Assembly: GCA_963664325.2 (NCBI GenBank)
Contig: CAXXDQ010000003.1
Location: forward strand, 1,146,169 to 1,210,168
Source of the DNA: Desulfomonilia bacterium
Lineage (GTDB): Bacteria; Desulfobacterota; Desulfomonilia; UBA1062
DNA length: 64,000 nucleotides
Direction of reading: 5' to 3'
Shown here: positions 1-64,000 of the stretch, in pieces
Position numbering within the stretch: position 1 is the stretch's first letter
Layout: each line of letters opens with the position of its first letter
The notes under the pieces: model-generated
The model's database searches: none
Told to the model about the DNA's origin: nothing
What the model saw: the letters and a program-made list of their open reading frames with translations, nothing else
Made by a program: the position numbers and the translations under genes

Positions 1-784
1 CGCCGTTGAAGGCGTCACCTGCGCCTGTCGTATCCAGGACATCGACTGCAAACGGGTCAATGATATATTCCGCTGATTCCGCCAGTACGAACGCCCCTTT
101 GCCGCCCATCGTTATTATAACGGTTCCGGTGCCTTTTCTTTTGATAAGATGGGAAGCGATTGCCGCGTCTTCAAATGTTGAGACCTTAATGCCCGAGATG
201 ACCGATGCCTCGGTTTCATTGGGCGTGAGGATATCGACCATTGCCAGGAGCTCATCCGGGAGTGGAGACAGCGGGGCCGGCGCAGGATTAAGTATGACCT
301 TTATGCCTTTTGAATGTGCAATCTCCACAGCTTTGATAATCGCATCCATGTTTGTCTCGAGCTGCACGAGAAGCACGCTGGAACCTTCTATATGAGCACG
401 TGCCGATTCGATCTCGGCAGATGAGATATGATCGCATGCCCCCGGCGTGACCAGTATCTGGTTTTCACTCGTGTTTTCATCCACCATGATAAGGGCGGTT
501 CCCGTGGGGTATTCACCGTCCTGCATGATGAATGAGGTCTCCATACCCTCTTTGCAGAAGCTGTCCAGGGCGATCTTTGCAAAGGCATCAGTCCCTATTT
601 TGGTGATCATTGTAACTTCTGCGCCTGACCGGCAGGCCGCCACTCCCTGATTGGAGCCCTTGCCGCCTGGGCCGATTACGAATTGCGAACCCTTGACAGT
701 TTCCCCGTGCACGGGCAGGTGGTGTGCCCGCGCCATCAGATCGACAATGAAACTACCCATGACGGTTACCCGCGGTTTTGACAT
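1..784 (-). CDS. rbsK: Ribokinase / PfkB-family sugar kinase; C-terminal end runs off the window start; absent from the supplied ORF track
   Basis: Manual minus-strand translation from the ATG at 782-784 gives MSKPRVTVMGSFIVDLMARAHHLPVHGETVKGSQFVIGPGGKGSNQGVAACRSG...VDVLDTTGAGDAFNG. It carries the GGKGxNQ and DTTGAGDAF PfkB/ribokinase signatures and stays open to position 1. The + strand ORFs 6..395, 447..650 and 651..929 are shadows of it. Confidence 0.85.
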   Translation of the reverse strand, partial: MSKPRVTVMGSFIVDLMARAHHLPVHGETVKGSQFVIGPGGKGSNQGVAACRSGAEVTMITKIGTDAFAKIALDSFCKEGMETSFIMQDGEYPTGTALIMVDENTSENQILVTPGACDHISSAEIESARAHIEGSSVLLVQLETNMDAIIKAVEIAHSKGIKVILNPAPAPLSPLPDELLAMVDILTPNETEASVISGIKVSTFEDAAIASHLIKRKGTGTVIITMGGKGAFVLAESAEYIIDPFAVDVLDTTGAGDAFNG

Positions 785-830
785 CTTTTGCGCTCCCATA
801 TTAAATATTGAAGGTGCAAGGATAAGAAAA

Positions 831-863
831 AGCGGCGCAAAAGACAAGCGCCGCTTTTGTTTT
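831..863 (-). terminator. Rho-independent terminator hairpin downstream of the GH1 gene
   Basis: AGCGGCGC (831-838) pairs with GCGCCGCT (848-855) across a 9-nt loop. A/T runs flank both sides, so a T-tract is present on either strand. It lies between the GH1 stop (948) and the ribokinase start (784). Confidence 0.6.
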
Positions 864-947
864 CATATAAAGTTTTTGTGCCGATCCGGGTGCTGTCCAT
901 GCAAAGCACGTATTACCGTATGTGGATAAACTCACTATCCCGGATGA

Positions 948-2231
948 TTATTCCCTGGGTTTATAATCGTCCGGGAGGCCGCGATCGGCAATGATGTCCC
1001 TGTATGTCTGGACCGCATCGGTCGGGATGCGCTCAAGTGCCGGATCGCTCAGGACATTCACGGTATACAGGCCGAAGCGCTCATCATAATCACCCCATTC
1101 ATAGTTGTCTGTAAGAGACCAGTAGAAATAGCCTATCACCTTCACTCCCTCGTTCATGGCCTTCTGCATCCAGTAGACATGGGATTTAAGGTGCTCGGAC
1201 CTCGTCCAGCCGTCCGGCCGCGGCTTGCCGTTCTCGGTGGCCATTCCGTTTTCAGCGATCATGATGGGCAGACCGGGATATTCCCGGCCGTATTTTTTCA
1301 GGGCCTTGTACAGGCCCTCGGGGTATAAGGTGCAGAGCCACTTCTTTCCGTCGGCCGGCAGCAGGCCATAGAGTGAAGTGAAGTTATAGTAATAGTCTAT
1401 GGCGAGGAAATCGATCTTGTCGTCTATATCGTCGAGCACATATTCTCTCTGAATGATATCACTGTTGATAATGAAACCCAGGAGCCAGTGCCTGAACTGC
1501 ATGTAATACATGTTTGCTGATACAAGGCTTTCCGGGTCAAGCTTATGGATGAGGTCATAGGCTTTTCTATGGGCAGTGACGATGTTTTCCTTGACCTTGC
1601 CGGCGGCGAACGGGTCGATCTTGCCTGGAGCTGTAAAGCCGACTGCCCAAGACATGATCGGCCATAAATTGGGCTCGTTGAAGGTAATCCAGTACTTAAC
1701 CCTGTCACCGTAGCGGGCCACCACCAGGTCGACGTAGCGAAGGTAGTAGTCTACCACCAGCGGATTCTCCCATCCGCATTCATCCTCCAGCCACTGGGGA
1801 TAGTTGAAGTGGATAAGGGTCACCACCGGCTGCATTCCCCCGGCAGTGATGGCGTCGATGAGATCATCGTAGTAGGCCAGGGCGTCCTGATCGATCACAC
1901 CACGCGCCGGTTCGATCCTGGACCATTCGATGCTGATCCGGAAGGCATTATTCCCCATGTTTGCAGCAAGATTAATATCTTCTCTATATCGGTGGAGAAA
2001 ATCAACAGCCAGGCCGACCCTGTCCTTGGTATGTCCCTGACTGTCCCATGCAGCCCACACGCTTGTTGTGTCTCCTCCCTCGGACTGAAAGCCCGCGGTT
2101 GACACACCCCAAAGAAATTCGGCAGGAAACTTCTTCAAACAGCCACAGAAAAACAGACACACCAGAAGAAAGGCGAAAGCGGACAACTTACGGTAAGATA
2201 AACTCCTCATACCACAATCCCCACTTTTCAT
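948..2231 (-). CDS. Glycoside hydrolase family 1 (beta-glucosidase/beta-galactosidase type) with an N-terminal hydrophobic signal/lipobox-like segment
   Basis: GH1 signatures are FPAEFLWGVSTAGFQSEGG, TFNEPN (acid/base Glu) and MIAENGM (nucleophile Glu). The N-terminus is MRSLSYRKLSAFAFLLVCLFFCGC. The true start may be the internal Met at 2210. Confidence 0.9.
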   Translation of the reverse strand: MKSGDCGMRSLSYRKLSAFAFLLVCLFFCGCLKKFPAEFLWGVSTAGFQSEGGDTTSVWAAWDSQGHTKDRVGLAVDFLHRYREDINLAANMGNNAFRISIEWSRIEPARGVIDQDALAYYDDLIDAITAGGMQPVVTLIHFNYPQWLEDECGWENPLVVDYYLRYVDLVVARYGDRVKYWITFNEPNLWPIMSWAVGFTAPGKIDPFAAGKVKENIVTAHRKAYDLIHKLDPESLVSANMYYMQFRHWLLGFIINSDIIQREYVLDDIDDKIDFLAIDYYYNFTSLYGLLPADGKKWLCTLYPEGLYKALKKYGREYPGLPIMIAENGMATENGKPRPDGWTRSEHLKSHVYWMQKAMNEGVKVIGYFYWSLTDNYEWGDYDERFGLYTVNVLSDPALERIPTDAVQTYRDIIADRGLPDDYKPRE

Positions 2232-2460
2232 TATTTAAACGAAGAGATACACAATTATAAATCAAAAAAATTTGCTTCACAAGCTTCCGTCCAAAAACAG
2301 ATTAAAAGAGACAGATCCAAGAGCTTATTCATAAGGCCTGAAAGGAATTATCCTCTTAACCATAACCTGCCAAGTGGACAGAGATAATGAAGAGTGAATC
2401 GCCGTCCAGATTAATTGATTCTTCACTGTTTTGAATTCGCAATTTATGTTCCAAGCCTTG

Positions 2461-2490
2461 TTGACAGGTTCCTTCAGATGAGGATACAAT
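2461..2490 (+). promoter_or_regulatory. Sigma70-like promoter (TTGACA, 18-nt spacer, TACAAT)
   Basis: TTGACA is at 2461-2466 and TACAAT at 2485-2490. It lies directly upstream of the small + strand ORF region. Confidence 0.45.
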
Positions 2491-2513
2491 TGAAAATAAT
2501 TACATGAGTATTA

Positions 2514-2876
2514 TTGAAACACTTAACCGGACAAGGACGAACGTTTTGCGAGGTATCTCAGATGGTAACAGATTTAACAACGAGAGAGCTTATCAGCTAT
2601 GTTGCCCAGTATGGGTTCAAACATACCGAAGAGCAGCTGGATAATTTCCTTAATGATCTTTTAATCCAGACCGAGAAGGAACCGTACAGAACAATACTGC
2701 ATGACCTTGTTTCAATGTATCATGAAGGCAGAGCAAACCCTCATTGGGTGCATGTTTACAGGTGCGGTGAAGACCAGTTCAAACGTATTCATGAAGTACT
2801 CAACAAAGGAGGGGAATTAAAATATATCTGTTACTCTCCTTTAAAAGAAAACATAGGGGCAAAGATAAAATTTTAA
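2514..2876 (+). CDS. Hypothetical small protein (start uncertain)
   Basis: The ORF follows a good promoter and I recognise no family. An ATG at 2504 opens a different frame that overlaps the 5' end, so the real N-terminus is unresolved; a Met at 2560 is also possible. Confidence 0.35.
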   Translation: MKHLTGQGRTFCEVSQMVTDLTTRELISYVAQYGFKHTEEQLDNFLNDLLIQTEKEPYRTILHDLVSMYHEGRANPHWVHVYRCGEDQFKRIHEVLNKGGELKYICYSPLKENIGAKIKF

Positions 2877-3116
2877 TATAAGCTGTAATCCAATGACTAA
2901 ACGGGAATTATTCTTACAGATGTTGAATGGGTTTTCAAACACAACCCGATAAAAACTCCTTTTCACCCTGACAGGAAGTATGGATTATGGTCAGCTTTAT
3001 GGATGGAAAGCCTTTTCCATAGATGTCATCTCTCGAAAGAATGGACATTACATTCTCTAATTCTCCTGTACCATCTTCCATTAATTATTCTGTTAAGAGC
3101 GTTTCAGCCCGCGTTT

Positions 3117-3860
3117 TTATGATCCGAATATCGATTTGATACACAATTCACCATAGTTGGATATCTGCTCCCATGCGCTTTTCGTATCGAGTGTATTATA
3201 CGTTGCCGGATTGATCACGCCATAAGGAAACATGGTGATGATATTGCCGCGTGCGTAATCAATCATCCAGCAGCTGTCCACATACCGGAAAACCCTGCGG
3301 GTTCCCTTCTTCAGATAGGCTGTGTCTCCGGCTAGATACACGGATCTTTCAAACTGACCGGGATCAAAGGTGTCCATTTCTCCAGCTACCATGCAGTCCC
3401 ACACATCCGCTTGAGTATAATAGCCGGAAAAACCGGTGGCCCCGATGGGAGTACCGAAGAAAGCCACATATTCGTTTGGCGAAGCATATACGACAGCGAT
3501 ATTGCAGATCACATTGCCGGCGGCGTTAAAAGTCCATTTAAGCGTGTCAGTTATTACACCGGGATGCCTCTGCGCCAGTTCCGCGCGCATCATCTCCCAC
3601 CTGTCTTTAAGGGGCAGGTTTGCGCCCATGTTGGCTATGCTCTGGATTTCTTCCGGTGTGAAAACATATTGCGTGCTTTTTCCGCTCGAGCCTATTGTCG
3701 TCGTCAGCTTTTTATAAAGTTGATTGACCGAATCCATGGTGGGATTTCCATCTGCGGGCAGAGTCGACTGTATTTCAGCTTGTGTACCCTTGGGATCAAT
3801 GCATCCGGCCGTCATGAGAAAGGGGATGAACAATATGATTGACACTATATATCTTTTCAT
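3117..3860 (-). CDS. ERG2 / sigma-1 receptor family (sterol C-8 isomerase-like) lipoprotein
   Basis: The lipobox is LMTAGC. The C-terminal 150 aa align by eye to yeast ERG2 and sigma-1R: WTFNAAG...YASPNEYVAFFGTPIGATGFSG...LKKGTRRVFRY...YARGNIITMFPYG...NTLD versus EWVFNNAGG...[22 protein letters not shown]...LKKGYAKQY...LAQGWIPCMLPFG...STLD. Confidence 0.7.
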   Translation of the reverse strand: MKRYIVSIILFIPFLMTAGCIDPKGTQAEIQSTLPADGNPTMDSVNQLYKKLTTTIGSSGKSTQYVFTPEEIQSIANMGANLPLKDRWEMMRAELAQRHPGVITDTLKWTFNAAGNVICNIAVVYASPNEYVAFFGTPIGATGFSGYYTQADVWDCMVAGEMDTFDPGQFERSVYLAGDTAYLKKGTRRVFRYVDSCWMIDYARGNIITMFPYGVINPATYNTLDTKSAWEQISNYGELCIKSIFGS

Positions 3861-4247
3861 AAAAACCTCCTCAGGAATTTAATGGCTAAAATCAGCTGAA
3901 CCGTATCCCGATGCAAAATACCATGAATTTGAATTACTGTTAAAACATAAATATGAAGAATCTGAAATTTACATATACAATATCCGGCGAAATTATTGGG
4001 GTCCCGGAAATCATGGATGTGCAGGATAAACGCAATTCAATTGATCTCAAATCATTGATGATCATAACGCAAGATTTTGTAGAAATTGCATCCTTTAATG
4101 AAACATGTGGATTGAACAAATATAAAAATGTATGTTGGGTTTGATTAAAATGGCAGATTAACCTGTAGAAAACTTTTATCGGGTGGCTTTAAGGCAGGGG
4201 CTGAAAAAATACTTAAGATAACACGAAAATTATTTATATACGGGGAA

Positions 4248-6320
4248 ATGAAAATGTCCATTAAGAAAAATGTAATTCCGCATGATCAAATGATTGGAAT
4301 GCCATTTATGAATCCTGCAGCGGATCACGAGCAAAGAATCGAGGATCTGTTGTCACGGCTCACGGTCGAAGAGAAGTGCCTGCTTTCAGCCGGCAAGAAA
4401 ATGTGGACGACTAAACCCGTTCCCCGCCTGGGAATACCTCCATTCGGGATGACCGACGGTCCAAACGGTATGGCATTCCATTCCTCAGGCTTTAAAAGAA
4501 ATACCGCCTATCCCACCAGTATCTGTATGGGGGCGGCATGGAACCCGGAGCTGGCCTATGATTTCGGCTTGACCTATGCCCGGGAGGTAAGGGCAGCAGG
4601 TAACAGGCATATGATTCTGGGACCGGGCATCAATATTCATCGCTCACCGTTAAATGGACGCACTTTCGAATATCTTGGGGAAGACCCTTTCCTGGTCTCG
4701 AAATTGGTCGTGCCGATAGTAAAGGGGATCCAGAGTCAGCGGATAGTGGCATGTGTCAAACATTATGCATGTAATAACCAGGAAACCAGGCGGATGAACA
4801 TCGATGCGATAGTTGATGAGCGTGCCTTGCAGGAGATTTATCTCCCTGGCTTTAAAGCGGCAGTCCAGGAAGCGGATGCACTTTCTTTGATGGCTTGCTA
4901 CAACAAGCTCAATGGATTCTACGGATGTGAGAATCCTGATTTGCTTATAAAGCGTCTTAGAAAGGAATGGGGATTCAGGGGCTTTGTCGTATCAGACTGG
5001 TTTGCCACAAAAGGCACCAGCGGTACTGATGGTTGTGTCAACGGAGGGCTAACCCTTGAAATGCCCACAATGGGCAGGTATAACAAGCTGGTTCCATCCA
5101 GAATCATTTCAGCCGTTCAGGCAGGCAGGATAAATGAAAAGACTCTTGACGAAAATATTCGCCGGTTGCTCCGGGCCATGTTTTTCGCAGGGCTTTTCGA
5201 TGATCCCGGGACCTTGCCCAAAGGAAGCCGCAACACCCGAGAACATTATGAAGTGGCAAAAAAAATAGCTCAGGAAGGCATGGTCCTCCTTAAGAATGAA
5301 AAGTCGTTTCTACCCCTTGATGTCAGTAAAGTTAAAAAAATCTGCGTACTGGGTCGGAATGCGAACAGAAAGCAGGCACTCCCGATAATAGGAGGCAGTT
5401 CTGCAGTCTGGCCGAAATATGAAATCACCCCATTGCGCGGTTTGAAAAACAAGTTAATAAATAAAGCCCTATTCGTAAAGAAACCCTCTGATGCCGATGT
5501 TGTTGTAGTCGTTGTCGGGCTAAACCATAATCCCGGGAAAGATGCCGAAGGAAAAGATCGTCCGGGACTGGAACTGCCTGAAAAAGACATCCGGTTAATT
5601 ATGGCCACGGCAAGAGCAAATGCCAACACAGTGGTGGTGCTGGTGAACGGAAGCCCTGTTGCGGTAGACCCCTGGATTGATTTAGTTCCGGCCGTACTTG
5701 AGTCTTGGTATGGAGGACAAGAAGCCGGTACAGTTATAGCGGATATACTATTCGGTGATACAAATCCTTCCGGTAAGTTGCCATTGACATTCCCCAGGAA
5801 GCTTGCTGATTCCCCGGCGCATGCAAGTCCGAAATCATTCCCTGGCGATCTGAAAGAACTTAAGGTTTACTATGATGAAGGCATTTATGTGGGATACCGC
5901 CATTTTGATGCAAAAAATATTGAGCCGGCCTTTCCCTTTGGGTTTGGGCTTTCATATACCGAGTTCAAGTATGAAAACTTAGCGCTTGATAAAACTCAAC
6001 TCAGGGGAAATGATACATTAACTCTCAGCGTAGATATTATTAATTCAGGGTCTCGTTCCGGTGCAGAGGTGGTCCAGCTCTATATTCATGACGCAGAAGC
6101 AGGCATCGACCGCCCGCCAAAAGAACTCAAGGGCTTTTGTAAAGTTCATCTGGAAGCAGGTGAACGCAGGACGGTAAGCTTTAAAATCACATCAGCTGAT
6201 TTGAGTTTCTTTGATCCCCGCAAAAACGCCTGGACTGCTGAGCCCGGCTCCTTTGTCATCATGGTTGGCAGTTCATCCCGGGATATACGGCTGGAGCAGG
6301 AATTTAATTATTCAGAATAA
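4248..6320 (+). CDS. Glycoside hydrolase family 3 beta-glucosidase (no signal peptide)
   Basis: The GH3 N-domain, the nucleophile context GFVVSDW, the C-terminal alpha/beta domain and a terminal Fn3-like domain (VVQLYIHD...ELKGF) are present. Confidence 0.9.
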   Translation: MKMSIKKNVIPHDQMIGMPFMNPAADHEQRIEDLLSRLTVEEKCLLSAGKKMWTTKPVPRLGIPPFGMTDGPNGMAFHSSGFKRNTAYPTSICMGAAWNPELAYDFGLTYAREVRAAGNRHMILGPGINIHRSPLNGRTFEYLGEDPFLVSKLVVPIVKGIQSQRIVACVKHYACNNQETRRMNIDAIVDERALQEIYLPGFKAAVQEADALSLMACYNKLNGFYGCENPDLLIKRLRKEWGFRGFVVSDWFATKGTSGTDGCVNGGLTLEMPTMGRYNKLVPSRIISAVQAGRINEKTLDENIRRLLRAMFFAGLFDDPGTLPKGSRNTREHYEVAKKIAQEGMVLLKNEKSFLPLDVSKVKKICVLGRNANRKQALPIIGGSSAVWPKYEITPLRGLKNKLINKALFVKKPSDADVVVVVVGLNHNPGKDAEGKDRPGLELPEKDIRLIMATARANANTVVVLVNGSPVAVDPWIDLVPAVLESWYGGQEAGTVIADILFGDTNPSGKLPLTFPRKLADSPAHASPKSFPGDLKELKVYYDEGIYVGYRHFDAKNIEPAFPFGFGLSYTEFKYENLALDKTQLRGNDTLTLSVDIINSGSRSGAEVVQLYIHDAEAGIDRPPKELKGFCKVHLEAGERRTVSFKITSADLSFFDPRKNAWTAEPGSFVIMVGSSSRDIRLEQEFNYSE

Positions 6321-6490
6321 ATAAATATTTACTCGTAATAATTCCGATCGGCTCCGACGGACAGGTGATCCTCATACAATTCCATAATGTACATCCCGCT
6401 ACTCTCGGGCAGGCATTTTCTTTTGACCGTTGCCGCAAATGTATGGATTTCATCCCGCAGGTTGATGGTGCAAGTGATCCTCAAGAAACG

Positions 6491-7777
6491 CTACCAGCCC
6501 CGGGCATCAGCCTGGTTGGCCAGTTCGCTGAAGGCAGTCTTTTCCGAACCGTTGGAATAACGCAGTCCCAGGGTCTTGAGGTATTCCTTGAAGCGCAGAT
6601 CAGAAATGCCGAAATACCCGGCATACATATCGACCTGGGATTGTGTGAGGTCGTGAAGCCATTCAAAATTAACCGCCGTGACGACGTCGTCATGCGCGTC
6701 CCATGCCGAGAACATGTTTGCCACGAAGCGCCTCTGCAATTCCTCCGAGCTGGCACAGAGCGTGCCTGAAGGATAACCGGCCTCCAGGAACAGTATCTTT
6801 CTTCCGGGATACAGGGCGATAAGTGAAGCGAAGTCCGCACTCACCACATCGGGGTTTTTCACAGTGAAGTCTGCGTTCAATGGGTAATAGGTGATGAATA
6901 TCGCCTCTGAATTGGCATTGAGCGTCTGGATCTGGGCGGTCCGGCTGGTCACAGTGCCGTCAAAGGTGGTTTTAACGCCCACTGCCGTCTGCGCCGAAAC
7001 TTTGGCTTTCACATAAGACGAGGTCAGGTTGTAAAAATCAGTATACTCAGTCCATCTTGCTGTGTTGGCGCCCAGGTAGACGTCCATCTCGCTGCCCAGG
7101 GCTATCAATATGAGGGTGACAGCGGAAAGCCTCGACAGCACGTGGTCAACCAGGTTTTCGTAGCGCTGCACAACGGCAGCGTCGTTCCAGGCAAGCACAC
7201 GCAGGTCGGCAGGTCTGCGGTCAGACACTGTATCTGCGCTGCTGAGGATGAGCGCGAGCTTCATTCCCTGCGCAGGGTAGTATACATTGGCTATGTCGAG
7301 CCAGGTGTCGTCATACACACCCGGCAGGGTTTCAACCGTATCCCAATCGAGTGTGAGCGTCACGAATTCATTCCCTATGCTTTTCGCCAGGTTGAATGCG
7401 TCGTCGTAGGTTCCCGACTGGCTCTGTGTGATGTCAATGCCCAGCAGACGGCCTCCGCGCGGCTTGACCGTTGCATCGGTTATTGTCCATGTCTGCTTAT
7501 CCGTGCCTAGAAAATGGGTAGCCGTAACCCTCAGGCTGTGCTCCCCGCCCGCCGCTGTATATATGTAACTTTTTCCCAGTCCGGTCACAGGAGCGCCGTC
7601 CAGCGTCCAGTCGAACGTTGCATTTGAAGGCAAGACGGATAAAGTAAATGTCTTCTGTTCCCCAATGGGCACCGACACTCTGTTTGCATTCGGCGACTTT
7701 GACAGGATGCACCCGCTCGGCACGGTTGAAATAATAATGATAAACATGAATACTGCGGACTTTCTCATGGCAACCAC
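6491..7777 (-). CDS. Lipoprotein with an N-terminal Ig-like module and a glycoside-hydrolase-like TIM-barrel domain
   Basis: The signal plus lipobox is STVPSGC. An Ig-like segment (VSVPIGEQKTFTLSVLP...WTLDG) follows. The rest has the alternating pattern of a clan GH-A-like barrel, with candidate catalytic Glu in GSEMD and FLEAGYPS. I do not recognise the family. Confidence 0.55.
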   Translation of the reverse strand: MVAMRKSAVFMFIIIISTVPSGCILSKSPNANRVSVPIGEQKTFTLSVLPSNATFDWTLDGAPVTGLGKSYIYTAAGGEHSLRVTATHFLGTDKQTWTITDATVKPRGGRLLGIDITQSQSGTYDDAFNLAKSIGNEFVTLTLDWDTVETLPGVYDDTWLDIANVYYPAQGMKLALILSSADTVSDRRPADLRVLAWNDAAVVQRYENLVDHVLSRLSAVTLILIALGSEMDVYLGANTARWTEYTDFYNLTSSYVKAKVSAQTAVGVKTTFDGTVTSRTAQIQTLNANSEAIFITYYPLNADFTVKNPDVVSADFASLIALYPGRKILFLEAGYPSGTLCASSEELQRRFVANMFSAWDAHDDVVTAVNFEWLHDLTQSQVDMYAGYFGISDLRFKEYLKTLGLRYSNGSEKTAFSELANQADARGW

Positions 7778-7818
7778 CTTCCGGTTATTTACATCTTTTT
7801 ATAACAATATATCGAGTG

Positions 7819-8925
7819 CTATTTGAGGCTACGCACCATCTCCAGGAAGTATTCAAAATGTTTCAGCGGCACTTCAGGCGGAACCGCATGGTCAAGGGAC
7901 GGTATGTAGCCGCCGCTTGCGAGCATGAAGGGGACCTTTTCCTGCACCTCTCTCCTGAGCGAGTCCACATCCCGGGCAAGGGCCATCTTGTCCAGGCCGC
8001 CCATGATCATAAGCTTGTTGCCGAATGTCTCCCTCACCCTGCGGATATCCATGCCGGCATTTACTTCGAATGGGAGCATGAAATTCACGCCCGTCTCGAT
8101 GAACAGGGGGATGAGGAGCCACACATCGCCGTCGCTGTCGACACCGAAGACCTTTATCCCGGTATCCGCCTTGAGCGAATCGATGAGCTCTTTGTAATAA
8201 GGGCTCATGAATTCCCTGAATGCAGAGGGGGAGATAATTGGCCCGTTCTTGTAGGACATGTCTTCCCAGAAATATATCCAGTCAATGGGAACCCTGGTAC
8301 AGATATTCTTGATGAGGGTGCTGTGCATATGGACCCAATGCCGTGCAATGGCATGGACGAGGGCCGGGTCCCGCCGCATGGCAATCGAGATGCCCTTGAG
8401 CCCCATGAGATTTCTGAAAGTACCGAAGAGCCCGCAAAGGATGATATTGGTGTACTTGTCCGCGGTCGCATTGGCATAATCAATCATGATGTCCAGGAAT
8501 CCGCTGAACCGCTCCGGATTTTCCGGGTCGAGACGCCATCTGATACCCTCGAAATCCCGCATGGTCTTGACCGGGCTCTCTATGATTTGGGGGATCGTCG
8601 ATTGCCCTCCTGAGAGGACCTTGATGGTGTTCCCCCCGGTGTCTATCTTGATCACATACGCTTCTTCCTCTTCCAGGATATCCTCTTCGAACCTGGGCCA
8701 GAAACCCGGCTCTATGGTCGGATCGGGGGTAATCGGAACCCATCGCTGGGGGTCGAACCCGAAATATTCGGGTGCCGTGAAGGTATCATCGTTTATCGTT
8801 TCCGGCAGCCCTTCCTTGTGCCAGCGGGCATAGGTCTCCTTCCAGAATCCTATCGTCTCGTACCTGATGGGCCTGTCCAGCTTTTCGAAAGCGCATGTTG
8901 CGTGGAAGCGTTCCCTGACATTCAT
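7819..8925 (-). CDS. Uroporphyrinogen decarboxylase (URO-D) family protein, paralog 1
   Basis: It is 368 aa with a URO-D-like TIM-barrel pattern (MNVRERFHATCAFEKLDRP..., GVDSDGD, GGYIPSLDH) and no signal peptide. Confidence 0.7.
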   Translation of the reverse strand: MNVRERFHATCAFEKLDRPIRYETIGFWKETYARWHKEGLPETINDDTFTAPEYFGFDPQRWVPITPDPTIEPGFWPRFEEDILEEEEAYVIKIDTGGNTIKVLSGGQSTIPQIIESPVKTMRDFEGIRWRLDPENPERFSGFLDIMIDYANATADKYTNIILCGLFGTFRNLMGLKGISIAMRRDPALVHAIARHWVHMHSTLIKNICTRVPIDWIYFWEDMSYKNGPIISPSAFREFMSPYYKELIDSLKADTGIKVFGVDSDGDVWLLIPLFIETGVNFMLPFEVNAGMDIRRVRETFGNKLMIMGGLDKMALARDVDSLRREVQEKVPFMLASGGYIPSLDHAVPPEVPLKHFEYFLEMVRSLK

Positions 8926-9419
8926 AATGCAATGTCTGTTACCATATCGTAAATATCAATGCAAAAAAAACGCATCCGTTCTATCCTTTTCTGAAACAAT
9001 CATTATTCCGGTAAAGACATATGAAATGCTTTTTAAAACACAGTTGAATTCTTTGTAAGAATGGGGCAGACGCTTTGTCTCATTTATTAGCTTCCGGAGA
9101 ATACCCTGTTTTCATTTTTTACAATAATTTACATTCAAAAAACAATTTCTTTACAACCATGACGTATAGACAAACTTATTGATTGAGAAAACAAGGGCAG
9201 GGAGAAAGTCAAGCTTAAGCATGAGATAAGCGGGAGACCTGATATGTGTATAGCGTTTGTTGATTACTTAATGAAATTCTACAATGTTTTAAGTCCCGGT
9301 CAGCAGAATATTCTGTTCAGCGATGGCAGTAGGAAAAAGAAAGAACGCCACTGACTGCATGCTAAAAAATAAAAACATCATGGCAAGCGGTCACAACAGG
9401 ATTTACCCATACTCTTTTT

Positions 9420-9461
9420 GCCCCCAAAAACCTCCTCCTCATATTTTGGGGGCTTTTTTTT
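9420..9461 (+). terminator. Strong rho-independent terminator on the + strand inside a minus-strand gene cluster
   Basis: GCCCCCAAAA (9420-9429) pairs with TTTTGGGGGC (9444-9453) across a 14-nt loop, and a T8 run follows (9454-9461). Confidence 0.7.
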
Positions 9462-9494
9462 AACAAGAACAGAATCTGATGAAAGGAGAAATAC

Positions 9495-9773
9495 ATGAGA
9501 TTCCTTGAAAATAATTTCGAGAAAGACAGTATGGAAATCTGCTTCGATTATATCAGTAATGTCGTGCATTTTCTGGAAAATTACGCCGCCAAACTCGGTA
9601 TAGAGGATGAACTTGATAAATTCAGGTCGATCCTTAAACTGCCGCATGATATCCAGAACCTATATTTCCTGGTATTGGAACTTGACGCACTTCTTGAGAG
9701 CAAATCTGCAATCGGTCTCGAATGGATCAGGGATGATAGATGCTTTAGCGACTTCGAGTCAAAGGCGGCATGA
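9495..9773 (+). CDS. Hypothetical acidic helical protein, 92 aa
   Basis: A strong RBS (AAAGGAGA) lies 6 nt upstream of the ATG. I recognise no family. Confidence 0.5.
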   Translation: MRFLENNFEKDSMEICFDYISNVVHFLENYAAKLGIEDELDKFRSILKLPHDIQNLYFLVLELDALLESKSAIGLEWIRDDRCFSDFESKAA

Positions 9774-9855
9774 TTCGTTTTCAGGGAGTGCTTTGATTTC
9801 CACCCCATCCCCATGACGAGCCTTCTCTTCTTCCGCCATGGCAGCAGGGGAAAGC

Positions 9856-10962
9856 TCAGCGAAGGTCCCCGTATTTTTCAAGCCCTTTTCTGAAGGCTTT
9901 GATATTGGCCTGCGGTACATTCAGGTGATGCGGCTGCGGATAAAAATATGCGCCGAACCCTCCCTTCGGCGTACCGAGATTGCTTATCATTTCAAGAACC
10001 TCGTGCTCACATTCTTCAGGGGTGCCGTGCGCATATGTCGACTGGATGTTTATTGAGGCCCATATCATAAGCCTGCCCCTGAACTGCTGCAGGTCTTCGA
10101 AGCCGATCATATGAGGGCTGTCGAGTTCTATGGCGTCGAGTCCCCAGTCTATCAAAAGAGGCAGAAGGGGATCGATCTTTCCGCAGGAATGCAGATGGAT
10201 ATCGCAGCCGAGTTCATGGACCGTCTCGAAAATGCTCCGGTAGACAGGCTCATAGAATTCGCTGAACATCCCGGGGCTCAGATAGGGCCTCATCTGATCG
10301 CCGAGGTCGTCATACATCATGAAGCCGTGAGGTTTGGCGCCGTACTTCACCCACATGCGCGCCGAATTTACATAAAAGCCTGTTATATGGCTTAAAAGTT
10401 TTTTCAGCTCTTCAGGATTTCTCCTGTGGTCGGTCAGAAAGGGCACGAACCCCCGTATTGCCGATGCTGTGGTCAAGGGTCCCATATCGCCGAGGGTGCA
10501 CATCCTGTAGCGGTTCCTCCCGATGAGTCTGCTCAAGAAAATATAGAATGAGTAGCGGTTTTTAATCATCGGATCGGGATTGTAATCGGCCAGATATTCA
10601 TCATACAGCTTCCAGTCTGTCAGTACCGGTCTGACCGGGTGGCCAATCGATTTCCCTGTTCCCGACTGTTTCCAGATTGAGCCCCATTCATCGACTTCTT
10701 CGCGTTCGATGTTAAGCCAGTTTTTATGCCCTGCCGCTCTGGCCCATTCCGGCCTGTCCCATTTCCAAAGGTGCAGTTTCAGTATTTTTTCGTCAGGCAT
10801 ATAAGGGAACAGGCCTTTTTCATGCCCGGCATGACCGGGCTGCCAGGATTTCGGCGGCAGCATGAACATGTGAAAGACGTCATCAAACCCGAAACTCCAG
10901 ACAGGCACCCTGTCCGGGGTTTTGAAACCGACGGCCCTTCTGACCCGTTCGATAGAGTTCAT
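9856..10962 (-). CDS. Uroporphyrinogen decarboxylase (URO-D) family protein, paralog 2
   Basis: The protein begins MNSIERVRRAVGFKTPDRVPVW and contains HLHSCGKIDPLL and IELDSP, typical of URO-D/MtaA-like barrels. The track start at 10977 is a TTG; the ATG at 10962 has an AAGGGA RBS. Confidence 0.7.
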   Translation of the reverse strand: MNSIERVRRAVGFKTPDRVPVWSFGFDDVFHMFMLPPKSWQPGHAGHEKGLFPYMPDEKILKLHLWKWDRPEWARAAGHKNWLNIEREEVDEWGSIWKQSGTGKSIGHPVRPVLTDWKLYDEYLADYNPDPMIKNRYSFYIFLSRLIGRNRYRMCTLGDMGPLTTASAIRGFVPFLTDHRRNPEELKKLLSHITGFYVNSARMWVKYGAKPHGFMMYDDLGDQMRPYLSPGMFSEFYEPVYRSIFETVHELGCDIHLHSCGKIDPLLPLLIDWGLDAIELDSPHMIGFEDLQQFRGRLMIWASINIQSTYAHGTPEECEHEVLEMISNLGTPKGGFGAYFYPQPHHLNVPQANIKAFRKGLEKYGDLR

Positions 10963-10990
10963 AGGAGTCCCTTTCAATATGAAATCAATT

Positions 10991-12154
10991 TCAAAGAGCC
11001 TTAACCCCGTCCCCGATGACGCTCACGTAAATCTCGCCGTTCAGGCCTGTTCTGGCCTTGTAGTTCTTAAGGACGGTTTCAGTGAAAGGTTCGACTGCGG
11101 GTTCTTGAACAAGCGCGATGGCGCACCCGCCGAACCCGGCGCCTGTCATGCGAGCGCCCAGGCAGGAGGGAAGGGCAAGCGCCTCCGAGACTATCGTATC
11201 CAGTTCGAAGCCGGTCACTTCATAATCGGTCTTCAGCGAATCATGGGAAGAGCACATGAGGTTGCCGAATGTTGCAAGCTCACCGTTCCCGAGAGCCGCA
11301 ACCGACTTCTGAACCCGCTTGTTCTCGGTGATTACATGGCGGGCGCGTTTTCTGAGTACAGGGTCCTTGATAAGAAGCAGGTCCTCGGCATCGGCCTCGA
11401 CCAGTGTTCTGGCGGGTCTGGTTTTTTGAATGACGGCCAGCGCCGCTTCGCATTCCGTCCTGCGTTCATTGTACTTGGAATCCGCCAGTTCGCGCTTTTT
11501 TTTCGTGTTCATTATGAGAAGACGGTATTTGCCCAGGTTAAAAGGGATATACTTATATTCAAGGGTATTTGTATTCAGCAGGATCGCATGGTCTTTTCTG
11601 CCCAGCGCCACCACAAACTGGTCCATTATGCCGCAGTTGACGCCTATGAATTCGTTTTCAACCTTCTGGCAGAGAAGCGACAGCTTCACCCTGTCAACCT
11701 TGTCATCACCCGATGAACAGAGCATCATGTACCCCGTCAGCACTTCCAGGGCGGCAGATGATGACAGTCCCGAACTTTCCGGCAGATCACTCATTATAAA
11801 AATGTCGCACCCGGCAAGGCTGTGGCCTTCGGCCGAGAGATACTTCATTACGCCTGCGGGGTAATTTGCCCAGCGGGCTGATCCCATCTTCTTGATATCC
11901 TCAAGACGGATGGTTGCCTCACCGGTCTCCGTAGCCGACCGCAGCCTGACAATGCCGTCATTGCGGCGCCTGATGGCGGCACTGATGCCCAGGGACAAAG
12001 CCGCCGGCAGCACAAGCCCGCCGTTGTAGTCGATATGCTCGCCGATCAGGTTGACCCGTCCCGGTGAAAAAAAGAACTCGCATTCACCTTCTGTGCCGTA
12101 CGCCTCAATAAATCCCTTTCCAACATCCTCTTTCGTATTCATCTTTATCCCCAT
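10991..12154 (-). CDS. galK: Galactokinase
   Basis: The galactokinase signature GRVNLIGEHIDYNGG and the GHMP kinase motifs PESSGLSSSAA and MTGAGFGGC are present. An alternative start is the Met at 12142. Confidence 0.92.
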   Translation of the reverse strand: MGIKMNTKEDVGKGFIEAYGTEGECEFFFSPGRVNLIGEHIDYNGGLVLPAALSLGISAAIRRRNDGIVRLRSATETGEATIRLEDIKKMGSARWANYPAGVMKYLSAEGHSLAGCDIFIMSDLPESSGLSSSAALEVLTGYMMLCSSGDDKVDRVKLSLLCQKVENEFIGVNCGIMDQFVVALGRKDHAILLNTNTLEYKYIPFNLGKYRLLIMNTKKKRELADSKYNERRTECEAALAVIQKTRPARTLVEADAEDLLLIKDPVLRKRARHVITENKRVQKSVAALGNGELATFGNLMCSSHDSLKTDYEVTGFELDTIVSEALALPSCLGARMTGAGFGGCAIALVQEPAVEPFTETVLKNYKARTGLNGEIYVSVIGDGVKAL

Positions 12155-12196
12155 ATCTTATTGTTTTACTCACCGCTCACCACTAATCACTCACAA

Positions 12197-13501
12197 CTAG
12201 TCTTTAAGATATTTGTCGATCATCTTCTGTGTTACGGCCTTGCCCTTGCTGAGCTCGGCATAAAACTGTCCGCTTTTCCTGATCTTCCTTTCCTGCGTGT
12301 CGAAATCGACCTCGATCAAACCGAAACAGGCGCTCAATCCCTCCACCCATTCGAAATTGTCCATAAGCGTCCAGTGGTAATACCGCTCGACGGCCACGCC
12401 TTCGTCGATCAGCTTCTTTATCTCTATCATGTGGTCATAGATGTACTGTGTCCTGAAGGCATCCTTTTTATCACAGGTGCCGTTCTCGGTTATGAATATC
12501 GGAACACGGTATCGATCGTAATATTTGCGGCATATACGAGAGAGCCCTTCCGGGTAGAGCTCCCATCCGAGGTCGTTTGTGGGGGCCCCGGCCTTGAACT
12601 CCATCCTGCCGAAAAGCTCCGCCGGGTTCCATGTGCCTTCTATCATGTCTCGGGAGTAATAGTTCAGCCCGAAGAAGTCCATGAAAGGCCCCCTGCCCAA
12701 GGGATAGCCCAGGCCGATCGGGGCCGTAAGTTTTCCCTCGGCCATGCCGTGGATGAACATCTCCTGGAACAGTTGGTCATGCAGCCTGCAGCTCAGACGC
12801 TCGCGGGCCGTGCCGTATTTCGGATCGAATATGCGCATGTGGTTTGCAACTCCGACCATAGTGTCTTTGAATCCCATCCTGCTCCTCAACTCGTGGATCT
12901 TTCTGTATGAGCAGATATGGGCAAGGATCATGTTCTTTGCGCCTTTAAAGTATTCAAGCATTCTGCCTTTGCCGCCCGGGGGCCATTCTCCTGTTATATA
13001 TCCCATCGCAAGATATACATTTGGTTCGTTGATGGTCACCCAGTCGCATACAAGGTCGCCGAGTTCATTGACAACGACCTCGGTGTAGCGCTCGAAAAGC
13101 CCTATTACTTCAGGAGTCAGCCATGCGCCGTTGTGCTCAAGCCAGAGCGGGTTGGAGAAGTGATGCAGAGTAATCATGGGCTTTATCTTGTTTTTGACAA
13201 GCAGCTCTATTTCCTGACGGTAATGCTTCAGGGCGTCCCGCGAAAACTGGCCCTTGACGGGCTCGATTCTGCTCCATTCAATGCCAAGCCTGTAAATCTG
13301 GTGGTTCATTTTTTTCATGAGCTCGACATCTTCCTCGATCCTGTTCCAATGATCGTCGGCAACGATGCAGTGCGTGCCGTCCTTGATGTGGCCCTGTTCG
13401 CACCATTCGTACCATGAGTTGTTCCTGTCGCCTCCTTCAATCTGCAATGATGCCGTTGCGCTTCCGAACAAAAAGCCTTTCGGTAGGTTAAAAGGTGTCA
13501 T
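12197..13501 (-). CDS. Glycoside hydrolase family 1 (cytoplasmic beta-glucosidase/beta-galactosidase)
   Basis: GH1 signatures are LPKGFLFGSATASLQIEGG, TINEPN and ITENG. The ATG at 13501 is preferred because a GGAGG lies 6 nt upstream. Confidence 0.9.
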   Translation of the reverse strand: MTPFNLPKGFLFGSATASLQIEGGDRNNSWYEWCEQGHIKDGTHCIVADDHWNRIEEDVELMKKMNHQIYRLGIEWSRIEPVKGQFSRDALKHYRQEIELLVKNKIKPMITLHHFSNPLWLEHNGAWLTPEVIGLFERYTEVVVNELGDLVCDWVTINEPNVYLAMGYITGEWPPGGKGRMLEYFKGAKNMILAHICSYRKIHELRSRMGFKDTMVGVANHMRIFDPKYGTARERLSCRLHDQLFQEMFIHGMAEGKLTAPIGLGYPLGRGPFMDFFGLNYYSRDMIEGTWNPAELFGRMEFKAGAPTNDLGWELYPEGLSRICRKYYDRYRVPIFITENGTCDKKDAFRTQYIYDHMIEIKKLIDEGVAVERYYHWTLMDNFEWVEGLSACFGLIEVDFDTQERKIRKSGQFYAELSKGKAVTQKMIDKYLKD

Positions 13502-13502
13502 A

Positions 13503-14102
13503 TTATCCTCCATTATTGTTCATGCAGCCCTTAAGGCCGGCAAGAATTTTATTCAGCCTTTTGGTGAGGGCATCCTCATCACCGAACCAGAAATGATCGA
13601 TCCCCGGGTATATGTAAAGCCTGTCTTCAGGAACAAGAGCCCTGACCTTTGTGATGTCAGCATACTGGTCCATATCCGAGGCGATTACCCAGATATCGCT
13701 TTTTTCCGGCAGGCTCACTTCAAACATGGCTGTGGGCGGTGATATCAGTATGCAGGGCAGACTGTTCTTTTTAAGGTACATCGAGGCGATCCAGGCCCCG
13801 AAAGAGTATCCGATTATCAAGGGGGTTTTGCCGGCAAAGCCGACAGCGGTATGCAGGTCATTGATTTCGCCCCTGCCGTTGTCGTGGCGGCCTTCGCTTC
13901 GGCCCGTTCCCCGGAAATTAAACCTCAGTGCTGAAAACCCGTTCGCCAGCGCAGCATCCCTGGCTGACATCACAACGTTGTTGTGCATGTTCCCGCCATA
14001 AAGAGGGTGGGGATGAGTTATGACGGCGCATGGTGCACCGGGGGTTTCATCAAGGGCCGCTTCAAGTCTGGGATTATCGCCGATAAACATGACGGGCATC
14101 AT
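13503..14102 (-). CDS. Alpha/beta hydrolase fold protein (small, COG2945-like)
   Basis: It has HPHPLYGG, the nucleophile elbow GYSFGA and the C-terminal GIDHFW. Confidence 0.7.
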   Translation of the reverse strand: MMPVMFIGDNPRLEAALDETPGAPCAVITHPHPLYGGNMHNNVVMSARDAALANGFSALRFNFRGTGRSEGRHDNGRGEINDLHTAVGFAGKTPLIIGYSFGAWIASMYLKKNSLPCILISPPTAMFEVSLPEKSDIWVIASDMDQYADITKVRALVPEDRLYIYPGIDHFWFGDEDALTKRLNKILAGLKGCMNNNGG

Positions 14103-14173
14103 ACATTGAGCAAATGTTTATTTCAAGAAAGTTGAGTTTAAATGCTGTGATTCTTGTTTGTTCCAGACCTGCA

Positions 14174-15817
14174 TCAACGGGCGGGCGCATCCCCTGATGC
14201 AAAGGTGGATTTTGACCTTAATTTTCTGTGGTAGGTTATTGCAAACCTGTGGGCCTCGTTTCTCAGGTTCTGCAGCATCAGAAGCGCCCGGCTCCTTGCC
14301 GGGAGATGCACGGGATCTTTCCTTCCCGGGATGAAGAACCTGTCTTTCGCTGCTCCTCGTTCCTTGGCCATTGCAGCTACAGGCACGTCGGTTATTCCCA
14401 GCTCGGACATGACCTTGAGACACATGGCAAGCTGGCCTTTGCCGCCGTCGATAATGATAAGGTCGGGCATGTTCTCGCTCTCGTTTTTAAACCTGCGTGA
14501 AAGGACCTCATGCAGCATGGCGAAGTCATTCTGTCCTTGGACGTTTTTGATCTTGTAATGGCGGTAAAGGGATTTGTCAGGTTCCCCGCCTGTAAGGACA
14601 GCACGGGAACCCACGGCATTTGTCTCTGAAAGGTTCGAAATGTCATAGCACTCGATCCGCCACGGGAGCGTCTGAAGCCTGAATGCGATCGCTATTTCAT
14701 CCAGCGCCGATTCACCGGCACCCATTGATTTTGATGCGGTCTCGTTGGCCATATCAAGCCAGTGTCTGGTTTTTCCTCGCAGAGGTTTTTTTATTTCCAC
14801 CTTGCCCGAACGCAGTTCGGCAAGAATGGCGGTCACAGTATCTGTATCTTCGGGTGTTTCATCCGAATAAATAACCGGCGGCACCTGCCTGCCGCCCAGG
14901 TAATACTGGATAATGACTGGCGTTATGAAATCCTGCCCGTCGCCTGCGTGCACGGAAAACGCATTGGTGTCTGCAATCGAGCCGCCCATTATCCTGAGGA
15001 CTGCTATGGCCGCCCTGTTTTCGTAGCGGTGCACCCCGAAGATGTCTGTATCGGTAGATGCAATCGAGGAAACACTCTGAGGCACAAGAGTTGTTTTTAT
15101 CGCTTCGATCTGGTCGCGGATTTTTGCGGCCTTTTCGAATTCCAGCCCTGCGGCGTATTTCTGCATCCTTTCTTCAAGCGTGTTCACAAGGTCGGTGTTT
15201 TTCCCTTCAAGAAAAAGGATCAGGTCTTGGACAGCCTGCGTATAGTCCGGTGCCGCATGTTTTTTGACGCATGGCGCAAGGCAGAGTCCTATCTGGTAAT
15301 AAAGGCATGGCCGGACCCTGTTGATGAACTCGGTATCCTTGCAGCGCCTTATAGGGAAAATCCTGCCGATTGCGGAAAGGGTGCTGCGGGTTGCCCTGAC
15401 TGAAGAGTAGGGGCCGAAATAGCGGGCCCCGTCCTTTACCACCCGCCTTGTAATCGAAATAGCCGGGCATTCGTGGTTGACCGTAAGCTTGATGCTGACA
15501 TAAGTCTTGTCATCCCTCAAAAGAACGTTGTAGCGCGGACGGTGCGTCTTTATAAGCTGGTTTTCAAGGAGAAGAGCCTCCTTTTCATTGCCGGTGAGCA
15601 CGAACTCGACTTTGTCTGCATGTTCGCGGATATGGGTCACATAAGGCCTTGTATCCTGGCCCAGGTAGGCCTTTACGCGGTTTCTTATATCGAGCGCCTT
15701 GCCGACATAGATGATGCGGTTTTTCTTGTCGCGCATCTGATAAACGCCTGTCGAGCGCGGCAGGGTCTCGATCATTTCAGGGGTTAGAGGCATGTTTGCA
15801 TAATAGCATGCGGACAT
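14174..15817 (-). CDS. uvrC: Excinuclease ABC subunit C, lacking the C-terminal (HhH)2 domain
   Basis: The GIY-YIG domain (GVYQMRDKKNRIIYVGKA), the UVR domain (LEFEKAAKIRDQIEAIK) and the endonuclease V-like domain (IECYDISN...IIIDGGKGQL...NEAHRFAITYHRKLRSK) are present. The ORF stops about 12 aa after RSK. Confidence 0.9.
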   Translation of the reverse strand: MSACYYANMPLTPEMIETLPRSTGVYQMRDKKNRIIYVGKALDIRNRVKAYLGQDTRPYVTHIREHADKVEFVLTGNEKEALLLENQLIKTHRPRYNVLLRDDKTYVSIKLTVNHECPAISITRRVVKDGARYFGPYSSVRATRSTLSAIGRIFPIRRCKDTEFINRVRPCLYYQIGLCLAPCVKKHAAPDYTQAVQDLILFLEGKNTDLVNTLEERMQKYAAGLEFEKAAKIRDQIEAIKTTLVPQSVSSIASTDTDIFGVHRYENRAAIAVLRIMGGSIADTNAFSVHAGDGQDFITPVIIQYYLGGRQVPPVIYSDETPEDTDTVTAILAELRSGKVEIKKPLRGKTRHWLDMANETASKSMGAGESALDEIAIAFRLQTLPWRIECYDISNLSETNAVGSRAVLTGGEPDKSLYRHYKIKNVQGQNDFAMLHEVLSRRFKNESENMPDLIIIDGGKGQLAMCLKVMSELGITDVPVAAMAKERGAAKDRFFIPGRKDPVHLPARSRALLMLQNLRNEAHRFAITYHRKLRSKSTFASGDAPAR

Positions 15818-15927
15818 TGATGGCAGGAATATCTTTTTCCGTTAAACATACCAGGAGGCGGTCAGGACATCTGTTCAACATGAAACCGGTTGATGTTTTA
15901 TCCTCAAAACAGTAATTGTATCATACT

Positions 15928-16545
15928 ATGAAGATGATTTACGGACTTGGAAACCCCGGCGCCAGATATAAGATGAACCGTCATAATATCGGGTTCATGG
16001 CGGTCGACCTTCTGTCCAGGGAATACGGGATCGAGGTCAAAAAAAAGGCCTCGAATGTCCTTTACGGAAAAGGCGTCATTGATGGAATAAGCGTAATGCT
16101 GGCCAAGCCCCAGACCTTCATGAACCTGAGCGGGCTGCCGCTTTCGTCAATGATAATCAGGCCGGATGACCTCATAGTGATTCATGATGACATGGACATA
16201 CCCTTCGGGCAGGTGCGCGTGAAGGAAAGCGGCGGCACGGGCGGGCACAAGGGTCTGGAATCAATCAGGTCCGTGCTTCATACGGGCGATTTTATCCGAA
16301 TACGCTGCGGCATAGGCAGGCCCCCCGAGGGCATGGAAGGTGCGGAATATGTGCTTTCCGGGTTTTCAGGTGACGAGATTAAAGCGCTGTCAGAAGAGAT
16401 ATCAAAGGCAGGCCAGGCCGTAATCGAATGCCTGAAAAACGGCATCACAAAGGCGATGAACCTTTTCAACCGCCGTGAGGCCGCCGCTAAAAAGGATGCA
16501 GGCAATCCGTCACTTTTGAATGATCCGATCAAGGGGAGTGAATGA
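15928..16545 (+). CDS. pth: Peptidyl-tRNA hydrolase
   Basis: MKMIYGLGNPGARYKMNRHNIGFMAVD matches the canonical Pth N-terminus. The track start at 15916 is a TTG; the ATG is at 15928. Confidence 0.9.
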   Translation: MKMIYGLGNPGARYKMNRHNIGFMAVDLLSREYGIEVKKKASNVLYGKGVIDGISVMLAKPQTFMNLSGLPLSSMIIRPDDLIVIHDDMDIPFGQVRVKESGGTGGHKGLESIRSVLHTGDFIRIRCGIGRPPEGMEGAEYVLSGFSGDEIKALSEEISKAGQAVIECLKNGITKAMNLFNRREAAAKKDAGNPSLLNDPIKGSE

Positions 16546-16640
16546 TTGCAGTAAATATGCACTGGAAAAGACTTAAGCAACGAATTGTGTTGACATAACC
16601 CTTTTAATAGGCGAGTTAAGAGCCCTTAAAAGGAGCATCA

Positions 16641-17908
16641 ATGACATTTGAGCAGTTTAAGTTTCACCCGGACATAATGTCCGGCATTATCGAGCAAGGT
16701 TACAACCAACCCCACGCCAATCCAGGAAAAAACAATTCCGCCCATACTCGAAGGACGGGATGTCCTGGGTCTTGCACAAACGGGTACGGGAAAAACAGCG
16801 GCATTCACGCTGCCTATACTTGAGAGGCTGATTCACGGCCAGAGACGGCGCATAAAAGTCCTGATTCTGGCGCCTACGCGCGAACTGGCCTCACAGATCA
16901 ACGATGCCGTAAGGGCATTGGGCAGGAACATGAGGCTTCGCAGCATGGCGGTCTTCGGAGGCGTGAACATTAACCCGCAGATACAGGCCCTGAACCGGGA
17001 CAACCGAAATCGTTGTGGCGTGTCCGGGCAGGCTTCTTGACCTGATATCGCAGAACAAGATAGACCTGAGCAGTGTTGAAACGCTCGTTATTGACGAGGC
17101 CGACCGCATGTTTGACATGGGCTTTCTGCCCGATATCCGCCGCATATTGAAGCACCTTCCCCAGAAAAGGCAGAACCTGCTGTTTTCCGCAACCATGCCG
17201 GACGATATAAGGCATCTGGCCTCAGTCATCCTTAAGGATGCCGTGACTGTGCAGATTGATATAACAAAGCCTGTCTCCACAATAACGCATGCGCTCTACC
17301 CTGTAGAGCAGCATTTGAAGACTGCGCTTCTCAAGGAGCTTCTCAAAATCACGTCAACAGGTTCGGTCCTTGTGTTCACACGCACAAAACACCGGGCCAA
17401 ACGTGTTGCGGAACAGCTTGGCCATGCCGGGTTCAGCGTGACATCGCTTCAGGGCAACCTTTCGCAGAACAGGAGGGAGGAGGCGATCGAGGGCTTCCGT
17501 GACGGGACCTATCAGATACTGGTCGCGACCGATATCGCCGCGCGCGGCATAGATGTTTCCGCGATATCCCATGTCATAAATTACGACATACCGGATACTG
17601 TCGACGCCTACACGCACCGCATCGGGAGAACAGGCCGTGTGTCAAGGAGCGGTGATGCCTTTACTTTTGTCACGCATGAAGATGCCGCTATGGTTCATGA
17701 TATAGAGCTGACCCTTGGCGAGAAACTGGCCCGTAAAAAATTGGAAGGATTCGACTACAGCAAGCCCGCAGCCAAGGGAAATGAATTCGCCAGGCCTCCC
17801 AGACAGCAGCATCCGAGGCCTTTTCCCTCATGCCTCGGCAAAACCCTTCCCGTCAGACGCCGGCAAGATCTTCTGGCAGCCGGCAACAGGGTTCAAAAAT
17901 CCGTTTAA
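16641..17908 (+). pseudogene. DEAD-box ATP-dependent RNA helicase (RhlE-like), reading frame broken twice
   Basis: The motifs are spread over three frames. The Q motif GYNQP(T)PIQ is broken at the C4 run 16710-16713. AQTGTGKT and PTRELA are in the second frame. A second break lies near 16996-17006. DEAD, SAT and HRIGRTGR are in ORF 17015..17908. Confidence 0.85.
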
Positions 17909-18092
17909 GCAGGCAGGGGATATCGGCATAAAAGGCCGACCGGCTTAGCCTCCTTCATGAGCGGACAGCAGCCGGTCCGGTCTACGGGGCGGTTCTTCCT
18001 GATCCTGGGTTTTCCTTTTGGCAGGTAATTCATAAAATCTTCAGGCACATCGATGTCACGGGGGTCAATGCCTTTGAGGGTGATTTTTGACA

Positions 18093-18734
18093 CTAGAACC
18101 TTGCCTGATAGCCGAGTATGTTCATGCGCTTGTCGAAGGCCTGTCTGAATTTCTCATACTCCTCTATTACCCAGCCCGGGCGGTACATGCATTGGCTCTC
18201 TGTCAAAGAGGATGCATAGTCTTGAAAACGGTTTGGGCAGTATCATCTTGTCCCATGTGTTAAATTCCCATGACGGTTCTGCATCCCAGGCAAAAGGAAT
18301 GATCGGTGCGCCGGTTCTGGCAGCGATCTGTATCATACCCGGTTTTGAGATGTATTGAGGCCCCACCTGGCCCGTCCGGATTAAAGCCGCCATAATTGTC
18401 TGAATTGATGTATTCGATGATGGCGTCAAGAGCGGCACGGCCGCCCCTGGTGGAAGAGCCCTTGAAGACTTTAATTCCGAGACGCTTGAATATGGCCGCG
18501 GCGATTTCGGCGTCCCTTGACAAAGAGCCGATTGTGCCAGCCATAAGCCCCCTGAAAAAATAGCCGTAAAAGATTATACCGCGGTGCCAGCATGAGACCA
18601 GAATCTTTCGGTTTGTCTTTGACATCTCATCCGAAAAGCTCTTTTCCGAAAACGTTCTCCCTGTAGGTGCCGCAGAGGCCTAAAATGAGATTTGCACCGA
18701 CCCATCCGATTGAGTTTAACAGTACGGGATTCAT
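18093..18734 (-). pseudogene. DUF374 / lysophospholipid acyltransferase-like protein, three frame breaks
   Basis: The pieces are MNPVLLNSIGWVGANL..., ...KILVSCWHRG...FNPDGPGG, then PQYISKPGMIQIAARTGAPIIPFAW..., then VIEEYEKFRQAFDKRMNILGYQARF*. The breaks fall at homopolymers 18634-18637, 18361-18364 and 18170-18172. Confidence 0.7.
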
Positions 18735-18817
18735 GCCGCAGGTTTATCCGAAAATATTATCTTTAAGCAAGGAATTTGTTTTACTGAAGCTTCCATGTAA
18801 ATGCCTGGTATGTTAAG

Positions 18818-19048
18818 ATGCTATATATGCTTGAAAAAATACCGTTTCTTTATAAGGGATGCTCTTACAACATCATCATTGATGATGACATGAGCTTCGA
18901 CCGGCTAAGGTTCATAATCGACCGGCTTAATGATGAAGGCGCGTTTGATAATGACAGTGAGGAAGTCGTCCGTTATACGGTTGAATGCGAAGACTGCTGC
19001 TATGCCGTAGGGGTTGACGGTACGAACGTAATGATAATCCCGAAATAA
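18818..19048 (+). CDS. Hypothetical protein, 76 aa
   Basis: This is an ORF only, and I recognise no family. Confidence 0.3.
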   Translation: MLYMLEKIPFLYKGCSYNIIIDDDMSFDRLRFIIDRLNDEGAFDNDSEEVVRYTVECEDCCYAVGVDGTNVMIIPK

Positions 19049-19170
19049 AAAAAAATGAATGGCAGGCCGGCAATGAAAGCTGTCAAGCTGTCAAGCTATG
19101 CAGCAGTCGAGCAAAATAGTTTAACAGGGCATAAGTTTATAAACGCATCGATCCCGGCATCTCTGAAGAT

Positions 19171-19998
19171 ATGACTTCGATCCATCTCTGCCAGCCTGAC
19201 AAAAACAAATCCTGCGGAGCATGCTGCGGGATTTACAATTATGTCGCCAATACAAAGTTTGAGCTGATCAGGCGTTTCGATTACCGTGAGAAACTGATGC
19301 AGAAAGTCAGGAATCGTGAGCTTTCCCTCGAAGCCTACAGGGATATTATCAGGCGCCGGGAAGGATGGAAGGCGGATTTACAAAAACAATATATACATGC
19401 GAATTTGCCGGCTGGCTAGATGGTGGTCGGAAAAAGATCGGCTGCATGATACACCCGATGCAGAATAACGGGAATGATATGCGCGACACAAGCTTTTACG
19501 GCCGCGAGATTATGCTGAGGGCCATTTCGTGTCCGAGTTACCAGAAGCTTGAATCAGAACGAAGCCCGGATAATTGCCGATACGCTTGACGACTGGTATC
19601 TTTTCGGGCAGTCATCACGGATATAGATTTTGTGAAAACCTTTTTCAGGATTGTTCAGGACAGGACAGGGTGAAGAGATCAAGCCCCACGTTGTCAGGGA
19701 ATCCCAGAGGCTTAAAGATATTATCAACAGGTATTGCAGCCTCAAGGTCTCATGGCCGTTTAGTGATACCAAGCGCCCCCGTTTCGGCAAATATTATTTT
19801 GTGGGTGAGGAATACGATATAGACAAAATCGACTATGAAGGTCTCGGCGCCGATGTGCCCGTTTATGCCCCGATTTTTTTAAGCCTGTCTTCCGCGTTTG
19901 AATGCAGGGAGGAACTCGATATGGCAATAAACATGCTTGATGTGATAATAGGTGAGTTTACATATGAATACCCGGGAACTGATAAACAGAATTATTGA
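19171..19998 (+). pseudogene. Cys-rich protein (possibly YkgJ/UPF0153-like CxxCxxCC zinc/iron-chelating family), at least four frame breaks
   Basis: SCGACCGIYNY is followed, in other frames, by IYTCEFAGWLD..IGCMIHP..RDTSFYG..CPSYQKL, NQNEARIIADTLDDWYLFG, AVITDIDFVKTFFRIVQDRTG and EEIKPHVV...YEYPGTDKQNY. Breaks lie near 19365-19390, 19545-19555, 19610 and 19665. Confidence 0.5.
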
Positions 19999-20801
19999 TC
20001 TGGCCCTTGAGGAAGACGGGTATGACGTAACGGCCAACGCTATTTTTTCTGAGACCGACAGGCTTGAAGCAGTGTTCACAGCCAAGTCATCAGGAGTCAT
20101 CGCAGGTCTCGATGTCGCTGAGACCGTGTTCAAGAGACTCGATGATACAGCGATTTTTGAAAAAAAGGTGTGCGACGGGGACCGGGTCGATAACGGCACG
20201 GTACTCGCATCCATAACAGGAAATGCCGGCAAATTGCTCAAGGCCGAGCGGGTTGCGCTCAATTTCATGCAGCGCATGAGCGGGATTGCGACCATGACAG
20301 CTATGTTCGTGAGAGAACTCGAGGGAACAAAAGACTGTACTGCTGGATACGAGAAAGACCGCTCCAGGCCAGAGGCTTCTGGATAAGATGGCCGTAAGGC
20401 TCGGCGGAGGCCGGAACCACCGCATGGGGCTTTATGACATGGCGCTTATCAAGGACAATCACATCGACCGTGTGGGCTCGATCACCGAAGCAGTAAAAAG
20501 GGTGAGGGGGCTGTCCAGGGAAATTCCGGTAGAAGTCGAATGCCGCAGACTCGAAGATGTCGAGGAGGTCTTGCCTCTAAATGTTGACCGGATAATGCTC
20601 GACAACTTCAGCATAGATGACATGCGAAAGGCGGTCAGTCTTATCGGCGGGAAAACCCCGGTAGAGGCTTCTGGGGGGATAACCCTCGAAACAATACGCG
20701 ATGTGGCCCTGACAGGGGTCGACTACATATCTGTAGGCGAGGTTACTCATTCGGTGAAGGCTTTTGATATTTCCATGACGATCGGACTGGCGGATGACTG
20801 A
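19964..20801 (+). pseudogene. nadC: Nicotinate-nucleotide pyrophosphorylase (quinolinate phosphoribosyltransferase), one frame break
   Basis: ORFs 19952..20386 and 20388..20801 form one NadC. Removing one A from the A4 run at 20329-20332 gives [36 protein letters not shown]. Confidence 0.88.
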
Positions 20802-21807
20802 AGAACAGGCAAGAGGGATTATCATCAGGAAGAAAGGGGAGCTCGGCTCAAGGCTCGTCATTCTCGGCCACCACTATCAGAACGATTCAATAATTGAATA
20901 CGCGGATTACGTGGGTGATTCACTGGAGCTCTCCAGAAAATCCGCACAGCTTGGAGATGCAGAAATAATAGTCTTTTGCGGCGTGTATTTCATGGCGGAG
21001 ACGGCCGTGATCCTTTCCCCGGATAAAAAAGTATATATTCCCGATAAATCCGCAGGATGTCCGCTGGCCGACATGGCCAAAGTCAGCGATGTTGAAAAGG
21101 CCTGGAAGATTATTTCAGCAAAACCCGCCGTTCCGGTGACCTATGTTAATTCGTCCGCAGCTGTAAAAGCCTTCTGCGGACGTAATGGCGGCATTGTCTG
21201 CACTTCAGGAAATGCAAAACGGGTTTTCAGCTGGGCCCTTGAAAAAAAAGGGCGCATATTCTTCATGCCCGATATGAACCTCGGCAGGAATACCGCGAAC
21301 AGCCTCGGCATAAAGGAGAGTGAAATAAAACTCTGGGACCCCGAAGCGGGTCTGGATAATAAGACAGCGGAAAATGCGAAAGTTATTCTGTGGAAGGGCT
21401 GGTGTCCTGTACATTATCCGGGATTCACTGCCGGAGATATCATCAGATTCAGATCTGAAAATCCCGGCGGCAAAGTGATTGTTCACCCGGAATCGGATTC
21501 GGAGGCGGTAAGGGCAAGTGACGAGGCTGCTTCGACGGCCGGCATCATCGATTATGCCGGTATGCAGCGGGATGGTACGACTGTTGCGGTCGGTACAGAA
21601 GCGAACATGGTCAAAAGGCTTGCTTCAGAAAAAGACGGAATCAGGATTGTTCCGCTTAAAGAGGCGTACTGCGACGACATGGCAAAGATAACACTCAAAA
21701 AACTTGCCTTATGCCTGGAAACGCTTTCGGAAGAGTTCAGGGTGAAAGTGGAGGAAGATGTTGCCGCAGATGCCCGGAAAGCGCTAAAGCGAATGCTGGA
21801 GGTCTGA
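20794..21807 (+). CDS. nadA: Quinolinate synthase
   Basis: LVILGHHYQ, FCGVYFMAET, AGCPLAD and WCPVH match the NadA pattern. The gene sits in a nadC-nadA-nadB arrangement. Confidence 0.9.
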   Translation: MTEEQARGIIIRKKGELGSRLVILGHHYQNDSIIEYADYVGDSLELSRKSAQLGDAEIIVFCGVYFMAETAVILSPDKKVYIPDKSAGCPLADMAKVSDVEKAWKIISAKPAVPVTYVNSSAAVKAFCGRNGGIVCTSGNAKRVFSWALEKKGRIFFMPDMNLGRNTANSLGIKESEIKLWDPEAGLDNKTAENAKVILWKGWCPVHYPGFTAGDIIRFRSENPGGKVIVHPESDSEAVRASDEAASTAGIIDYAGMQRDGTTVAVGTEANMVKRLASEKDGIRIVPLKEAYCDDMAKITLKKLALCLETLSEEFRVKVEEDVAADARKALKRMLEV

Positions 21808-21808
21808 C

Positions 21809-23443
21809 ATGGCGCGAATTGAAACTGAAGTGCTTGTTATAGGAACCGGAATTGCCGGGGCGACATGCGCCCTGATTGCCGCCCAGCAGGGACTTAAAGT
21901 GACGCTTGTCACCAAGCGCAATGATCCGCACCGTACAAACACGAACCGCGCCCAGGGCGGTATTGTTTTCAGGGGGAAGGAAGATTCACCCGAAATCCTG
22001 AGAGAAGACATATTGAGAGCTGGCCGGAATATAAATTCGATTGAGGCCGTCGATTTCATCTCTGAAAGAGGACCTGACATAGTCGAGGAAGTGCTTATCA
22101 GAAACCTTCACGTGAACTTTACGCATCTTACGGATTCCCATGAGGAGCTTTACGACCTGACCCGCGAGGGGGCGCACTCGGTCAACCGTATACTGTATTC
22201 CGCTGACAACACGGGAGAGGTCATTGAAAAATCACTGATAGAGGCTGTCCGTTCGCACGACAATGTCACAATAATTACCGGGGCAACAGCCATTGACCTC
22301 GTAACCATGCATCACCATTCCAGTGATATCCAGGCCAGATATCTGCTGGGCGACAGGTGCCTTGGGGCTTACCTTTTCATGAACGAGAGGAGGGAAGTCG
22401 ATGTTGTACTGGCCCAGTACACGGTGCTGGCAACCGGCGGACTAGGTGATATTTTTGTACATTCCACGAATGAAAAGGGCACTGTCGGCGACGGCATGGT
22501 CATGGCGAAACGGGCCGGCGCCCGTGTCATGAATATGGAATTCATGCAGTTTCACCCGACAACTCTTTATATTCCTGGCGGCAGGCGTTTCCTGATTTCA
22601 GAGGCTGTCAGGGGAGAGGGTGCCAAACTCAAGAACCTTTCGGGAGAATATTTCATGGAGAGGTACAATCCCGACCTTAAAGACCTTGCCCCGAGGGATG
22701 AAGTGACTGTAGCGATATGGGAAGAAACCATAAGAAACAAGGAGGAATATGTCCTTCTCGACATAGCAAACCACGTTCATGGTGATATAAATGAGCGCTT
22801 CCCGACTATTTCAAAGACATGCCGGGAGGCGGGCATCGATATAACAAAGGAGCCTGTGCCTGTCGTTCCGGCGGCGCATTATTTCTGCGGCGGTGTGCAT
22901 GTGAACACAAAAGGCTGGACAACGCTAAGAGGACTTTATGCAATCGGTGAGGTGTCCTGCACCGGACTTCACGGGGCGAACCGCCTTGCATCGACATCCC
23001 TGCTCGAAGGTCTTCTCTGGGGTTATCAGTCGGCCATGGACATCAAAGAAAGAATAAACTCAGGGGAAACGGTCAAGACATCGACCCTTTCCTCGGCCCG
23101 GGACTGGATACCAACAGGCAACGTGGCCAATGAGGACCCGGCGCTCATTGCCCAGGACTGGGCGAACCTGAAGAACACCATGTGGAACTATGTCGGCATA
23201 GTGCGTACGGAATCCAGACTCAAACGCGCCCTGGAGGATTTAAGGCACATGTTTTTGCGGATCGAGGAGTTCTACAGGGAAACCCCGGTTTCAAAGGATA
23301 TTATAAGCCTCTTTCATGGAACCCAGGCGGCGATAATGGTTGCCGAGGCGGCGCTCAGAAACCCCACATCAATCGGCTGCCACCTTATAAGATCCGAGGG
23401 CTACGCCAGGACTTCTCCAACATTAAGGATAAACGACCTGTGA
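21809..23443 (+). CDS. nadB: L-aspartate oxidase
   Basis: The dinucleotide fold is VLVIGTGIAGATCAL. AQGGI, FMQFHPT, HYFCGGV and GANRLASTSLLE are typical of NadB/succinate dehydrogenase flavoproteins. Confidence 0.92.
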   Translation: MARIETEVLVIGTGIAGATCALIAAQQGLKVTLVTKRNDPHRTNTNRAQGGIVFRGKEDSPEILREDILRAGRNINSIEAVDFISERGPDIVEEVLIRNLHVNFTHLTDSHEELYDLTREGAHSVNRILYSADNTGEVIEKSLIEAVRSHDNVTIITGATAIDLVTMHHHSSDIQARYLLGDRCLGAYLFMNERREVDVVLAQYTVLATGGLGDIFVHSTNEKGTVGDGMVMAKRAGARVMNMEFMQFHPTTLYIPGGRRFLISEAVRGEGAKLKNLSGEYFMERYNPDLKDLAPRDEVTVAIWEETIRNKEEYVLLDIANHVHGDINERFPTISKTCREAGIDITKEPVPVVPAAHYFCGGVHVNTKGWTTLRGLYAIGEVSCTGLHGANRLASTSLLEGLLWGYQSAMDIKERINSGETVKTSTLSSARDWIPTGNVANEDPALIAQDWANLKNTMWNYVGIVRTESRLKRALEDLRHMFLRIEEFYRETPVSKDIISLFHGTQAAIMVAEAALRNPTSIGCHLIRSEGYARTSPTLRINDL

Positions 23444-23618
23444 TTGAAAAAGAGATTGGCCGGTGAAAAGAAGGAGGTGCCGGTTTAATGGCAACGGATA
23501 TTTGATTGATTTATCTGCCTGATATATTTGCGTTATAGTCACTGTCCGCAGCCCTATTTTTTGTAAATAAGTGTAAATAGTCTGGATGAATATTGCCTGG
23601 TGTAATAATAAAGACATT

Positions 23619-24896
23619 ATGAAAAAAGCAATTTTAATGCTCATCTGTTTTATCTTTCCAGCGATGCTTAATGCCGGCCAGGACATAGCGCCCGGAGAGA
23701 TGCTTGATCTTGATAAGTGCATAAGCATTGCCCTTTCCAACCATCCGCAGATTATCGCCGCCCAATCCAATTATGAGGCGAGCCGGGCCACGACGGGCCA
23801 GGCTAAATCGGCGTATCTGCCGCAGCTGAACGCTACTGCGACATATTCGAAATATGACCAGGACACGGGGTATGACATCAACCAGTCGGGTCCTTTCGAC
23901 AAGTACGAGACGGGTGTGAACTTGAACATGATGCTTTATGATTTCGGCCGGACCCCTTCCCAGGTCGGGGTCAGAAGGTATGAAACGGATTCTTCCTCGG
24001 CCGATTACAGCGACACGAAGTCACAGGTGATCCTGGGTGTAAAAAATGCGTACTACGGACTTCTCCAATCCAAAGACAACCTAGATGCAAATTCATCAAC
24101 GGTTGAAAAGTTTGAACAGCACCTTCAGATGGCAAAAAAACTCCATGAGGTCGGCCTTAAACCCACTATAGACGTTACAAAGGCCGAGGTCGATCTGGGC
24201 CAGTCAAAGCTCGACCTTATAAAGGCGATGAATACATACCTTTCAAATAAGCTTATTCTGGCAAATGCCATGGGCGTCAAGACCGCACCTGACTTCGAGA
24301 TAAACCCTTCTCCCAAGTTCATAGATGTTTCAATCGAGGAAAATGCGGCGCTCTCAAAGGCGTACGACAACAGGGCAGACCTGAAATCTGCGAAGGCAAA
24401 GGCGGATGCGGCCGCAATGAATGTAAAACTTGCAAACTCGGGGCATTACCCGATCCTGAACGGGGTTGCAGGCTACGGCTGGCTGGGCAATGACTTTCCT
24501 CTTCAGAAAGAATGGAACGCAGGTGCTAACCTGACCGTACCGATCTTCTCGGGATTCAACGTAAAGTACAGCGTGGAAGAGGCAAAGGCAAAGCAGAAGA
24601 GCCAGACGGCTAATGTCGAGCTGATCAGGCAGAATATCAGGCTCGATGTCACGCAGGCCCTGCTTTCCATATCGGAAGTTAAAAAAAGGATAGACGTTGC
24701 CCGTGAAACGCTTGTTTATGCAAAACAGAACAGGGAGCTTGCAGAAGGCCGCTATGCAGAAGGGGTGGGTAATGCAGTCGAAGTGACGGATGCGATAACA
24801 TCTGAAAAAACAACCCTTACGGCTTATGCCTCGGCCATGTACGATTACCGGACGGCCGTTGCGAACCTTGAAAAGGCCATGGGAGAACTGAAATGA
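23619..24896 (+). CDS. TolC-family outer membrane efflux protein
   Basis: The signal peptide is MKKAILMLICFIFPAMLNA. The protein shows the two-repeat OEP pattern and is first in an efflux operon. Confidence 0.85.
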   Translation: MKKAILMLICFIFPAMLNAGQDIAPGEMLDLDKCISIALSNHPQIIAAQSNYEASRATTGQAKSAYLPQLNATATYSKYDQDTGYDINQSGPFDKYETGVNLNMMLYDFGRTPSQVGVRRYETDSSSADYSDTKSQVILGVKNAYYGLLQSKDNLDANSSTVEKFEQHLQMAKKLHEVGLKPTIDVTKAEVDLGQSKLDLIKAMNTYLSNKLILANAMGVKTAPDFEINPSPKFIDVSIEENAALSKAYDNRADLKSAKAKADAAAMNVKLANSGHYPILNGVAGYGWLGNDFPLQKEWNAGANLTVPIFSGFNVKYSVEEAKAKQKSQTANVELIRQNIRLDVTQALLSISEVKKRIDVARETLVYAKQNRELAEGRYAEGVGNAVEVTDAITSEKTTLTAYASAMYDYRTAVANLEKAMGELK

Positions 24897-26065
24897 AGAA
24901 AACAGTTGCATTTATTATAATCCTGGTGGCAATCGGGATTGCCGCATATTTCATTTTCAATAAAAATGGCGGCAAGTCCGATTACAAGACCGAGAAGGTT
25001 GAGAAAGGCGATGTTCAGGACACCGTAACTGCCACGGGTACGGTAAACGCAGTTGTGAACGTACAGGTCGGGACCCAGGTATCAGGGACCATCAGCAGAC
25101 TCTTTGTCGACTACAACTTCCTGGTGAAAAAAGGGCAGATGCTGGCCCAGATCGATCCTGCAAATTTCGAGGCCCAGGTTGCTCAGGCCAAGGCCAACCT
25201 CCTGAATGCCCAGGCTGGGTTTAAAAAGGCACAGGCAGTGCTTGTCGATAGCCTGCGTACACTTGAAAGGAATAAGGTCCTTTTAAAGAAGGATTTTGTC
25301 GCCCAGAGCGATGTCGATACCGCCCAGACAACTGCGGATTCCAATGCAGCCCAGGTCGATGCGGCAAGGGCACAGATCGAACAGATGAAAGCTGCCCTTA
25401 GAATTGCCGAAACAAATCTGGGTTATACGAAGATACTATCCCCGGTTGACGGGACGGTAATTTCCAGAAGTGTTGACGTGGGCCAGACTGTTGCCGCCAG
25501 CTTCCAGACCCCGACGCTTTTCACGATAGCCCAGAATCTGAAGGAAATGCAGATCGAAACAAATGTGGATGAAGCGGATATAGGGAAGATCAAAAACTCC
25601 CAGGCTGTCGAATTTACGGTAGACGCCTACCCTGATCTGACATTCAAAGGGGTAGTCTCGGAGATAAGAAATTCGCCAATCACGGTTTCGAATGTCGTCA
25701 CTTATGCCGTCATCGTAAAGGTCGATAACCCTGAGTTTAAACTCAAGCCCGGAATGACGACGAATGTAACCATTATTATCGATGAGAAGAAGGGCGTGCT
25801 CAAGGTTCCCGATTCGGCGCTAAGGTTCAAACCCGATCAGGAGTCAAAAAAGCCTAATGGAAAAGGCGGTTCTGCCGTATGGGTGATGGAAAATGGCAGA
25901 ATGAAAAGAATTCCGGTCAGGACGGGCATCAGCGACGGCAGTTACACAGAAGTCGTATCCGGAAATCTCAGGGAAGGCGTCGAGGTAATAACTGAATCGG
26001 CGATTTCGGAAAAGACCGGTGCAAAAAACAAAGATAAGCATATGGGGCCTCCGCCCATGTTTTAG
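24893..26065 (+). CDS. HlyD/MacA-family periplasmic adaptor (membrane fusion protein)
   Basis: It has an N-terminal TM segment, a biotinyl/lipoyl-like domain, a coiled-coil hairpin (AQVAQAKANLLNAQAG...) and a beta-barrel. Its start codon overlaps the upstream gene. Confidence 0.88.
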   Translation: MKKTVAFIIILVAIGIAAYFIFNKNGGKSDYKTEKVEKGDVQDTVTATGTVNAVVNVQVGTQVSGTISRLFVDYNFLVKKGQMLAQIDPANFEAQVAQAKANLLNAQAGFKKAQAVLVDSLRTLERNKVLLKKDFVAQSDVDTAQTTADSNAAQVDAARAQIEQMKAALRIAETNLGYTKILSPVDGTVISRSVDVGQTVAASFQTPTLFTIAQNLKEMQIETNVDEADIGKIKNSQAVEFTVDAYPDLTFKGVVSEIRNSPITVSNVVTYAVIVKVDNPEFKLKPGMTTNVTIIIDEKKGVLKVPDSALRFKPDQESKKPNGKGGSAVWVMENGRMKRIPVRTGISDGSYTEVVSGNLREGVEVITESAISEKTGAKNKDKHMGPPPMF

Positions 26066-26073
26066 GTACAGCC

Positions 26074-26778
26074 ATGCCTTTGATCGAAACAAAGAATCTG
26101 TACAAAATTTACGACATGGGTGAAGAAGACCAGGTCCATGCGTTGAACGATGTATCCATTTCAATCGAAAGCGGTGAATTCGTGGCGATCATGGGGCCAT
26201 CCGGTTCAGGAAAATCGACATTCATGAATACCCTGGGCTGCCTCGACAGGCCGACCAGAGGAACCTATCTGCTAGACGGGATTGATACCAGCGGCCTTGA
26301 AAACAATGACCTGGCGGCGATAAGGAACAGAAAGATCGGATTTGTTTTTCAGGGCTTCAACCTTTTGCGAAAGACGACGGCGCTTGGAAACGTCGAGCTG
26401 CCGATGCTCTATGCAGGCGTGCATCAGAGCGAAAGGCGTAAACGGGCAATGGCGGCGCTGGACGCCCTGGGACTCTCGGACAGGAGCAATTATTTTTCAA
26501 ACCAGCTCTCGGGGGGTCAGCAGCAGAGGGTTGCTATAGCCAGGGCGCTTGTGAACAACGCACCGCTGATACTTGCGGACGAACCGACAGGGAATCTCGA
26601 CAGCAAATCAAGCTACGAGATCATGGACCTCATAGTAAAACTCAATGCCGAAGAAAAAATCACGATAGTGCTTGTCACGCATGAGCCTGATATCGCGGCA
26701 TACAGCAGACGCGTAATAAAGTTCCTTGACGGAAAGGTGATAAGCGATAAGGTTCAGGACCCGGGGTTAAAGGCATGA
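26074..26778 (+). CDS. MacB/LolD-type ABC transporter ATP-binding protein
   Basis: It has Walker A GPSGSGKST, the signature LSGGQQQRV and Walker B ILADEPT. Confidence 0.92.
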   Translation: MPLIETKNLYKIYDMGEEDQVHALNDVSISIESGEFVAIMGPSGSGKSTFMNTLGCLDRPTRGTYLLDGIDTSGLENNDLAAIRNRKIGFVFQGFNLLRKTTALGNVELPMLYAGVHQSERRKRAMAALDALGLSDRSNYFSNQLSGGQQQRVAIARALVNNAPLILADEPTGNLDSKSSYEIMDLIVKLNAEEKITIVLVTHEPDIAAYSRRVIKFLDGKVISDKVQDPGLKA

Positions 26779-28004
26779 TAAACATTCCATCGACAATGAA
26801 AGTTTCATTAAATGCGCTCAGGGCGAACAAAATGCGTTCGGCCCTGACAGTGCTTGGAATAATAATCGGAGTCGCCGCGGTCATAACGATGCTGGCCGTG
26901 GGTTCGGGGGCAAGCAAGAAGATAACGGACCAGATATCAAGCATGGGGAGCAATGTCATAATAGTGACGCCGGGCAGCAGGACACAGAGTGGTGTCAGGA
27001 CCGGAGCCGGCGGTTCGTCGGCGCTCACGATTTTCGATGCCGATGCAATCAGAAAAAGATGTACTGCGGTCGGCAAGATTGCGCCTGTTTTGAACGGTTC
27101 TGCGCAGGTGGTGTACCAGGATCAGAACTGGCTTACGTCTGTCGTCGGCACGACCCAGGACATGCTCGAGATAAAGGACTGGAAGCTTGTTTCCGGAAGG
27201 AACCTGACAAATCAGGATATCAGGAGCGCTACAAAGGTCTGCGTCCTCGGATCAACGGTTGTCGATAACCTTTTCCCCAATGAAGAACCAGTAGGACGCG
27301 TGATCAGAATAAAAAAGGTCCTTTTCAAGGTGGTCGGCGTGCTTGAGACAAAGGGCCAGTCCATGATGGGACAGGACCAGGACGATACGCTTTTCATACC
27401 CATCACAACCGCACAGAAAAAGATCTTCGGTACGACGATCCCCGGGATGATAAGGAACATAACCCTGCAGGCCAGAAGTGTCGATTCGATGCAGGCTGCC
27501 GAAGACCAGGTTACCGATGTTATTAGGCAGAAACACAACATAGGACCTAAAGGCTACGATGATTTTACCGTAAGGAACCTGACCCAGATATTAAAGGAAG
27601 CGCAGAGTGCAACAAGGGTCATGACGATACTTCTGGGGGCGATAGCCTCGATCTCACTTCTGGTGGGCGGGATAGGAATCATGAACATCATGCTTGTTTC
27701 GGTCACCGAAAGGACCAGGGAGATAGGTATCAGGATGGCGGTCGGCGCACGCTCCTGGGACATAAGGCTTCAGTTCATAATCGAGGCGGTCACGCTTTCT
27801 ATGCTGGGCGGTGCCATAGGCATCCTGCTGGGTTCACTGGGGGCGTATATCATTTCAAAATTCGCGGACTGGCCGCCTGTCGTAACACCCATGTCCGTGC
27901 TCATATCTTTTGGATTCTCGTTTTTTGTAGGCATCTTTTTCGGCTATTATCCTGCATATAAAGCCTCACTGCTGCATCCTATAGACGCGCTCAGATATGA
28001 ATGA
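26775..28004 (+). CDS. MacB-type ABC transporter permease (FtsX-like with periplasmic MacB_PCD domain)
   Basis: It has an N-terminal TM segment, a large periplasmic domain and a C-terminal FtsX-like 3-TM bundle with the ERTREIGIRMAVGA motif. Confidence 0.9.
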   Translation: MINIPSTMKVSLNALRANKMRSALTVLGIIIGVAAVITMLAVGSGASKKITDQISSMGSNVIIVTPGSRTQSGVRTGAGGSSALTIFDADAIRKRCTAVGKIAPVLNGSAQVVYQDQNWLTSVVGTTQDMLEIKDWKLVSGRNLTNQDIRSATKVCVLGSTVVDNLFPNEEPVGRVIRIKKVLFKVVGVLETKGQSMMGQDQDDTLFIPITTAQKKIFGTTIPGMIRNITLQARSVDSMQAAEDQVTDVIRQKHNIGPKGYDDFTVRNLTQILKEAQSATRVMTILLGAIASISLLVGGIGIMNIMLVSVTERTREIGIRMAVGARSWDIRLQFIIEAVTLSMLGGAIGILLGSLGAYIISKFADWPPVVTPMSVLISFGFSFFVGIFFGYYPAYKASLLHPIDALRYE

Positions 28005-28027
28005 TTTGTTTTTAAGAAAAGGACGTA

Positions 28028-29377
28028 ATGAACGGAAATGCAATAACGTTTGATATTCTGTTTTTTACAGCGGCGGGTATTTTCCTACTCAGCTATGTCC
28101 TCATTGTTTTGGACTGGGTGCATAAAACAGTTGTTGCACTGTGCGGTGCCGCACTTATGATAGTGCTCGGCATCGTGACTCAGAAGGAGGCCTTTCACTT
28201 GCCCGAACTCGGCATAGACTGGAATGTAATTTTCCTGCTCTTCTCAATGATGGTTTTTATCAATATCATGCGGCCATCGGGCATATTCGAATATATTGCC
28301 ATAAGAAGCGCCAAACTTGTCAAGGCCAGGCCCTTTGCAGTGATGGCCTTATTCTCGGTCGTGACAGCACTTCTTTCCGCATTACTCGATAATGTGACAA
28401 CGGTCCTTCTTATTGCACCTGTAACGGTTTTTGTCTGTCAGGCCCTTGACCTTGAGCCGGTGCCGTTTCTCATAACAGAGGCTCTTGCTTCCAATATCGG
28501 CGGCGCTGCTACACTTGTAGGCGACCCGCCGAATATCATGATAGCATCAAAAGCTGGGCTCACTTTCATGGATTTTATAAATAACATGGCGCCTGTAATT
28601 GTCGTGATAATGATTGCCTACCTTGTGAGCATAAAATTTATTTTCGGAAAGAATATGATCGTCAGTGATGAGCACCGCCAGCGTATAATGGCCATGGATG
28701 AAAGGGTGACCATCAAGAATAAAGGCCTGATGATTAAATCTTTAATCGTGCTCGCCATAACAATGACCGGTTTCGTTTTTCACGGCGTGATTCATCTCGA
28801 GCCTGCTACGGTAGCGCTTTCAGGTGCAGCAATCATGCTTCTTGTTTCGCGAGTTAAAGAACCTCATCGCCTTTTATCGGAAGTCGAGTGGTCCACGCTG
28901 TTCTTCTTTATCGGTCTTTTTGTAATTATCGGAGGCGTGGTCAAGGTCGGTCTTATCAAGTGGCTTTCCGTTAAAATGCTCCTGTTGACAGGCGGCGAAA
29001 TGTTCGGGCTCAGCATCGCAGTGATGTGGTTTTCGGCCTTTGCATCGGCATTCATTGACAATATCCCGTATGTGGCGACAATGAACCCGCTCATAATAGA
29101 CATGGCTAAGCAGCTCTGGCCTAACCTTTCAGGTGCAGCACTTCTTCATCATCCGAACCTCATGCCTGTATGGTGGTCGCTTGCACTGGGGGCCTGTCTC
29201 GGGGGAAACGGAACGATAATCGGGGCTTCAGCCAATGTAATCATTGCTGGCATGTCCGAGAAGATAGGGAAAAAGATCACGTTCGGCCGGTTCATGCTTT
29301 ACGGTATGCCCCTGATGATAGAATCCGTCATTATAAGCATGTTATATGTGTGGTTAAGGTATTATATCCTTGCGTGA
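28028..29377 (+). CDS. ArsB/NhaD-superfamily (citrate-transporter-like / SLC13-type) permease
   Basis: This 449-aa polytopic membrane protein carries LDNVTTVLL and GDPPNIMIA motifs typical of the family. Confidence 0.75.
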   Translation: MNGNAITFDILFFTAAGIFLLSYVLIVLDWVHKTVVALCGAALMIVLGIVTQKEAFHLPELGIDWNVIFLLFSMMVFINIMRPSGIFEYIAIRSAKLVKARPFAVMALFSVVTALLSALLDNVTTVLLIAPVTVFVCQALDLEPVPFLITEALASNIGGAATLVGDPPNIMIASKAGLTFMDFINNMAPVIVVIMIAYLVSIKFIFGKNMIVSDEHRQRIMAMDERVTIKNKGLMIKSLIVLAITMTGFVFHGVIHLEPATVALSGAAIMLLVSRVKEPHRLLSEVEWSTLFFFIGLFVIIGGVVKVGLIKWLSVKMLLLTGGEMFGLSIAVMWFSAFASAFIDNIPYVATMNPLIIDMAKQLWPNLSGAALLHHPNLMPVWWSLALGACLGGNGTIIGASANVIIAGMSEKIGKKITFGRFMLYGMPLMIESVIISMLYVWLRYYILA

Positions 29378-29424
29378 AGAGATATTTTGATCTGGACTGC
29401 TGGCATGATAATTAAGTTCTTATC

Positions 29425-29871
29425 TCATTCACTCTGCCATTTGTAATGCTTTTTCCTCTTTGATACCCATTCTTCCTCTCCGAGATCTTTTATAAGCCCC
29501 AGATGGAATTCAAGGTTCGGATGGATTTTTTTAAGTCCTTCGAGAAGATCGCATGTTTTATAATTTCCGCATTCCCAACAGCCTGAAAGGCCATGCTCAT
29601 GAACGCAGGGCCTTATTTTGCAGTCGGTTTTGCAGCCGCCCTCAGTGCATGGGGCCTTGCATTTAAGTCCGGCAATGGCATCAAGCATAACAGGAAAATT
29701 CCCATATTCCTTAAAGATGGGATTCGTGTCGGATTTCAGCTCGGCATAGTTCTCGAACTGCAGTTCATCGAGCATCTCCTTCAGATTGTTTACAAGCTCA
29801 AAGAGCCCGGACTTCGAGGGGACGCAGTCCCTGCAATAAAGTCCGCATAAAGCCGTATATTTTTGATTCAT
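29425..29871 (-). CDS. DUF3795-like Cys-rich protein
   Basis: The N-terminus is CGLYCRDC. Further Cys clusters (CKAPCTEGGCKTDCKIRPC, GCWECGNYKTC) follow. Confidence 0.6.
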   Translation of the reverse strand: MNQKYTALCGLYCRDCVPSKSGLFELVNNLKEMLDELQFENYAELKSDTNPIFKEYGNFPVMLDAIAGLKCKAPCTEGGCKTDCKIRPCVHEHGLSGCWECGNYKTCDLLEGLKKIHPNLEFHLGLIKDLGEEEWVSKRKKHYKWQSE

Positions 29872-29968
29872 TATTTTTTCCCTGCCTTTACCGGTTGAAC
29901 AAATATCGGTGCTTGGTTATTATTAAAACTGTAATGTATATGTTTCAGAATACACGGGAGGTCAAGAG

Positions 29969-31171
29969 ATGAACCCGGATATGTTTGAAGAATATCATCA
30001 GGAATTATGTGAAAAATGCGGGGAATGCCTGCATGAATGCCCTGTAATGCAGCTTCCGCCCGAAAAAGCGAAAGCCGAGATGAGAAACCTCATAGCCGGC
30101 CGGAAAAACAGCATCGTACTGAAAAAGTGCACAAGCTGCATGTCATGCAACTTTGTATGCAAAAAGGGCTGCAATCCTGCCATGCTGATCCTTAAAAGGT
30201 GGCACGAAGCCTATGAAGAGGAGGGCATGCCTGATAGAGCCCTCTGGTTCACCCCGCATATGAGACCTAATTTCAGGACCTATGCGCTCGAGCGGATGCC
30301 GGAGGATGAGAAGGCGCTCATTAAAAAGTGGGATGATGCAAGCCCGTGCGAGGAGATTATCTATCCGGGCTGCAATGTGATTACGACACCATACCTGATG
30401 ATGAGCTCTCTTTTTGAAGGAAAGAGCATACGGGGTTCTCTTGACCTGTGTTGCGGCGAAATGTATTTCCGCTCAGGCCATTTCGATGAACTCAGGAAGA
30501 CCGCAGCAAGGCTTACGGAGCATTACAGAAAGATGGGGATAAAGAAAATGCTTATTCCCTGCACAGCCGGCCGGAACCTGTTCACCAACATACTCCCAAA
30601 ATATGGCGCCATGTTTGACTTTGAAATAGAGCATGTCATCCCCTGGCTGATCAACCGTATAGAAAAGGGCGATCTGAAACTCAAAAAAAGCCTAAACATG
30701 ACCGTAACGATTCAGGAATCCTGCCATGCGAAATGTTTCGGCGATGAGTATATCGACATGCCCAGAAAGCTGCTGAACATGCTTGGCATCAAGGTCATAG
30801 AAGAAGAGCAGCACGGGAAAATGATGCGCTGCTGCGGGATAGGTGGCGGCTTCAGCCATGCCTCGAACTATCATCCCTTCAACGTGGTCATGGCGACGGG
30901 CCGGGCTCTAACTCTGGCCAGAAATGCAAAAGCCGATGCGGTTGTAACATACTGCGCCGGCTGCATGCAGCAGCTGGGAGTCGGCCGCCTGATGCTCCCG
31001 TTCCTCTGGACTGAAATCTACCATATCCTGGAACTGGTCCAGATCGCTATAGGCGAAATCCCGGAACGCAGGCTTAACAACAGGGCCTTCCTTCTCGCCT
31101 CAGGTGTGATTTTGAACCAGATGCCAAAGATGCTTTCAACAAAAAGGCATAGAGCAGGTTCAGGCATTTGA
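29969..31171 (+). CDS. (Fe-S)-binding oxidoreductase with two 4Fe-4S motifs and two CCG domains (HdrD/GlpC/LutA-like)
   Basis: CEKCGECLHECP and CTSCMSCNFVCKKGC are ferredoxin-type motifs. LDLCCGEMYF and MMRCCGIGGG are CCG motifs. Confidence 0.8.
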   Translation: MNPDMFEEYHQELCEKCGECLHECPVMQLPPEKAKAEMRNLIAGRKNSIVLKKCTSCMSCNFVCKKGCNPAMLILKRWHEAYEEEGMPDRALWFTPHMRPNFRTYALERMPEDEKALIKKWDDASPCEEIIYPGCNVITTPYLMMSSLFEGKSIRGSLDLCCGEMYFRSGHFDELRKTAARLTEHYRKMGIKKMLIPCTAGRNLFTNILPKYGAMFDFEIEHVIPWLINRIEKGDLKLKKSLNMTVTIQESCHAKCFGDEYIDMPRKLLNMLGIKVIEEEQHGKMMRCCGIGGGFSHASNYHPFNVVMATGRALTLARNAKADAVVTYCAGCMQQLGVGRLMLPFLWTEIYHILELVQIAIGEIPERRLNNRAFLLASGVILNQMPKMLSTKRHRAGSGI

Positions 31172-31632
31172 ATTAATTGTAAAATTACATAAAACTTACG
31201 ACCAGGCTCTTCTCTAAAAATTGAACAGGAGAGTGTTAAACAATACTCAGGGACGCTCCTGACATTAAGATATTTAATTTGAAAGCAACCTGATCACCTG
31301 ATAACCCGATTTGTGAAAATATGGTAACTAAGGTTCCGGGTTTAATAAAGATGGAATATCTGAATAGCAGGAGTGTCCCCTGGCACACGGTGCACAAGAA
31401 CTTTTGGAAATAAACAATTGACATGCAAACTGAACTTCCCTATCAGAAAGTAAGGTCTTATCAAAACAATACAGCTCTCCTTATTTGAATGCAGGGGAAG
31501 GTGCCGGAAAGGATTCCGAATAAAGGAATGCAGCAGGCGGGTTTAGAGAATCCTGACATCAGATGATATCGTCATTGAAGATTGTGCTAATAAGCTGCAA
31601 GCAGTAAGTCCAATAAATATGAGGATGCCATT

Positions 31633-32406
31633 GTGAAGGATGAAAAAACGAGTTACGAAACCCTGGATTATTCGGAAACGGAAAAAGGCATCGGTGTACT
31701 GTCCCTGAACCGGCCTCAAAAATATAATGCAGTCAATCTGAAGATGCTCGAGGATCTCGAACATTTCTGGGAACAGCAGAAAAGCAACCTCGATACGCAC
31801 GTCATCATATTGAAAGGAAACGGAGAAAAGGGGTTCTGCGCGGGATTGGATCTGTCTTCGCTGGCGGAAGCGGCCTCGGCAATCACCGTCGATACGTTTT
31901 ACGGTTTTCAGGTCCGCCTGAGCAGAATGATAGCGTCGATGAGGTCCGCACCCCAGCCGATCATATGTGCCGTCCACGGTGCGGCGGCAGGACTGGGTTT
32001 CAGCTTCACCCTGGCGTCTGATGTAAGGGTAATCACCGGAGATGCCCGTTTTTCGGCGGCATACATCAACGTGGGCTATGGCGGGGCTGACATGGCCTGC
32101 AGCTACTTCCTTCCCCGGCTGATCGGAGCGGGCCGGGCGTACGAATTCATGCTGACCGGGGGATTCATGACCGCAGAAGAGGCGATGAACCTGGGGCTGG
32201 CAAGCCGGATGGTCGGACGTGAGGAGCTTTTTGATTCAGCCATGGCCATCGCGAGAACGATGAACTCGAAAAACCCCATGGGCCTGCGGCTTACCAAGGA
32301 GGCCATTAATGTAAACCTCGATGCCGGGGGCCTCGAGCAGGCATTGCACGTCGAGGACCGGAACCAGACGCTTCTGTTTGCGAGGAGCATGGCAGGCGCG
32401 CGTTAG
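31633..32406 (+). CDS. Enoyl-CoA hydratase/isomerase (crotonase) family protein
   Basis: NRPQKYNAV, FCAGLDL and AVHGAAAGLG are crotonase oxyanion-hole motifs. The start is a GTG with a GAGGA RBS. Confidence 0.88.
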   Translation: MKDEKTSYETLDYSETEKGIGVLSLNRPQKYNAVNLKMLEDLEHFWEQQKSNLDTHVIILKGNGEKGFCAGLDLSSLAEAASAITVDTFYGFQVRLSRMIASMRSAPQPIICAVHGAAAGLGFSFTLASDVRVITGDARFSAAYINVGYGGADMACSYFLPRLIGAGRAYEFMLTGGFMTAEEAMNLGLASRMVGREELFDSAMAIARTMNSKNPMGLRLTKEAINVNLDAGGLEQALHVEDRNQTLLFARSMAGAR

Positions 32407-32473
32407 GGCATGTCCGGGATTCTGCAATATTCAAAAAGTTCCATGCTTGTACAAAATGTCTGAGGGGAGTGGT

Positions 32474-34150
32474 ATGGAGAATAAAATTTGGCACAAATCG
32501 TATGTACCTGGGGTACCGGCCTCAATCGAATACGAAAGGATTGCACTGCCGGATGCTCTGAGAAGATCGGCCAGGCTCTACCCGGAAAACGCGGCCCTAA
32601 TCATGATGGGCAATACGATCACCTACAGCCAGCTCGACGAACAAGTCGACCGCTTCGCTTCGGCGCTGGCCGGGCTAGGCATAGGAAAGGCAGACAGGGT
32701 GGCGCTCATCCTGCCCAATATACCGCAGATGGTCATCGCCACCTACGCACTGTTCAGGCTGGGCGCCGTCGCGGTAATGAACAACCCGCTCTATACCGAC
32801 AGGGAGCTCGAACACAATCTTGCCGATTCGGGATCGAAGGCCGCCATATGTCTGGATTTTTTTGTGCCCCGCGTCATATCGCTGAAGGATAAAACCCGGG
32901 TTGAGACCGTCATCGTCTGCCATATCCGGGATTTCATACCCGCTCCTCAAAGCCAGATACAGAAGGACCACTATAACCTGCACATGGATATCGAGCCCCA
33001 AAAGGGTGTCTGTGAATTCATGGACCTGCTTAAGAGCGCTCCGGCCGCAATGTCAGGGGAATCGGCCGGTTTCGACGATCTTGCCGCGCTTATTTATACC
33101 GGGGGCACCACCGGCGTTTCAAAGGCGGTCATGCTGAGCCACGCCAACTCCAGCATTGCGGTTCAGCAGTTCAAAGCCTGGATGTTCGACCTTAAGGACG
33201 GGGAGGAAAGGGTGCTCGCGGTGCTGCCGTTTTTCCACGTCGCCGGGTACACCGACATTATGAATCAGTGCATCTACCGGGGATTTACTGCCGTTTTAGT
33301 ACCGTGGCCCGATGCAGGGGTGATTCACACCATGATCCGTGAGTACCGGCCCACGGTATTCGGCGCCGTTCCGACCCTTTATGTGGGGCTCATGAACCAT
33401 CCCGAATTCGCGAAGACCGATTTTTCATTCATAAAGGGCTGCCTGTCCGGTGCTGCGCCGATGGCCCTCGAAACCATAAAAGCCTGGGAAAGGGTGGTGG
33501 GGGCTACCATCATCGAGCTGTACGGGCTCACTGAAACCACGGCCATCTGCCATTTTAACCCATGGGGCGGTAAGACCAAGGTGGGAAGCGTGGGAGTGCC
33601 TGTCCCGGACACCGATTGCCGGATAGTGGATATAGAGACTGGCCTTGCGGACCAGCCCTGCAATCAGCCCGGGGAGGTGCTCGTCAAGGGACCGCAGGTG
33701 TGCAGCGGATACTACGGGAAGCCGGATGAAACCGGACTCGCGATCAGGGACGGGTGGCTTTCCACAGGCGATATCGGGTATATGGACGACGACGGATACC
33801 TGTTTATCGTCGACCGTAAAAAGGACATCATCATCGCGGGGGGATACAACATCTATCCCAGGGAAATCGATGAGGTGCTCTACGAGCACCCGAAAATAAA
33901 GGATGCATGTTCCTTCGGCATCCCCGATACGTACAGGGGCGAGACGGTCAAGGCCGTCATCGTGCTGAAAGAGGGAGCCGTGGCGACGGAAAAAGAAATA
34001 CAAGACTATTGCAGGGAAAAGCTGTCGGCGTACAAGGTGCCGAAGATGATCGAGTTCCGCCAGCAACTCCCGGTGTCCGCCACGGGAAAGATACTGCGCC
34101 GTGTGCTGCGCGACGAAGAGATCGCAAAACAGAAGGCTGCCGCCGTATAG
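32474..34150 (+). CDS. Long-chain fatty-acid--CoA ligase (AMP-forming acyl-CoA synthetase)
   Basis: It has the AMP-binding motif YTGGTTGVSKAV, plus TGD and YKVPK. The ATG at 32474 (MENKIWHKSY) has a GAGGGGAG RBS; the track ORF start at 32321 overlaps the upstream gene. Confidence 0.9.
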   Translation: MENKIWHKSYVPGVPASIEYERIALPDALRRSARLYPENAALIMMGNTITYSQLDEQVDRFASALAGLGIGKADRVALILPNIPQMVIATYALFRLGAVAVMNNPLYTDRELEHNLADSGSKAAICLDFFVPRVISLKDKTRVETVIVCHIRDFIPAPQSQIQKDHYNLHMDIEPQKGVCEFMDLLKSAPAAMSGESAGFDDLAALIYTGGTTGVSKAVMLSHANSSIAVQQFKAWMFDLKDGEERVLAVLPFFHVAGYTDIMNQCIYRGFTAVLVPWPDAGVIHTMIREYRPTVFGAVPTLYVGLMNHPEFAKTDFSFIKGCLSGAAPMALETIKAWERVVGATIIELYGLTETTAICHFNPWGGKTKVGSVGVPVPDTDCRIVDIETGLADQPCNQPGEVLVKGPQVCSGYYGKPDETGLAIRDGWLSTGDIGYMDDDGYLFIVDRKKDIIIAGGYNIYPREIDEVLYEHPKIKDACSFGIPDTYRGETVKAVIVLKEGAVATEKEIQDYCREKLSAYKVPKMIEFRQQLPVSATGKILRRVLRDEEIAKQKAAAV

Positions 34151-34205
34151 CGCACCGGTAGCGGAACGGGCGGCGAATATAAAATAATATACCAGGAAGG
34201 CGACG

Positions 34206-36011
34206 ATGGAAAAGAAATTTGTAAGTTTGCGGAATTTGAAGTTCATGCTTTATGAGGTGTTTGATGCAGCCTCTCTGATTAAATATCCCTATTTTGAAGA
34301 GCAGAGCGTCGAGGCTTTTGACATGATCCTTGAAACTGCCGTTAAGATCGGCAGCGGGAAGCTCCGGCCGTTCCTGGAGGAGATGGACAAGAACCCGCCG
34401 CGGTTCGCCGACGGTTCGGTAACTGTCAATCCAATGGTGCGGTCATTCATGAAGGAAAGCGGGGAAGGCGGCTGGATTTCCATATTCGCACCCCACTCGC
34501 ATGGCGGACAGCAGGTGCCGATTCTGGTTGGGTTCCTTCCCACCTTCATCTTCAACGCGGCAAACTATTCGGCCAGCATATACCCCGGGCTGAATACCGG
34601 TGCGGCGCACCTTATATCATCCTACGGAACCGAGGCCCTGCAGCAAGCCTATATCCCGAAGCTCTATTCAGGCGAGTGGCAGGGGACCATGGCCCTGACG
34701 GAACCCCAGGCCGGAAGCTCTCTCGGCGATATCACGACCTCGGCGACGCCCACCGCCCATGGCCATTACATGATGAAGGGACAGAAAATATTCATTTCAG
34801 CGGGAGACCACGACTGTGCGGACAATACGGTCCACCTGCTGCTGGCCAGGATTGAGGGCGCAGCCCCGGGTGTGAAGGGGATATCGCTGTTCCTGGTGCC
34901 GAAGAAAAGATGCGACGCGGGAGGCAGGCTTGTCCCGAATGACGTAACCGCTGCGGGCATATACCATAAAATGGGCTACAGGGGCTCTCCGATTACGCAG
35001 CTCAGTTTCGGCGAAAACGGCGACTGCCGGGGATATCTGGTAGGCGAGGCCAGCAAAGGCCTGTCATATATGTTCCAGATGATGAACGAGGCCAGGCTGT
35101 CCGTCGGATTTGCAGCCACAGCCATTGCATCGGCTGCGTATTACACCGCCCTGGAATACACGCGGGAAAGGCCCCAGGGCAGATCCGTCACCTCCAAGGA
35201 CCCGACCCAGCCCCAGGTGCCAATCATAGAGCATGCCGATGTCAAACGCATGCTTCTGTTCCAGCGGGCGGTCATAGAAGGGTCTCTTTCACTCCTCATG
35301 CAGTGCACGAAATACAGCGATCTGGAGACTGTCCTTGAGGGAGAGGAGAAAGAGAAGTACAAGTTGCTGCTGGACCTGCTGACTCCCGTGGCCAAAAGCT
35401 ACCCCGCCGAAATGGGGAACCTTTCTGCAAGCCAGGCGATACAATGTCTTGGAGGATACGGTTACTGCGATGAATTTCCCCTGGAACAGTACTATCGCGA
35501 CATGCGCATCCATCCGATCCACGAAGGGACTACCGGCATCCAGGGCATTACCCTGCTGGGGAGAGGCATCACGATGAAAAATGGCAAGGCCTTTAATCTT
35601 TTCCTTGAGGAAATCCAGGAGGCCGTGAACAAGGCTCAGGAGGACACTGACCTTGCCGCTTATACCGGCGGGCTCGTACAGGCCCTGGAAAAACTCAAGG
35701 AAGTTACGAACCGCCTGGTGGGCATCGCCGTCGGGGGGAAAATAGAGCTGTTCCTGGCTGACGCGACTGTGTACCTGGAGCTGTTCGGCATCGTTGCAAT
35801 CGCATGGCAATGGCTGCTGCAGGCCATCGCAGTCAACAAGGCCATCCGCGGCAAAACGGCTGAATCCGACATGAATTTCTACCGGGGAAAACTGTATGCG
35901 TTCCGATATTTCTTCGGTTATGAACTGCCGAAAGTTGAAGGTTTGTACAAATTGCTTATGAGCACCGACGGCTTGACCGTAGAGATGCGCGGGGAGCTTT
36001 TCTCGGATTGA
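34206..36011 (+). CDS. Acyl-CoA dehydrogenase, long (about 600 aa) form with N- and C-terminal extension domains
   Basis: An ACAD core (MALTEPQAGSSLGD, IFISAGDHD, YYRDMRIHPIHEGTTGIQ) sits between extra terminal domains. Confidence 0.88.
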   Translation: MEKKFVSLRNLKFMLYEVFDAASLIKYPYFEEQSVEAFDMILETAVKIGSGKLRPFLEEMDKNPPRFADGSVTVNPMVRSFMKESGEGGWISIFAPHSHGGQQVPILVGFLPTFIFNAANYSASIYPGLNTGAAHLISSYGTEALQQAYIPKLYSGEWQGTMALTEPQAGSSLGDITTSATPTAHGHYMMKGQKIFISAGDHDCADNTVHLLLARIEGAAPGVKGISLFLVPKKRCDAGGRLVPNDVTAAGIYHKMGYRGSPITQLSFGENGDCRGYLVGEASKGLSYMFQMMNEARLSVGFAATAIASAAYYTALEYTRERPQGRSVTSKDPTQPQVPIIEHADVKRMLLFQRAVIEGSLSLLMQCTKYSDLETVLEGEEKEKYKLLLDLLTPVAKSYPAEMGNLSASQAIQCLGGYGYCDEFPLEQYYRDMRIHPIHEGTTGIQGITLLGRGITMKNGKAFNLFLEEIQEAVNKAQEDTDLAAYTGGLVQALEKLKEVTNRLVGIAVGGKIELFLADATVYLELFGIVAIAWQWLLQAIAVNKAIRGKTAESDMNFYRGKLYAFRYFFGYELPKVEGLYKLLMSTDGLTVEMRGELFSD

Positions 36012-36097
36012 TTCCCGGCCCTGGGGCAGGGTGGACTTGCAGTGCTGGAAGCCGTTTGGTTGATGGTGATACATTATTTACATTATGGGAGGAATAT

Positions 36098-37775
36098 ATG
36101 GCATTGGAAAAGTTATGGCATAAATCATATGCACCGGGCGTTCCCTATGAACTGGAATACGACCGTACCACCATGTCCCGGGCGCTGAGCCGCAACGCAA
36201 AAAAATTCCCTGACAATCCCGCGCTTATTTACTTCGGAAGGATAATATCATTCAGGGAGCTTGATTCTCTGGTGGACCGCTTTTCAAAGGCGCTTGCAGG
36301 AATCGGCATAATCCCCGGCGACAAGGTGGCGCTGATCATGCCGAATGTCCCCCAGATGACGGTGGCCATATATGCCTGTTACCGTACAGGCGCGGTGGCG
36401 GTCCCGACAAACCCGCTCTACACAGAAACGGAACTTGAATACCAGCTCAACAACTCCGAATCAAAGGCCGTAGTGACACTGGACCTCCTGCAGCCCCGGA
36501 TGTCCGAAGTAAGGGCCAGAACCGGAGTGGGCCATATAATCTACTGCCATATAAACGATTACCTCCCGTTTCCGAAAAAACAGATATTCCCCATCGCGAA
36601 AAAAGCCATGTACCGGAAGGTTCAGCCGGGAGAGGGTGTGCACGAGTTCATGGACCTCATGGGCAAATACTCCTCAGGCGGCCTGGAGGACAGATCGGAA
36701 TGGGACGGCCTGGCGGCGCTTCTCTATACGGGCGGGACCACTGGCGTAAGCAAGGGCGTGATGATCAACCATTCGCACTTTTCCTGTAACGCCCAGCAGT
36801 TCAAGGCATATATGCCGGCGCTTGAGGAAGGGAAGGAAAGGGTTCTCTCCATATATCCCTATTTCCATTCCGCGGGCAATTTCATGCTGAACTCGATGAT
36901 ATGGTGCGGCTGGGCCGCAGTGCTGGTGCCGCGACCCGAGACCGACATCATCGTGGAGCTCTTCGGGAAATACAAGCCGACAGGCATGGTCGGCGTACCC
37001 ACGATATATACGGGGCTTCTGAACAACGGGAAATTCAGCGCCCTTGATTTCTCGAAGATAAAGCTCTTCGCCGCCGGGGCCGCTCCCCTGCTCAAGGACA
37101 CCATCGACAGACTGGGGGCCCTCACTAACGCGACCATTCTGAACACCTACGGTCTCACCGAGGCCACCTGCCTGGTGGCGGCCAATCCCTATGGCGGGGT
37201 TGTGGTGCCCGGAACCATAGGTCTGCCTGTCCCGGATACCGACGCGAAAATTGTAGATGTCGAAACCGGTCTGAATGAAATGCCCGTGGGTGAATCTGGC
37301 GAACTTGTCATAAAGGCTCCGCAGGTGATGAAGGGATACTACAAAAACCCTGAAGAGACGGCGCAGGTGCTCAAGGACGGGTGGCTTCACACCGGCGACA
37401 TCGGCGTCTTTGATGAGGCAGGAAACATTATGATAGTCGACAGGAAGAAGGACATGATCATAGCCAGCGGGTTCAATATCTTTCCGAATGAAATTGACGA
37501 TGTCCTGTTTTCCCATCCCAAGATCCTTGAAGCCTGCACCATAGGAGTGCCGGACGAGTACAGGGGAGAAACCGTGAAGGCCTATGTGGTGGTCCGTCCG
37601 GGCGAGAGCCTGACCGAGCAGGAAGTGGCCGATTTCTGCAAGGACCGCCTCACGGCATACAAGGTGCCGAAAAAAAATCGTTTTCATCGATGCGATTCCG
37701 AAGAGCGCCGTGGGGAAAATACTGCGCAGGGCGATGAAGGAACTCGACCGGAAACTCAGCGGGAAAAGCTCATAA
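36098..37775 (+). CDS. Long-chain fatty-acid--CoA ligase paralog; C-terminus disrupted by an extra A in an A8 run
   Basis: The start MALEKLWHKSY is at 36098 and the AMP-binding motif is YTGGTTGVSKGV. Reading the A8 run at 37670-37677 as A7 restores YKVPKKIVFIDAIPKSAVGKILRRAMKELDRKLSGKSS* with the stop at 37773-37775. Confidence 0.88.
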
Positions 37776-38007
37776 TTCACGGGTCCTGACGGGATAAGAC
37801 GGCAGCGGTGTGTCCTGTCCCCGGGCGAACCATAAGCAATTTCGCTGATTGCACACCTTAACCAATATTTAACCTTGTTCCTGTTGACATGGAATAATAT
37901 GGTTTGTCATATTGTTAATGATTGTGGCTATTGAATTAATTAATAGTTCGATTATTATAAAAGCTATAATATGTTTTAGTGAAAATATGAGGAAAAGGGG
38001 AATACCT

Positions 38008-40518
38008 ATGAAAAAATCAGTCTTCCTGTTCTTGTTCGTAATATTAGTAGCAGGATTTTCGGGTTGTTCGAACAACGGCTCTGACAGCGGTTCTTCAGCC
38101 GTATCCGAAGATAATGATGAAAACGGCTCCACTACGGTCCCGTCCGGTCCGGACAAGTTGGCCCAGGTCTACCTCCCAAGCCGCGGGATCTTTATTTCAC
38201 CCGCAGGATACCAGATTCCGGTCGGGGACCTTCCGCTTGGAATGGCAATGAGCCCTGACGAAAAGATTCTGGCTGTTACGAACAACGGCTATGGCGAACA
38301 GTTCATTTCGATTATCGACACTCAGGGCAGGGACGAAATCCAGCGGCTGCCGCTGGATAATTCCTTTTATGGAATAGCATTCAGCCCGGACGGAAAAAAG
38401 CTTTATGTGTCCAGCGGAAATGATCAGGGCATCGTTATTTATGACTTTAAAGACGGCAAATTCAGTGTTTCCAGTGAAATAAGCGTGATCACACAAAACA
38501 AGGATTATGTGTTCACGGCTGGGTTGGCGCTTTCGCCTGTTGACCCTTCGACGCTCTACGTGGTCTGCAATATGGAAAATTCCCTTGCGATCCTTGACCT
38601 TGAAAAAAACACCGTGAAGCAGAAGATTCCCGTCGCGGTTAACATACCCGTTGTCGACCAGTTCGTCCCGCAGGCATATCCGCTTGATGTTGCGGTTCTC
38701 AATGACGGTTCAAAGGTCTATGTGAGCAACTGGGGCGGCGACGTTATTACCGTGATAAAGCCGGACCTGATCCTGGGCAATGCCGTCGTCACCAAACGAA
38801 TAAAAGTGGGGTCCCACCCGAGCGACATGGTCTTGAGCCCTGACGGACAAAGGCTGTTCGTGGCGAATGCGAACAGTGACACGGTTTCCATCATATCGAC
38901 CAGGACAGATGAGGTTACGGGCACGATATCCCTGTCTCCGTACCTTAACGCCCCGCTGGGCAGCCAGCCTAACGCCCTGGCCCTCTCTCCTGACGGGAAG
39001 ACGCTGTATGTGGCGAACGCCAATAACAACGATGTCGCGGTTGTCGACGTCAGCCTGAATATCGGGAAAATCAACGGTCTTATACCTGTGGGCTGGTACC
39101 CGACAGCTCTCATACTGTCCAAGGACGGCAGGACCCTGTATGTGGCCAACGGCCAGGGCTCGATGACAAAACCCAATCCGGACAGGGAGTATATCGCCGA
39201 TATACTTACCGGAACGGTTTCGATCATTAAGGTTCCTGACAATAACCAGCTTGCCGAATATACGCTCCAGGTGGAGCGCAACAACGGATTCAATGAAGGG
39301 ACCCATACTGCCAAACTGGATGGATGGAGCGACGGCAACCCGGTCCCGAAGGACGAATTGAGCGAGTCCCCGATAAAACATGTCATATACGTCATCAAGG
39401 AGAACAGGACATATGACCAGGTGCTCGGGGACATGCCTGAAGGAAACGGCGACAAGAATATCTGTCTGTTCGGAGAACAGGTGACACCCAACACCCATGC
39501 CCTTGCGCGGGAGTATGTACTTCTTGACAATTTCTATTCAACCGGAGAGGTGAGCGTGGACGGTCATGAATGGCTTCTTGCAGGCATTGCAACGGATATG
39601 TGCGAAAAGATATGGCCGACGGCATATTCGGGAAGGAGCCCCGGACTTGATTTGAGACAGTCCGGAGGTTATGGTCTGGCGCCAAGACCAGACAGCGGCT
39701 ATATCTGGGACATGGCTTCACGCAAAGGCGTTTCGTACAGGGTTTACGGCGAATATGATGTGTTCGGCCTTGCCCTTCAGAAAGAAATTCTGGGTCATGC
39801 CGATCCTCTGTATCTCGGATGGGAGGGTTTTTACACGGAACTTGTTTTTGACCCGGACCGGGCCAGGGAATTTTTAAGGGAATTCAACTGGTTTTCGAAT
39901 AATGACATGCTGCCTCAGCTCATGATCGTTCTGCTGCCTGATAACCACACCTATGGCACCACTGCAGGCAGAAGGACGCCAAAGTCATATGTGGCCAGCA
40001 ATGACCTCGGGCTCGGCATGCTGGTGGATGGGGTTTCCCACAGCAAAGACTGGAAGGACACAGCCATCTTCGTGCTCGAGGACGACGCCCAGGACGGACC
40101 TGACCATGTGGACTGCCACAGGATACCCGCCCTTGTGATAAGCCCCTATACCCGCAGGCATTTTGTCGACCACGCCATGTACAATACCGTAAGCATGCTG
40201 AGGACCATCGAACTGATCCTGGGGATGCCCCCGATGACACAGTTTGATGCCAATGCCCAGCCGATGTTCACAAGCTTTACCGAAGTGCCTGACCTGACGC
40301 CATATAAGCATCTTGCAAACACGTATCCTCTTGACGAGAGAAATCCGGCAGATGCGGTCGGCGCCGCCGAATGCGCCACATGGAACTGGAGCATGCCGGA
40401 TCAGACACCGCCATTGAGGCACAATGAGCTGATATGGAAATCCATCAAAGGCGTAAATTCGGTTATGCCTGCCCCGAGGCACAATATCTCCCTCAATCTT
40501 CAGGAGGATGATGATTAG
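38008..40518 (+). CDS. Lipoprotein fusing a YVTN/YncE-type beta-propeller to a phosphoesterase (acid phosphatase / phospholipase C family) domain
   Basis: The lipobox is LVAGFSGC. Repeated SPDGKxLYVxN blades appear (SPDGKKLYVSS, SPDGQRLFVANA, SPDGKTLYVANA, SKDGRTLYVANG), followed by the phosphoesterase motif HVIYVIKENRTYDQVLGD and EDDAQDGPDHVD. Confidence 0.85.
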   Translation: MKKSVFLFLFVILVAGFSGCSNNGSDSGSSAVSEDNDENGSTTVPSGPDKLAQVYLPSRGIFISPAGYQIPVGDLPLGMAMSPDEKILAVTNNGYGEQFISIIDTQGRDEIQRLPLDNSFYGIAFSPDGKKLYVSSGNDQGIVIYDFKDGKFSVSSEISVITQNKDYVFTAGLALSPVDPSTLYVVCNMENSLAILDLEKNTVKQKIPVAVNIPVVDQFVPQAYPLDVAVLNDGSKVYVSNWGGDVITVIKPDLILGNAVVTKRIKVGSHPSDMVLSPDGQRLFVANANSDTVSIISTRTDEVTGTISLSPYLNAPLGSQPNALALSPDGKTLYVANANNNDVAVVDVSLNIGKINGLIPVGWYPTALILSKDGRTLYVANGQGSMTKPNPDREYIADILTGTVSIIKVPDNNQLAEYTLQVERNNGFNEGTHTAKLDGWSDGNPVPKDELSESPIKHVIYVIKENRTYDQVLGDMPEGNGDKNICLFGEQVTPNTHALAREYVLLDNFYSTGEVSVDGHEWLLAGIATDMCEKIWPTAYSGRSPGLDLRQSGGYGLAPRPDSGYIWDMASRKGVSYRVYGEYDVFGLALQKEILGHADPLYLGWEGFYTELVFDPDRAREFLREFNWFSNNDMLPQLMIVLLPDNHTYGTTAGRRTPKSYVASNDLGLGMLVDGVSHSKDWKDTAIFVLEDDAQDGPDHVDCHRIPALVISPYTRRHFVDHAMYNTVSMLRTIELILGMPPMTQFDANAQPMFTSFTEVPDLTPYKHLANTYPLDERNPADAVGAAECATWNWSMPDQTPPLRHNELIWKSIKGVNSVMPAPRHNISLNLQEDDD

Positions 40519-40630
40519 CAATGATTTCCGGTATATGCCCGGTTCCTATGGAGGGTAGGATGGTGATTATGTCTGGCTGGATATTAATGATAAAACGGGA
40601 TAATCAATCAGAGCTGTAAGGAGGCAGGAT

Positions 40631-41716
40631 ATGGAAGACAGTTCGAAAATCAACCGGAGAGACTTTTTGCGCATAACAGCCGGCGTGGGTGCGGCTTTGA
40701 CCTGTCCTTCGATCATCACCGGATGCATATTTGATAAGCTGCCTGATGTTCTGCTTGGATATAAACCCGGAGTCAGCAGCGTATGGGTTGCGAAAGACGG
40801 GCAGGAGAGCTGTCGCGCCATGTTCGAGACCATGGTCAGGTCGGCGACAGATCTGAACACATGGCTTTTGCCAGGAGACAGGGTGTTTCTTAAACTCGCG
40901 CTGAATTCCCCCAACCAATATCCTGCGACTACTGATCCCTGGATTCTTGACTGCATGATCAAACTGCTTCTGGAAAACGGCGCAGGTGAGATAATGGTAG
41001 GGGATCAGAGCGGGATCGGATATGTCAATCACACCAAGACTGCAAATATTGGGAGCTCCCGGGAATGCTGCAGGGCCTCGGGGCTTCTGGACGTAATCAC
41101 CGGCAACGGCGCGACCCCTGTTTTTTTCGAAGAGGCCGGCTATGATGCAGGCTACAGGCCGGTGCACCCTTCGCCTCCCCACCACTGGGGATCGGCGCCT
41201 GTATACATAACGAAGGCCATGGATGACGTTGACCATATCATCTATCTTCCAAGGGTAGCCAATCATGCCATTGCAGGAAAGACCTTCGGATTGAAGCTGC
41301 CGATCGGCTTTTTGCGCGACGATACAAGGATATTCAACCTCCATCTGGATCTCCTGAATTTTTATGCCAAGTACGTGGAGCTCAACTTTATCCCGGAAAT
41401 CGCGTCAAAGAGACGGCTCATTGTATCTTCGGGCCGGTCCTTGCTGACAACAAATGGCCCTGACGATGGCGTGATCGTGACGCCGGATAATGGTCTGATC
41501 TTCGCTTCCGAGGACCTGCTGGCAAACGATCTCCTGGCATCCGCGTGGCTGGAGGCGAACCGGACAGGCGGGGATGAGAGGATCTACTATCATCCTGCAG
41601 TGAAGCGGTATATGGAGATCAAGGGCGGACGCCCGGAAGAACTGCTCTGGACGCAGATCAACGAACATCCGGACCCCGCTGTGCCCGGTTATATGGAGCA
41701 TCTGCTGACAGTCTAG
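40631..41716 (+). CDS. DUF362 domain protein with a twin-arginine (Tat) signal
   Basis: The Tat signal is INRRDFLRITAGVGAAL. The DUF362-like core is DRVFLKLALNSP...TTDPWILDCMIKLLLENGAGEIMVGDQSG. Confidence 0.7.
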   Translation: MEDSSKINRRDFLRITAGVGAALTCPSIITGCIFDKLPDVLLGYKPGVSSVWVAKDGQESCRAMFETMVRSATDLNTWLLPGDRVFLKLALNSPNQYPATTDPWILDCMIKLLLENGAGEIMVGDQSGIGYVNHTKTANIGSSRECCRASGLLDVITGNGATPVFFEEAGYDAGYRPVHPSPPHHWGSAPVYITKAMDDVDHIIYLPRVANHAIAGKTFGLKLPIGFLRDDTRIFNLHLDLLNFYAKYVELNFIPEIASKRRLIVSSGRSLLTTNGPDDGVIVTPDNGLIFASEDLLANDLLASAWLEANRTGGDERIYYHPAVKRYMEIKGGRPEELLWTQINEHPDPAVPGYMEHLLTV

Positions 41717-41949
41717 GACGGATAAATGGCATCAGGCCTTTACGGCTTGTTGCCCTGATGAGATTTCAGGGGGCCTGATTTTGCGGGATTGATAATCCAT
41801 TTCATCATGCATGAGTTTTTACCAGGATACTTTGAGAATTGATCATTAGGCTTCCAAATATGAACCTGAGTATCGGTGAATCCGTTAAATCGATTCCTGC
41901 TGTCTTCCCGATCAGAGGCATTATATTGTCAATTTTCTTCTCTGGCTTG

Positions 41950-42190
41950 TTCATTTTGATCGAGTTTGCGATGTTCTGGATGGCGGATATCAGATAATCC
42001 TGTATGGCTACACGGAACAGCCCGCGCCAGCTGGCCTGTTTGTATCTATATCCGGTGGATTGTGCAAAAGACCGCTCCGAAGTGAAGAACTGTTTTGTGC
42101 TTCTTATTAAGTGTCTGTGCTGCTGGGCAGGTATAGATGTCCGAATCCGGATTATAGGTAAAAGACTCTTTCGGAAATGTGTCTCCATAA
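41950..42190 (-). mobile_element. Degenerate IS5/IS1182-like DDE transposase remnant (internal deletion, two frames)
   Basis: One minus-strand frame gives DTFPKESFTYNPDSDIYTCPAAQTL, the F-x-Y...D-x-Y-x-CP motif. The adjacent frame gives ERSFAQSTGYRYKQASWRGLFRVAIQDYLISAIQNIANSIK, which resembles the C-terminal ERSFA..G.RY...RGL.KV....L.A...NI.K end of IS1182-type transposases. The catalytic core between them is missing. Confidence 0.5.
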
Positions 42191-42202
42191 AATCTCAACT
42201 CA

Positions 42203-44431
42203 TTACTCTTTTACGGATCGCCTGAGCACCTCAGCCTGCCTGAGAATGGATACCCTACCTTTGACGTTCAACTTGCGCCCGATGTGTTCCAGGTGCTTTT
42301 TTACTGCTATCTCACTTATCCCGAGGTTGGATGCAATCTGCCAGTTGGTGTAACCTAATGGGAGATATGCCAGTACCTGCGTTTCCCGTCCGGTCAGACC
42401 GAATTCCCGCAGCATGTGGAAAGGATCTGTATCATGGCGTTTGAAGTTGACGAGCACGTACTCATCCAGAGGATAAGCCCAACAAACAAGACCATAACCG
42501 TCAAGGGCAAGATGTTCAGGATATGTCTTACCTGAACTTCTGTTTTGCATCAGATGATTTTGGCCGACCCAATCCTTGATGGATGGGAGCAGGACGTCTC
42601 TCCATGATGGCCCGACCTGAGTTTCAAGAAGGCTCAGGGCGTCCTTTGTCCACATCACATCGCACAGATGCCTGTCCAACAAGACCGCCCTGACTTTTTC
42701 CTTCTCTAGCAGGCTCCCACAGCCAAGCTGATTAATGGCGTTTTCCCAGAGAAGGACGAGGGATTGAGCCCAGGAAAGAATGATCGGGGATATCTCGTCC
42801 ATCAGAGTCTTATCTTCCTCTTTAAAAGGCATGTCTGGGTCATTGCGGTAAAACCCCAGATAAACCCTGTGTCCGTGTGTTCTAGCTACGGGCATGTGCA
42901 TAGAGAAATGAGCACCGGTCGACTCTTCCATGATAATCTTCATATGAAGGTGATCCTCATTGTCCGGATCGATAAGGTCATGTGAAAGGAATACTTGTCC
43001 CAGTCTCCCCTGACGGACTATAGGGAGCCATGTCATAGACTTTCTGATGGCAGGATACAGTTTTTCCCAATTGCAGCGAAGCCAGGGATTGAAGGCTATC
43101 TTTTCGATGTCATCTGAAGCATTGACACAATAAATCGCTGCCCAGTCAAAATATTTATGTTCCGAGAGCACTTGCTTTAGAACTTCAGGAACATCATCGA
43201 AACTCATGACCCGAGAAAGGCTTTTATGAAGATTGATTACCAACTCAAGTTGGAGATCCATTTGTGTTGAATCAGTTTGTACTTGATTGTCTAAAAACGA
43301 GAGCTGAGGGTCATTTATAGGATGGTGCATTGATGGAACTTCAATGCAGGCTTTAATTACCTTGGCAAGGATCTCTGACCGGCTGAACGCATTGAGTTTC
43401 CTTCCTATGTTCAGAAGGTGCTTCCGGACTGTAACTTCCCTTATCTTAAGATGATCCCCTATCTGTACATTTGTCTTCCCTTCGTACAGGTTTTCAAGGA
43501 TATTCAGTTCACGTTGCGAGAAGCCCATAGAAAGCAGAGGTCTGAAGTCACCTGCTTCCTTTAAATGGCATAACACGACAAGTGTCATATTATTCCCTGA
43601 TGAATTCTCCAGCATGTATACCTTGCATTCAGTAAGGCAAGAATCTGTGGTAAGGACCATGCTCCTTACGACTTCGTGGTCTTCCTTGCTGTGACCAAGC
43701 ATTAAATTATTAAGCCATTCTCTCAATACAGTCGGCAGCCCATGTGTTGCAGGTCCGGTGAAATTTGTCTTTAAAAAGTCTTTTGTGTGCTCAGGCATGC
43801 CGATTACTTTCAACTTATGATCGAGAAGCATGTAGTGATAAGAGGAGTTCTCTCCAGAGATTGATAATAAGAGGTCCTCTGAACCTGAGAGCCATGATGC
43901 GAGTAATGCGTTCCCACTCGTTACAAGAGCGGGAGCGAAAAGCCTCAGAGTCTCGGCATCACTTTTGTCAAAGGATTTTCGCCTGCGAAACAAGGAGAGG
44001 TGCAATCTGAAGCCCATGGGCACTGAAATCACCAGGTGCATGGAGAATCTCATGCCGCTCTCCTGTCTAATGAGCCCTAAAACGTGTTCGTCTCCTTCGC
44101 ATCCCGGACCTTTCATATCCTGGCTGAGAAAGACATCGCCTGGCTGACCTTTGTAAAGAATTGAGGAACGCTGATCCTCAACTGAAATGCCCGGATAGAT
44201 CCTTTCCCAAGACATGCACACATTGTTTCTGTTTATCAATGCCGGGGCGGAATCATGATTGCCTGTTAGGAAAACACAAAGCAGGTCGAATGGTATGAGC
44301 TCTCTTATGGGCTCTCTGATACGTTCTGGAAAATCTTCAAGCTCGGATGTGCGGATGAGTCCCCGGTAAAGTTTCAGGATTGTTTCCGAAAGAGAGAGAT
44401 CTTTATCGGATGTCACTCCACCTTTACCCAC
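42203..44431 (-). CDS. Tandem-duplicated LuxR-family transcriptional regulator (two sensor+HTH modules in one 742-aa chain)
   Basis: Two LuxR HTH domains are present: FSQRELNILENLYEGKTNVQIGDHLKIREVTVRKHLLNIGRKL at about residues 303-346 and LTGRETQVLAYLPLGYTNWQIASNLGISEIAVKKHLEHIGRKL at about 679-721. Each follows a homologous sensor of about 300 aa (WERIYPGI/WEKLYPAI, GDVFLSQD/GQVFLSHD, RFSMHL/HFSMHM). The start is a GTG. Confidence 0.8.
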   Translation of the reverse strand: MGKGGVTSDKDLSLSETILKLYRGLIRTSELEDFPERIREPIRELIPFDLLCVFLTGNHDSAPALINRNNVCMSWERIYPGISVEDQRSSILYKGQPGDVFLSQDMKGPGCEGDEHVLGLIRQESGMRFSMHLVISVPMGFRLHLSLFRRRKSFDKSDAETLRLFAPALVTSGNALLASWLSGSEDLLLSISGENSSYHYMLLDHKLKVIGMPEHTKDFLKTNFTGPATHGLPTVLREWLNNLMLGHSKEDHEVVRSMVLTTDSCLTECKVYMLENSSGNNMTLVVLCHLKEAGDFRPLLSMGFSQRELNILENLYEGKTNVQIGDHLKIREVTVRKHLLNIGRKLNAFSRSEILAKVIKACIEVPSMHHPINDPQLSFLDNQVQTDSTQMDLQLELVINLHKSLSRVMSFDDVPEVLKQVLSEHKYFDWAAIYCVNASDDIEKIAFNPWLRCNWEKLYPAIRKSMTWLPIVRQGRLGQVFLSHDLIDPDNEDHLHMKIIMEESTGAHFSMHMPVARTHGHRVYLGFYRNDPDMPFKEEDKTLMDEISPIILSWAQSLVLLWENAINQLGCGSLLEKEKVRAVLLDRHLCDVMWTKDALSLLETQVGPSWRDVLLPSIKDWVGQNHLMQNRSSGKTYPEHLALDGYGLVCWAYPLDEYVLVNFKRHDTDPFHMLREFGLTGRETQVLAYLPLGYTNWQIASNLGISEIAVKKHLEHIGRKLNVKGRVSILRQAEVLRRSVKE

Positions 44432-45009
44432 GAAACCCCCCTTGTAATGTATCTGAAAATAAAATCCCTTTATTTACAGAGGAAGTTCAATATTGTTCAT
44501 AACAATGCATATATTATAATCTAATAGTTCTTTGTTTTGTCAAGGTATGTTTTTAAGTAAAAGAAACATACGTTAATTTATTTCAATATCCTTATGATCG
44601 ATCTGGACCAGACTCTGTTCTTCCATAGTATACGAAATGATACCTTTATGTCATATTAATCAACTTGATATTAAACTTTGTATATAAGACCCGTAGTCAT
44701 GCCTTATGGCTCAGTCAGAGGGAAAAGTCTGATCCCAACAATGCTGACAACATCTTGTTTGGGTTATAGAATAGCTTTTTATAAGGTGTTACGACATGGT
44801 GACAACATGAGTCTCTGAATTCATGTTAGTCTGTGCAAGCGAATTGAAAGGGAGAATCAGATAACATTCCTGGCTTAATCGCCATAGTATACTATCAGAT
44901 AATAGACAGGAAAACGGCTGAATGCGTACAATATATATAACTTTACCTGATATTGTCTACCACAATGTCCAGCGATGAAATCAGGAATCATGAGATTGAG
45001 GAGGATATA

Positions 45010-46551
45010 ATGAATAAAACGTTATGTATAATGATCAGTTTGTTTGTTTTTCTTGTACAAGGATGCATTTTGACTTCATCACCCAAGTCCCCACTGGAAC
45101 TTGCTGTTGGGTCTTCAGCGACATTATCGATCTTAGTATTGCCAAATAAAGCATCTATCACATGGTCAATTGACAACAATATAATCCAGGGTGCTGTAAC
45201 AGCAAAACTAGTCTATACTCCTGCGTGCAGTGACATTGGACAGCACGTAATCAAGGTCACTGAATCATCGAAATTAGGCACTTACTCACATGTCTGGGAA
45301 GTTAATGTCAGCGGCCAGAATTGCAGTTGGGGGTGGAATGGAAAAGAGCTCGTGAAGACGGATATATCTGTCAACTGCGCTTTTCCAAACATTGCTGTGA
45401 GTAACAACGGTACTGCAATTGCGGTATGGCGTCAGGAGAATGATTTTAGAATATGGGCCAGTCATTACACGCCTGGTATGGGTTGGAGTGTGGCTCAAAA
45501 AATTGTTAATGTCATTTCAGATCCACCTCAGATAGCTATGGATTCTTTCGGAAATGCAATCGTGATTGTGAATGCTCTAGTTGTTAGTACACCACCATAT
45601 TCACTATGTGCTGTTCGATATGATAATAACACGGGGTGGGAGGCTCCCGTTGTAATAAATGATGGATCAGGTGGGAGTCCGTTAAGCAACAAGATTGCTA
45701 TGAACAATAATGGAAATGCCATAGTAACATTCTATCAAAATTCACATATCAAGGCTATCCACTATACCCCAGATTCTGGATGGGGTGAACAGATCATAAT
45801 TGATAATATTAATAAATATATGCCTGATAATGCACTTGATATGAATGATAATGGAGAAGCGATAGCTGCTTTCAGCACATATAATCCCTGGTACCCGTGG
45901 GCGAATACATATGATTCTATTATGGGTTGGGGCACAGCTCAAATGTTAGAAGGGAGTCCTCAAGGGAGCACCTTCACATGCGATGTTTCTATAAATGATA
46001 ACGGAGACGCATTCGTGATTGCATTTGATTATACAGGAGATAATACCGTTTACGCCGGCAGATATCTGAAAGGTATAGGGTGGGAAAATCTTCAACCAAT
46101 CGGTTATTGGGGAACTGTTGAAGGTGGTTGTGGTTCAGTCATTAAGATGGATAATGATGGAAACGTCGTGGCGGTATGGAATTCGAGATCGCCAGAAAAT
46201 ATCTGGGAAAATACATACATTAATGGTGCAGGCTGGGGAACACCGCATGCAATATCAGTAAGAGTCGATTCTTCACCAGAAATGGCAAGTGATGCTGCAG
46301 GAAATGCTATTGCCGTATGGTCACGGTATGAGCATGTCTCACCTTATGTTTATCATATATGGGCATGGCGATATATTTCAGGGACTGGCTGGAGTGAGCC
46401 AGAACGTCTTGAACAGGATTCTGATTTGGGCGCTACATCTCCAAAAATCTCTATGAATGATAAAGGAGAGGCATTTGTTGTGTGGCGACAGAAGAATGGT
46501 TCAGTTGATAATGTCTATTGCAACAGATACACATATTCAATTTTCCCCTGA
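45010..46551 (+). CDS. Lipoprotein with an N-terminal Ig-like module and an 8-unit repeat (beta-propeller-like) domain; function unknown
   Basis: The start MNKTLCIMISLFVFLVQGC carries a lipobox. Repeats of about 48 aa follow, matching p.IaMd..GNAIavW......i.a..Y....GW..p..l. Confidence 0.75.
   Translation: MNKTLCIMISLFVFLVQGCILTSSPKSPLELAVGSSATLSILVLPNKASITWSIDNNIIQGAVTAKLVYTPACSDIGQHVIKVTESSKLGTYSHVWEVNVSGQNCSWGWNGKELVKTDISVNCAFPNIAVSNNGTAIAVWRQENDFRIWASHYTPGMGWSVAQKIVNVISDPPQIAMDSFGNAIVIVNALVVSTPPYSLCAVRYDNNTGWEAPVVINDGSGGSPLSNKIAMNNNGNAIVTFYQNSHIKAIHYTPDSGWGEQIIIDNINKYMPDNALDMNDNGEAIAAFSTYNPWYPWANTYDSIMGWGTAQMLEGSPQGSTFTCDVSINDNGDAFVIAFDYTGDNTVYAGRYLKGIGWENLQPIGYWGTVEGGCGSVIKMDNDGNVVAVWNSRSPENIWENTYINGAGWGTPHAISVRVDSSPEMASDAAGNAIAVWSRYEHVSPYVYHIWAWRYISGTGWSEPERLEQDSDLGATSPKISMNDKGEAFVVWRQKNGSVDNVYCNRYTYSIFP
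45322..46548 (+). repeat. Seven full and one split copy of a coding repeat of about 45-52 codons (protein-level repeat, diverged at DNA level)
   Basis: The units begin at about residues 145, 191, 244, 291, 339, 391, 441 and 494 of the 532-aa track ORF. The last unit lacks the GW half. An orphan GW half (SWGWNGKELVKTD) precedes unit 1, which suggests velcro closure. Confidence 0.7.
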
Positions 46552-46744
46552 AAATGTTTTTTGAAAGAAATATTATTAACGAATGAATAGATTGAAAAAC
46601 TATATAGCGTTAAGCGTGATAGCAAGTTGTAGCAATATGGTTGTCTTGGGCAATAGTTGAGAAATCTAATATTTTTAAAAAATAAGTAAAGGGGTAAATA
46701 CCAATAAATTATATGTTAATAAAATTATTTTATGGGAGGATCCA

Positions 46745-48811
46745 ATGAAAAGATCGTTATTGTTTCTTGTATTCATTATATCTGCCATAGTGATAACCGG
46801 TTGCGCAGCCCCGACATTTGATCCTCCTTCAGGGAACTATCCGGAGGATATTTCTGTTGAACTCAGTGCCAAGATAAGCTCACAGCAAATCTATTACACT
46901 ACAGATGGCAGTGATCCCTCAACTTCATCAAACCAATATGCTTTTCCCATTCAGGTATCGGGGAATGGAACGAACATGACCATTAAGGCAATAACGGTAA
47001 TGTTTGGGATTTTCAAGAGCAAGGTAGCCAGCGCGGACTATAAGATAGAGTATGGTGTTATCCAGCCTCCACAGTTCTCACCAATTGCCGGGCAGTATGA
47101 CAATCCAGTCGATGTGACCATCACCAGCGCCACAGGCGGGTCTGCAATCTATTACACCTTAGATGGCACAGATCCAACCACTTCATCATCGAAATATACT
47201 TCCCCTATCCATATAAGCAGTAACAAACGCATCAGGGCATTCGCTGTCTACAAGACATGGCAGAGTACCATAGCCGAGGCCGACTATCTGATCGGCTGCA
47301 TGGATTCAAGCAGCAGTTGGGGCGACCCACATTTCCACACCTATGACGGCCTGGTCTATCACGATCAGTCCATAGGAGAGTTCGTGCTGACGCAGGAGAA
47401 AGGCGGCACCGGTTTCGCGGTACATGTCCGTGAAGCGAGGATCAGCGGCTTTTCCCCATGCGTTACACTCAATACTGCCCTTGCTGTGAGACTTGACACG
47501 AACAAGGTGGAGTACCGCGCCTCCAGCAACGAGATCCTTGTTGACGGAGTTGTAGTGGCTCTTGCCGAAGGAGTGACAATGACACTGAGCGGTGGAGGGA
47601 CAGTCCGTCGCCAGAGCGGTATAGTATGCAGCGACTCCAACTCCATTGAAACTGTCATAGCGAGGGATGCGGGGAACTATGTGAACATAACGGTAGTGGT
47701 AGCCTGCTCCCTTCAGGGTAAGCTTGAGGGCCTATTGGGCAATGATGATGACAATGCCAGCAACGAATTGCTGCTGCGCAACGGGACTACTGCTCCTACA
47801 CTTAAAGCATTTATGGATTCCTGGCGCCTCAGTAATGCAGAATCATTGTTCTCATATGTCATTGGTCAGAATACTAATTATTTCACGGATTTCCAGACTT
47901 GCGATATTCATCCTACGGATGATGATATCGCACTTGCACAGAAGATATATAACGAAATTTTCGGTTCTATCGCTTGCGATGCTGGAATGGTATACGCAAT
48001 CGCCGTGGATCTGGCAGCTGGAATGCCAGAGGATGAAGTCAAGGCATGGGGAAGGAGCATCCAGGGGTATGTCGCCCCAAAGGGTACACTCTGGTACCAA
48101 GATGTTGATGGAGATGGATATGGAACTGTTGAAGTTTCAAAGGTCTCTTGCTCGAAACCATCTGGCTATGTTGACAACTCTGAAGATTGTGATGATACCA
48201 ACCCTGATGTCAATCCTGAAGCCGATGAGATTATTGGTGATGGAATCGACAATAACTGCAATGGATTGATTGATGAAACCAATATGTTAGGACCATTACC
48301 ATATTTAAGTTTTTCTGATAGCCCTTTCAGGAATCTGAGTTTTTCATATTTCTATCTTGAGGATTTTGAAGACGGTATACTGAATACACCTGGTGTAAGT
48401 GCTAACAATAGTAATGTTGGAGGGATGAATCCCTATGCAGATTCCGTGGATCGTGATGATGGTGTGATTGATGGCAATGGGAATAATGGACACTCTATAT
48501 ATTTGAGTAGTGACACAAGTGACACCTTTACTTTCGATAAAAATGTTTTAGGTAAGCTTCCCACTTATGCTGGAATAGTATGGACAGACGCCGGTTCCGG
48601 TTATGGGAATGTTACATTTACCGCATTTGATGAATATGGATTAAGTTTAGGCTCTATATCTGCAATGCATCTGGGAGATGGATCAAATAGAGGCGGTACA
48701 GCTGAAGACAGATTTTTCGGTGTCATCTATATGGCGGGCATCTCAAAAATTACAATAGCAATGAATAGTGGAAATTGGGAAATCGATCATCTTCAATACG
48801 GAGCAAAGTAA
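46745..48811 (+). CDS. Mosaic lipoprotein: two chitobiase/hexosaminidase-C-like domains, a von Willebrand factor type D domain, a MopE-like Asp/Cys metal-binding motif and an unknown C-terminal domain
   Basis: The lipobox is VITGC. The CHB_HEX_C-like domains contain FDPPSGNY...IYYTTDGSDPSTSS and FSPIAGQY...IYYTLDGTDPTTSS. The VWD domain contains WGDPHFHTYDGLVYHDQSIGEFVL...LEGLLGNDDDN. The MopE-like motif is WYQDVDGDGYGT..CSKPSGYVDNSEDCDDTNPDVNPEADEIIGDGIDNNCNGLIDE. Confidence 0.8.
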   Translation: MKRSLLFLVFIISAIVITGCAAPTFDPPSGNYPEDISVELSAKISSQQIYYTTDGSDPSTSSNQYAFPIQVSGNGTNMTIKAITVMFGIFKSKVASADYKIEYGVIQPPQFSPIAGQYDNPVDVTITSATGGSAIYYTLDGTDPTTSSSKYTSPIHISSNKRIRAFAVYKTWQSTIAEADYLIGCMDSSSSWGDPHFHTYDGLVYHDQSIGEFVLTQEKGGTGFAVHVREARISGFSPCVTLNTALAVRLDTNKVEYRASSNEILVDGVVVALAEGVTMTLSGGGTVRRQSGIVCSDSNSIETVIARDAGNYVNITVVVACSLQGKLEGLLGNDDDNASNELLLRNGTTAPTLKAFMDSWRLSNAESLFSYVIGQNTNYFTDFQTCDIHPTDDDIALAQKIYNEIFGSIACDAGMVYAIAVDLAAGMPEDEVKAWGRSIQGYVAPKGTLWYQDVDGDGYGTVEVSKVSCSKPSGYVDNSEDCDDTNPDVNPEADEIIGDGIDNNCNGLIDETNMLGPLPYLSFSDSPFRNLSFSYFYLEDFEDGILNTPGVSANNSNVGGMNPYADSVDRDDGVIDGNGNNGHSIYLSSDTSDTFTFDKNVLGKLPTYAGIVWTDAGSGYGNVTFTAFDEYGLSLGSISAMHLGDGSNRGGTAEDRFFGVIYMAGISKITIAMNSGNWEIDHLQYGAK

Positions 48812-48835
48812 CTTATAATTTTAAAGGAGGATACA

Positions 48836-49702
48836 ATGAAAAGATCATCAATGTACATTATGTTTGGCTTAATGGTTATTCTTATTCAGGGATGTATCAT
48901 GTCATCAACTCCATCTTCACCTGTATCTGTTTCAGCAGGTGACTCGATAACATTCAAGGTCTCTGTATTCCCATCGAGCATTACCTTGCAGTGGTATGTT
49001 GATGATAATCCTGTTTCAGGTGCTCCAGACAAATCTTTCAACTATTCCCCTGATGAAGGAGATGTAGGCAATCGCACTATCACTGTTAAGGAGACCTCTG
49101 GATGTATCTTCCTTGGACAACATGTCTGGAGGGTAGAGGTAGTCTCTGGGAAAATCTGGTATCAGGATGCCGATGGAGACGGTTACGGCAATCCAAATGT
49201 CTTCATAATCAGCAGCACACAGCCAGAAAGTTATGTGGATAATAATTCTGATTGTGATGATACTAATCCAAACATCAATCCAGATGCTATAGAGATTTCT
49301 GGGAATGATATTGACGAAAATTGTGATGGTATTATTTCAAGTGGTATAGTGAATATTAATGCAGTAATAAATATACAATCAAATCCGGTAACATTAGTTA
49401 TGGAAGCTGGTAAATATAAAATAGACCCAATTGGAATTGCAGATGGGGGGATTTATAATTCATGGAGCGCTTGGGTTGATGGGAAATGGCTTAATTCTTA
49501 TTGGATATATTCAAATGAATTTGGTGAAATAACTATCAACGATGGGATAAGGTATGATACTGAAATGGATGCCTTAGATGCAGCAAAGGGAACATCATTT
49601 AACCTTACAGGCAGTGCTGAAGTTAAATTTTATATTTGTGATGATCCATATTATGACAATAGAGGGGGGATGTCATTAAGTGTTTCGAAAAAAACAGAAT
49701 AA
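48836..49702 (+). CDS. Lipoprotein with an N-terminal Ig-like module, a MopE-like Asp/Cys motif and an unknown C-terminal beta-rich domain
   Basis: The lipobox is LIQGC. The Ig-like module is VSVSAGDSITFKVSVFPSSITLQWYVDD. The MopE-like motif is WYQDADGDGYGNP...YVDNNSDCDDTNPNINPDAIEISGNDIDENCDG. A GGAGGA RBS lies upstream. Confidence 0.75.
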   Translation: MKRSSMYIMFGLMVILIQGCIMSSTPSSPVSVSAGDSITFKVSVFPSSITLQWYVDDNPVSGAPDKSFNYSPDEGDVGNRTITVKETSGCIFLGQHVWRVEVVSGKIWYQDADGDGYGNPNVFIISSTQPESYVDNNSDCDDTNPNINPDAIEISGNDIDENCDGIISSGIVNINAVINIQSNPVTLVMEAGKYKIDPIGIADGGIYNSWSAWVDGKWLNSYWIYSNEFGEITINDGIRYDTEMDALDAAKGTSFNLTGSAEVKFYICDDPYYDNRGGMSLSVSKKTE

Positions 49703-50277
49703 GCGCAGTAATATAAGGGCTATTTGAGAAATATTAAAAAAACAAGACCGGGACGTTGATAACTATTTAGTCCCCTTGACTTTATGGCCAGTTATGGAAA
49801 CGAAGTGCCCGGCCTTGATGGTCTGTTGCCTTGATGTGATTTTTGAAGATTAGATTTTGAAAGGTACAAGGTTAATTTGCTCAGACACGGGCATTTCTCA
49901 AAGCAATAATCTGAAGATTTCGTATTAATTTTTCAGAAAGGAAGCTGAAAATCATAGAATGAGGGGCAATCCCCCTTGTTTTTTCTGTAGTTGCTCCGAC
50001 TTGATCTGATAGTTCTCCTTTCTGATTTTGTTTTTATTACCCCTCAGAAAGAATAGCTCGTGGGTACTCTTCCATTAAGCACCCTCCTGTCAGATTTGAT
50101 CGGAACTATTACATTTATATTCTTTACAAATTCTATGATTAATATTCGCAACAACTAGAGTTTGTAAATTATACCTTCATGTTTGGTTGAACAATTTTTT
50201 GTTTAAATGTTATACAGGCTAGAGGTGATTCATCCATCGCATAATCTCATGGACACTGCTATTTTGAATTTATATAG

Positions 50278-50470
50278 GTTGCCTTGATTTATACCCTCAC
50301 AGATGACGCCTGAGCCGCCGAAAGCATCGCATGAAGATGGAGCATGCCGGACAGCACTCCATCTCTAAGGTACAATGAGCCGATATTAAAATCCGTCAAA
50401 GGCTCGAATCCGGTGATTCCTGTCCCGCGGCGCAACTTCTGCTTGAACCTTCAGGCGTATTATAGGGAAT
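50278..50470 (+). pseudogene. Decayed remnant of the 3' end of a phosphoesterase-family gene (paralog of 38008..40518)
   Basis: Region 50302-50455 aligns without gaps to 40351-40504 at roughly 70% identity by hand count. It translates as WSMPDSTPSLRYNEPILKSVKGSNPVIPVPRRNFCLNLQ, versus WSMPDQTPPLRHNELIWKSIKGVNSVMPAPRHNISLNLQ, with in-frame TGA codons upstream. Confidence 0.75.
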
Positions 50471-50655
50471 GACTTGCGGGATATGTCCCATTTCCATAAG
50501 GGGGAGTATGCCGATTAAAGCAATATGATGTGTTCCAATATGCGGATTATTTATTATGGAAGTTCCCTGTGAGCACACGACTTTTTTCTTTCCCTCAACC
50601 TTTGGCGTATAGTAAATAAGATACATTTGAGGATTATTACTGCAAAGGGGGAAAG

Positions 50656-52020
50656 ATGAGTAAGCATAAAATGAGCAGACGGGATATCATTACTCTGGCG
50701 CTTCTGTTCATCATGACACTGCTGTTGTTTGCGGACCAGATGATAATGTCGGCCATACTTCCTGAACTGTCGCGGGAATATGGGGCAAGTGAGACGACGC
50801 TGGGCCTGATCGGTTCCGCCTTTACTTTAGTCGGCGCCTTCATGAGCATCGTTTTCGGCTATGTTGCAGACAAAGCTTCGCGCAAGGTATTGCTCGTCAT
50901 AGTAATCCTCATCGGTGAAATCCCCTGCATTTTCACCGGTATCCCGTTCTTCACCCAGACGATAGGCTCTTTCGCTACACTGCGTTTGCTTTCCGGCATC
51001 GGATTGGGTGGGGTCCTTCCGGTGACCTATTCGGTCCTTGCCGATTATTTCAAGGAAGAGCATCGGGCGACGGCCTCGGCCTGGATGAACACGGCCTGGG
51101 CCGTTGGCGGCATCCTGGGCGTGGTCCTGGCCGGGTATCTCACCAACATCTACGGATGGAGGATTTCCTTCATCCTGATCGGTGTCCCCAACGTCCCCAT
51201 TGCACTTTTCTTCGCATTGTATGCAAAGGAGCCTGCCCGCGGAAGGACCGAGGATGCCCTGGAAGATCTTATTGAAAAGGGCCTGGTTTATAAACAGACC
51301 ATCCGCCTGAGCGACTTCAAGATCATCCTCCTGAACCGGACCAACCTGTACACGTTCCTCCAGGGTATCCCCGGGTGTGTGCCCTGGGGTATCCTTACCT
51401 ACTGGGCGATCACCTTCTTCCAGGAATACCGCCACATGACCAAGGAAATGGCCACTACGATATTCCTGGTGCTCGGCATCGGCAGTACAGTGGGCGGGCT
51501 GTTCTTTGCATATCTCGGAGAGTGGCTTTACAAGAAGTCTCCGAAGTACATGCCGATCTTGTGCGGGAGCATGGTGCTCATCGGCATTATCCCCAGCGTG
51601 ATCCTGCTTAATATGTCGGCGGCCAACTTCACGGTTTACCTCGTATTGGGCTTCTTTGTGGGGTTCCTCATCTCAGTGGGCATAGCCAATGTTCCGGCCA
51701 TTATCATGAACGTCAACCGGCCTGAGCACCGCGGGACTGTCTTCTCCGTTCTTAATATCACCGGAAATATAGGACAGGGATTGGGGCCGGCCATCGGCGG
51801 CCTGCTGGTACCCTTCGGCTACCTGCTAACCATGAATTTCGCCGTATCCTGGTGGATTCCCTGCGGACTGCTCCTTTTCATGGTCGCACGCTATATCACC
51901 CGGGACCGGGAATCGTTGCGCCGTCTCATGGAAGAACGCGCCGGTGCCATGATCGCTGACACAACAGCCGGGAATAAGACAGACGATATGACCCTCAAGG
52001 GGAATCCTGCAGGTCGGTGA
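50656..52020 (+). CDS. MFS transporter
   Basis: About 12 TM segments are present, and the MFS motif GYVADKASRKVLL lies between TM2 and TM3. Confidence 0.85.
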   Translation: MSKHKMSRRDIITLALLFIMTLLLFADQMIMSAILPELSREYGASETTLGLIGSAFTLVGAFMSIVFGYVADKASRKVLLVIVILIGEIPCIFTGIPFFTQTIGSFATLRLLSGIGLGGVLPVTYSVLADYFKEEHRATASAWMNTAWAVGGILGVVLAGYLTNIYGWRISFILIGVPNVPIALFFALYAKEPARGRTEDALEDLIEKGLVYKQTIRLSDFKIILLNRTNLYTFLQGIPGCVPWGILTYWAITFFQEYRHMTKEMATTIFLVLGIGSTVGGLFFAYLGEWLYKKSPKYMPILCGSMVLIGIIPSVILLNMSAANFTVYLVLGFFVGFLISVGIANVPAIIMNVNRPEHRGTVFSVLNITGNIGQGLGPAIGGLLVPFGYLLTMNFAVSWWIPCGLLLFMVARYITRDRESLRRLMEERAGAMIADTTAGNKTDDMTLKGNPAGR

Positions 52021-52107
52021 CCTTCCGGGGACGTCTGCAGACCGGATGACTTCAGATGATATTGAACCTTACTTAATTGAAGGTGTCATTTAAAGAACCC
52101 AGGATGT

Positions 52108-52800
52108 TCATGCAGGGATCCGGATAGTTTCGAGGAGCCCGTGCCCGTAAAGGGGTTCGCCGTGCCCGGCGTATAGACGCTCTATGCCGAGAAGCTGCAG
52201 GCGCTCAAGTGTCTGCCGCATCCGGCGCCTGTCCAGGATGCCGAAGGGAAGTGCGGCCTGGCCGTTGATGACAATGACAGTGTCCCCGGAGATGAGTGTC
52301 CTGGTCTCGCTCTGGTACAGGCAAATGGATTCGGGCGAATGTCCCGGGGTGAAGAGAACGGACCAGCCCGGATGTCCGGGCAAATCCATCCCGTCCGTGG
52401 CAATTATGTCAGCCTTGAGCGGACGGATGTGCATGAACGGATGAAGGAGCAGGGCGGGGTTGTTCTTTATGCCTGCATAAATTGATAAGGTGTTGTCAAA
52501 AAGAAAACGCGGACTGCGGAAAAGATCCTTCATGGGTGCGATTCTCTGAGCCGGCAGCACGATGCGTGCCCCTGTGAGCCGTTTGATCTTGCGGGCATTG
52601 CCCATGTGCTCGATATGCGCATGTGTGGGCACCAGAAGATCAATGTCGGCCAATGACTTTCCCAAGGACCGCAATGCTGCAGAGATTGCCTGCAAATCGT
52701 TGGGGCTGCCCGTGTCGACAAGCACAATCCTCTCGCCCAGGATGAGGTAGACGTTCGAGATTCGACCCTTGACCTGGCATACTGTCACAGAACTGTTCAT
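52108..52800 (-). CDS. Metallo-beta-lactamase fold hydrolase
   Basis: VDTGS and THAHIEHMG (an HxHxEH variant of HxHxDH) are present, along with TPGHSPES and GD. Confidence 0.8.
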   Translation of the reverse strand: MNSSVTVCQVKGRISNVYLILGERIVLVDTGSPNDLQAISAALRSLGKSLADIDLLVPTHAHIEHMGNARKIKRLTGARIVLPAQRIAPMKDLFRSPRFLFDNTLSIYAGIKNNPALLLHPFMHIRPLKADIIATDGMDLPGHPGWSVLFTPGHSPESICLYQSETRTLISGDTVIVINGQAALPFGILDRRRMRQTLERLQLLGIERLYAGHGEPLYGHGLLETIRIPA

Positions 52801-52932
52801 CTTCAGAAATCCTTACGGGTTTTCTAGCATATCGTTGACAGAAAAGGGAGCGGTAAGGCAGTATTCCATTCAATGAACGACAGGATGAAATATTACACAT
52901 TCTAAACGTCCTGTAAAAAATGGAGGGATGTG

Positions 52933-53997
52933 ATGGAACTGGGCATTATGAGTCGCGCTCTTGATCAAGCAGGCAGCCTGGTGGACGAGCTGTTCCTGGC
53001 TCCGGCCAAGCTGACGGCGCCGCTATGGTCAGGCCGTGCTTTTGACCGGGTGGCATACGAGAAGGAGCTCGATTACTATATTGAAAACGGATATGTGGAT
53101 AAGCCCGAAACCTTCTTTACACTGCCGGAGAAGCTCCCGGAATTTTCTGTGATTGAACAGAATCTGTATCCCGGTGGGACCTGCGAGGTCATTGCCTATA
53201 CAAGCGGCTATGAGACGCGCAGTCCGCTTCTCAGGCAGAGGTTCAATGCCTATGCGGCAAACAGGACGGGATATCTTGTATGCTGGCGGCACGGGGATGC
53301 GGGACGGAAAACCGTGCTCTGCATACACGGGTTCATGATGGGAGAGCCGCGACAGGCCCACCGGATGTTCAGAATGCAAAAGCTCTTTGCCTTGGGGCTT
53401 GATGTCGGGCTCTTCATCCATCCCTTTCACTGGAGACGTGCCCCGGGCAGCAGGCTGACAAGCAGGATATACCTGCAGCCGGAAGACGTGTGTTTCATGA
53501 GTGAATGCGCGGGGCAGAGTGTGCATGACATGGGAAACGCTATGGCAATTCTCAAGGACCGGGGGGCCGGCGAAATCGGCCTGATCGGCGCGAGCCTGGG
53601 AGGTTATGCCCTTGCCGACTTCATCGGAAAAGAGTCCAGCCCGCGCTTTGCTGCGCTGATGGTCCCGGCTGTGAACTTCATGCAGCCTCTCGGACTGCAG
53701 CATTGGCTCAGGCGTTTTCCCGTCGATGACGTTTTGTGGGAAAAGGTACGCAAGGTCTGTGGGCTTACCTCGCCGCTTAATCTCATGCCCAGAATACCCG
53801 TTGAAAACATCATGGTGATAGCGTCACGCGGGGACCGGCTGTGTCCCTTCGAAAGGGTGCAGGAACTCTGCAGAAAGTGGGGGTTAACCCGCTGCCATTT
53901 CCGTACCGGCGGCCATTGGCTGGTATTTACGAATATCCGGGGCCGTGCCTGGTACGGTTTTCTTAAGGACATGGGATTCATTGCTTCCGGCCATTGA
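52933..53997 (+). CDS. Alpha/beta hydrolase fold protein
   Basis: It has HGFMMG, the nucleophile elbow GASLGG, and the late SRGDRLCP and GGHW motifs. The ATG at 52933 follows a GGAGGG RBS. Confidence 0.7.
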   Translation: MELGIMSRALDQAGSLVDELFLAPAKLTAPLWSGRAFDRVAYEKELDYYIENGYVDKPETFFTLPEKLPEFSVIEQNLYPGGTCEVIAYTSGYETRSPLLRQRFNAYAANRTGYLVCWRHGDAGRKTVLCIHGFMMGEPRQAHRMFRMQKLFALGLDVGLFIHPFHWRRAPGSRLTSRIYLQPEDVCFMSECAGQSVHDMGNAMAILKDRGAGEIGLIGASLGGYALADFIGKESSPRFAALMVPAVNFMQPLGLQHWLRRFPVDDVLWEKVRKVCGLTSPLNLMPRIPVENIMVIASRGDRLCPFERVQELCRKWGLTRCHFRTGGHWLVFTNIRGRAWYGFLKDMGFIASGH

Positions 53998-54301
53998 TGT
54001 TTCTTCTGCACATTCGCAAATGAGAGACATCCACCGGAAAAGGGACGTGACCTTAATCGCAATTGTATAATATTCCACGCTCTAACCCCAGCTTGAGACT
54101 GCCAAGACAAGCGATATGGGGCCAGGCTGGTGGAATTTGATCCCGATTCCACACACATGGAAAGACCGCTTATGTGGTCCCAAGGGTGCAGGCCTGGTAG
54201 ATGGTGGATTTGAGACACCCTGACTGGTTGACATGGTTTGAGGACGATGGTACCTTACGCGCGCCGCCAATGGCTATTATGCAATGTAAGGAGAGGTAGG
54301 C

Positions 54302-55550
54302 GTGGGTAGAAAACCCTTGCAAACGCAAAGCGGAGATATCAATACCAGGGACCGTCTTCTTAATGCCGCGCTTCATGAGTTTAACGAAAAGGGATACTAT
54401 CTTACGAATGGTGACACCATTACCAAGCACGCAGGATTGGGGCACGGAACTTTCTATATTTATTTCAAGAACAAAAATGAAGTGCTTATAGAGCTTTTGC
54501 GCCGGTCTACCACAGCCATTCCATATACCGCCTATCGCGATGATCCGCATTATCTAATACGAAATTCCGGCAGCCCTGCAGAGTTCGAAGCGGCAATCAT
54601 GGAGCTGGTCAAACCCTTATTCGAAATTCCGGGATTGCTCAGGGCTTTTTTCAAGGGCATGTTGCAGGATCGAGAGATCATCGCCTTCGGGATGAAAATC
54701 GGGCAGGATCTGGCCCACATGTTCAAGCTCATCATCGCTGCACGCCAGAAAGAGGGTGTATTGCGGGAATGTGATGCCAGCATGTTGTCAAAAATCATTA
54801 CGGTATGTCTCTCGGCCTCGATATTGTTAACGACCGCCCGGATCATCACGTGCAGCCCGAAGGTGTTGATCCGCAATCTGTGCGGGATCGTTATCCCGGT
54901 GCTCTTCCCGGACAAGCAGCGCAAAAAGTCCGGCAGGATCAGGATGGCCAGTCTGGAAAATGATAAGAAAATCAGGCATGAGCTGCTCAAGGCCGCCAGG
55001 GAAGAGTTTATTGCACATGGTTACTTCGAGGCAAAGATCGCTCACATTACCAAAAGATCAGGCTGCTCCCGTCGCACCTTTTATCACTATTATAAAAACA
55101 AAGATGAACTTATGAGAGAGCTCTTCCTTGAAATGCTGAGGAGCTTATATCCGCAGGCCGATACGCGCAGTAATTTCATAGAAGCACTTGATGCTGCATC
55201 CATAGAGGATTTGGTGAGTCTCCTGACCCGGATTATACAGGCCTTTGATACCCCGATAAATTGGGCATTCTTGCAGGGATTCTTCAATAGTTCCGAACTG
55301 ACGCAGGACTACAATGAAATTTTTGCCCTCTACAGCGATTTGATCATGAAAAAGATTGTAATGTTGCAGGCTCAGGGACTGTGCACTGGCGTGGATCCCG
55401 GGGGTGGCGGCATATATCATCGTGGCAACGGTCAGTTATACGGCCTTTCTGCGCTCGGCCGGTTTTATCGAAGGTTCCGTACACAAATGCGCAGTAAATC
55501 TGGGTTGGTTTCTTTTATTCTTCGTTAACCATATGCCGTCAGGAAATTGA
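54302..55550 (+). CDS. Tandem-duplicated TetR/AcrR-family regulator (two HTH plus ligand-domain modules); C-terminus shifted at a G5 run
   Basis: The HTH modules are RDRLLNAALHEFNEKGYYLTNGDTITKHAGLGHGTFYIYFKNKNEVL and RHELLKAAREEFIAHGYFEAKIAHITKRSGCSRRTFYHYYKNKDELM. Reading G5 at 55400-55404 as G4 gives DPGVAAYIIVATVSYTAFLRSAGFIEGSVHKCAVNLGWFLLFFVNHMPSGN*, ending at 55550. Confidence 0.8.
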
Positions 55551-55704
55551 TGCCGACCTTCCTTCGGTACATCAAATTCGCTCATTCTTAGTTTAGATAA
55601 AACAGTTCCAAGCTTTTTAAATAAATCTTTCATGCTCCCGTACGCAATATACATGAAGCTTGTTTTACCTTGTCCTTTGATCAGGCATTGGCATGGTCAT
55701 AAAA

Positions 55705-55836
55705 TGACTAACTGCGCAATAAAAAGTAATAATTAATGATGACAATGAGACAATCACGAAAATAATTAATGTGACAAATAGTGACTATAATGTGCTTGAC
55801 ATTGTATTGCGTATAATATACCCAAGTGACTAACTG
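55705..55836 (+). promoter_or_regulatory. Candidate operator/promoter region: perfect 10-bp direct repeats flanking TATAAT boxes
   Basis: TGACTAACTG occurs at 55705-55714 and 55827-55836. Related GTGAC(A/T)A copies lie at 55771 and 55781. TATAAT occurs at 55786-55791 and 55812-55817, and TTGACA at 55796-55801. The region sits between the TetR gene and the flavoprotein operon. Confidence 0.4.
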
Positions 55837-55889
55837 TGAAAATAAAACCTTTAGCGTCTTGATATTTTGTCCGATTGGGAGGGAACTAG

Positions 55890-56549
55890 ATGGAAGCACA
55901 ATCACGTATAATATGGGATTTTCTTCGATTGTCATACCAGCGCGGCCTGATGGATGAATTGATGGCATTGGGGAATCTGTTGAATCCCGATATGGATCTG
56001 GTCGATGCCCTTGAGAATTTTGAAGAAGTGGTAATGGCCAAGGATCTGGAACCATTCACCACGGTCTGGCAGGAACAGATAGAGCCCTTGATCAAGTCCA
56101 TGACCAATGCCCGGAGTATTGACGCTCTGCGAGCAATCCTGCAAACACTGCGCCCTTTGCTGACAAGGTTCGCCGCCGGAGCTGGAAACGTGGAATTGCT
56201 CAACACCATGCAGGCTGTGGTGAACCTAAAACCTCACATTACTGTACTGCTGCACGATCTGGGGCCGCTGGCCATCCCTTACATGCAAAAGTTTTTGCAT
56301 GAAAATTCAGGAAAACTCCTGGGCCGGGGTCTGAATGCCATGAGCATTGCTATACTTCAAACTCACAAGCAGCAGCCAAAAATAATCAAGGATGTTTTTA
56401 CCGATCTTTTCCAAACACTTGATACCGGTCAGTTTGGTAAGGCCATGGAAATTATCCTGGGCGATTTCCTCGATCAACGTCCGAAGATTGTGCGCTGGTC
56501 GCTTGGGGCCACCTTCTCACGGATTAGGAAACGTTTAACGCATTCATAA
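55890..56549 (+). CDS. Hypothetical helical protein, first gene of the flavoprotein/ETF operon
   Basis: It has a GGGAGGGA RBS, is 219 aa and has no TM segment. I recognise no family. Confidence 0.55.
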   Translation: MEAQSRIIWDFLRLSYQRGLMDELMALGNLLNPDMDLVDALENFEEVVMAKDLEPFTTVWQEQIEPLIKSMTNARSIDALRAILQTLRPLLTRFAAGAGNVELLNTMQAVVNLKPHITVLLHDLGPLAIPYMQKFLHENSGKLLGRGLNAMSIAILQTHKQQPKIIKDVFTDLFQTLDTGQFGKAMEIILGDFLDQRPKIVRWSLGATFSRIRKRLTHS

Positions 56550-56553
56550 GGGG

Positions 56554-58047
56554 ATGAATATGAGTTCAGCCAAAACCATTGCATGGGATGAAATCGTTGG
56601 TGAAGGTGGAGTTATAGCCGACAAGAAAACCCTGAGTTCGTTCAGTAGGGATGGTAGTTTTACCATAGGAAGTCAGCCTCGAAGTGTAGTCAGGCCACGC
56701 AACGCAGTCGAGGTCCGTGAAATAATACAGCTTGCCAATCAAAAGGGCGTTCCTCTCATCCCCCGTTCGTCGACCGGACCGCGTTTTCGCGGCGATACCG
56801 TGCCCCAGGCGCCGGATAGCGTAATAGTTGATCTTGCGGGGATGGATGCCATCCTGCGCCTAGATGTCCGGAACAAGGTGGCTATGATCGAACCCGGTGT
56901 AACCTTCGGTTCCCTCCAGGACGCCTGCGCCAAGGCCGGTTTGCGTGTTCCGGTGCCGCTCCTGCCTCGCCCAGCCAAATCGGTGATGGCAAGCTATTTG
57001 GAGCGTGAGCCCCATACCATCCCCAAGTATCATTGGGATATGTCGGATCCCATCTGCTGTCTTGAGATGGTCTTCGGTACAGGGGACTTCTTCCGTACCG
57101 GTTCAGCGGCCGGACCGGGCACCTTGGAACAGCAGTGGGCCGTGGGCCAGGCCCAAAAGACACCCATGGGACCTTCGCAGACCGATTTCATGAAGATCAT
57201 GCAAGGTTCCCAGGGAACCATGGGCATTGCGACATGGGCTACCATCAAACTGGAGGTTTTGCCCAGGGCGCAGAAAGGCTTCTTTGTGACCGCACCCCGA
57301 CTGGAAGACCTGGTGGATTTCACATATCGCATCCAGCGAGCGAAATTGCCCGATGAATGCTTCATCCTGAACCATGTGACCCTGGCCTCCATAATCTGCG
57401 CCGATGTACGGGAGCGCGACAACCTGATCAAAACCTTGCCGGAGTGGCTTCTCTTCTATGCTGTGGCGGGTTATGAACACTTCCCGCAGGAACGTGTCGA
57501 CTATGTCACGCAGGATATCGCCGAGACCGCCCATATGTGCGGCGTCAATCCCGTTGAGTTCGCGGGCGGAATCTCAGCGCTCAAGCTGTTGTCCCTTCTG
57601 TCACGGCCGAGCGATGAGCCCTATTGGAAGATCAGGCACAGGGGCGGATGCCAGGATATTTTCTTCCTGAATACGCTCGACCGGGCGCATGAGTTTGTGG
57701 CGGAACTCAGGACCGCATGTGCGCGGCATGACTTTCCCGGCAGTGATTGCGGAGTGTATATTCAACCCATCCAGCAGGGCCGCAACGTGCATATCGAGTT
57801 CGAACTCATGTACAACCCGCAGGACACCGCTGCCCTGGAGAGGGTCAAAAAACTCTATGAAGACCTCAGCACGACGACCTCATCACTTGGCGGATTTTTT
57901 TCGCGGCCGTACGGCATCTGGTCCGATCTGGCATATCGTAAATGTCCCGATACGGTCGCAGCCCTGGGCAAGGTCAAGTCGATCCTCGATCCGGGCGGGA
58001 TTATGAATCCAGGAAAACTATGCTTCGGCAAAGGAGTCGAACGATGA
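56554..58047 (+). CDS. FAD-binding oxidoreductase (FAD_binding_4 / GlcD-like, vanillyl-alcohol-oxidase superfamily)
   Basis: The N-terminal FAD-binding PCMH-type domain contains VVRPRNAVEVREIIQLANQKGVPLIPRSS...MIEPGVTFGSL...GSQGTMGIAT. A C-terminal oxidase domain ends ILDPGGIMNPGK. Confidence 0.8.
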   Translation: MNMSSAKTIAWDEIVGEGGVIADKKTLSSFSRDGSFTIGSQPRSVVRPRNAVEVREIIQLANQKGVPLIPRSSTGPRFRGDTVPQAPDSVIVDLAGMDAILRLDVRNKVAMIEPGVTFGSLQDACAKAGLRVPVPLLPRPAKSVMASYLEREPHTIPKYHWDMSDPICCLEMVFGTGDFFRTGSAAGPGTLEQQWAVGQAQKTPMGPSQTDFMKIMQGSQGTMGIATWATIKLEVLPRAQKGFFVTAPRLEDLVDFTYRIQRAKLPDECFILNHVTLASIICADVRERDNLIKTLPEWLLFYAVAGYEHFPQERVDYVTQDIAETAHMCGVNPVEFAGGISALKLLSLLSRPSDEPYWKIRHRGGCQDIFFLNTLDRAHEFVAELRTACARHDFPGSDCGVYIQPIQQGRNVHIEFELMYNPQDTAALERVKKLYEDLSTTTSSLGGFFSRPYGIWSDLAYRKCPDTVAALGKVKSILDPGGIMNPGKLCFGKGVER

Positions 58048-59327
58048 CGTTACAGGAACTTAAACCGGATATGGAGGGCTGCGCGCGCTGCTCACACTGC
58101 AAATGGGTACCGCACCTTCAAATCAAGAGCTGGAGATATGCAAAGGTGTGCCCTTCCGTAGACCGCTATCACTTCCACAGCTACTCCGGGGGCGGGAAAA
58201 TGAATATGGGCAACTCGTATCTGGAAGGACGCAGTAAACTCTCGGACACCGTGGCCCAGGTGATCTACCGCTGCCAGCTCTGCGGCGCCTGCCAGGTCTC
58301 CTGCCAATGTTACCGGGACGATATCGATCTGGCGGATGTCCTCCTGGCCATGCGCAGCACATGCGTGGAACAAGGGTACGTGCTGTCAGAACACCTCGAT
58401 ATGATCGAAAGCATGAAACGCGAAGACAATACCATGTACATGCTCAAGGCGGACCGGGGCAAGTGGTCCGAAGGTCTGGACCTTATCGATATCAATCAGG
58501 AAAAAGCGGATGTGCTTTTCCATGCCGGGTGCCGGTACTCCTATGATGAGGATTTGCGCGATATCGTCCGCGGTACCGCCATGCTCCTGAAGTCTTCCGG
58601 CGTGCGCATTGGGGTTGCCGGCAAGGATGAGGCATGTTGCGGCGGCCGGGCTTACGAGATCGGATATCAGAGCGAGATGAAAAACTATGCCGAAGACATG
58701 GCCAGCCGGGTCAAGGCCTCGGGTGCACATACTTTGGTCACCCCCTGCTCGGACTGTTACTATACCTTTAAATATCTCTATCCGAAAAACGGACTCGATA
58801 TGGGGATCAAGGTTCTTCATACAACCGAGTATATGGACCGGCTCATCAAGGAGGGGCAATTCCGTCCGCAGATTGAGATCCCGATCAAAGTAACCTATCA
58901 TGATCCCTGTCACCTCGGCCGCCGGGGTGAGATCTACAAAGGCGGTTGGCAGGGCAACAACAAGCTTATGCGTCCTTCGCGCCTGAAACAGACCGGTAAG
59001 ATGGGCATCTTCGATGCGCCGCGTGATATCCTCACATCCATCCCCGGTGTCGAACTGAGCGAGATGGAGCGTATCCGGGAATTCAGCTGGTGTTGCGGAG
59101 CCGGCGGCGGGGTTCTTGAGGCCGAGCCGGAATTTGCAGCGTGGACCGCTAAGGAGCGGCTTGAAGAAGCGGCCGCTACAGGAGCGGAGGCCCTGGTAAC
59201 GGCCTGTCCCTGGTGTGAACGGGTTTTCAAGGATGCAATAATTGAAAGTGGTTCGCATCTCAAGGTCATGGATGTGATGGAGCTTCTGATCGAATCACTC
59301 AATGGAGGCAGTCATGCTACCACCTGA
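58044..59327 (+). CDS. (Fe-S)-binding protein with two CCG domains (GlcF/HdrD-like)
   Basis: The start overlaps the upstream stop in an ATGA. Cys clusters are CARCSHC, CPS and CQLCGACQVSC. CCG motifs are EACCGGRAYE and FSWCCGAGGG. Confidence 0.85.
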   Translation: MTLQELKPDMEGCARCSHCKWVPHLQIKSWRYAKVCPSVDRYHFHSYSGGGKMNMGNSYLEGRSKLSDTVAQVIYRCQLCGACQVSCQCYRDDIDLADVLLAMRSTCVEQGYVLSEHLDMIESMKREDNTMYMLKADRGKWSEGLDLIDINQEKADVLFHAGCRYSYDEDLRDIVRGTAMLLKSSGVRIGVAGKDEACCGGRAYEIGYQSEMKNYAEDMASRVKASGAHTLVTPCSDCYYTFKYLYPKNGLDMGIKVLHTTEYMDRLIKEGQFRPQIEIPIKVTYHDPCHLGRRGEIYKGGWQGNNKLMRPSRLKQTGKMGIFDAPRDILTSIPGVELSEMERIREFSWCCGAGGGVLEAEPEFAAWTAKERLEEAAATGAEALVTACPWCERVFKDAIIESGSHLKVMDVMELLIESLNGGSHATT

Positions 59328-60918
59328 TGTCTACAAGGAACTGGAAGATGCCCTGGGCGGTGCGGAATACGTAACACAGGAACCGGCGATGCTGGACAGC
59401 TATGCCTGGCAGCCTGCCATAAACCTGGAACCGGAGGCCTGGATTCCGAGGCCCGAGGCAGTGGTAATGCCGCAGACAGTGGAAGAAGTGCAGGCTGTAG
59501 TTCGGATCTGCAACCGTACCGGCTTCAAATACAAGGCCTTCAGCACCGGTTGGGCGTCCTGGGGCGGCCCCGGAGGTCCGGGAGTAGTTCAGATCGATCT
59601 CAGGCGCATGAACCGCATCATTGAGATTGATGAAAAGAATATGTATGCCGTAGTCGAACCGTATGTAAGCGGTGCGCAGCTTCAGTCCGAATTGATCAAA
59701 CGCGGACTGAATTGCCATCTGATAGGCGCGGGTCCGAATTGCGCCCAACTCGCCACGGTCACCTCGGGCTGGGGCTATGGCTGGACCGGTCTCTTTACAG
59801 GATTTTCCGGCCGCAATCCGCTGGGCGTAGAATGGATTCTGCCTGACGGCGAGCTTCTCAAGCTAGGCTCCCCGGGATCGGATAACGCATGGTTCACGGG
59901 TGACGGGCCGGGACCGAGCCTGCGCGGCATCATGCGGGGATGGGGCGGCGCCCAGGGAGGACTGGGGGTGTTTACCAAGGTCGCCATCAAGGTCTATTCC
60001 TGGCCGGGTGAAAAAGATAACGTGAAGACCGGCAAAGGGACATTGCTTGACCTTATGGCCGGGGTGCCGAAAACACACAGGCTCTATTTCCTGTTTTCGC
60101 CCAGTTATGAGAAATTCGCCGATGTGGCTTATAAGATCGGAAATTCCGAGATAGGCTATGTGCACTGCAAGGGCGCCTTCGGAGCCACATTTAATTTCCT
60201 GGCCCCACGCGCCACAAAGAAGCTACTCAACAATCCGGTCATCTACAATATGATGCGGACCTTCCAGCATTGTACACTTTTCATGCTCTGTTGCCACACA
60301 GAGAGGGAACTCGCATTCCAGGAGAAGGTTCTGCGTCAGATCATGGATGAGACCGACGGGTTCATGGTTTGCACGGACTCGCTGCCCTTCAACGGTATGT
60401 TCTGGTGGGGGACGCACCGTTCGATCTTCCCGTGCATTGCAGGGTTCAGGCCGGGCGGCGACTTTTTCACCAGTTTGGGATCGAACCAGACTTATGACAA
60501 CCAGGTCTATGCCTCGAAACTGGCCGAGCCGATCAAGCGCAAGTACATTGATGAGGGGACCTTTTTCGAGGACATGGCGGACTGCACCTGGGGCGGGATC
60601 TATGAGGGAACGAGCAACTGGGGACACATGGAGGAGATTGTCATGTTCGACCGCAGGGATAAGGGAAACTACAAGCGCCGCTACGATTACATGAAGGAAA
60701 CGCTGGACCTCACGATCGAAAAGAGCCTCGGGTTTGGACTCTCGTCACTGGGTGCCGACTACAAGATATACGGCCCGCTCATGTACAACTTCCATCATTG
60801 GCAGAGCAAGATAAAACAGGCATTTGACCCCAATAATGCCTCGGACGGCAGTTTCTATGTGCCGCCTTATGATGAAGTGATCGCCGAGGAAAAGGCCGCG
60901 CTGAAAAAAGAAGCATGA
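59314..60918 (+). CDS. FAD_binding_4-like flavoprotein paralog with an atypical FAD-binding motif
   Basis: VVMPQTVEEVQAVVRICNRTGFKYKAFSTGWASWGG...VVEPYVSGAQL matches the PCMH-type domain layout, but the usual GGG(T/H)S loop reads STGWASWGG. A GGAGG lies 5 nt before the ATG at 59314. Confidence 0.65.
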   Translation: MLPPDVYKELEDALGGAEYVTQEPAMLDSYAWQPAINLEPEAWIPRPEAVVMPQTVEEVQAVVRICNRTGFKYKAFSTGWASWGGPGGPGVVQIDLRRMNRIIEIDEKNMYAVVEPYVSGAQLQSELIKRGLNCHLIGAGPNCAQLATVTSGWGYGWTGLFTGFSGRNPLGVEWILPDGELLKLGSPGSDNAWFTGDGPGPSLRGIMRGWGGAQGGLGVFTKVAIKVYSWPGEKDNVKTGKGTLLDLMAGVPKTHRLYFLFSPSYEKFADVAYKIGNSEIGYVHCKGAFGATFNFLAPRATKKLLNNPVIYNMMRTFQHCTLFMLCCHTERELAFQEKVLRQIMDETDGFMVCTDSLPFNGMFWWGTHRSIFPCIAGFRPGGDFFTSLGSNQTYDNQVYASKLAEPIKRKYIDEGTFFEDMADCTWGGIYEGTSNWGHMEEIVMFDRRDKGNYKRRYDYMKETLDLTIEKSLGFGLSSLGADYKIYGPLMYNFHHWQSKIKQAFDPNNASDGSFYVPPYDEVIAEEKAALKKEA

Positions 60919-60988
60919 AGCGTGTGCGTCGATTCGAACACGGTGAAGGGCATTGATCCTATAGGGCTGATTTAAAAGCGAGGTGCGC

Positions 60989-61978
60989 ATGCACACTGAA
61001 AATCAGGTTCTGGTGTTTCTGGAGATTGACCGGGGTATCCTGCATCCCCTTGCGCCCGAGGTCCTGTCGGCAGGGAAACAGGTGGCGCAGGCCCTGCACG
61101 GTAAACTTGCCACTGTAATTCTAGGTAACGAAATCACTGAAGCGGCACATGAAGTACGTCACTACGGTGCCGATACCGTACATCTCGTTGAGCATCCTCT
61201 GCTGGATACGTATCAGGGTGAATACTTGTGCCTGGCATTGAACGAACTTTGCAAAACATTGAGGCCGGCTGTCATCATTATGGCCAATACGCTGATGGGT
61301 ATCGATCTTGCCCCCAGGCTGGCATGGAAGCTTGATGCCGGGCTGGTCACGGATTGTGTGGCCATTGATGTATCCGGGGACGAACCCGGCTTTTTAAAAC
61401 CGATATACAGCGGCAATGTAATGGCAGAGTACGCCCCGGCCGCCGCAACCTGCCTGGTAACTGTCCGGCCGCGGGCATTCACACCCCGGCCACGAACTGA
61501 TACACCCCAGGGAGAGATAGTACCCGTAACGGTTACACTCGACCCTGCGTCAGTCAAAACCTCACTGGTGGAACGCATTGAGGAGCACAGCGATGGCATC
61601 AGGCTGGAAACGGCAGAAAGGATCGTAGCCGGAGGCCGGGGTATCGGACGGGCAGATGGGTTCATGCTGCTCAAAAACATGGCCGATACTTTGGGCGCCG
61701 CCATCGGCGCCAGCCGGCCGCCCTGTGATCTCGGCTGGGTTTCATCCAATGCCCAGGTGGGACAGACCGGTGAAATCGTTGCCCCAGGCCTCTATATCGC
61801 CGTGGGCATATCCGGTTCAACCCAGCACCTTGCCGGAATGATGGGGTCCAAGACCATAGTGGCCATAAACAAGGACCCTCAGGCCAACATTTTCAAGGTT
61901 GCTGATTATGGAGTTGTAGGCAATTACGAGGATGTGCTTCCGGTTCTCACCGAAACCTTAAAGGAAATCCTGACCTAG
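60989..61978 (+). CDS. etfA: Electron transfer flavoprotein alpha subunit
   Basis: The C-terminal FAD domain is VAGGRGIG...GASRPPCDLGWVSSNAQVGQTGEIVAPGLYIAVGISGSTQHLAGM..SKTIVAINKDPQANIFKVADYGVVGN. Confidence 0.9.
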   Translation: MHTENQVLVFLEIDRGILHPLAPEVLSAGKQVAQALHGKLATVILGNEITEAAHEVRHYGADTVHLVEHPLLDTYQGEYLCLALNELCKTLRPAVIIMANTLMGIDLAPRLAWKLDAGLVTDCVAIDVSGDEPGFLKPIYSGNVMAEYAPAAATCLVTVRPRAFTPRPRTDTPQGEIVPVTVTLDPASVKTSLVERIEEHSDGIRLETAERIVAGGRGIGRADGFMLLKNMADTLGAAIGASRPPCDLGWVSSNAQVGQTGEIVAPGLYIAVGISGSTQHLAGMMGSKTIVAINKDPQANIFKVADYGVVGNYEDVLPVLTETLKEILT

Positions 61979-61988
61979 GAGGCATGCG

Positions 61989-62786
61989 ATGCATATCATA
62001 GTATGTATGAAACAGGTTCCTGACCCCGAAGGGCCTCGTGACGCCTTCTTCGTTAATTCTAAAACAGGCATGGTCGAACCGCGCGGGATACCGCCGGTCT
62101 TGAGCCTCTTTGACGAGAACGCGCTGGAGCTGGCGCTGCGCATCAAGGATGCAGACCCTGCTGAAGTCCATATTACCGTACTCAGTATGGGCAAACGCGT
62201 ACCGGACGCCGTCATGCTCAAGGCCCTGGCCGCCGGAGCGGATGAACTGGTAAAGATCGAAGACGAAAATCTGGATGCAGGACGGCTAGACAGTTTTTCC
62301 ACGGCGCAGGTCCTGGCGGCCGCCATACGAACGAGGCCCTTTGACCTGATAATCGCGGGCAGGCAGGCCGCCGATTTCAACGACGGCCAGGTCGGCATCG
62401 GTTTGTCCCATATTCTAGGGCTCCCGGTTATCACCCTGGTCCGCGCGCTTAAGGTGGGAAGTTGCGATCTGAGGGCTGAACGCTTGCACGCGCATGGCCA
62501 CGAGGTGGTATGTGCGCCGCTGCCGGCGGTTGTCATGGCCAGCAACGAAGTGGGAGAGCTGCGCTATCCATCCATGATCCAGCGTCGCGAAGCAAAGCAA
62601 AAACCTGTTCACTCCTGTTCACTCGGCGATATCGGCCTAACCGTTCCACCCGCCATGCGCCTAACCCGAAAGCGCTTGTTCGCCCCTGATATCAAGCTGC
62701 GCAGCTGCCGGATATTTACAGCCGGTACCCCGGCTGAGGCCGGGCGCAATCTGGCATATCAGCTGCGGGAAGATAGAGTGATTTAG
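61989..62786 (+). CDS. etfB: Electron transfer flavoprotein beta subunit
   Basis: MHIIVCMKQVPDPEGP and LIIAGRQAADFNDGQVG are typical of EtfB/FixA. Confidence 0.9.
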   Translation: MHIIVCMKQVPDPEGPRDAFFVNSKTGMVEPRGIPPVLSLFDENALELALRIKDADPAEVHITVLSMGKRVPDAVMLKALAAGADELVKIEDENLDAGRLDSFSTAQVLAAAIRTRPFDLIIAGRQAADFNDGQVGIGLSHILGLPVITLVRALKVGSCDLRAERLHAHGHEVVCAPLPAVVMASNEVGELRYPSMIQRREAKQKPVHSCSLGDIGLTVPPAMRLTRKRLFAPDIKLRSCRIFTAGTPAEAGRNLAYQLREDRVI

Positions 62787-62812
62787 AGCCCAATACCTGT
62801 AAGGGAGGTCAT

Positions 62813-64000
62813 ATGCAGAAATTCGATATCTGTGTCGTAGGCGCTGGACCGGGTGGTGCCATGGCGGCCAAGACAGCGGCGGAGTCAGGTTTGAAAACCG
62901 TTTTCTTTGAAAGATCGCGGGTGGCCGGGGAAAAGAATTCTTCCGGGTGCGGTCTGGGCCAGCGCTGGTGGCGGGACTTTCCGGAGGTCATGGAAGCCGT
63001 CGGCCACTTGCCCTCGCATCGGGAGATAACACACTGTTTTTTCAAGCTCACGGACGAAGACGACCGGCTGATAACCTCGCTCGGAACAGGACGGACCAAA
63101 CAGGATGATGCCCGTATCATGTATAAAGGTATTGGACGGGGCATGACCGGCTGCAGCGTGTACCGTTGCGACCTGGACCCCCTCCTGGTTGACATGGCCT
63201 GTGAGGCAGGGGCCGAACTGCGAACGTCAACCCTGATTACCGATGTCATCAAGGAGAACGGCCGGGTTACGGGTGTGGTGACTGAGAAAGGGGAAAAGAT
63301 CGAATCCGACATCGTAATCGCCGCGGATGGGGCGCACTCGACCGTTGCCATCAAGTCCGGGATTCGCAAGCGTTTTCAAAAAAAGGACATCACTTTGGTG
63401 CCCCAAATCGATTTCGGCTGCAACGCCTCCAAACTCGATGACGTGATCGGCACCGCCAACTGGGTGTGGTTCGGTCCATATTGCGGGGCCTATCAGGTCG
63501 TGTTCAAAGACGGTTTTCATCTGGGTACCGGCCAATGGCTTGACATCTGGGATGGCAAACCGGTTGATATGCTCAAGGCGGTCATGAAGATCCCTGCATT
63601 TCAAGCCATGTGCAGGGCCGTGGACGCCAAGATGCGAGAATTCCAGATACATCTGCTGCCATGGGGAACCCGTCCCGGCAGGACCTATGATGACGGAGTA
63701 ATGCTGATCGGCGATGCAGGCGGATTTCCCTGTCCGCTGGAGGCCGAAGGCGTCTGGCATGCCTGCATGACAGGGAGGATCGCGGCCAAGGTCGCGGCCA
63801 GGGCGATTTCAGCCGGCAATCCTTCCAAGGCCTTTTTAGCCGAGTACGAGCACCTTTGGAAGCGTCCTCGGTCGGCGGCGAATACCGCTTCGGCAAGGAA
63901 TATGTAGGCCTGTGGCGCGCCACCGCTTTTGACCCCGTGTTCATGAAAACCATGGGGAGCTTTCTCGGGGAACTTCAATCGATCTCTTTTCCGGCCCGGT
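62813..64000 (+). CDS. fixC: FixC-like FAD-dependent oxidoreductase (ETF-quinone oxidoreductase / geranylgeranyl-reductase family); one frame break; 3' end beyond the window
   Basis: The Rossmann motif is FDICVVGAGPGGAMAA, and GDAGGFPCPLEAEGVWHACMTGRIAA is present. The track ORF stops at 63907, but a -1 shift near 63858-63863 continues as ASSVGGEYRFGKEYVGLWRATAFDPVFMKTMGSFLGELQ... and stays open to the window end. Confidence 0.7.

Follow-up and report, generated by a model that had tools for sequence, protein, structure and literature searches.

The window analyzed here, a 64,000-nucleotide stretch of DNA, contains what looks like a small accessory patch (6-8.5 kb) that is unusually AT-rich and lies amid otherwise ordinary metabolic genes. 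Core acyl-CoA and transport genes surround the patch, which carries genes for three predicted lipoproteins (Lpp1, Lpp2, and Lpp3) that diverge from the adjacent gene for a tandem LuxR regulator of a rare type. An intact phosphoesterase lipoprotein gene (PE) lies to the left, and a remnant of a second phosphoesterase gene lies at the right end (Table 1).

Table 1. Positions in the window of the genes and sequence features at and around the AT-rich patch
Feature	Position	Strand	Description
PE, intact phosphoesterase lipoprotein gene	38008-40518	+	Beta-propeller and PF04185 Phosphoesterase
Original of the duplicated segment	40349-40569	+	PE 3' end and 51 nt of downstream spacer (blastn/tblastn self-comparison)
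Direct repeat, copy 1	41735-41766	+	32 nt, GGCCTTnAnGGnnTGTTGCCnTGATGnGATTT; 19 nt past DUF362 stop codon
IS-like ORF	41805-42188	-	127 aa; weak resemblance to C-terminal end of IS1182/IS5-type transposase
Tandem LuxR regulator	42203-44431	-	742 aa; two GerE stretches (PF00196 x2)
Divergent regulator/Lpp1 intergenic region	44432-45009		578 nt, AT-rich (GC 0.34)
Lpp1, predicted lipoprotein	45010-46551	+	Signal/lipobox, Ig-like module, 8-repeat beta-propeller
Lpp2, predicted lipoprotein	46745-48811	+	2x CHB_HEX_C_1/Fn3_assoc, VWD with GDPH, MopE-type motif (Pfam)
Lpp3, predicted lipoprotein	48836-49702	+	Lpp1-type lipobox and Ig N-module, MopE motif, C-terminal domain
AT-rich non-coding stretch	49703-50299		597 nt, GC 0.36; right end of low-GC patch
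Direct repeat, copy 2	49811-49842	+	32 nt; 109 nt past Lpp3 stop codon
Terminator-like GC hairpin, then T-run	49956-49987	+	3' of Lpp3; weak (z -1.4)
Pseudogene remnant, second diverged phosphoesterase paralogue	50300-50517	+	Last ~50 codons and downstream spacer

The GC contents of the successive kilobases at 45-50 kb are 0.408, 0.393, 0.498, 0.405, and 0.377 (mean about 0.42), against 0.569 for the kilobase at 33-34 kb and 0.50 for the whole window. The hand counts in the earlier note (0.38 and 0.60, respectively) were therefore somewhat off, but the AT-rich deviation itself stands, as do the two long AT-rich non-coding flanks (GC 0.341 and 0.360). The tetranucleotide distance, computed in 3-kb windows across the whole stretch, exceeds a z of 2 nowhere except at 43-51 kb, where it peaks at 3.05 (44-47 kb), and is at most 1.4 outside this region. 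The region at 43-51 kb is the only one in the window with a strongly deviant composition. Codon third positions follow the same pattern; GC3 is 0.61-0.70 in neighboring genes (GC/GC3 of 0.524/0.625 for PE, 0.540/0.630 for DUF362, and 0.546/0.703 for MFS) versus 0.29-0.44 in the three lipoprotein genes (0.416/0.342, 0.455/0.438, and 0.374/0.291 for Lpp1, Lpp2, and Lpp3, respectively), with 0.466/0.502 for the regulator gene. These values support a patch composition foreign to the surroundings. Milder low-GC patches are also found at 2-5, 9-10, 28-30, and 55-56 kb.

The regulator consists of two units in a single chain, each composed of a GAF/PAS-like sensor region of about 300 aa and a GerE/LuxR HTH. 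PF00196 matches in two stretches (105 bits), and the halves are 27% identical to each other over about 370 aa (E 4e-33), confirming the tandem-LuxR architecture of the earlier note. The AF2 model is of moderate confidence (pLDDT 70, pTM 0.51); its Foldseek matches at E about 1e-4 are phytochrome PAS-GAF-PHY, DosP, and LuxR quorum-sensing receptors. The 13 full-length homologues (45-58% identity) form clades, and the window regulator is best read as a divergent paralogue within a small uncharacterized tandem-LuxR family. Its gene is lower in GC than its neighbors, whereas the homologues elsewhere are at or above the GC of their own flanks.

Like CviR, QscR, RhlR, LasR, SdiA, TraR, and LuxR solos, the regulator carries its GerE/LuxR HTH behind an alpha/beta region for ligand binding; this HTH matches those of such receptors by sequence, and they are among the structural matches of the whole model. 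However, it gives no Autoind_bind match in Pfam, its sensor region is about twice as long and apparently contains two alpha/beta domains, and two complete units are joined in one chain. No luxI-type gene is found among its annotated neighbors. The biofilm master regulators CsgD and VpsT, which are tied to matrix/adhesin expression and c-di-GMP, also share a LuxR-family HTH, as reflected in weak NCBIfam and PDB HTH matches. The window regulator nevertheless scores far below the family cut-offs (61 vs 250 for CsgD), lacks a receiver-like domain, and is linked with c-di-GMP solely via the PilZ gene neighboring its homologues.

In the regulator/Lpp1 intergenic region, the box CCATAGTATAC occurs without mismatch at 44623-44633 and again at 44882-44892, both times inside or beside a promoter-like site. 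With up to one mismatch, the whole window has three sites, the two exact ones and a one-mismatch site elsewhere, versus 0.49 expected. The box is not conserved in the homologue loci, with which no operator motif is common, and the region matches no Rfam family. Judging from adjacency, the regulator may control the divergent lipoprotein genes as well as its own gene, perhaps by way of the two boxes. It would act as a covalently linked pseudo-dimer that senses a small ligand via its GAF/PAS-like regions.

A small PilZ gene adjoins the regulator homologue in all seven assessable loci. In L003, L005, L007, L009, and the P0124 contig, it occupies, as a convergent gene, the position equivalent to that of the IS-like ORF. 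The encoded proteins are single-domain, 72-119 aa long, and without a YcgR-N domain; the one in L005 shows canonical RxxxR and DxSxxG motifs. The genes are convergent or divergent with the regulator gene and are not co-transcribed with it. No PilZ gene is detectable in the window. A precedent for surface-adhesin control is given by MrkH (PilZ) and MrkI (LuxR-type) of the Klebsiella type 3 fimbriae (PMC5055493). The likeness lies in the pairing of PilZ and LuxR-type proteins in the homologue loci and in the c-di-GMP-dependent control of an adhesin locus proposed here. Contrarily, the window lacks the PilZ gene, its LuxR protein is a 742-aa double sensor-HTH fusion and not small with one HTH, the PilZ proteins of the homologue loci differ in the size, domain content, and transcription described above, and no sequence relationship is evident outside the HTH. 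By analogy, the adjacent PilZ protein may couple this regulator type to c-di-GMP in the related loci, and the partner in the window may have been lost, either at the present IS-like remnant or at the cassette insertion point.

The three lipoproteins, as the earlier note had proposed, all have a lipobox that matches a PROSITE PS51257-style pattern. Lpp3 has an Ig-like leader in common with Lpp1 and a MopE motif in common with Lpp2; all three are mosaics built from widespread, shuffled modules. The claim that they carry no enzyme-like domain is broadly right, though recognizable domains do exist: the other domains, namely a lectin-like beta-propeller, CHB_HEX_C, VWD, and a domain of PEP-CTERM proteins, are of binding type and not catalytic.

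The propeller repeats of Lpp1 are about 49 aa each. None of its 1,667 relatives is named, and a sequence search against PDB gives no match. Its AF2 model (pLDDT 84, pTM 0.80) superposes on the Photorhabdus PLL/PHL and Chromobacterium CV39L lectins for fucose/O-methyl-sugars (TM 0.66-0.71, E 1e-13), with PLL/PHL as the best Foldseek matches (E 8e-14), suggesting that Lpp1 is lectin-like by fold. Both are propellers of Trp-rich repeats without a catalytic signature; however, Lpp1 has no detectable sequence similarity to the lectins, has eight repeats versus seven blades, and is predicted to be lipid-anchored with an N-terminal Ig-like module.

Residues 185-364 of Lpp2 match PF00094 (55.7 bits), and its PDB sequence matches are the VWD domains of FCGBP (E 1e-19) and MUC5B/5AC. 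The GDPH motif, the autocatalytic cleavage site in FCGBP, mucins, and VWF, is retained in the Lpp2 sequence. Unlike these proteins, Lpp2 is a bacterial lipoprotein, and its only VWD lies between CHB_HEX_C and MopE modules. The MopE-type motif is of a metal-binding class, and the C-terminal domain (about residues 514-688) is unassigned. The repeats have tens of thousands of relatives, and just two homologues (P0294, 55%; P0357, 48%) share the whole architecture. GC3 falls from 0.62 to 0.30 along the gene, the VWD part being native-like at 0.62; this mosaic looks like recombination between sources differing in composition.

The C-terminal domain of Lpp3 is common to small PEP-CTERM proteins, with P0195/P0206 showing 46-48% identity to residues 171-284. 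The N-module shares 70-75% identity with those of P0149, P0153, P0155, and P0156, whose C-termini differ, and no full-length Lpp3 homologue is found among 5.8 billion proteins. P0149 is the protein most closely related to the N-terminal module of Lpp1/Lpp3 and stands alone between ABC-F and TetR genes, with no LuxR nearby. A fourth member in the window (6491-7777) has a normal GC3 of 0.65, and the contig of the window also encodes P0156. The Ig/lipobox module is native to the source lineage, so the donor of the patch may be a relative, or the low GC may reflect local evolution.

At the right edge, the remnant is 71% identical to the 3' end of PE over 222 nt (blastn, E 3e-24) and 62% identical to PE residues 818-864 (tblastn, E 1e-11). 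The similarity continues beyond the PE stop codon into intergenic DNA, and in-frame stops lie directly upstream of the remnant, in agreement with the decayed duplicate seen earlier. The GC steps abruptly at about 50300 from 0.36 to the native-like 0.51 of the remnant; blastx of the AT-rich stretch before the step reveals no gene remnant. The right junction removes the second phosphoesterase paralogue except for its last ~50 codons, and this abrupt junction with a truncated gene is a recombination or deletion scar.

We therefore favor, at somewhat better than even confidence, an accessory, recombination-scarred cassette (44.4-50.3 kb) of three modular surface lipoproteins diverging from a divergent tandem-LuxR paralogue. 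It is probably an imported, variable cell-surface gene cassette and not a new conserved multi-gene system. The strength of the deviation, by far the greatest in the window, its abrupt end at a truncated gene, GC3 values (0.29-0.34) about 0.3 under every neighboring gene, and the recombination-like mosaic in Lpp2 all argue against a native, fast-evolving locus without horizontal transfer, in which lineage-specific lipoprotein genes and spacers drifted AT-rich under weak expression or weak selection and the phosphoesterase remnant is an old local duplication decayed in place. This alternative is possible but unlikely; speaking for it are the endogenous leader family, the native-like VWD part, the milder low-GC patches, and the lack of a tRNA and of any mobility gene above threshold.

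The left edge is marked less clearly. The two 32-nt repeat copies are identical at 26 of 32 positions, form no significant fold, and are the only copies in the window; such a pair gave no match in 100 shuffles. Copy 1 is a possible left boundary mark of the patch. Precisely the IS-like ORF, the regulator gene, and the three lipoprotein genes lie between the two copies, as would be expected of a discrete mobile element of ~8 kb (41767-49810) inserted in a single piece by IS-mediated or site-specific recombination, an improbable reading that matches the earlier island limits and would also fit the regulator GC, which is below the host level unlike that of the homologues in their own genomes. However, the repeats are short, imperfect, and absent from the regulator-homologue loci, the right compositional break lies 460 nt past the repeat, and the phosphoesterase remnant is not accounted for by this reading. 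The transposase fragment reported at this edge is weakly supported: residues 34-74 of the ORF (best stretch about 41967-42089) resemble the C-terminal end of DDE_Tnp_1_6 (E 0.053), at 14.2 bits against a Pfam cut-off of 25.1 bits, with nothing from NCBIfam or from tblastn against plasmids. No integrase, tRNA, or intact transposase is found at the patch, and plasmid and phage records give no match to it. The patch resembles classical genomic islands in its deviant GC and oligonucleotides, accessory surface-protein cargo, one-junction scar, and possible IS remnant, but it is small and lacks an integrase, a tRNA target, and clean direct repeats.

A conserved, undescribed multi-component system with the double LuxR and three lipoprotein families as a functional unit, the strongest claim of the earlier note, is very improbable: the tight cluster, the RBS/start AGGAGGATAnAATGAA common to the three lipoprotein genes, the divergent regulator and Lpp1, and the lipoproteins that likewise adjoin regulator homologues would fit it, but the Lpp families are absent from four distinct homologue loci (L003, L005, L007, and L009) and none recurs beside the 13 homologues, the conserved partner PilZ is absent here, PADLOC matches only the HTH in the patch, the modules are widespread (the Lpp1 propeller has >1,600 relatives), and the evidence above on P0149, full-length Lpp3, and the Lpp2 architecture points the same way.

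Of the proposed horizontally acquired, regulator-linked module, the foreign composition, the scarred right junction, and the cell-surface theme hold, whereas the coherent system is not supported. In the favored cassette, Lpp1-3 would be adhesins that bind glycans or matrix, displayed in the periplasm or at the cell surface, judging from fold and domain names, and would vary through domain shuffling and gene exchange. Lipoprotein genes of unrelated families adjoin regulator homologues elsewhere, with PS51257-type neighbors in both homologue locus types (NosD-like/Flg_new_2 and AAT); in the rest of the window, such lipoproteins make up about 4 of 47 ORFs.

Genes of acyl-CoA metabolism flank the low-GC patch on its left side, and genes for transporters and hydrolases flank it on its right side. 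The GC content of the whole window is 0.50, and the GC3 values of its ordinary genes are 0.55–0.72. The three predicted lipoprotein genes in the patch, Lpp1, Lpp2, and Lpp3, have GC3 values of 0.34, 0.44, and 0.29, respectively, and the GC contents of their spacers are 0.25–0.36. The adjacent regulator with a double sensor plus LuxR HTH unit (tandem LuxR) is in between (GC 0.466, GC3 0.50). Lpp2 is a compositional mosaic, with a GC3 of 0.62 in the part for the VWD domain and 0.30 near the C-terminus. The earlier note had given hand-counted GC contents of 38% in the patch and 60% in a flanking gene. The contrast is real, though somewhat overstated by these counts: the computed values are approximately 42% and 57%, and the kilobase at 47–48 kb reaches 0.50. 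When 3-kb windows are compared with the average tetranucleotide composition of the window, their distance exceeds a z value of 2 only at 43–51 kb (maximum 3.05) and is 1.4 or less everywhere else. Both the base and the oligonucleotide composition of the patch deviate from those of the host, which is one criterion of genomic islands.

Features of the patch and its surroundings, and PilZ genes adjoining tandem LuxR homologues (L003, L005, L007, and L009, homologue loci studied as DNA; P-numbers, homologous proteins)
Feature	Position	Strand	Remark
Enoyl-CoA hydratase, two acyl-CoA synthetases, acyl-CoA dehydrogenase	31.6–37.8 kb		Left context
Phosphoesterase lipoprotein (PE)	38008–40518	+	Beta-propeller and PF04185
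DUF362 protein	40631–41716	+	TAT signal
IS-like ORF	41805–42188	−	127 aa
Tandem LuxR regulator	42203–44431	−	742 aa
Divergent LuxR–Lpp1 spacer	44432–45009		578 nt, AT-rich
Lpp1 lipoprotein gene	45010–46551	+	
Lpp2 lipoprotein gene	46745–48811	+	
Lpp3 lipoprotein gene	48836–49702	+	
AT-rich non-coding DNA	Between Lpp3 and remnant		~600 nt
Phosphoesterase gene remnant	50300–50517		
MFS transporter	50656–52020		Right context
Metallo-beta-lactamase-fold protein, alpha/beta hydrolase, TetR regulator			Right context, with MFS transporter
PilZ	L003 12287–12505	−	Convergent at LuxR 3′ end
PilZ	L005 12287–12586	−	Convergent at LuxR 3′ end
PilZ	L007 12312–12611	−	Convergent at LuxR 3′ end
PilZ	L009 4799–5098	−	Convergent at LuxR 3′ end
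PilZ	P0124 contig		Convergent at LuxR 3′ end
PilZ	Contigs of P0122 and P0123 (two closest homologues)		Divergent, upstream of LuxR

The decayed gene-end duplicate proposed for the right edge is clearly present. The remnant aligns to 40349–40569, at the 3′ end of the phosphoesterase gene left of the patch (PE), with 71% identity over 222 nt (E 3e-24), and the similarity runs beyond the stop codon into the spacer. Translated, it matches the C-terminal 47 residues of PE with 62% identity, and in-frame stops are found directly upstream. The remnant has a native-like GC content of 0.51, while that of the DNA immediately to its left is 0.36. The match, the stops, and this GC step therefore define an abrupt junction at approximately position 50,300, where the first ~2.3 kb of a second phosphoesterase paralogue, diverged from PE, has been lost. 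PE itself is a lipoprotein, in which a YncE/lactonase-like beta-propeller is fused to the PF04185 phosphoesterase domain, and a lipobox-like sequence (...ITGC) follows the TAT signal of the neighboring DUF362 protein.

At the left edge, the transposase fragment reported in the earlier note reduces to a weak match of the IS-like ORF to DDE_Tnp_1_6 (14.2 bits against a threshold of 25.1, E 0.053), restricted to the last ~43 profile positions. Thus, the ORF does not qualify as an IS1182/IS5-type transposase by the Pfam gathering threshold; no NCBIfam IS model matched it, and tblastn against plasmids gave no meaningful matches. A 32-nt direct repeat (41735–41766 and 49811–49842, 26 of 32 positions identical) encloses the IS-like ORF, the tandem LuxR gene, and Lpp1–3. 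No other copy occurs in the window, and none is expected by chance. Because the repeat has no significant fold and is not found in the homologue loci, we rejected the ideas that it is structured or that it represents a conserved att site. It is also short and imperfect, and we regard it only as a possible boundary mark of the patch. As to the integrase or transposase, tRNA target, and flanking direct repeats of genomic islands, the window has no tRNA gene, the likeness to a transposase is sub-threshold, and there is this one imperfect repeat pair. Megablast of the patch against plasmid and phage collections gave no match, and a known plasmid or phage origin was rejected.

All three Lpps are predicted lipoproteins, as the earlier note had claimed. 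Each passes a PROSITE PS51257-type pattern of a signal peptide and lipobox with the Cys at residues 15–35 (...FLVQGC in Lpp1, read from the ATG at 45010; ...VITGC in Lpp2; and ...LIQGC in Lpp3), and the genes have the ribosome-binding site and start AGGAGGATAnAATGAA in common. In Lpp1, an Ig-like module is followed by eight ~49-residue repeats (consensus ...GNAIAVW...NRY..G.GWG...). Its 1,667 relatives have no informative names and are often fused to Big_5/SbsA-type Ig domains. The predicted structure of Lpp1 is confident (pLDDT 84, pTM 0.80), and the best Foldseek matches are the beta-propeller lectins Photorhabdus PLL/PHL and Chromobacterium CV39L (E about 1e-13, TM 0.66–0.71), followed by CylK and sialidases. 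The PLL/PHL lectins are 7-bladed, with inter-blade sugar sites and the PLL repeat, whereas Lpp1 has eight repeats and no match to solved structures by sequence, and falls outside that family. Judging from the model, Lpp1 may work like a lectin.

In Lpp2, a VWD domain and a MopE-type motif accompany two CHB_HEX_C_1/Fn3_assoc modules. The VWD domain (PF00094, residues 191–348) scores 55.7 bits against a gathering threshold of 22.9, and it matches solved structures of FCGBP (E 1.4e-19), MUC5B/5AC, and VWF. In FCGBP and gel-forming mucins, GDPH is the site of autocatalytic Asp-Pro cleavage. This motif is kept in the translated Lpp2 sequence (WGDPHFHTYDG, around residues 185–200). An exhaustive search with Lpp2 found tens of thousands of repeat-level relatives, while the same architecture was found in only two, P0294 (55%) and P0357 (48%).

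Lpp3 shares its leader and Ig module with Lpp1 (38% identity) and its MopE segment with Lpp2 (51% identity). Its C-terminal domain shares 46–48% identity with small proteins, among them one that carries a PEP-CTERM annotation. The N-terminal 104 residues are 70–75% identical to proteins with LamG or DUF5018 C-termini. One of these, P0156, a lipoprotein in which an Lpp3-type leader module is fused to a DUF5018-like domain, is encoded on the same 1.21-Mb contig outside the window. Another of these proteins, P0149, stands alone between ABC-F and TetR genes, with no LuxR gene nearby. Since modules are shared among the Lpps and their relatives carry other C-termini, Lpp1–3 are shuffled combinations of binding-type modules rather than a fixed trio. 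The statement of the earlier note that no enzyme-like domain is recognizable largely holds; binding-type modules (VWD, MopE, and the lectin-like propeller) are present. In the same window, a 428-residue predicted lipoprotein at 6491–7777 (−) has a lipobox and an Ig leader module 28–31% identical to those of Lpp1 and Lpp3, matches no Pfam domain, and has a GC3 of 0.65. Given this member of native composition, the leader-module family must be an endogenous one in this genome. A further predicted lipoprotein at 3117–3860 (−), inside a low-GC patch at 2–5 kb, has a strong ERG2/Sigma-1-receptor-like domain (PF04622, E 8.5e-38).

The GerE HTH (PF00196) is found twice in the tandem LuxR protein, at residues ~304–360 and ~679–731, and scores 105 bits, above the Pfam gathering cut-off of 23.5. 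Its halves are 27% identical over ~370 residues (E 4e-33), indicating internal duplication of a complete unit. In the AlphaFold model, which is of moderate quality (pLDDT 70, pTM 0.51), helices and alpha/beta sheets precede the HTH in each half. Foldseek matches to phytochrome PAS-GAF-PHY, DosP, CviR, QscR, RhlR, SdiA, and TraR all have E values of about 1e-4, and sequence matches to solved structures (CviR, SdiA, and RhlR) are confined to the HTHs. Unlike the AHL-type LuxR receptors, the protein has no autoinducer-binding domain (no PF03472 match at E ≤ 0.01), and it resembles these receptors only weakly in fold, with TM ≤ 0.48 on the target and E about 1e-4. No Response_reg receiver domain was found. 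The NCBIfam models of NarL, NarP, and FixJ score 25–64 bits against cut-offs of 250–343, and that of the XrtB/PEP-CTERM-associated EpsA (TIGR03020) scores 77.7 bits against 170, in each case only through the HTH. Therefore, the tandem LuxR belongs to the LuxR family but lies outside the AHL-receptor, NarL/FixJ, and EpsA subfamilies. A known anti-phage defense system was also rejected, as PADLOC models gave only HTH-level matches to CARF3/CasR, and the Lpps matched none.

The tandem LuxR family is small. Among 5.8 billion clustered proteins, 13 full-length homologues (45–58% identity) were found, one of which is annotated as from a Desulfomonilia MAG; a metagenome scan with the family profile gave one 1.5-kb contig. 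The identity matrix divides the family into four clades, in which the window protein is a singleton nearest to P0122 and P0123. Another of the 13, P0130 (50% identical), is a second tandem LuxR of the same genome; it belongs to a different clade and is encoded on the same 1.21-Mb contig outside the window.

The flanks of the homologue genes should be noted. We examined eight homologue loci, seven of which are assessable, as the P0127 contig ends at the gene. A small PilZ gene (72–119 residues) adjoins the tandem LuxR gene in all seven, sometimes overlapping its 3′ end. The L005 PilZ protein has both RxxxR and DxSxxG motifs, the signatures of c-di-GMP binding in PilZ domains. The window locus is without PilZ and is not an instance of the pair. 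Tblastn of the window with two PilZ proteins gave no significant match, the overlapping ORF 42004–42225 had no PilZ match at E ≤ 10, and blastx of four intergenic regions against all collected proteins detected only the phosphoesterase remnant; a PilZ remnant was thus rejected. In the window, the convergent position of PilZ is taken by the IS-like ORF, and the divergent one by the AT-rich spacer and Lpp1. A literature search for double LuxR fusions yielded only papers on luxR genes lying next to each other. As far as we could find, a covalently duplicated sensor–LuxR protein with a PilZ gene as its nearly constant partner is undescribed. This family and its PilZ partnership, only partly represented in the window, are the less ordinary part of the finding.

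Neighbors other than PilZ vary with the locus type, and some match the lipobox pattern. In one type, these are a NosD-like protein with a beta-helix and a Flg_new_2 protein; in another, an AAT-domain protein. In the latter, a DUF4382 protein with a signal ending in ...IMNGC failed the strict PS51257-style pattern. In the remainder of the window, approximately 4 lipobox matches occur among 47 ORFs. The Lpp1, Lpp2, and Lpp3 families are absent from the homologue loci compared as DNA. No synteny near the regulator is shared; the sole match beyond LuxR is a generic ABC-transporter ATPase ORF (26074–26778) distant from the patch, and conserved synteny was rejected.

The LuxR–Lpp1 spacer contains two exact CCATAGTATAC boxes with the palindromic core GTATAC (44623–44633 and 44882–44892). 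One overlaps a promoter-like −10 on the regulator strand, and a promoter-like −35 ahead of Lpp1 directly adjoins the other. The boxes are candidate operators. They are specific to the window; only AT-rich, promoter-like words are common upstream of the LuxR homologues, and an operator shared across them was rejected. The AT-rich leaders gave no credible Rfam match to a riboswitch, such as that for c-di-GMP, or another known RNA. Because a LuxR-type regulator is divergent from the lpp genes and both boxes lie in the shared spacer, consensus scans and adjacency suggest that the tandem LuxR acts locally by autoregulation and activation of the lpp genes, which most economically would encode a variable adhesin/lectin cassette on the cell envelope. 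Since LuxR HTH proteins normally act as dimers, the fused double unit may act as a covalently linked pseudo-dimer whose two sensor regions possibly differ.

In Klebsiella, the PilZ protein MrkH and the co-transcribed LuxR-type protein MrkI control type 3 fimbriae in a c-di-GMP-responsive manner (PMC5055493). The likeness to MrkH/MrkI lies in the PilZ association found in relatives of the window's tandem LuxR. Loss of PilZ at the window locus would uncouple or rewire the c-di-GMP input. The double unit of GAF/PAS-like sensor and LuxR HTH could form, with the adjacent single-domain PilZ protein, an undescribed c-di-GMP-linked transcription module of Desulfomonilia-like bacteria, located beside, and switching on, interchangeable surface lipoprotein adhesin cassettes; the window would be a variant that lost PilZ and placed a foreign lectin/VWD/MopE cassette under the regulator's control. 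We consider this general proposal unlikely.

Two origins fit the patch. The whole block from 41.77 to 49.84 or 50.3 kb, regulator included, may have arrived together, which is slightly favored by the regulator GC being below that of the host, in contrast to its homologues, whose GC equals or exceeds that of the DNA around them. Alternatively, the regulator may be resident, and a low-GC cassette may have replaced the interval from the LuxR upstream spacer to the 3′ end of the phosphoesterase paralogue; in the nearest clade (P0122/P0123), this interval includes the divergent PilZ gene. This replacement, or a related donor, is favored by where composition breaks most strongly and by the leader-module family being endogenous. 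The locus may also have arisen purely locally, with no transfer. A scan of genome contigs with PE found only 25–26% identical Ornithinimicrobium (actinobacterial) matches.

With the exception of the weak transposase call, the sequence features of the patch are real, and its accessory, surface-related character is supported. The undescribed system envisaged in the earlier note is not supported, since the cargo consists of recognizable, widespread, shuffled binding modules without conserved co-occurrence. The claim of a categorically new system from this locus fails. We read the locus as a small genomic islet in which modular, predicted lipoprotein adhesins adjoin a LuxR-family protein of unusual architecture. 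If this reading is right, an environmental anaerobe diversifies its surface by lipid-anchored adhesins built from a few shuffled modules (Ig leader, lectin-like propeller, VWD, MopE, and a PEP-CTERM-type domain), with cassettes swapped beside a dedicated regulator. The wider lead is the tandem LuxR family, which would be a tractable entry to c-di-GMP-dependent transcription beyond model Proteobacteria. A second internally duplicated transcription factor is encoded less than 10 kb from the double LuxR: the 408-residue protein at 54302–55528 (+) has two TetR_N stretches and is a tandem TetR regulator.

Follow-up and report, generated by a model that had tools for sequence, protein, structure and literature searches.

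Anaerobic benzene degraders contain abundant heterotrimeric flavoproteins, described in 2026 as the "Magic" proteins (#24-26) or putative benzene dehydrogenase and proposed to initiate anaerobic benzene degradation, which form a newly recognized enzyme family. Each trio combines a flavoprotein with a PCMH-type FAD domain and an FAD-oxidase C-domain (FADa), an Hdr-like Cys-rich protein, and a flavoprotein with an FAD domain only (FADb). In ORM2a and BzS1 grown on benzene, the benzene-type trios exceed all other proteins in abundance, and a separate abundant EtfAB is suspected to serve as their electron outlet in BzS1; the published hypotheses favor a redox-neutral or bifurcation-like reaction rather than simple dehydrogenation (PMC13101534, PMC13416013).

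Several better-known systems share parts of this design. The EtfABCX/FixABCX complexes (T. maritima 7KOE; A. vinelandii Fix) consist of large and small ETF subunits, a FixC-like flavoprotein, and a FixX-like 2x[4Fe-4S] ferredoxin. GlcDEF of E. coli comprises two FAD_binding_4 subunits and a CCG-type Fe-S subunit, with GlcE being shorter than GlcD. The 4-alkylphenol oxidases and hydroxylases of the VAO/PCMH family dehydrogenate their substrate without oxygen, using an external electron acceptor. Finally, HdrD-like proteins of the ETF:methylmenaquinone oxidoreductase type, including EtfD, carry two ferredoxin-type [4Fe-4S] motifs and two CCG domains, and the EtfD family takes electrons from ETF (PMC13083937).

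The 64,000-nucleotide stretch of Desulfomonilia DNA analyzed here (the window) encodes a trio with the same domain composition as the benzene type and the FADa>Fe-S>FADb gene order of a benzene-type trio in locus L102, and the likeness extends to a nearby TetR regulator and to an ETF, as suspected for BzS1. Sequence comparison identifies this trio as a 25-35 % identical relative of the benzene-type enzyme (35, 34, and 25 % over full length for FADa, the Fe-S subunit, and FADb against the L102 trio), a relation that the preliminary description had overlooked. With identities well below the 63-89 % found among benzene-type orthologues, it represents a different subfamily. It keeps both CCG motifs intact, whereas the benzene type has lost the second; it has no CoA-ligase, MaoC, or CoA-transferase neighbors; and it shares its operon with EtfAB, FixC, FixX, and a 219-aa helical protein.

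Organization of the operon and its upstream region

All 7 open reading frames previously placed at 55890..64000 were recovered, and the genes, which lie on the + strand, are real and tightly packed, with consecutive gaps of 4, -4, -14 to -26, 64, 10, and 26 nt from the 219-aa gene to fixC; scanning of the operon sequence revealed no convincing + strand terminator inside it. The first gene (55890..56549) encodes the 219-aa accessory protein, followed by FADa (56554..58047; 497 aa, FAD_binding_4 and FAD-oxidase_C in Pfam, VAO/PCMH superfamily) and a soluble HdrD/EtfD-like Fe-S subunit (58044..59327; 427 aa, Fer4_8 and two CCG domains in Pfam). The Fe-S gene start overlaps the FADa stop in ATGA, as had been described, and homologues use the same start. 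FADb (59302/59314..60918; 538/534 aa) has FAD_binding_4 only and a VAO/PCMH fold according to Pfam, AF2, and Foldseek; its likely start is 59314 (534 aa), homologues beginning at residue 5 of the longer frame. Then come the large (alpha/FixB-type) ETF subunit (60983..61978; 331 aa, ETF and ETF_alpha) and the small (beta/FixA-type) subunit (61989..62786; 265 aa), both assigned with Pfam and NCBIfam, and a FixC-like FAD protein of ~480 aa from the FixC/geranylgeranyl-reductase superfamily (62813..64000, on to ~64244).

The fixC frame has an apparent stop at 63907, and two single bases are missing from the assembly, after 63857 and after 63990. Both bases are present in contigs from runs X1 and X2, and alignment to an intact 482-aa orthologue (L003) places the same two 1-nt gaps in the window genome. 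Because independent contigs restore the two bases, the early stop is an assembly error, and fixC therefore runs to ~64244, past the window. The contig ends 731 nt beyond the window, and the fixX gene that the preliminary description had suggested seeking there was found: a FixX-like ferredoxin gene (99 aa, 2x[4Fe-4S]; L002 1559-1858) begins 290 nt after the window closes, at positions corresponding to ~64290-64589.

Upstream of the operon, a 408-aa double TetR-family regulator with two TetR_N domains in Pfam (54302..55528, + strand) is its probable repressor. Such a gene also directly precedes the module in L003, L004, and L006, and TetR genes are present in 11/32 loci with a trio. Between regulator and operon lies an AT-rich intergenic region of 361 nt (55529..55889), in which sequence inspection and a repeat search detected promoter-like hexamers and two AARTGACTAACTGYG-like boxes (55702-55725 and 55824-55847); this is the probable promoter region and contains the putative operator.

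The 219-aa protein yielded zero matches in Pfam and NCBIfam searches, and its AF2 model is all-alpha (pTM 0.47). Homologues occur in 10 loci, always just upstream of FADa, and a shorter form of ~115-165 aa, homologous to the N-terminal ~90 residues (hhalign 90.9 %, E 1.2e-6), is found in 7 further trio loci. The protein may assist the trio.

Conservation across related loci

The FADa>Fe-S>FADb order recurs in 26 of 72 related loci, with six more being cut or rearranged (32 trio loci in total), and is not due to chance. These loci are spread over Syntrophaceae, other Desulfobacterota, Actinomycetota, Dehalococcoidia, Syntrophomonadaceae, Hadarchaeota, and Methanolliviera. Pfam domains corroborate the earlier view that the cluster joins EtfA-EtfB and a Fix-type module to a trio built like GlcDEF, with a CCG Fe-S protein and two FAD_binding_4 proteins, and this association is conserved over phyla: at least 16/32 trio loci carry EtfAB, at least 10/32 FixC, and at least 19/32 one or the other, all minimum counts given that many loci are cut off by the end of a contig. 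The published literature searched yielded no orthologous cluster whose substrate has been proven. Identities among related loci are 45-78 % for FADa, 45-90 % for the Fe-S subunit, 40-89 % for FADb, and 29-76 % for FixC (58-76 % in its main class).

Nine loci hold two FADb copies each. FADb stands without the rest of the trio in 40 loci, and its stand-alone paralogues are numerous, with at least 7 loci from one Actinomycetota MAG. FixC(X) accompanies FADb without ETF in 8 of these 40, so ETF is not always the link. The neighbors of FADb paralogues include TetR regulators, long-chain acyl-CoA ligases, aldehyde:ferredoxin oxidoreductases, acyl-CoA dehydrogenases, thiolases, START and lipocalin-like proteins, and CrtI-family enzymes. 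Within the order to which the window belongs, the FADb family occurs in 7/52 genomes and the window FixC type in 4/52; each of the 4 genomes with this FixC also carries FADb, and this FixC is found in 0/45 genomes lacking FADb.

Subunits of the trio and their electron carriers

The AF2 model of FADb (pLDDT 73) matches the whole VAO/PCMH family in Foldseek (TM 0.64-0.71). Its overall fold resembles 4-alkylphenol enzymes (PCMH 1DII, 4-ethylphenol oxidase 7PBG, eugenol oxidase; E 5e-24 to 1e-22, TM ~0.7), but at only 17-20 % identity, and its partner is an Fe-S protein with ETF rather than cytochrome c. The variability of FADb and its many stand-alone paralogues are in keeping with a core that stays constant and a changeable subunit that sets specificity.

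The Fe-S subunit has two ferredoxin-type and two complete CCG motifs, with Cys residues invariant across homologues. Among solved structures it is matched best by M. smegmatis EtfD (9OJN residues 407-746, E 1.4e-28), an ETF-oxidizing protein whose kinship the preliminary description had also missed. Unlike EtfD, the 427-aa window protein has no membrane or heme domain, aligning to EtfD 407-746 only; its first CCG motif retains a Cys-Cys pair that is Cys-Thr in EtfD, and Asp takes the place of EtfD His583. The retained Cys-Cys and the His583-to-Asp change therefore predict Hdr-like non-cubane clusters and not linear [3Fe-4S] ones. Catalytic heterodisulfide reductases likewise have both motifs complete, so the subunit could perform chemistry and not merely relay electrons.

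We compared the ETF subunits with the group-2 motifs RPxFGG and GxxSPTxV given in PMC10734219. The large subunit has KPIYSGN at the position of RPxFGG, whereas the small subunit lacks GxxSPTxV and reads AADFNDGQVG where solved bifurcating ETFs have AIDGDTAQVG. The group-2 Arg is Lys in 15/17 module-linked ETFs, GxxSPTxV is missing from 19/19 complete small subunits aligned, and RxGV is shifted. Motif inspection thus did not bear out a canonical bifurcating ETF, and the window ETF is probably nonbifurcating. The ETF gene order noted earlier as the reverse of the common one is indeed large-then-small here, but is typical of the module (16/17 adjacent ETF pairs); this order and the Lys mark the module-linked ETFs as a type of their own.

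The FixC-like protein scores 117 bits against the geranylgeranyl-reductase superfamily and 75 bits against the FixC model of NCBIfam, both under cut-off (610 bits for FixC). Compared with EtfABCX/FixABCX, this protein has a C-terminal part of ~120 aa left unaligned, the ETF has Lys in place of the RPxFGG Arg and no GxxSPTxV, and the set is genetically tied to a flavoprotein trio instead of standing alone.

Proposed function and alternative explanations

Gene content, order and conservation, the domain and motif states, and the intact fixC are established directly. The best explanation, to which we give about even confidence, is a TetR-controlled, oxygen-independent redox module acting on a probably hydrophobic substrate; the complex, substrate class, direction of electron flow, and final acceptor are parts that we infer. 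The heterotrimer, with its GlcDEF architecture and membership in the superfamily of the putative benzene dehydrogenase, would oxidize, independently of oxygen, an organic compound that is probably either hydrophobic or poorly activated. FADb is proposed to be the interchangeable, substrate-specific subunit, and FADa with the Fe-S subunit the conserved electron-collecting core. The Fe-S subunit would pass electrons to the dedicated, probably nonbifurcating ETF, from which they would continue through the FixX ferredoxin and FixC flavoprotein to a quinone in the membrane or a different lipophilic acceptor. The double TetR regulator would induce the operon in response to the substrate. Close spacing without a convincing terminator argues for a single self-contained module, as does the nesting of the FixC type within FADb genomes for the module reading in general; the similarity of the Fe-S subunit to the cytoplasmic part of EtfD, a protein fed by ETF, argues for the Fe-S-to-ETF link. 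The synteny conserved among phyla, the distinct type of module-linked ETFs, the neighbors of FADb paralogues, and the abundance of related trios in benzene-grown ORM2a and BzS1 also speak for this explanation. The hypotheses published for the benzene-type relatives weigh against simple dehydrogenation, and the higher geranylgeranyl-reductase score of FixC weighs against this explanation.

An electron-bifurcating or confurcating supercomplex, in which EtfAB-FixCX would act like EtfABCX/FixABCX (NADH, quinone, ferredoxin) or a VAO-type flavin would bifurcate, coupling a hard oxidation to a second, favorable transfer, appears unlikely. All four Fix-type genes are there, the ETFs of solved structure nearest to this one bifurcate without exception (6FAH, CarDE, with E 2e-66 and 9e-31; 7KOE, EtfABCX of T. 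maritima; 5OL2, Bcd-Etf), T. maritima EtfC is the best solved match of FixC (E 6e-23), and a bifurcation-like mechanism for the related trio is raised as a speculation in each of the two benzene papers of 2026 (PMC13101534, PMC13416013). However, the RPxFGG Arg that is Lys in the window is essential for bifurcation in T. maritima, where its replacement abolishes ferredoxin reduction (PMC10734219); the lack of GxxSPTxV and the shifted RxGV point the same way, the ETF has no ferredoxin domain, and a Pfam search of the operon products detected none that binds NAD(P)H. Slightly less likely still is an internal redox couple or reverse flow, whereby ETF and FixX would feed FixC as a double-bond reductase of the geranylgeranyl-reductase type, or the trio as terminal reductase, within a hydrophobic or isoprenoid-like pathway coupled without quinone. 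FixABCX of E. coli, the presumed electron donor of CaiA, offers an analogy for the latter. The geranylgeranyl-reductase superfamily is the best NCBIfam match of FixC, and the reductase 3OZ2 its second-best solved match, but in three short pieces only, whereas the EtfC alignment spans residues 3-361. None of five menaquinone marker families (MqnA/D Pfam, MenA, MenB, MenD, MqnC) reached cut-off in the 95.6 %-complete genome; with no marker of the two known pathways, a menaquinone sink is thus unproven here, which is also consistent with internal coupling. FADb-FixC-FixX triplets without ETF exist, twice in tandem (L046, L061), and CrtI-family, CrtC-lipocalin, and START genes adjoin some loci, yet such isoprenoid-type neighbors occur in a minority of loci, and the window itself encodes no isoprenoid enzymes. 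A canonical ETF is reported to link a dehydrogenase straight to a reductase in Fusobacterium (PMC12630350).

An ordinary D-2-hydroxyacid (glycolate or D-lactate) dehydrogenase of the GlcDEF type, lying by chance beside a housekeeping ETF and ETF-quinone oxidoreductase, is highly improbable, despite the shared architecture, the "glycolate oxidase" labels of homologues in source annotations, and mouse D-lactate dehydrogenase being the top PDB sequence match of FADa. The hydroxy-acid substrate considered in the preliminary description, and with it the assignment as glycolate or D-lactate dehydrogenase, was not supported: the GlcD and GlcF equivalog scores are 71 versus 568 bits and 24 versus 333 bits at cut-off, and in FADa a Pro/Tyr pair replaces the Glu442/His443 that are catalytic in D-lactate dehydrogenase (PMC10589216). 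In addition, FADb is similar to phenol oxidases, D-lactate dehydrogenase, and alkyl-DHAP synthase to an equal degree; unlike in GlcDEF, the Fe-S gene lies between the two flavoprotein genes, the second of which encodes the larger product, and the trio is coupled to ETF/FixCX. Nor is the FixC type a housekeeping one, given its restriction to FADb carriers, and the operon is missing from the 3 other genomes of the genus.

The favored reading, a module in which the trio is joined to its own electron carriers in one operon, suggests where the electrons of an unstudied enzyme family go.

Operon organization and its 3′ end

All open reading frames (ORFs) of the preliminary description were recovered in place across the operon (positions 55890–64000 of the window). 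The first gene encodes a 219-aa protein with no Pfam match and is followed by genes for a 497-aa flavoprotein (FADa; FAD_binding_4 and FAD-oxidase_C domains), a 427-aa Fe-S subunit (Fer4_8 and two CCG domains), a second flavoprotein of 538 or 534 aa (FADb; FAD_binding_4 alone), the large (331 aa; ETF and ETF_alpha) and small (265 aa; ETF) subunits of an electron transfer flavoprotein (ETF), and a FixC-like protein matching FAD-dependent oxidoreductase families in Pfam. The genes are tightly spaced (−26 to 64 nt), and no convincing terminator was seen on the plus strand inside the operon. A double TetR regulator lies immediately 5′ of the operon, and the 361-nt AT-rich region upstream of the first gene carries two repeated boxes (at 55702 and 55824).

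The window (G000:C3:1146169-1210168) ends only 731 nt before the end of the contig. The FixC-like frame shows an apparent stop at 63907 and continues in the two other frames; compared with locus L003 of the nearest relative, where the 482-aa orthologue is intact, the gene has two 1-nt gaps. Independent contigs from two sequencing runs of one sample, X1 (depth 6.8) and X2 (depth 2), possibly the sample from which the assembly was made, contain two additional bases: a G after position 1126 of the contig end region (L002; window 63857) and a C after L002 position 1259 (window 63990). Because these contigs and the L003 orthologue restore the two bases, the frameshifts are assembly errors and fixC is intact. 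The fixX gene anticipated just past the window is present: L002 1559–1858 encodes a FixX-like ferredoxin of 99 aa that carries two CxxCxxCxxxC motifs, so that the genes for both ETF subunits, fixC, and fixX lie together here. Besides window positions 63857 and 63990, a single base absent from the assembly and present in the independent same-sample contigs was seen at L002 1883, and other genes may therefore also bear false frameshifts. One candidate is the DEAD-box helicase ORF at 17015–17908, which aligns to the DEAD-domain profile from position 100 onward only and is followed by approximately 2.9 kb (17908–20794) with no ORF of 150 aa or longer.

Approximately 5 kb upstream of the operon lies a low-GC stretch (41760–50999; GC content 0.38–0.44 at 48000–50999), followed by genes for an MFS transporter, a metallo-beta-lactamase-fold protein, and an unknown 355-aa protein, an arrangement that fits an accessory region. 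Further from the operon, a 247-aa protein matching the eukaryote-typical ERG2/sigma-1 receptor family (3117–3860; E = 8.5e-38) is encoded near a glycosidase, a galactokinase, and two URO-D-like genes. A separate beta-oxidation cluster at 29969–37789 combines a second CCG-domain protein (400 aa) with an enoyl-CoA hydratase, two acyl-CoA ligases, and a long acyl-CoA dehydrogenase carrying an Acyl-CoA_dh_C extension.

Comparison of the trio with characterized enzymes

With two FAD_binding_4 subunits and one CCG-domain Fe-S subunit (Pfam), the trio is GlcDEF-like in composition, but it falls under the curated family cut-offs for both GlcD and GlcF. FADa and FADb scored 71.3 and 51.7 bits, respectively, against the GlcD model TIGR00387 (cut-off, 567.9), and scores were also below the cut-offs for the GlcF model NF008434 (24.3 bits; cut-off, 333) and the TfrB model (152 bits; cut-off, 385); all NCBIfam matches of the operon proteins lay far under the curated cut-offs. 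In an HMMER alignment, the GEHG motif of mouse D-lactate dehydrogenase (LDHD; 8JDC) corresponds to RPYG in FADa, so that Glu442 and His443 (matched with a numbering offset of 13, inferred from Ile407), which are essential catalytic or metal-binding residues in the mouse enzyme (PMC10589216), are replaced by Pro-Tyr. Because of this replacement, FADa is unlikely to be a 2-hydroxyacid dehydrogenase. The original observation is confirmed, and its interpretation is borne out in part: the joining of a GlcDEF-like trio to ETF and Fix genes holds, whereas the GlcD and GlcF scores and the Pro-Tyr pair speak against a hydroxy-acid substrate.

FADa and FADb are only 23% identical to each other over the FAD domain, and the matches of each to phenol oxidases, PCMH, D-lactate dehydrogenase, glycolate oxidase, and alkyl-DHAP synthase are of similar strength. 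The structural model of FADb (pLDDT 73) adopts the VAO/PCMH two-domain fold and retrieved the whole family at TM scores of 0.64–0.71 in Foldseek, a range in which the VAO/PCMH, D-LDH, and ADPS subfamilies are not separable. The predicted fold is accordingly common to FADb and the 4-phenol-oxidizing VAO/PCMH subfamily, members of which possess a phenolate-binding Tyr/Tyr/Arg set and a covalent-FAD residue.

The Fe-S subunit, with two [4Fe-4S] motifs and two CCG domains, is EtfD-like, and its best solved relative is the cytoplasmic HdrD-like part of Mycobacterium smegmatis EtfD (E = 1.4e-28), a protein that connects ETF to menaquinone (PMC13083937). Unlike EtfD, the 427-aa protein lacks the haem-b N-terminal membrane domain, aligning to EtfD residues 407–746 only and beginning at the ferredoxin-like domain; it also differs in having Cys-Cys in both CCG motifs and Asp at the position of EtfD His583. 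HdrD-like matches in this genome also sit in longer open frames of 725–1054 aa.

A non-canonical ETF and the co-encoded FixC- and FixX-like proteins

The closest solved relatives of the ETF are the bifurcating CarDE, EtfABCX, and Bcd-Etf, and the module resembles EtfABCX/FixABCX systems in also holding genes for both ETF subunits, a FixC-like protein, and FixX. Motifs of the bifurcating type are nevertheless missing: RPxFGG with its essential Arg and GxxSPTxV, which are group-2 ETF motifs (PMC10734219), as well as RxGV. The large subunit carries KPIYSGN instead of RPxFGG, with Lys replacing the group-2 Arg in 15 of the 17 module-linked ETFs; the small subunit is devoid of GxxSPTxV (SPTxV is missing in all 19 complete sequences) and has PRGI in place of RxGV. 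AADFNDGQVG stands where solved bifurcating ETFs carry AIDGDTAQVG, and the large-subunit gene comes first in 16/17 module-linked pairs. The altered motif states recur among the module-linked ETFs. The module thus defines an ETF type that neighbors the bifurcating ETFs in sequence without having the residues typical of them.

The FixC-like protein aligns to Thermotoga maritima EtfC (7KOE_C) over residues 3–361 (E = 6.4e-23), leaving the C-terminal ~120 aa unaligned, and stays under the cut-offs of both the FixC model NF007542 (75 versus 610 bits) and the geranylgeranyl-reductase superfamily model GG-red-SF (117 versus 159 bits).

Conservation and distribution of the module

Searches with FADa and with FADb each returned more than 3,000 matches, unnamed or generically named (for example, “FAD-binding oxidoreductase” or “glycolate oxidase”), and together the flavoprotein matches span Desulfobacterota, Actinomycetota, Chloroflexota, Firmicutes, Spirochaetes, and several archaeal lineages. 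Metagenome-assembled genomes (MAGs) with FADb matches include those of Syntrophaceae (88%), Spirochaetes, Desulfobacterales, Actinomycetota, Methanolliviera, Lokiarchaeia, and Helarchaeota. In species-representative genomes, 445 relatives were found, and 72 loci were retained for counts, all of which are lower bounds because many loci stop at contig ends. The order FADa–Fe-S–FADb was found in 26 of these 72 loci and, with 6 more that are cut or rearranged, 32 loci contain the trio. EtfAB accompanies the trio in 16/32 loci, FixC in 10 (9 of them with FixX), both in 7, the small helical protein in 17, and a TetR gene in 11. In the remaining 40 loci, FADb occurs alone, with FixC in 8 and ETF in none. 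Two versions of the helical protein exist, one of 219 aa and one shorter, and hhalign supports their homology (90.9%); for the former, an Atlas search gave a sole lead (0.77), to a hypothetical cluster, and the AF2 model was weak (pTM 0.47).

Across loci, identity reaches 45%–90% for the Fe-S subunit, 45%–78% for FADa, and 40%–89% for FADb, and FixC falls into two classes (58%–76% and 29%–38%). FADb copies occur at numerous loci within single MAGs, whereas the genome studied here has one. The FADb family is present in 7 of 52 genomes of the order and in none of the three other genomes of the genus, and the FixC type of this module occurs in four of the 52, all FADb carriers; this pattern marks the module as a patchily distributed accessory trait that comes with a FixC of its own.

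Several loci have features of their own. Two Actinomycetota MAGs carry a tandem FADb-FixC-FixX unit (L046 484–8057 and L061 3570–10675), in which the second FixC copy is just 37%–38% identical to that of the window. One Actinomycetota FADb orthologue group (L040, L043, L044, L048, L056, L058, L062, and L067) has a constant, housekeeping-like neighborhood in which it is flanked by two unknown 347-aa proteins, without an Fe-S subunit and in the vicinity of Crp, MurT/GatD-like, and ribonucleotide reductase genes. Glycyl-radical enzymes (PFL2/dehydratase subfamily) are encoded a few kilobases from the module at L007 1422–3923, L033 2593–5124, and L037 15226–17592.

Relationship to the flavoproteins of benzene degraders

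According to PMC13101534, the three most abundant proteins of the anaerobic benzene degrader ORM2a are two FAD-binding oxidoreductases and an (Fe-S)-binding protein, for which a GlcDEF-like heterotrimer is predicted and a role in benzene activation is proposed. In the marine sulfate reducer BzS1, as described in PMC13416013, the equivalent protein accounts for roughly one fifth of the proteome and is termed a putative benzene dehydrogenase; abundant EtfAB is suspected as the electron acceptor, and homologues of 23%–42% identity in non-benzene degraders “likely serve other metabolic functions.” In the two 2026 papers (PMC13101534, PMC13416013), two groups thus independently singled out this extremely abundant heterotrimer; they considered it almost exclusive to benzene degraders and offered guesses as to its electron partners. 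Literature searches for a Syntrophaceae FAD-binding oxidoreductase with ETF, or for FixCX with GlcD, found no report of the present cluster.

The trio of the window has the same pattern of FAD plus oxidase_C, Hdr-like Cys-rich, and FAD-only subunits as the benzene type, and comparison by eye indicated homology between the ORM2a proteins (first 400 residues, from the supplement) and all three subunits of the window trio. The ORM2a Fe-S protein has lost its second CC motif, whereas ours keeps both CCG motifs. None of the ORM2a peptides occurs among the proteins searched, and a degenerate pattern of one peptide had no match in metagenome contigs, but locus L092/L102 contains two of the seven exactly. 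The L102 trio is ordered FADa–Fe-S–FADb, and its identities to the window proteins are 35% for FADa (E = 5e-93), 34% for the Fe-S subunit (E = 2e-66), and 25% for FADb (E = 1e-27); identities among benzene degraders are 63%–89%. The window trio also has no neighboring AMP-ligase, MaoC hydratases, or class III CoA-transferases, which adjoin the benzene-type genes.

A further subfamily (“type-2”; Fe-S subunit and FADa 33%–39% identical) was detected in 54 of the 401 genomes sampled from the phylum, with unchanged gene order. Among eight inspected type-2 loci, which variously adjoin an acyl-CoA ligase, a TetR gene, or acyl-CoA dehydrogenases, four have a xanthine-dehydrogenase-family molybdenum enzyme next to the trio. 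Such an enzyme, with three subunits, adjoins the trio in the Desulfobacterota loci L094, L095, L096, and L097, accompanied, in the three loci scanned for these genes, by both an acyl-CoA ligase and TetR (L094), TetR only (L095), or the ligase only (L096); this layout is reminiscent of hydroxybenzoyl-CoA reductase clusters. Homology to the L102 and type-2 trios therefore makes the window trio one branch of a large superfamily, the only studied branch of which is tied to benzene.

Proposed electron path and alternatives

The reading best supported by the sequence comparisons, to which we give about an even chance, is a TetR-controlled, oxygen-independent dehydrogenase with an electron outlet via ETF and FixCX. 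FADb would bind the substrate, FADa and the Fe-S subunit would collect the electrons, and the dedicated ETF would pass them onward to FixX and FixC. Neighbors of paralogues include acyl-CoA ligases, aldehyde:ferredoxin oxidoreductases, acyl-CoA dehydrogenases, thiolases, and START, lipocalin-like, and CrtI-family proteins, and this context points to hydrophobic substrates ending in beta-oxidation. An ordinary hydroxy-acid dehydrogenase, which the GlcDEF-like subunit composition would suggest, is highly improbable given the Pro-Tyr pair of FADa.

Three observations count against the favored dehydrogenase reading. None of five marker families that would point to menaquinone as a high-potential acceptor reached its cut-off in this 95.6%-complete genome, although this does not prove the pathways absent; the FixC-like protein is about as similar to geranylgeranyl reductases as to FixC; and FADb-FixC-FixX units without ETF exist. 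A scheme in which the ETF feeds a reductase, or forms part of an internal redox couple, nonetheless appears decidedly unlikely. A bifurcating or confurcating supercomplex, to which the closest ETF relatives and the EtfABCX-like gene content would lend themselves, also seems unlikely, with the hallmark ETF motifs missing. A Moorella-type lactate/EtfABCX scheme was set aside because there is no NAD-dependent LDH here and the ETF is non-canonical.

Implications

This kind of cluster was first recognized in 2026 and is still biochemically uncharacterized; that of the window is a variant of it. Anaerobic benzene activation is an old open question for strict anaerobes, and the present analysis reveals how broad the family is, which of its subunits varies, and a putative route, hard-wired in the operon, by which electrons would leave. 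Compared with the benzene type, the sister subfamily of the window is widespread, genetically fused to ETF and FixCX, and has a variable, multi-copy FADb. It thereby offers a testable electron path, a testable assignment of the specificity subunit, and many alternative, perhaps more tractable, family members for expression. More speculatively, and with considerable doubt, the trio may be a large cross-domain platform that attacks unreactive C-H substrates without oxygen, in which the benzene-activating enzyme would be one specialized branch, FADb would be swapped per substrate, and the native outlet would be hard-wired here, from the Hdr-like Fe-S subunit through a new, non-canonical ETF type to FixCX. 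If so, the operon would represent a complete transplantable module for a chemistry that has been hard to study in slow-growing benzene cultures.
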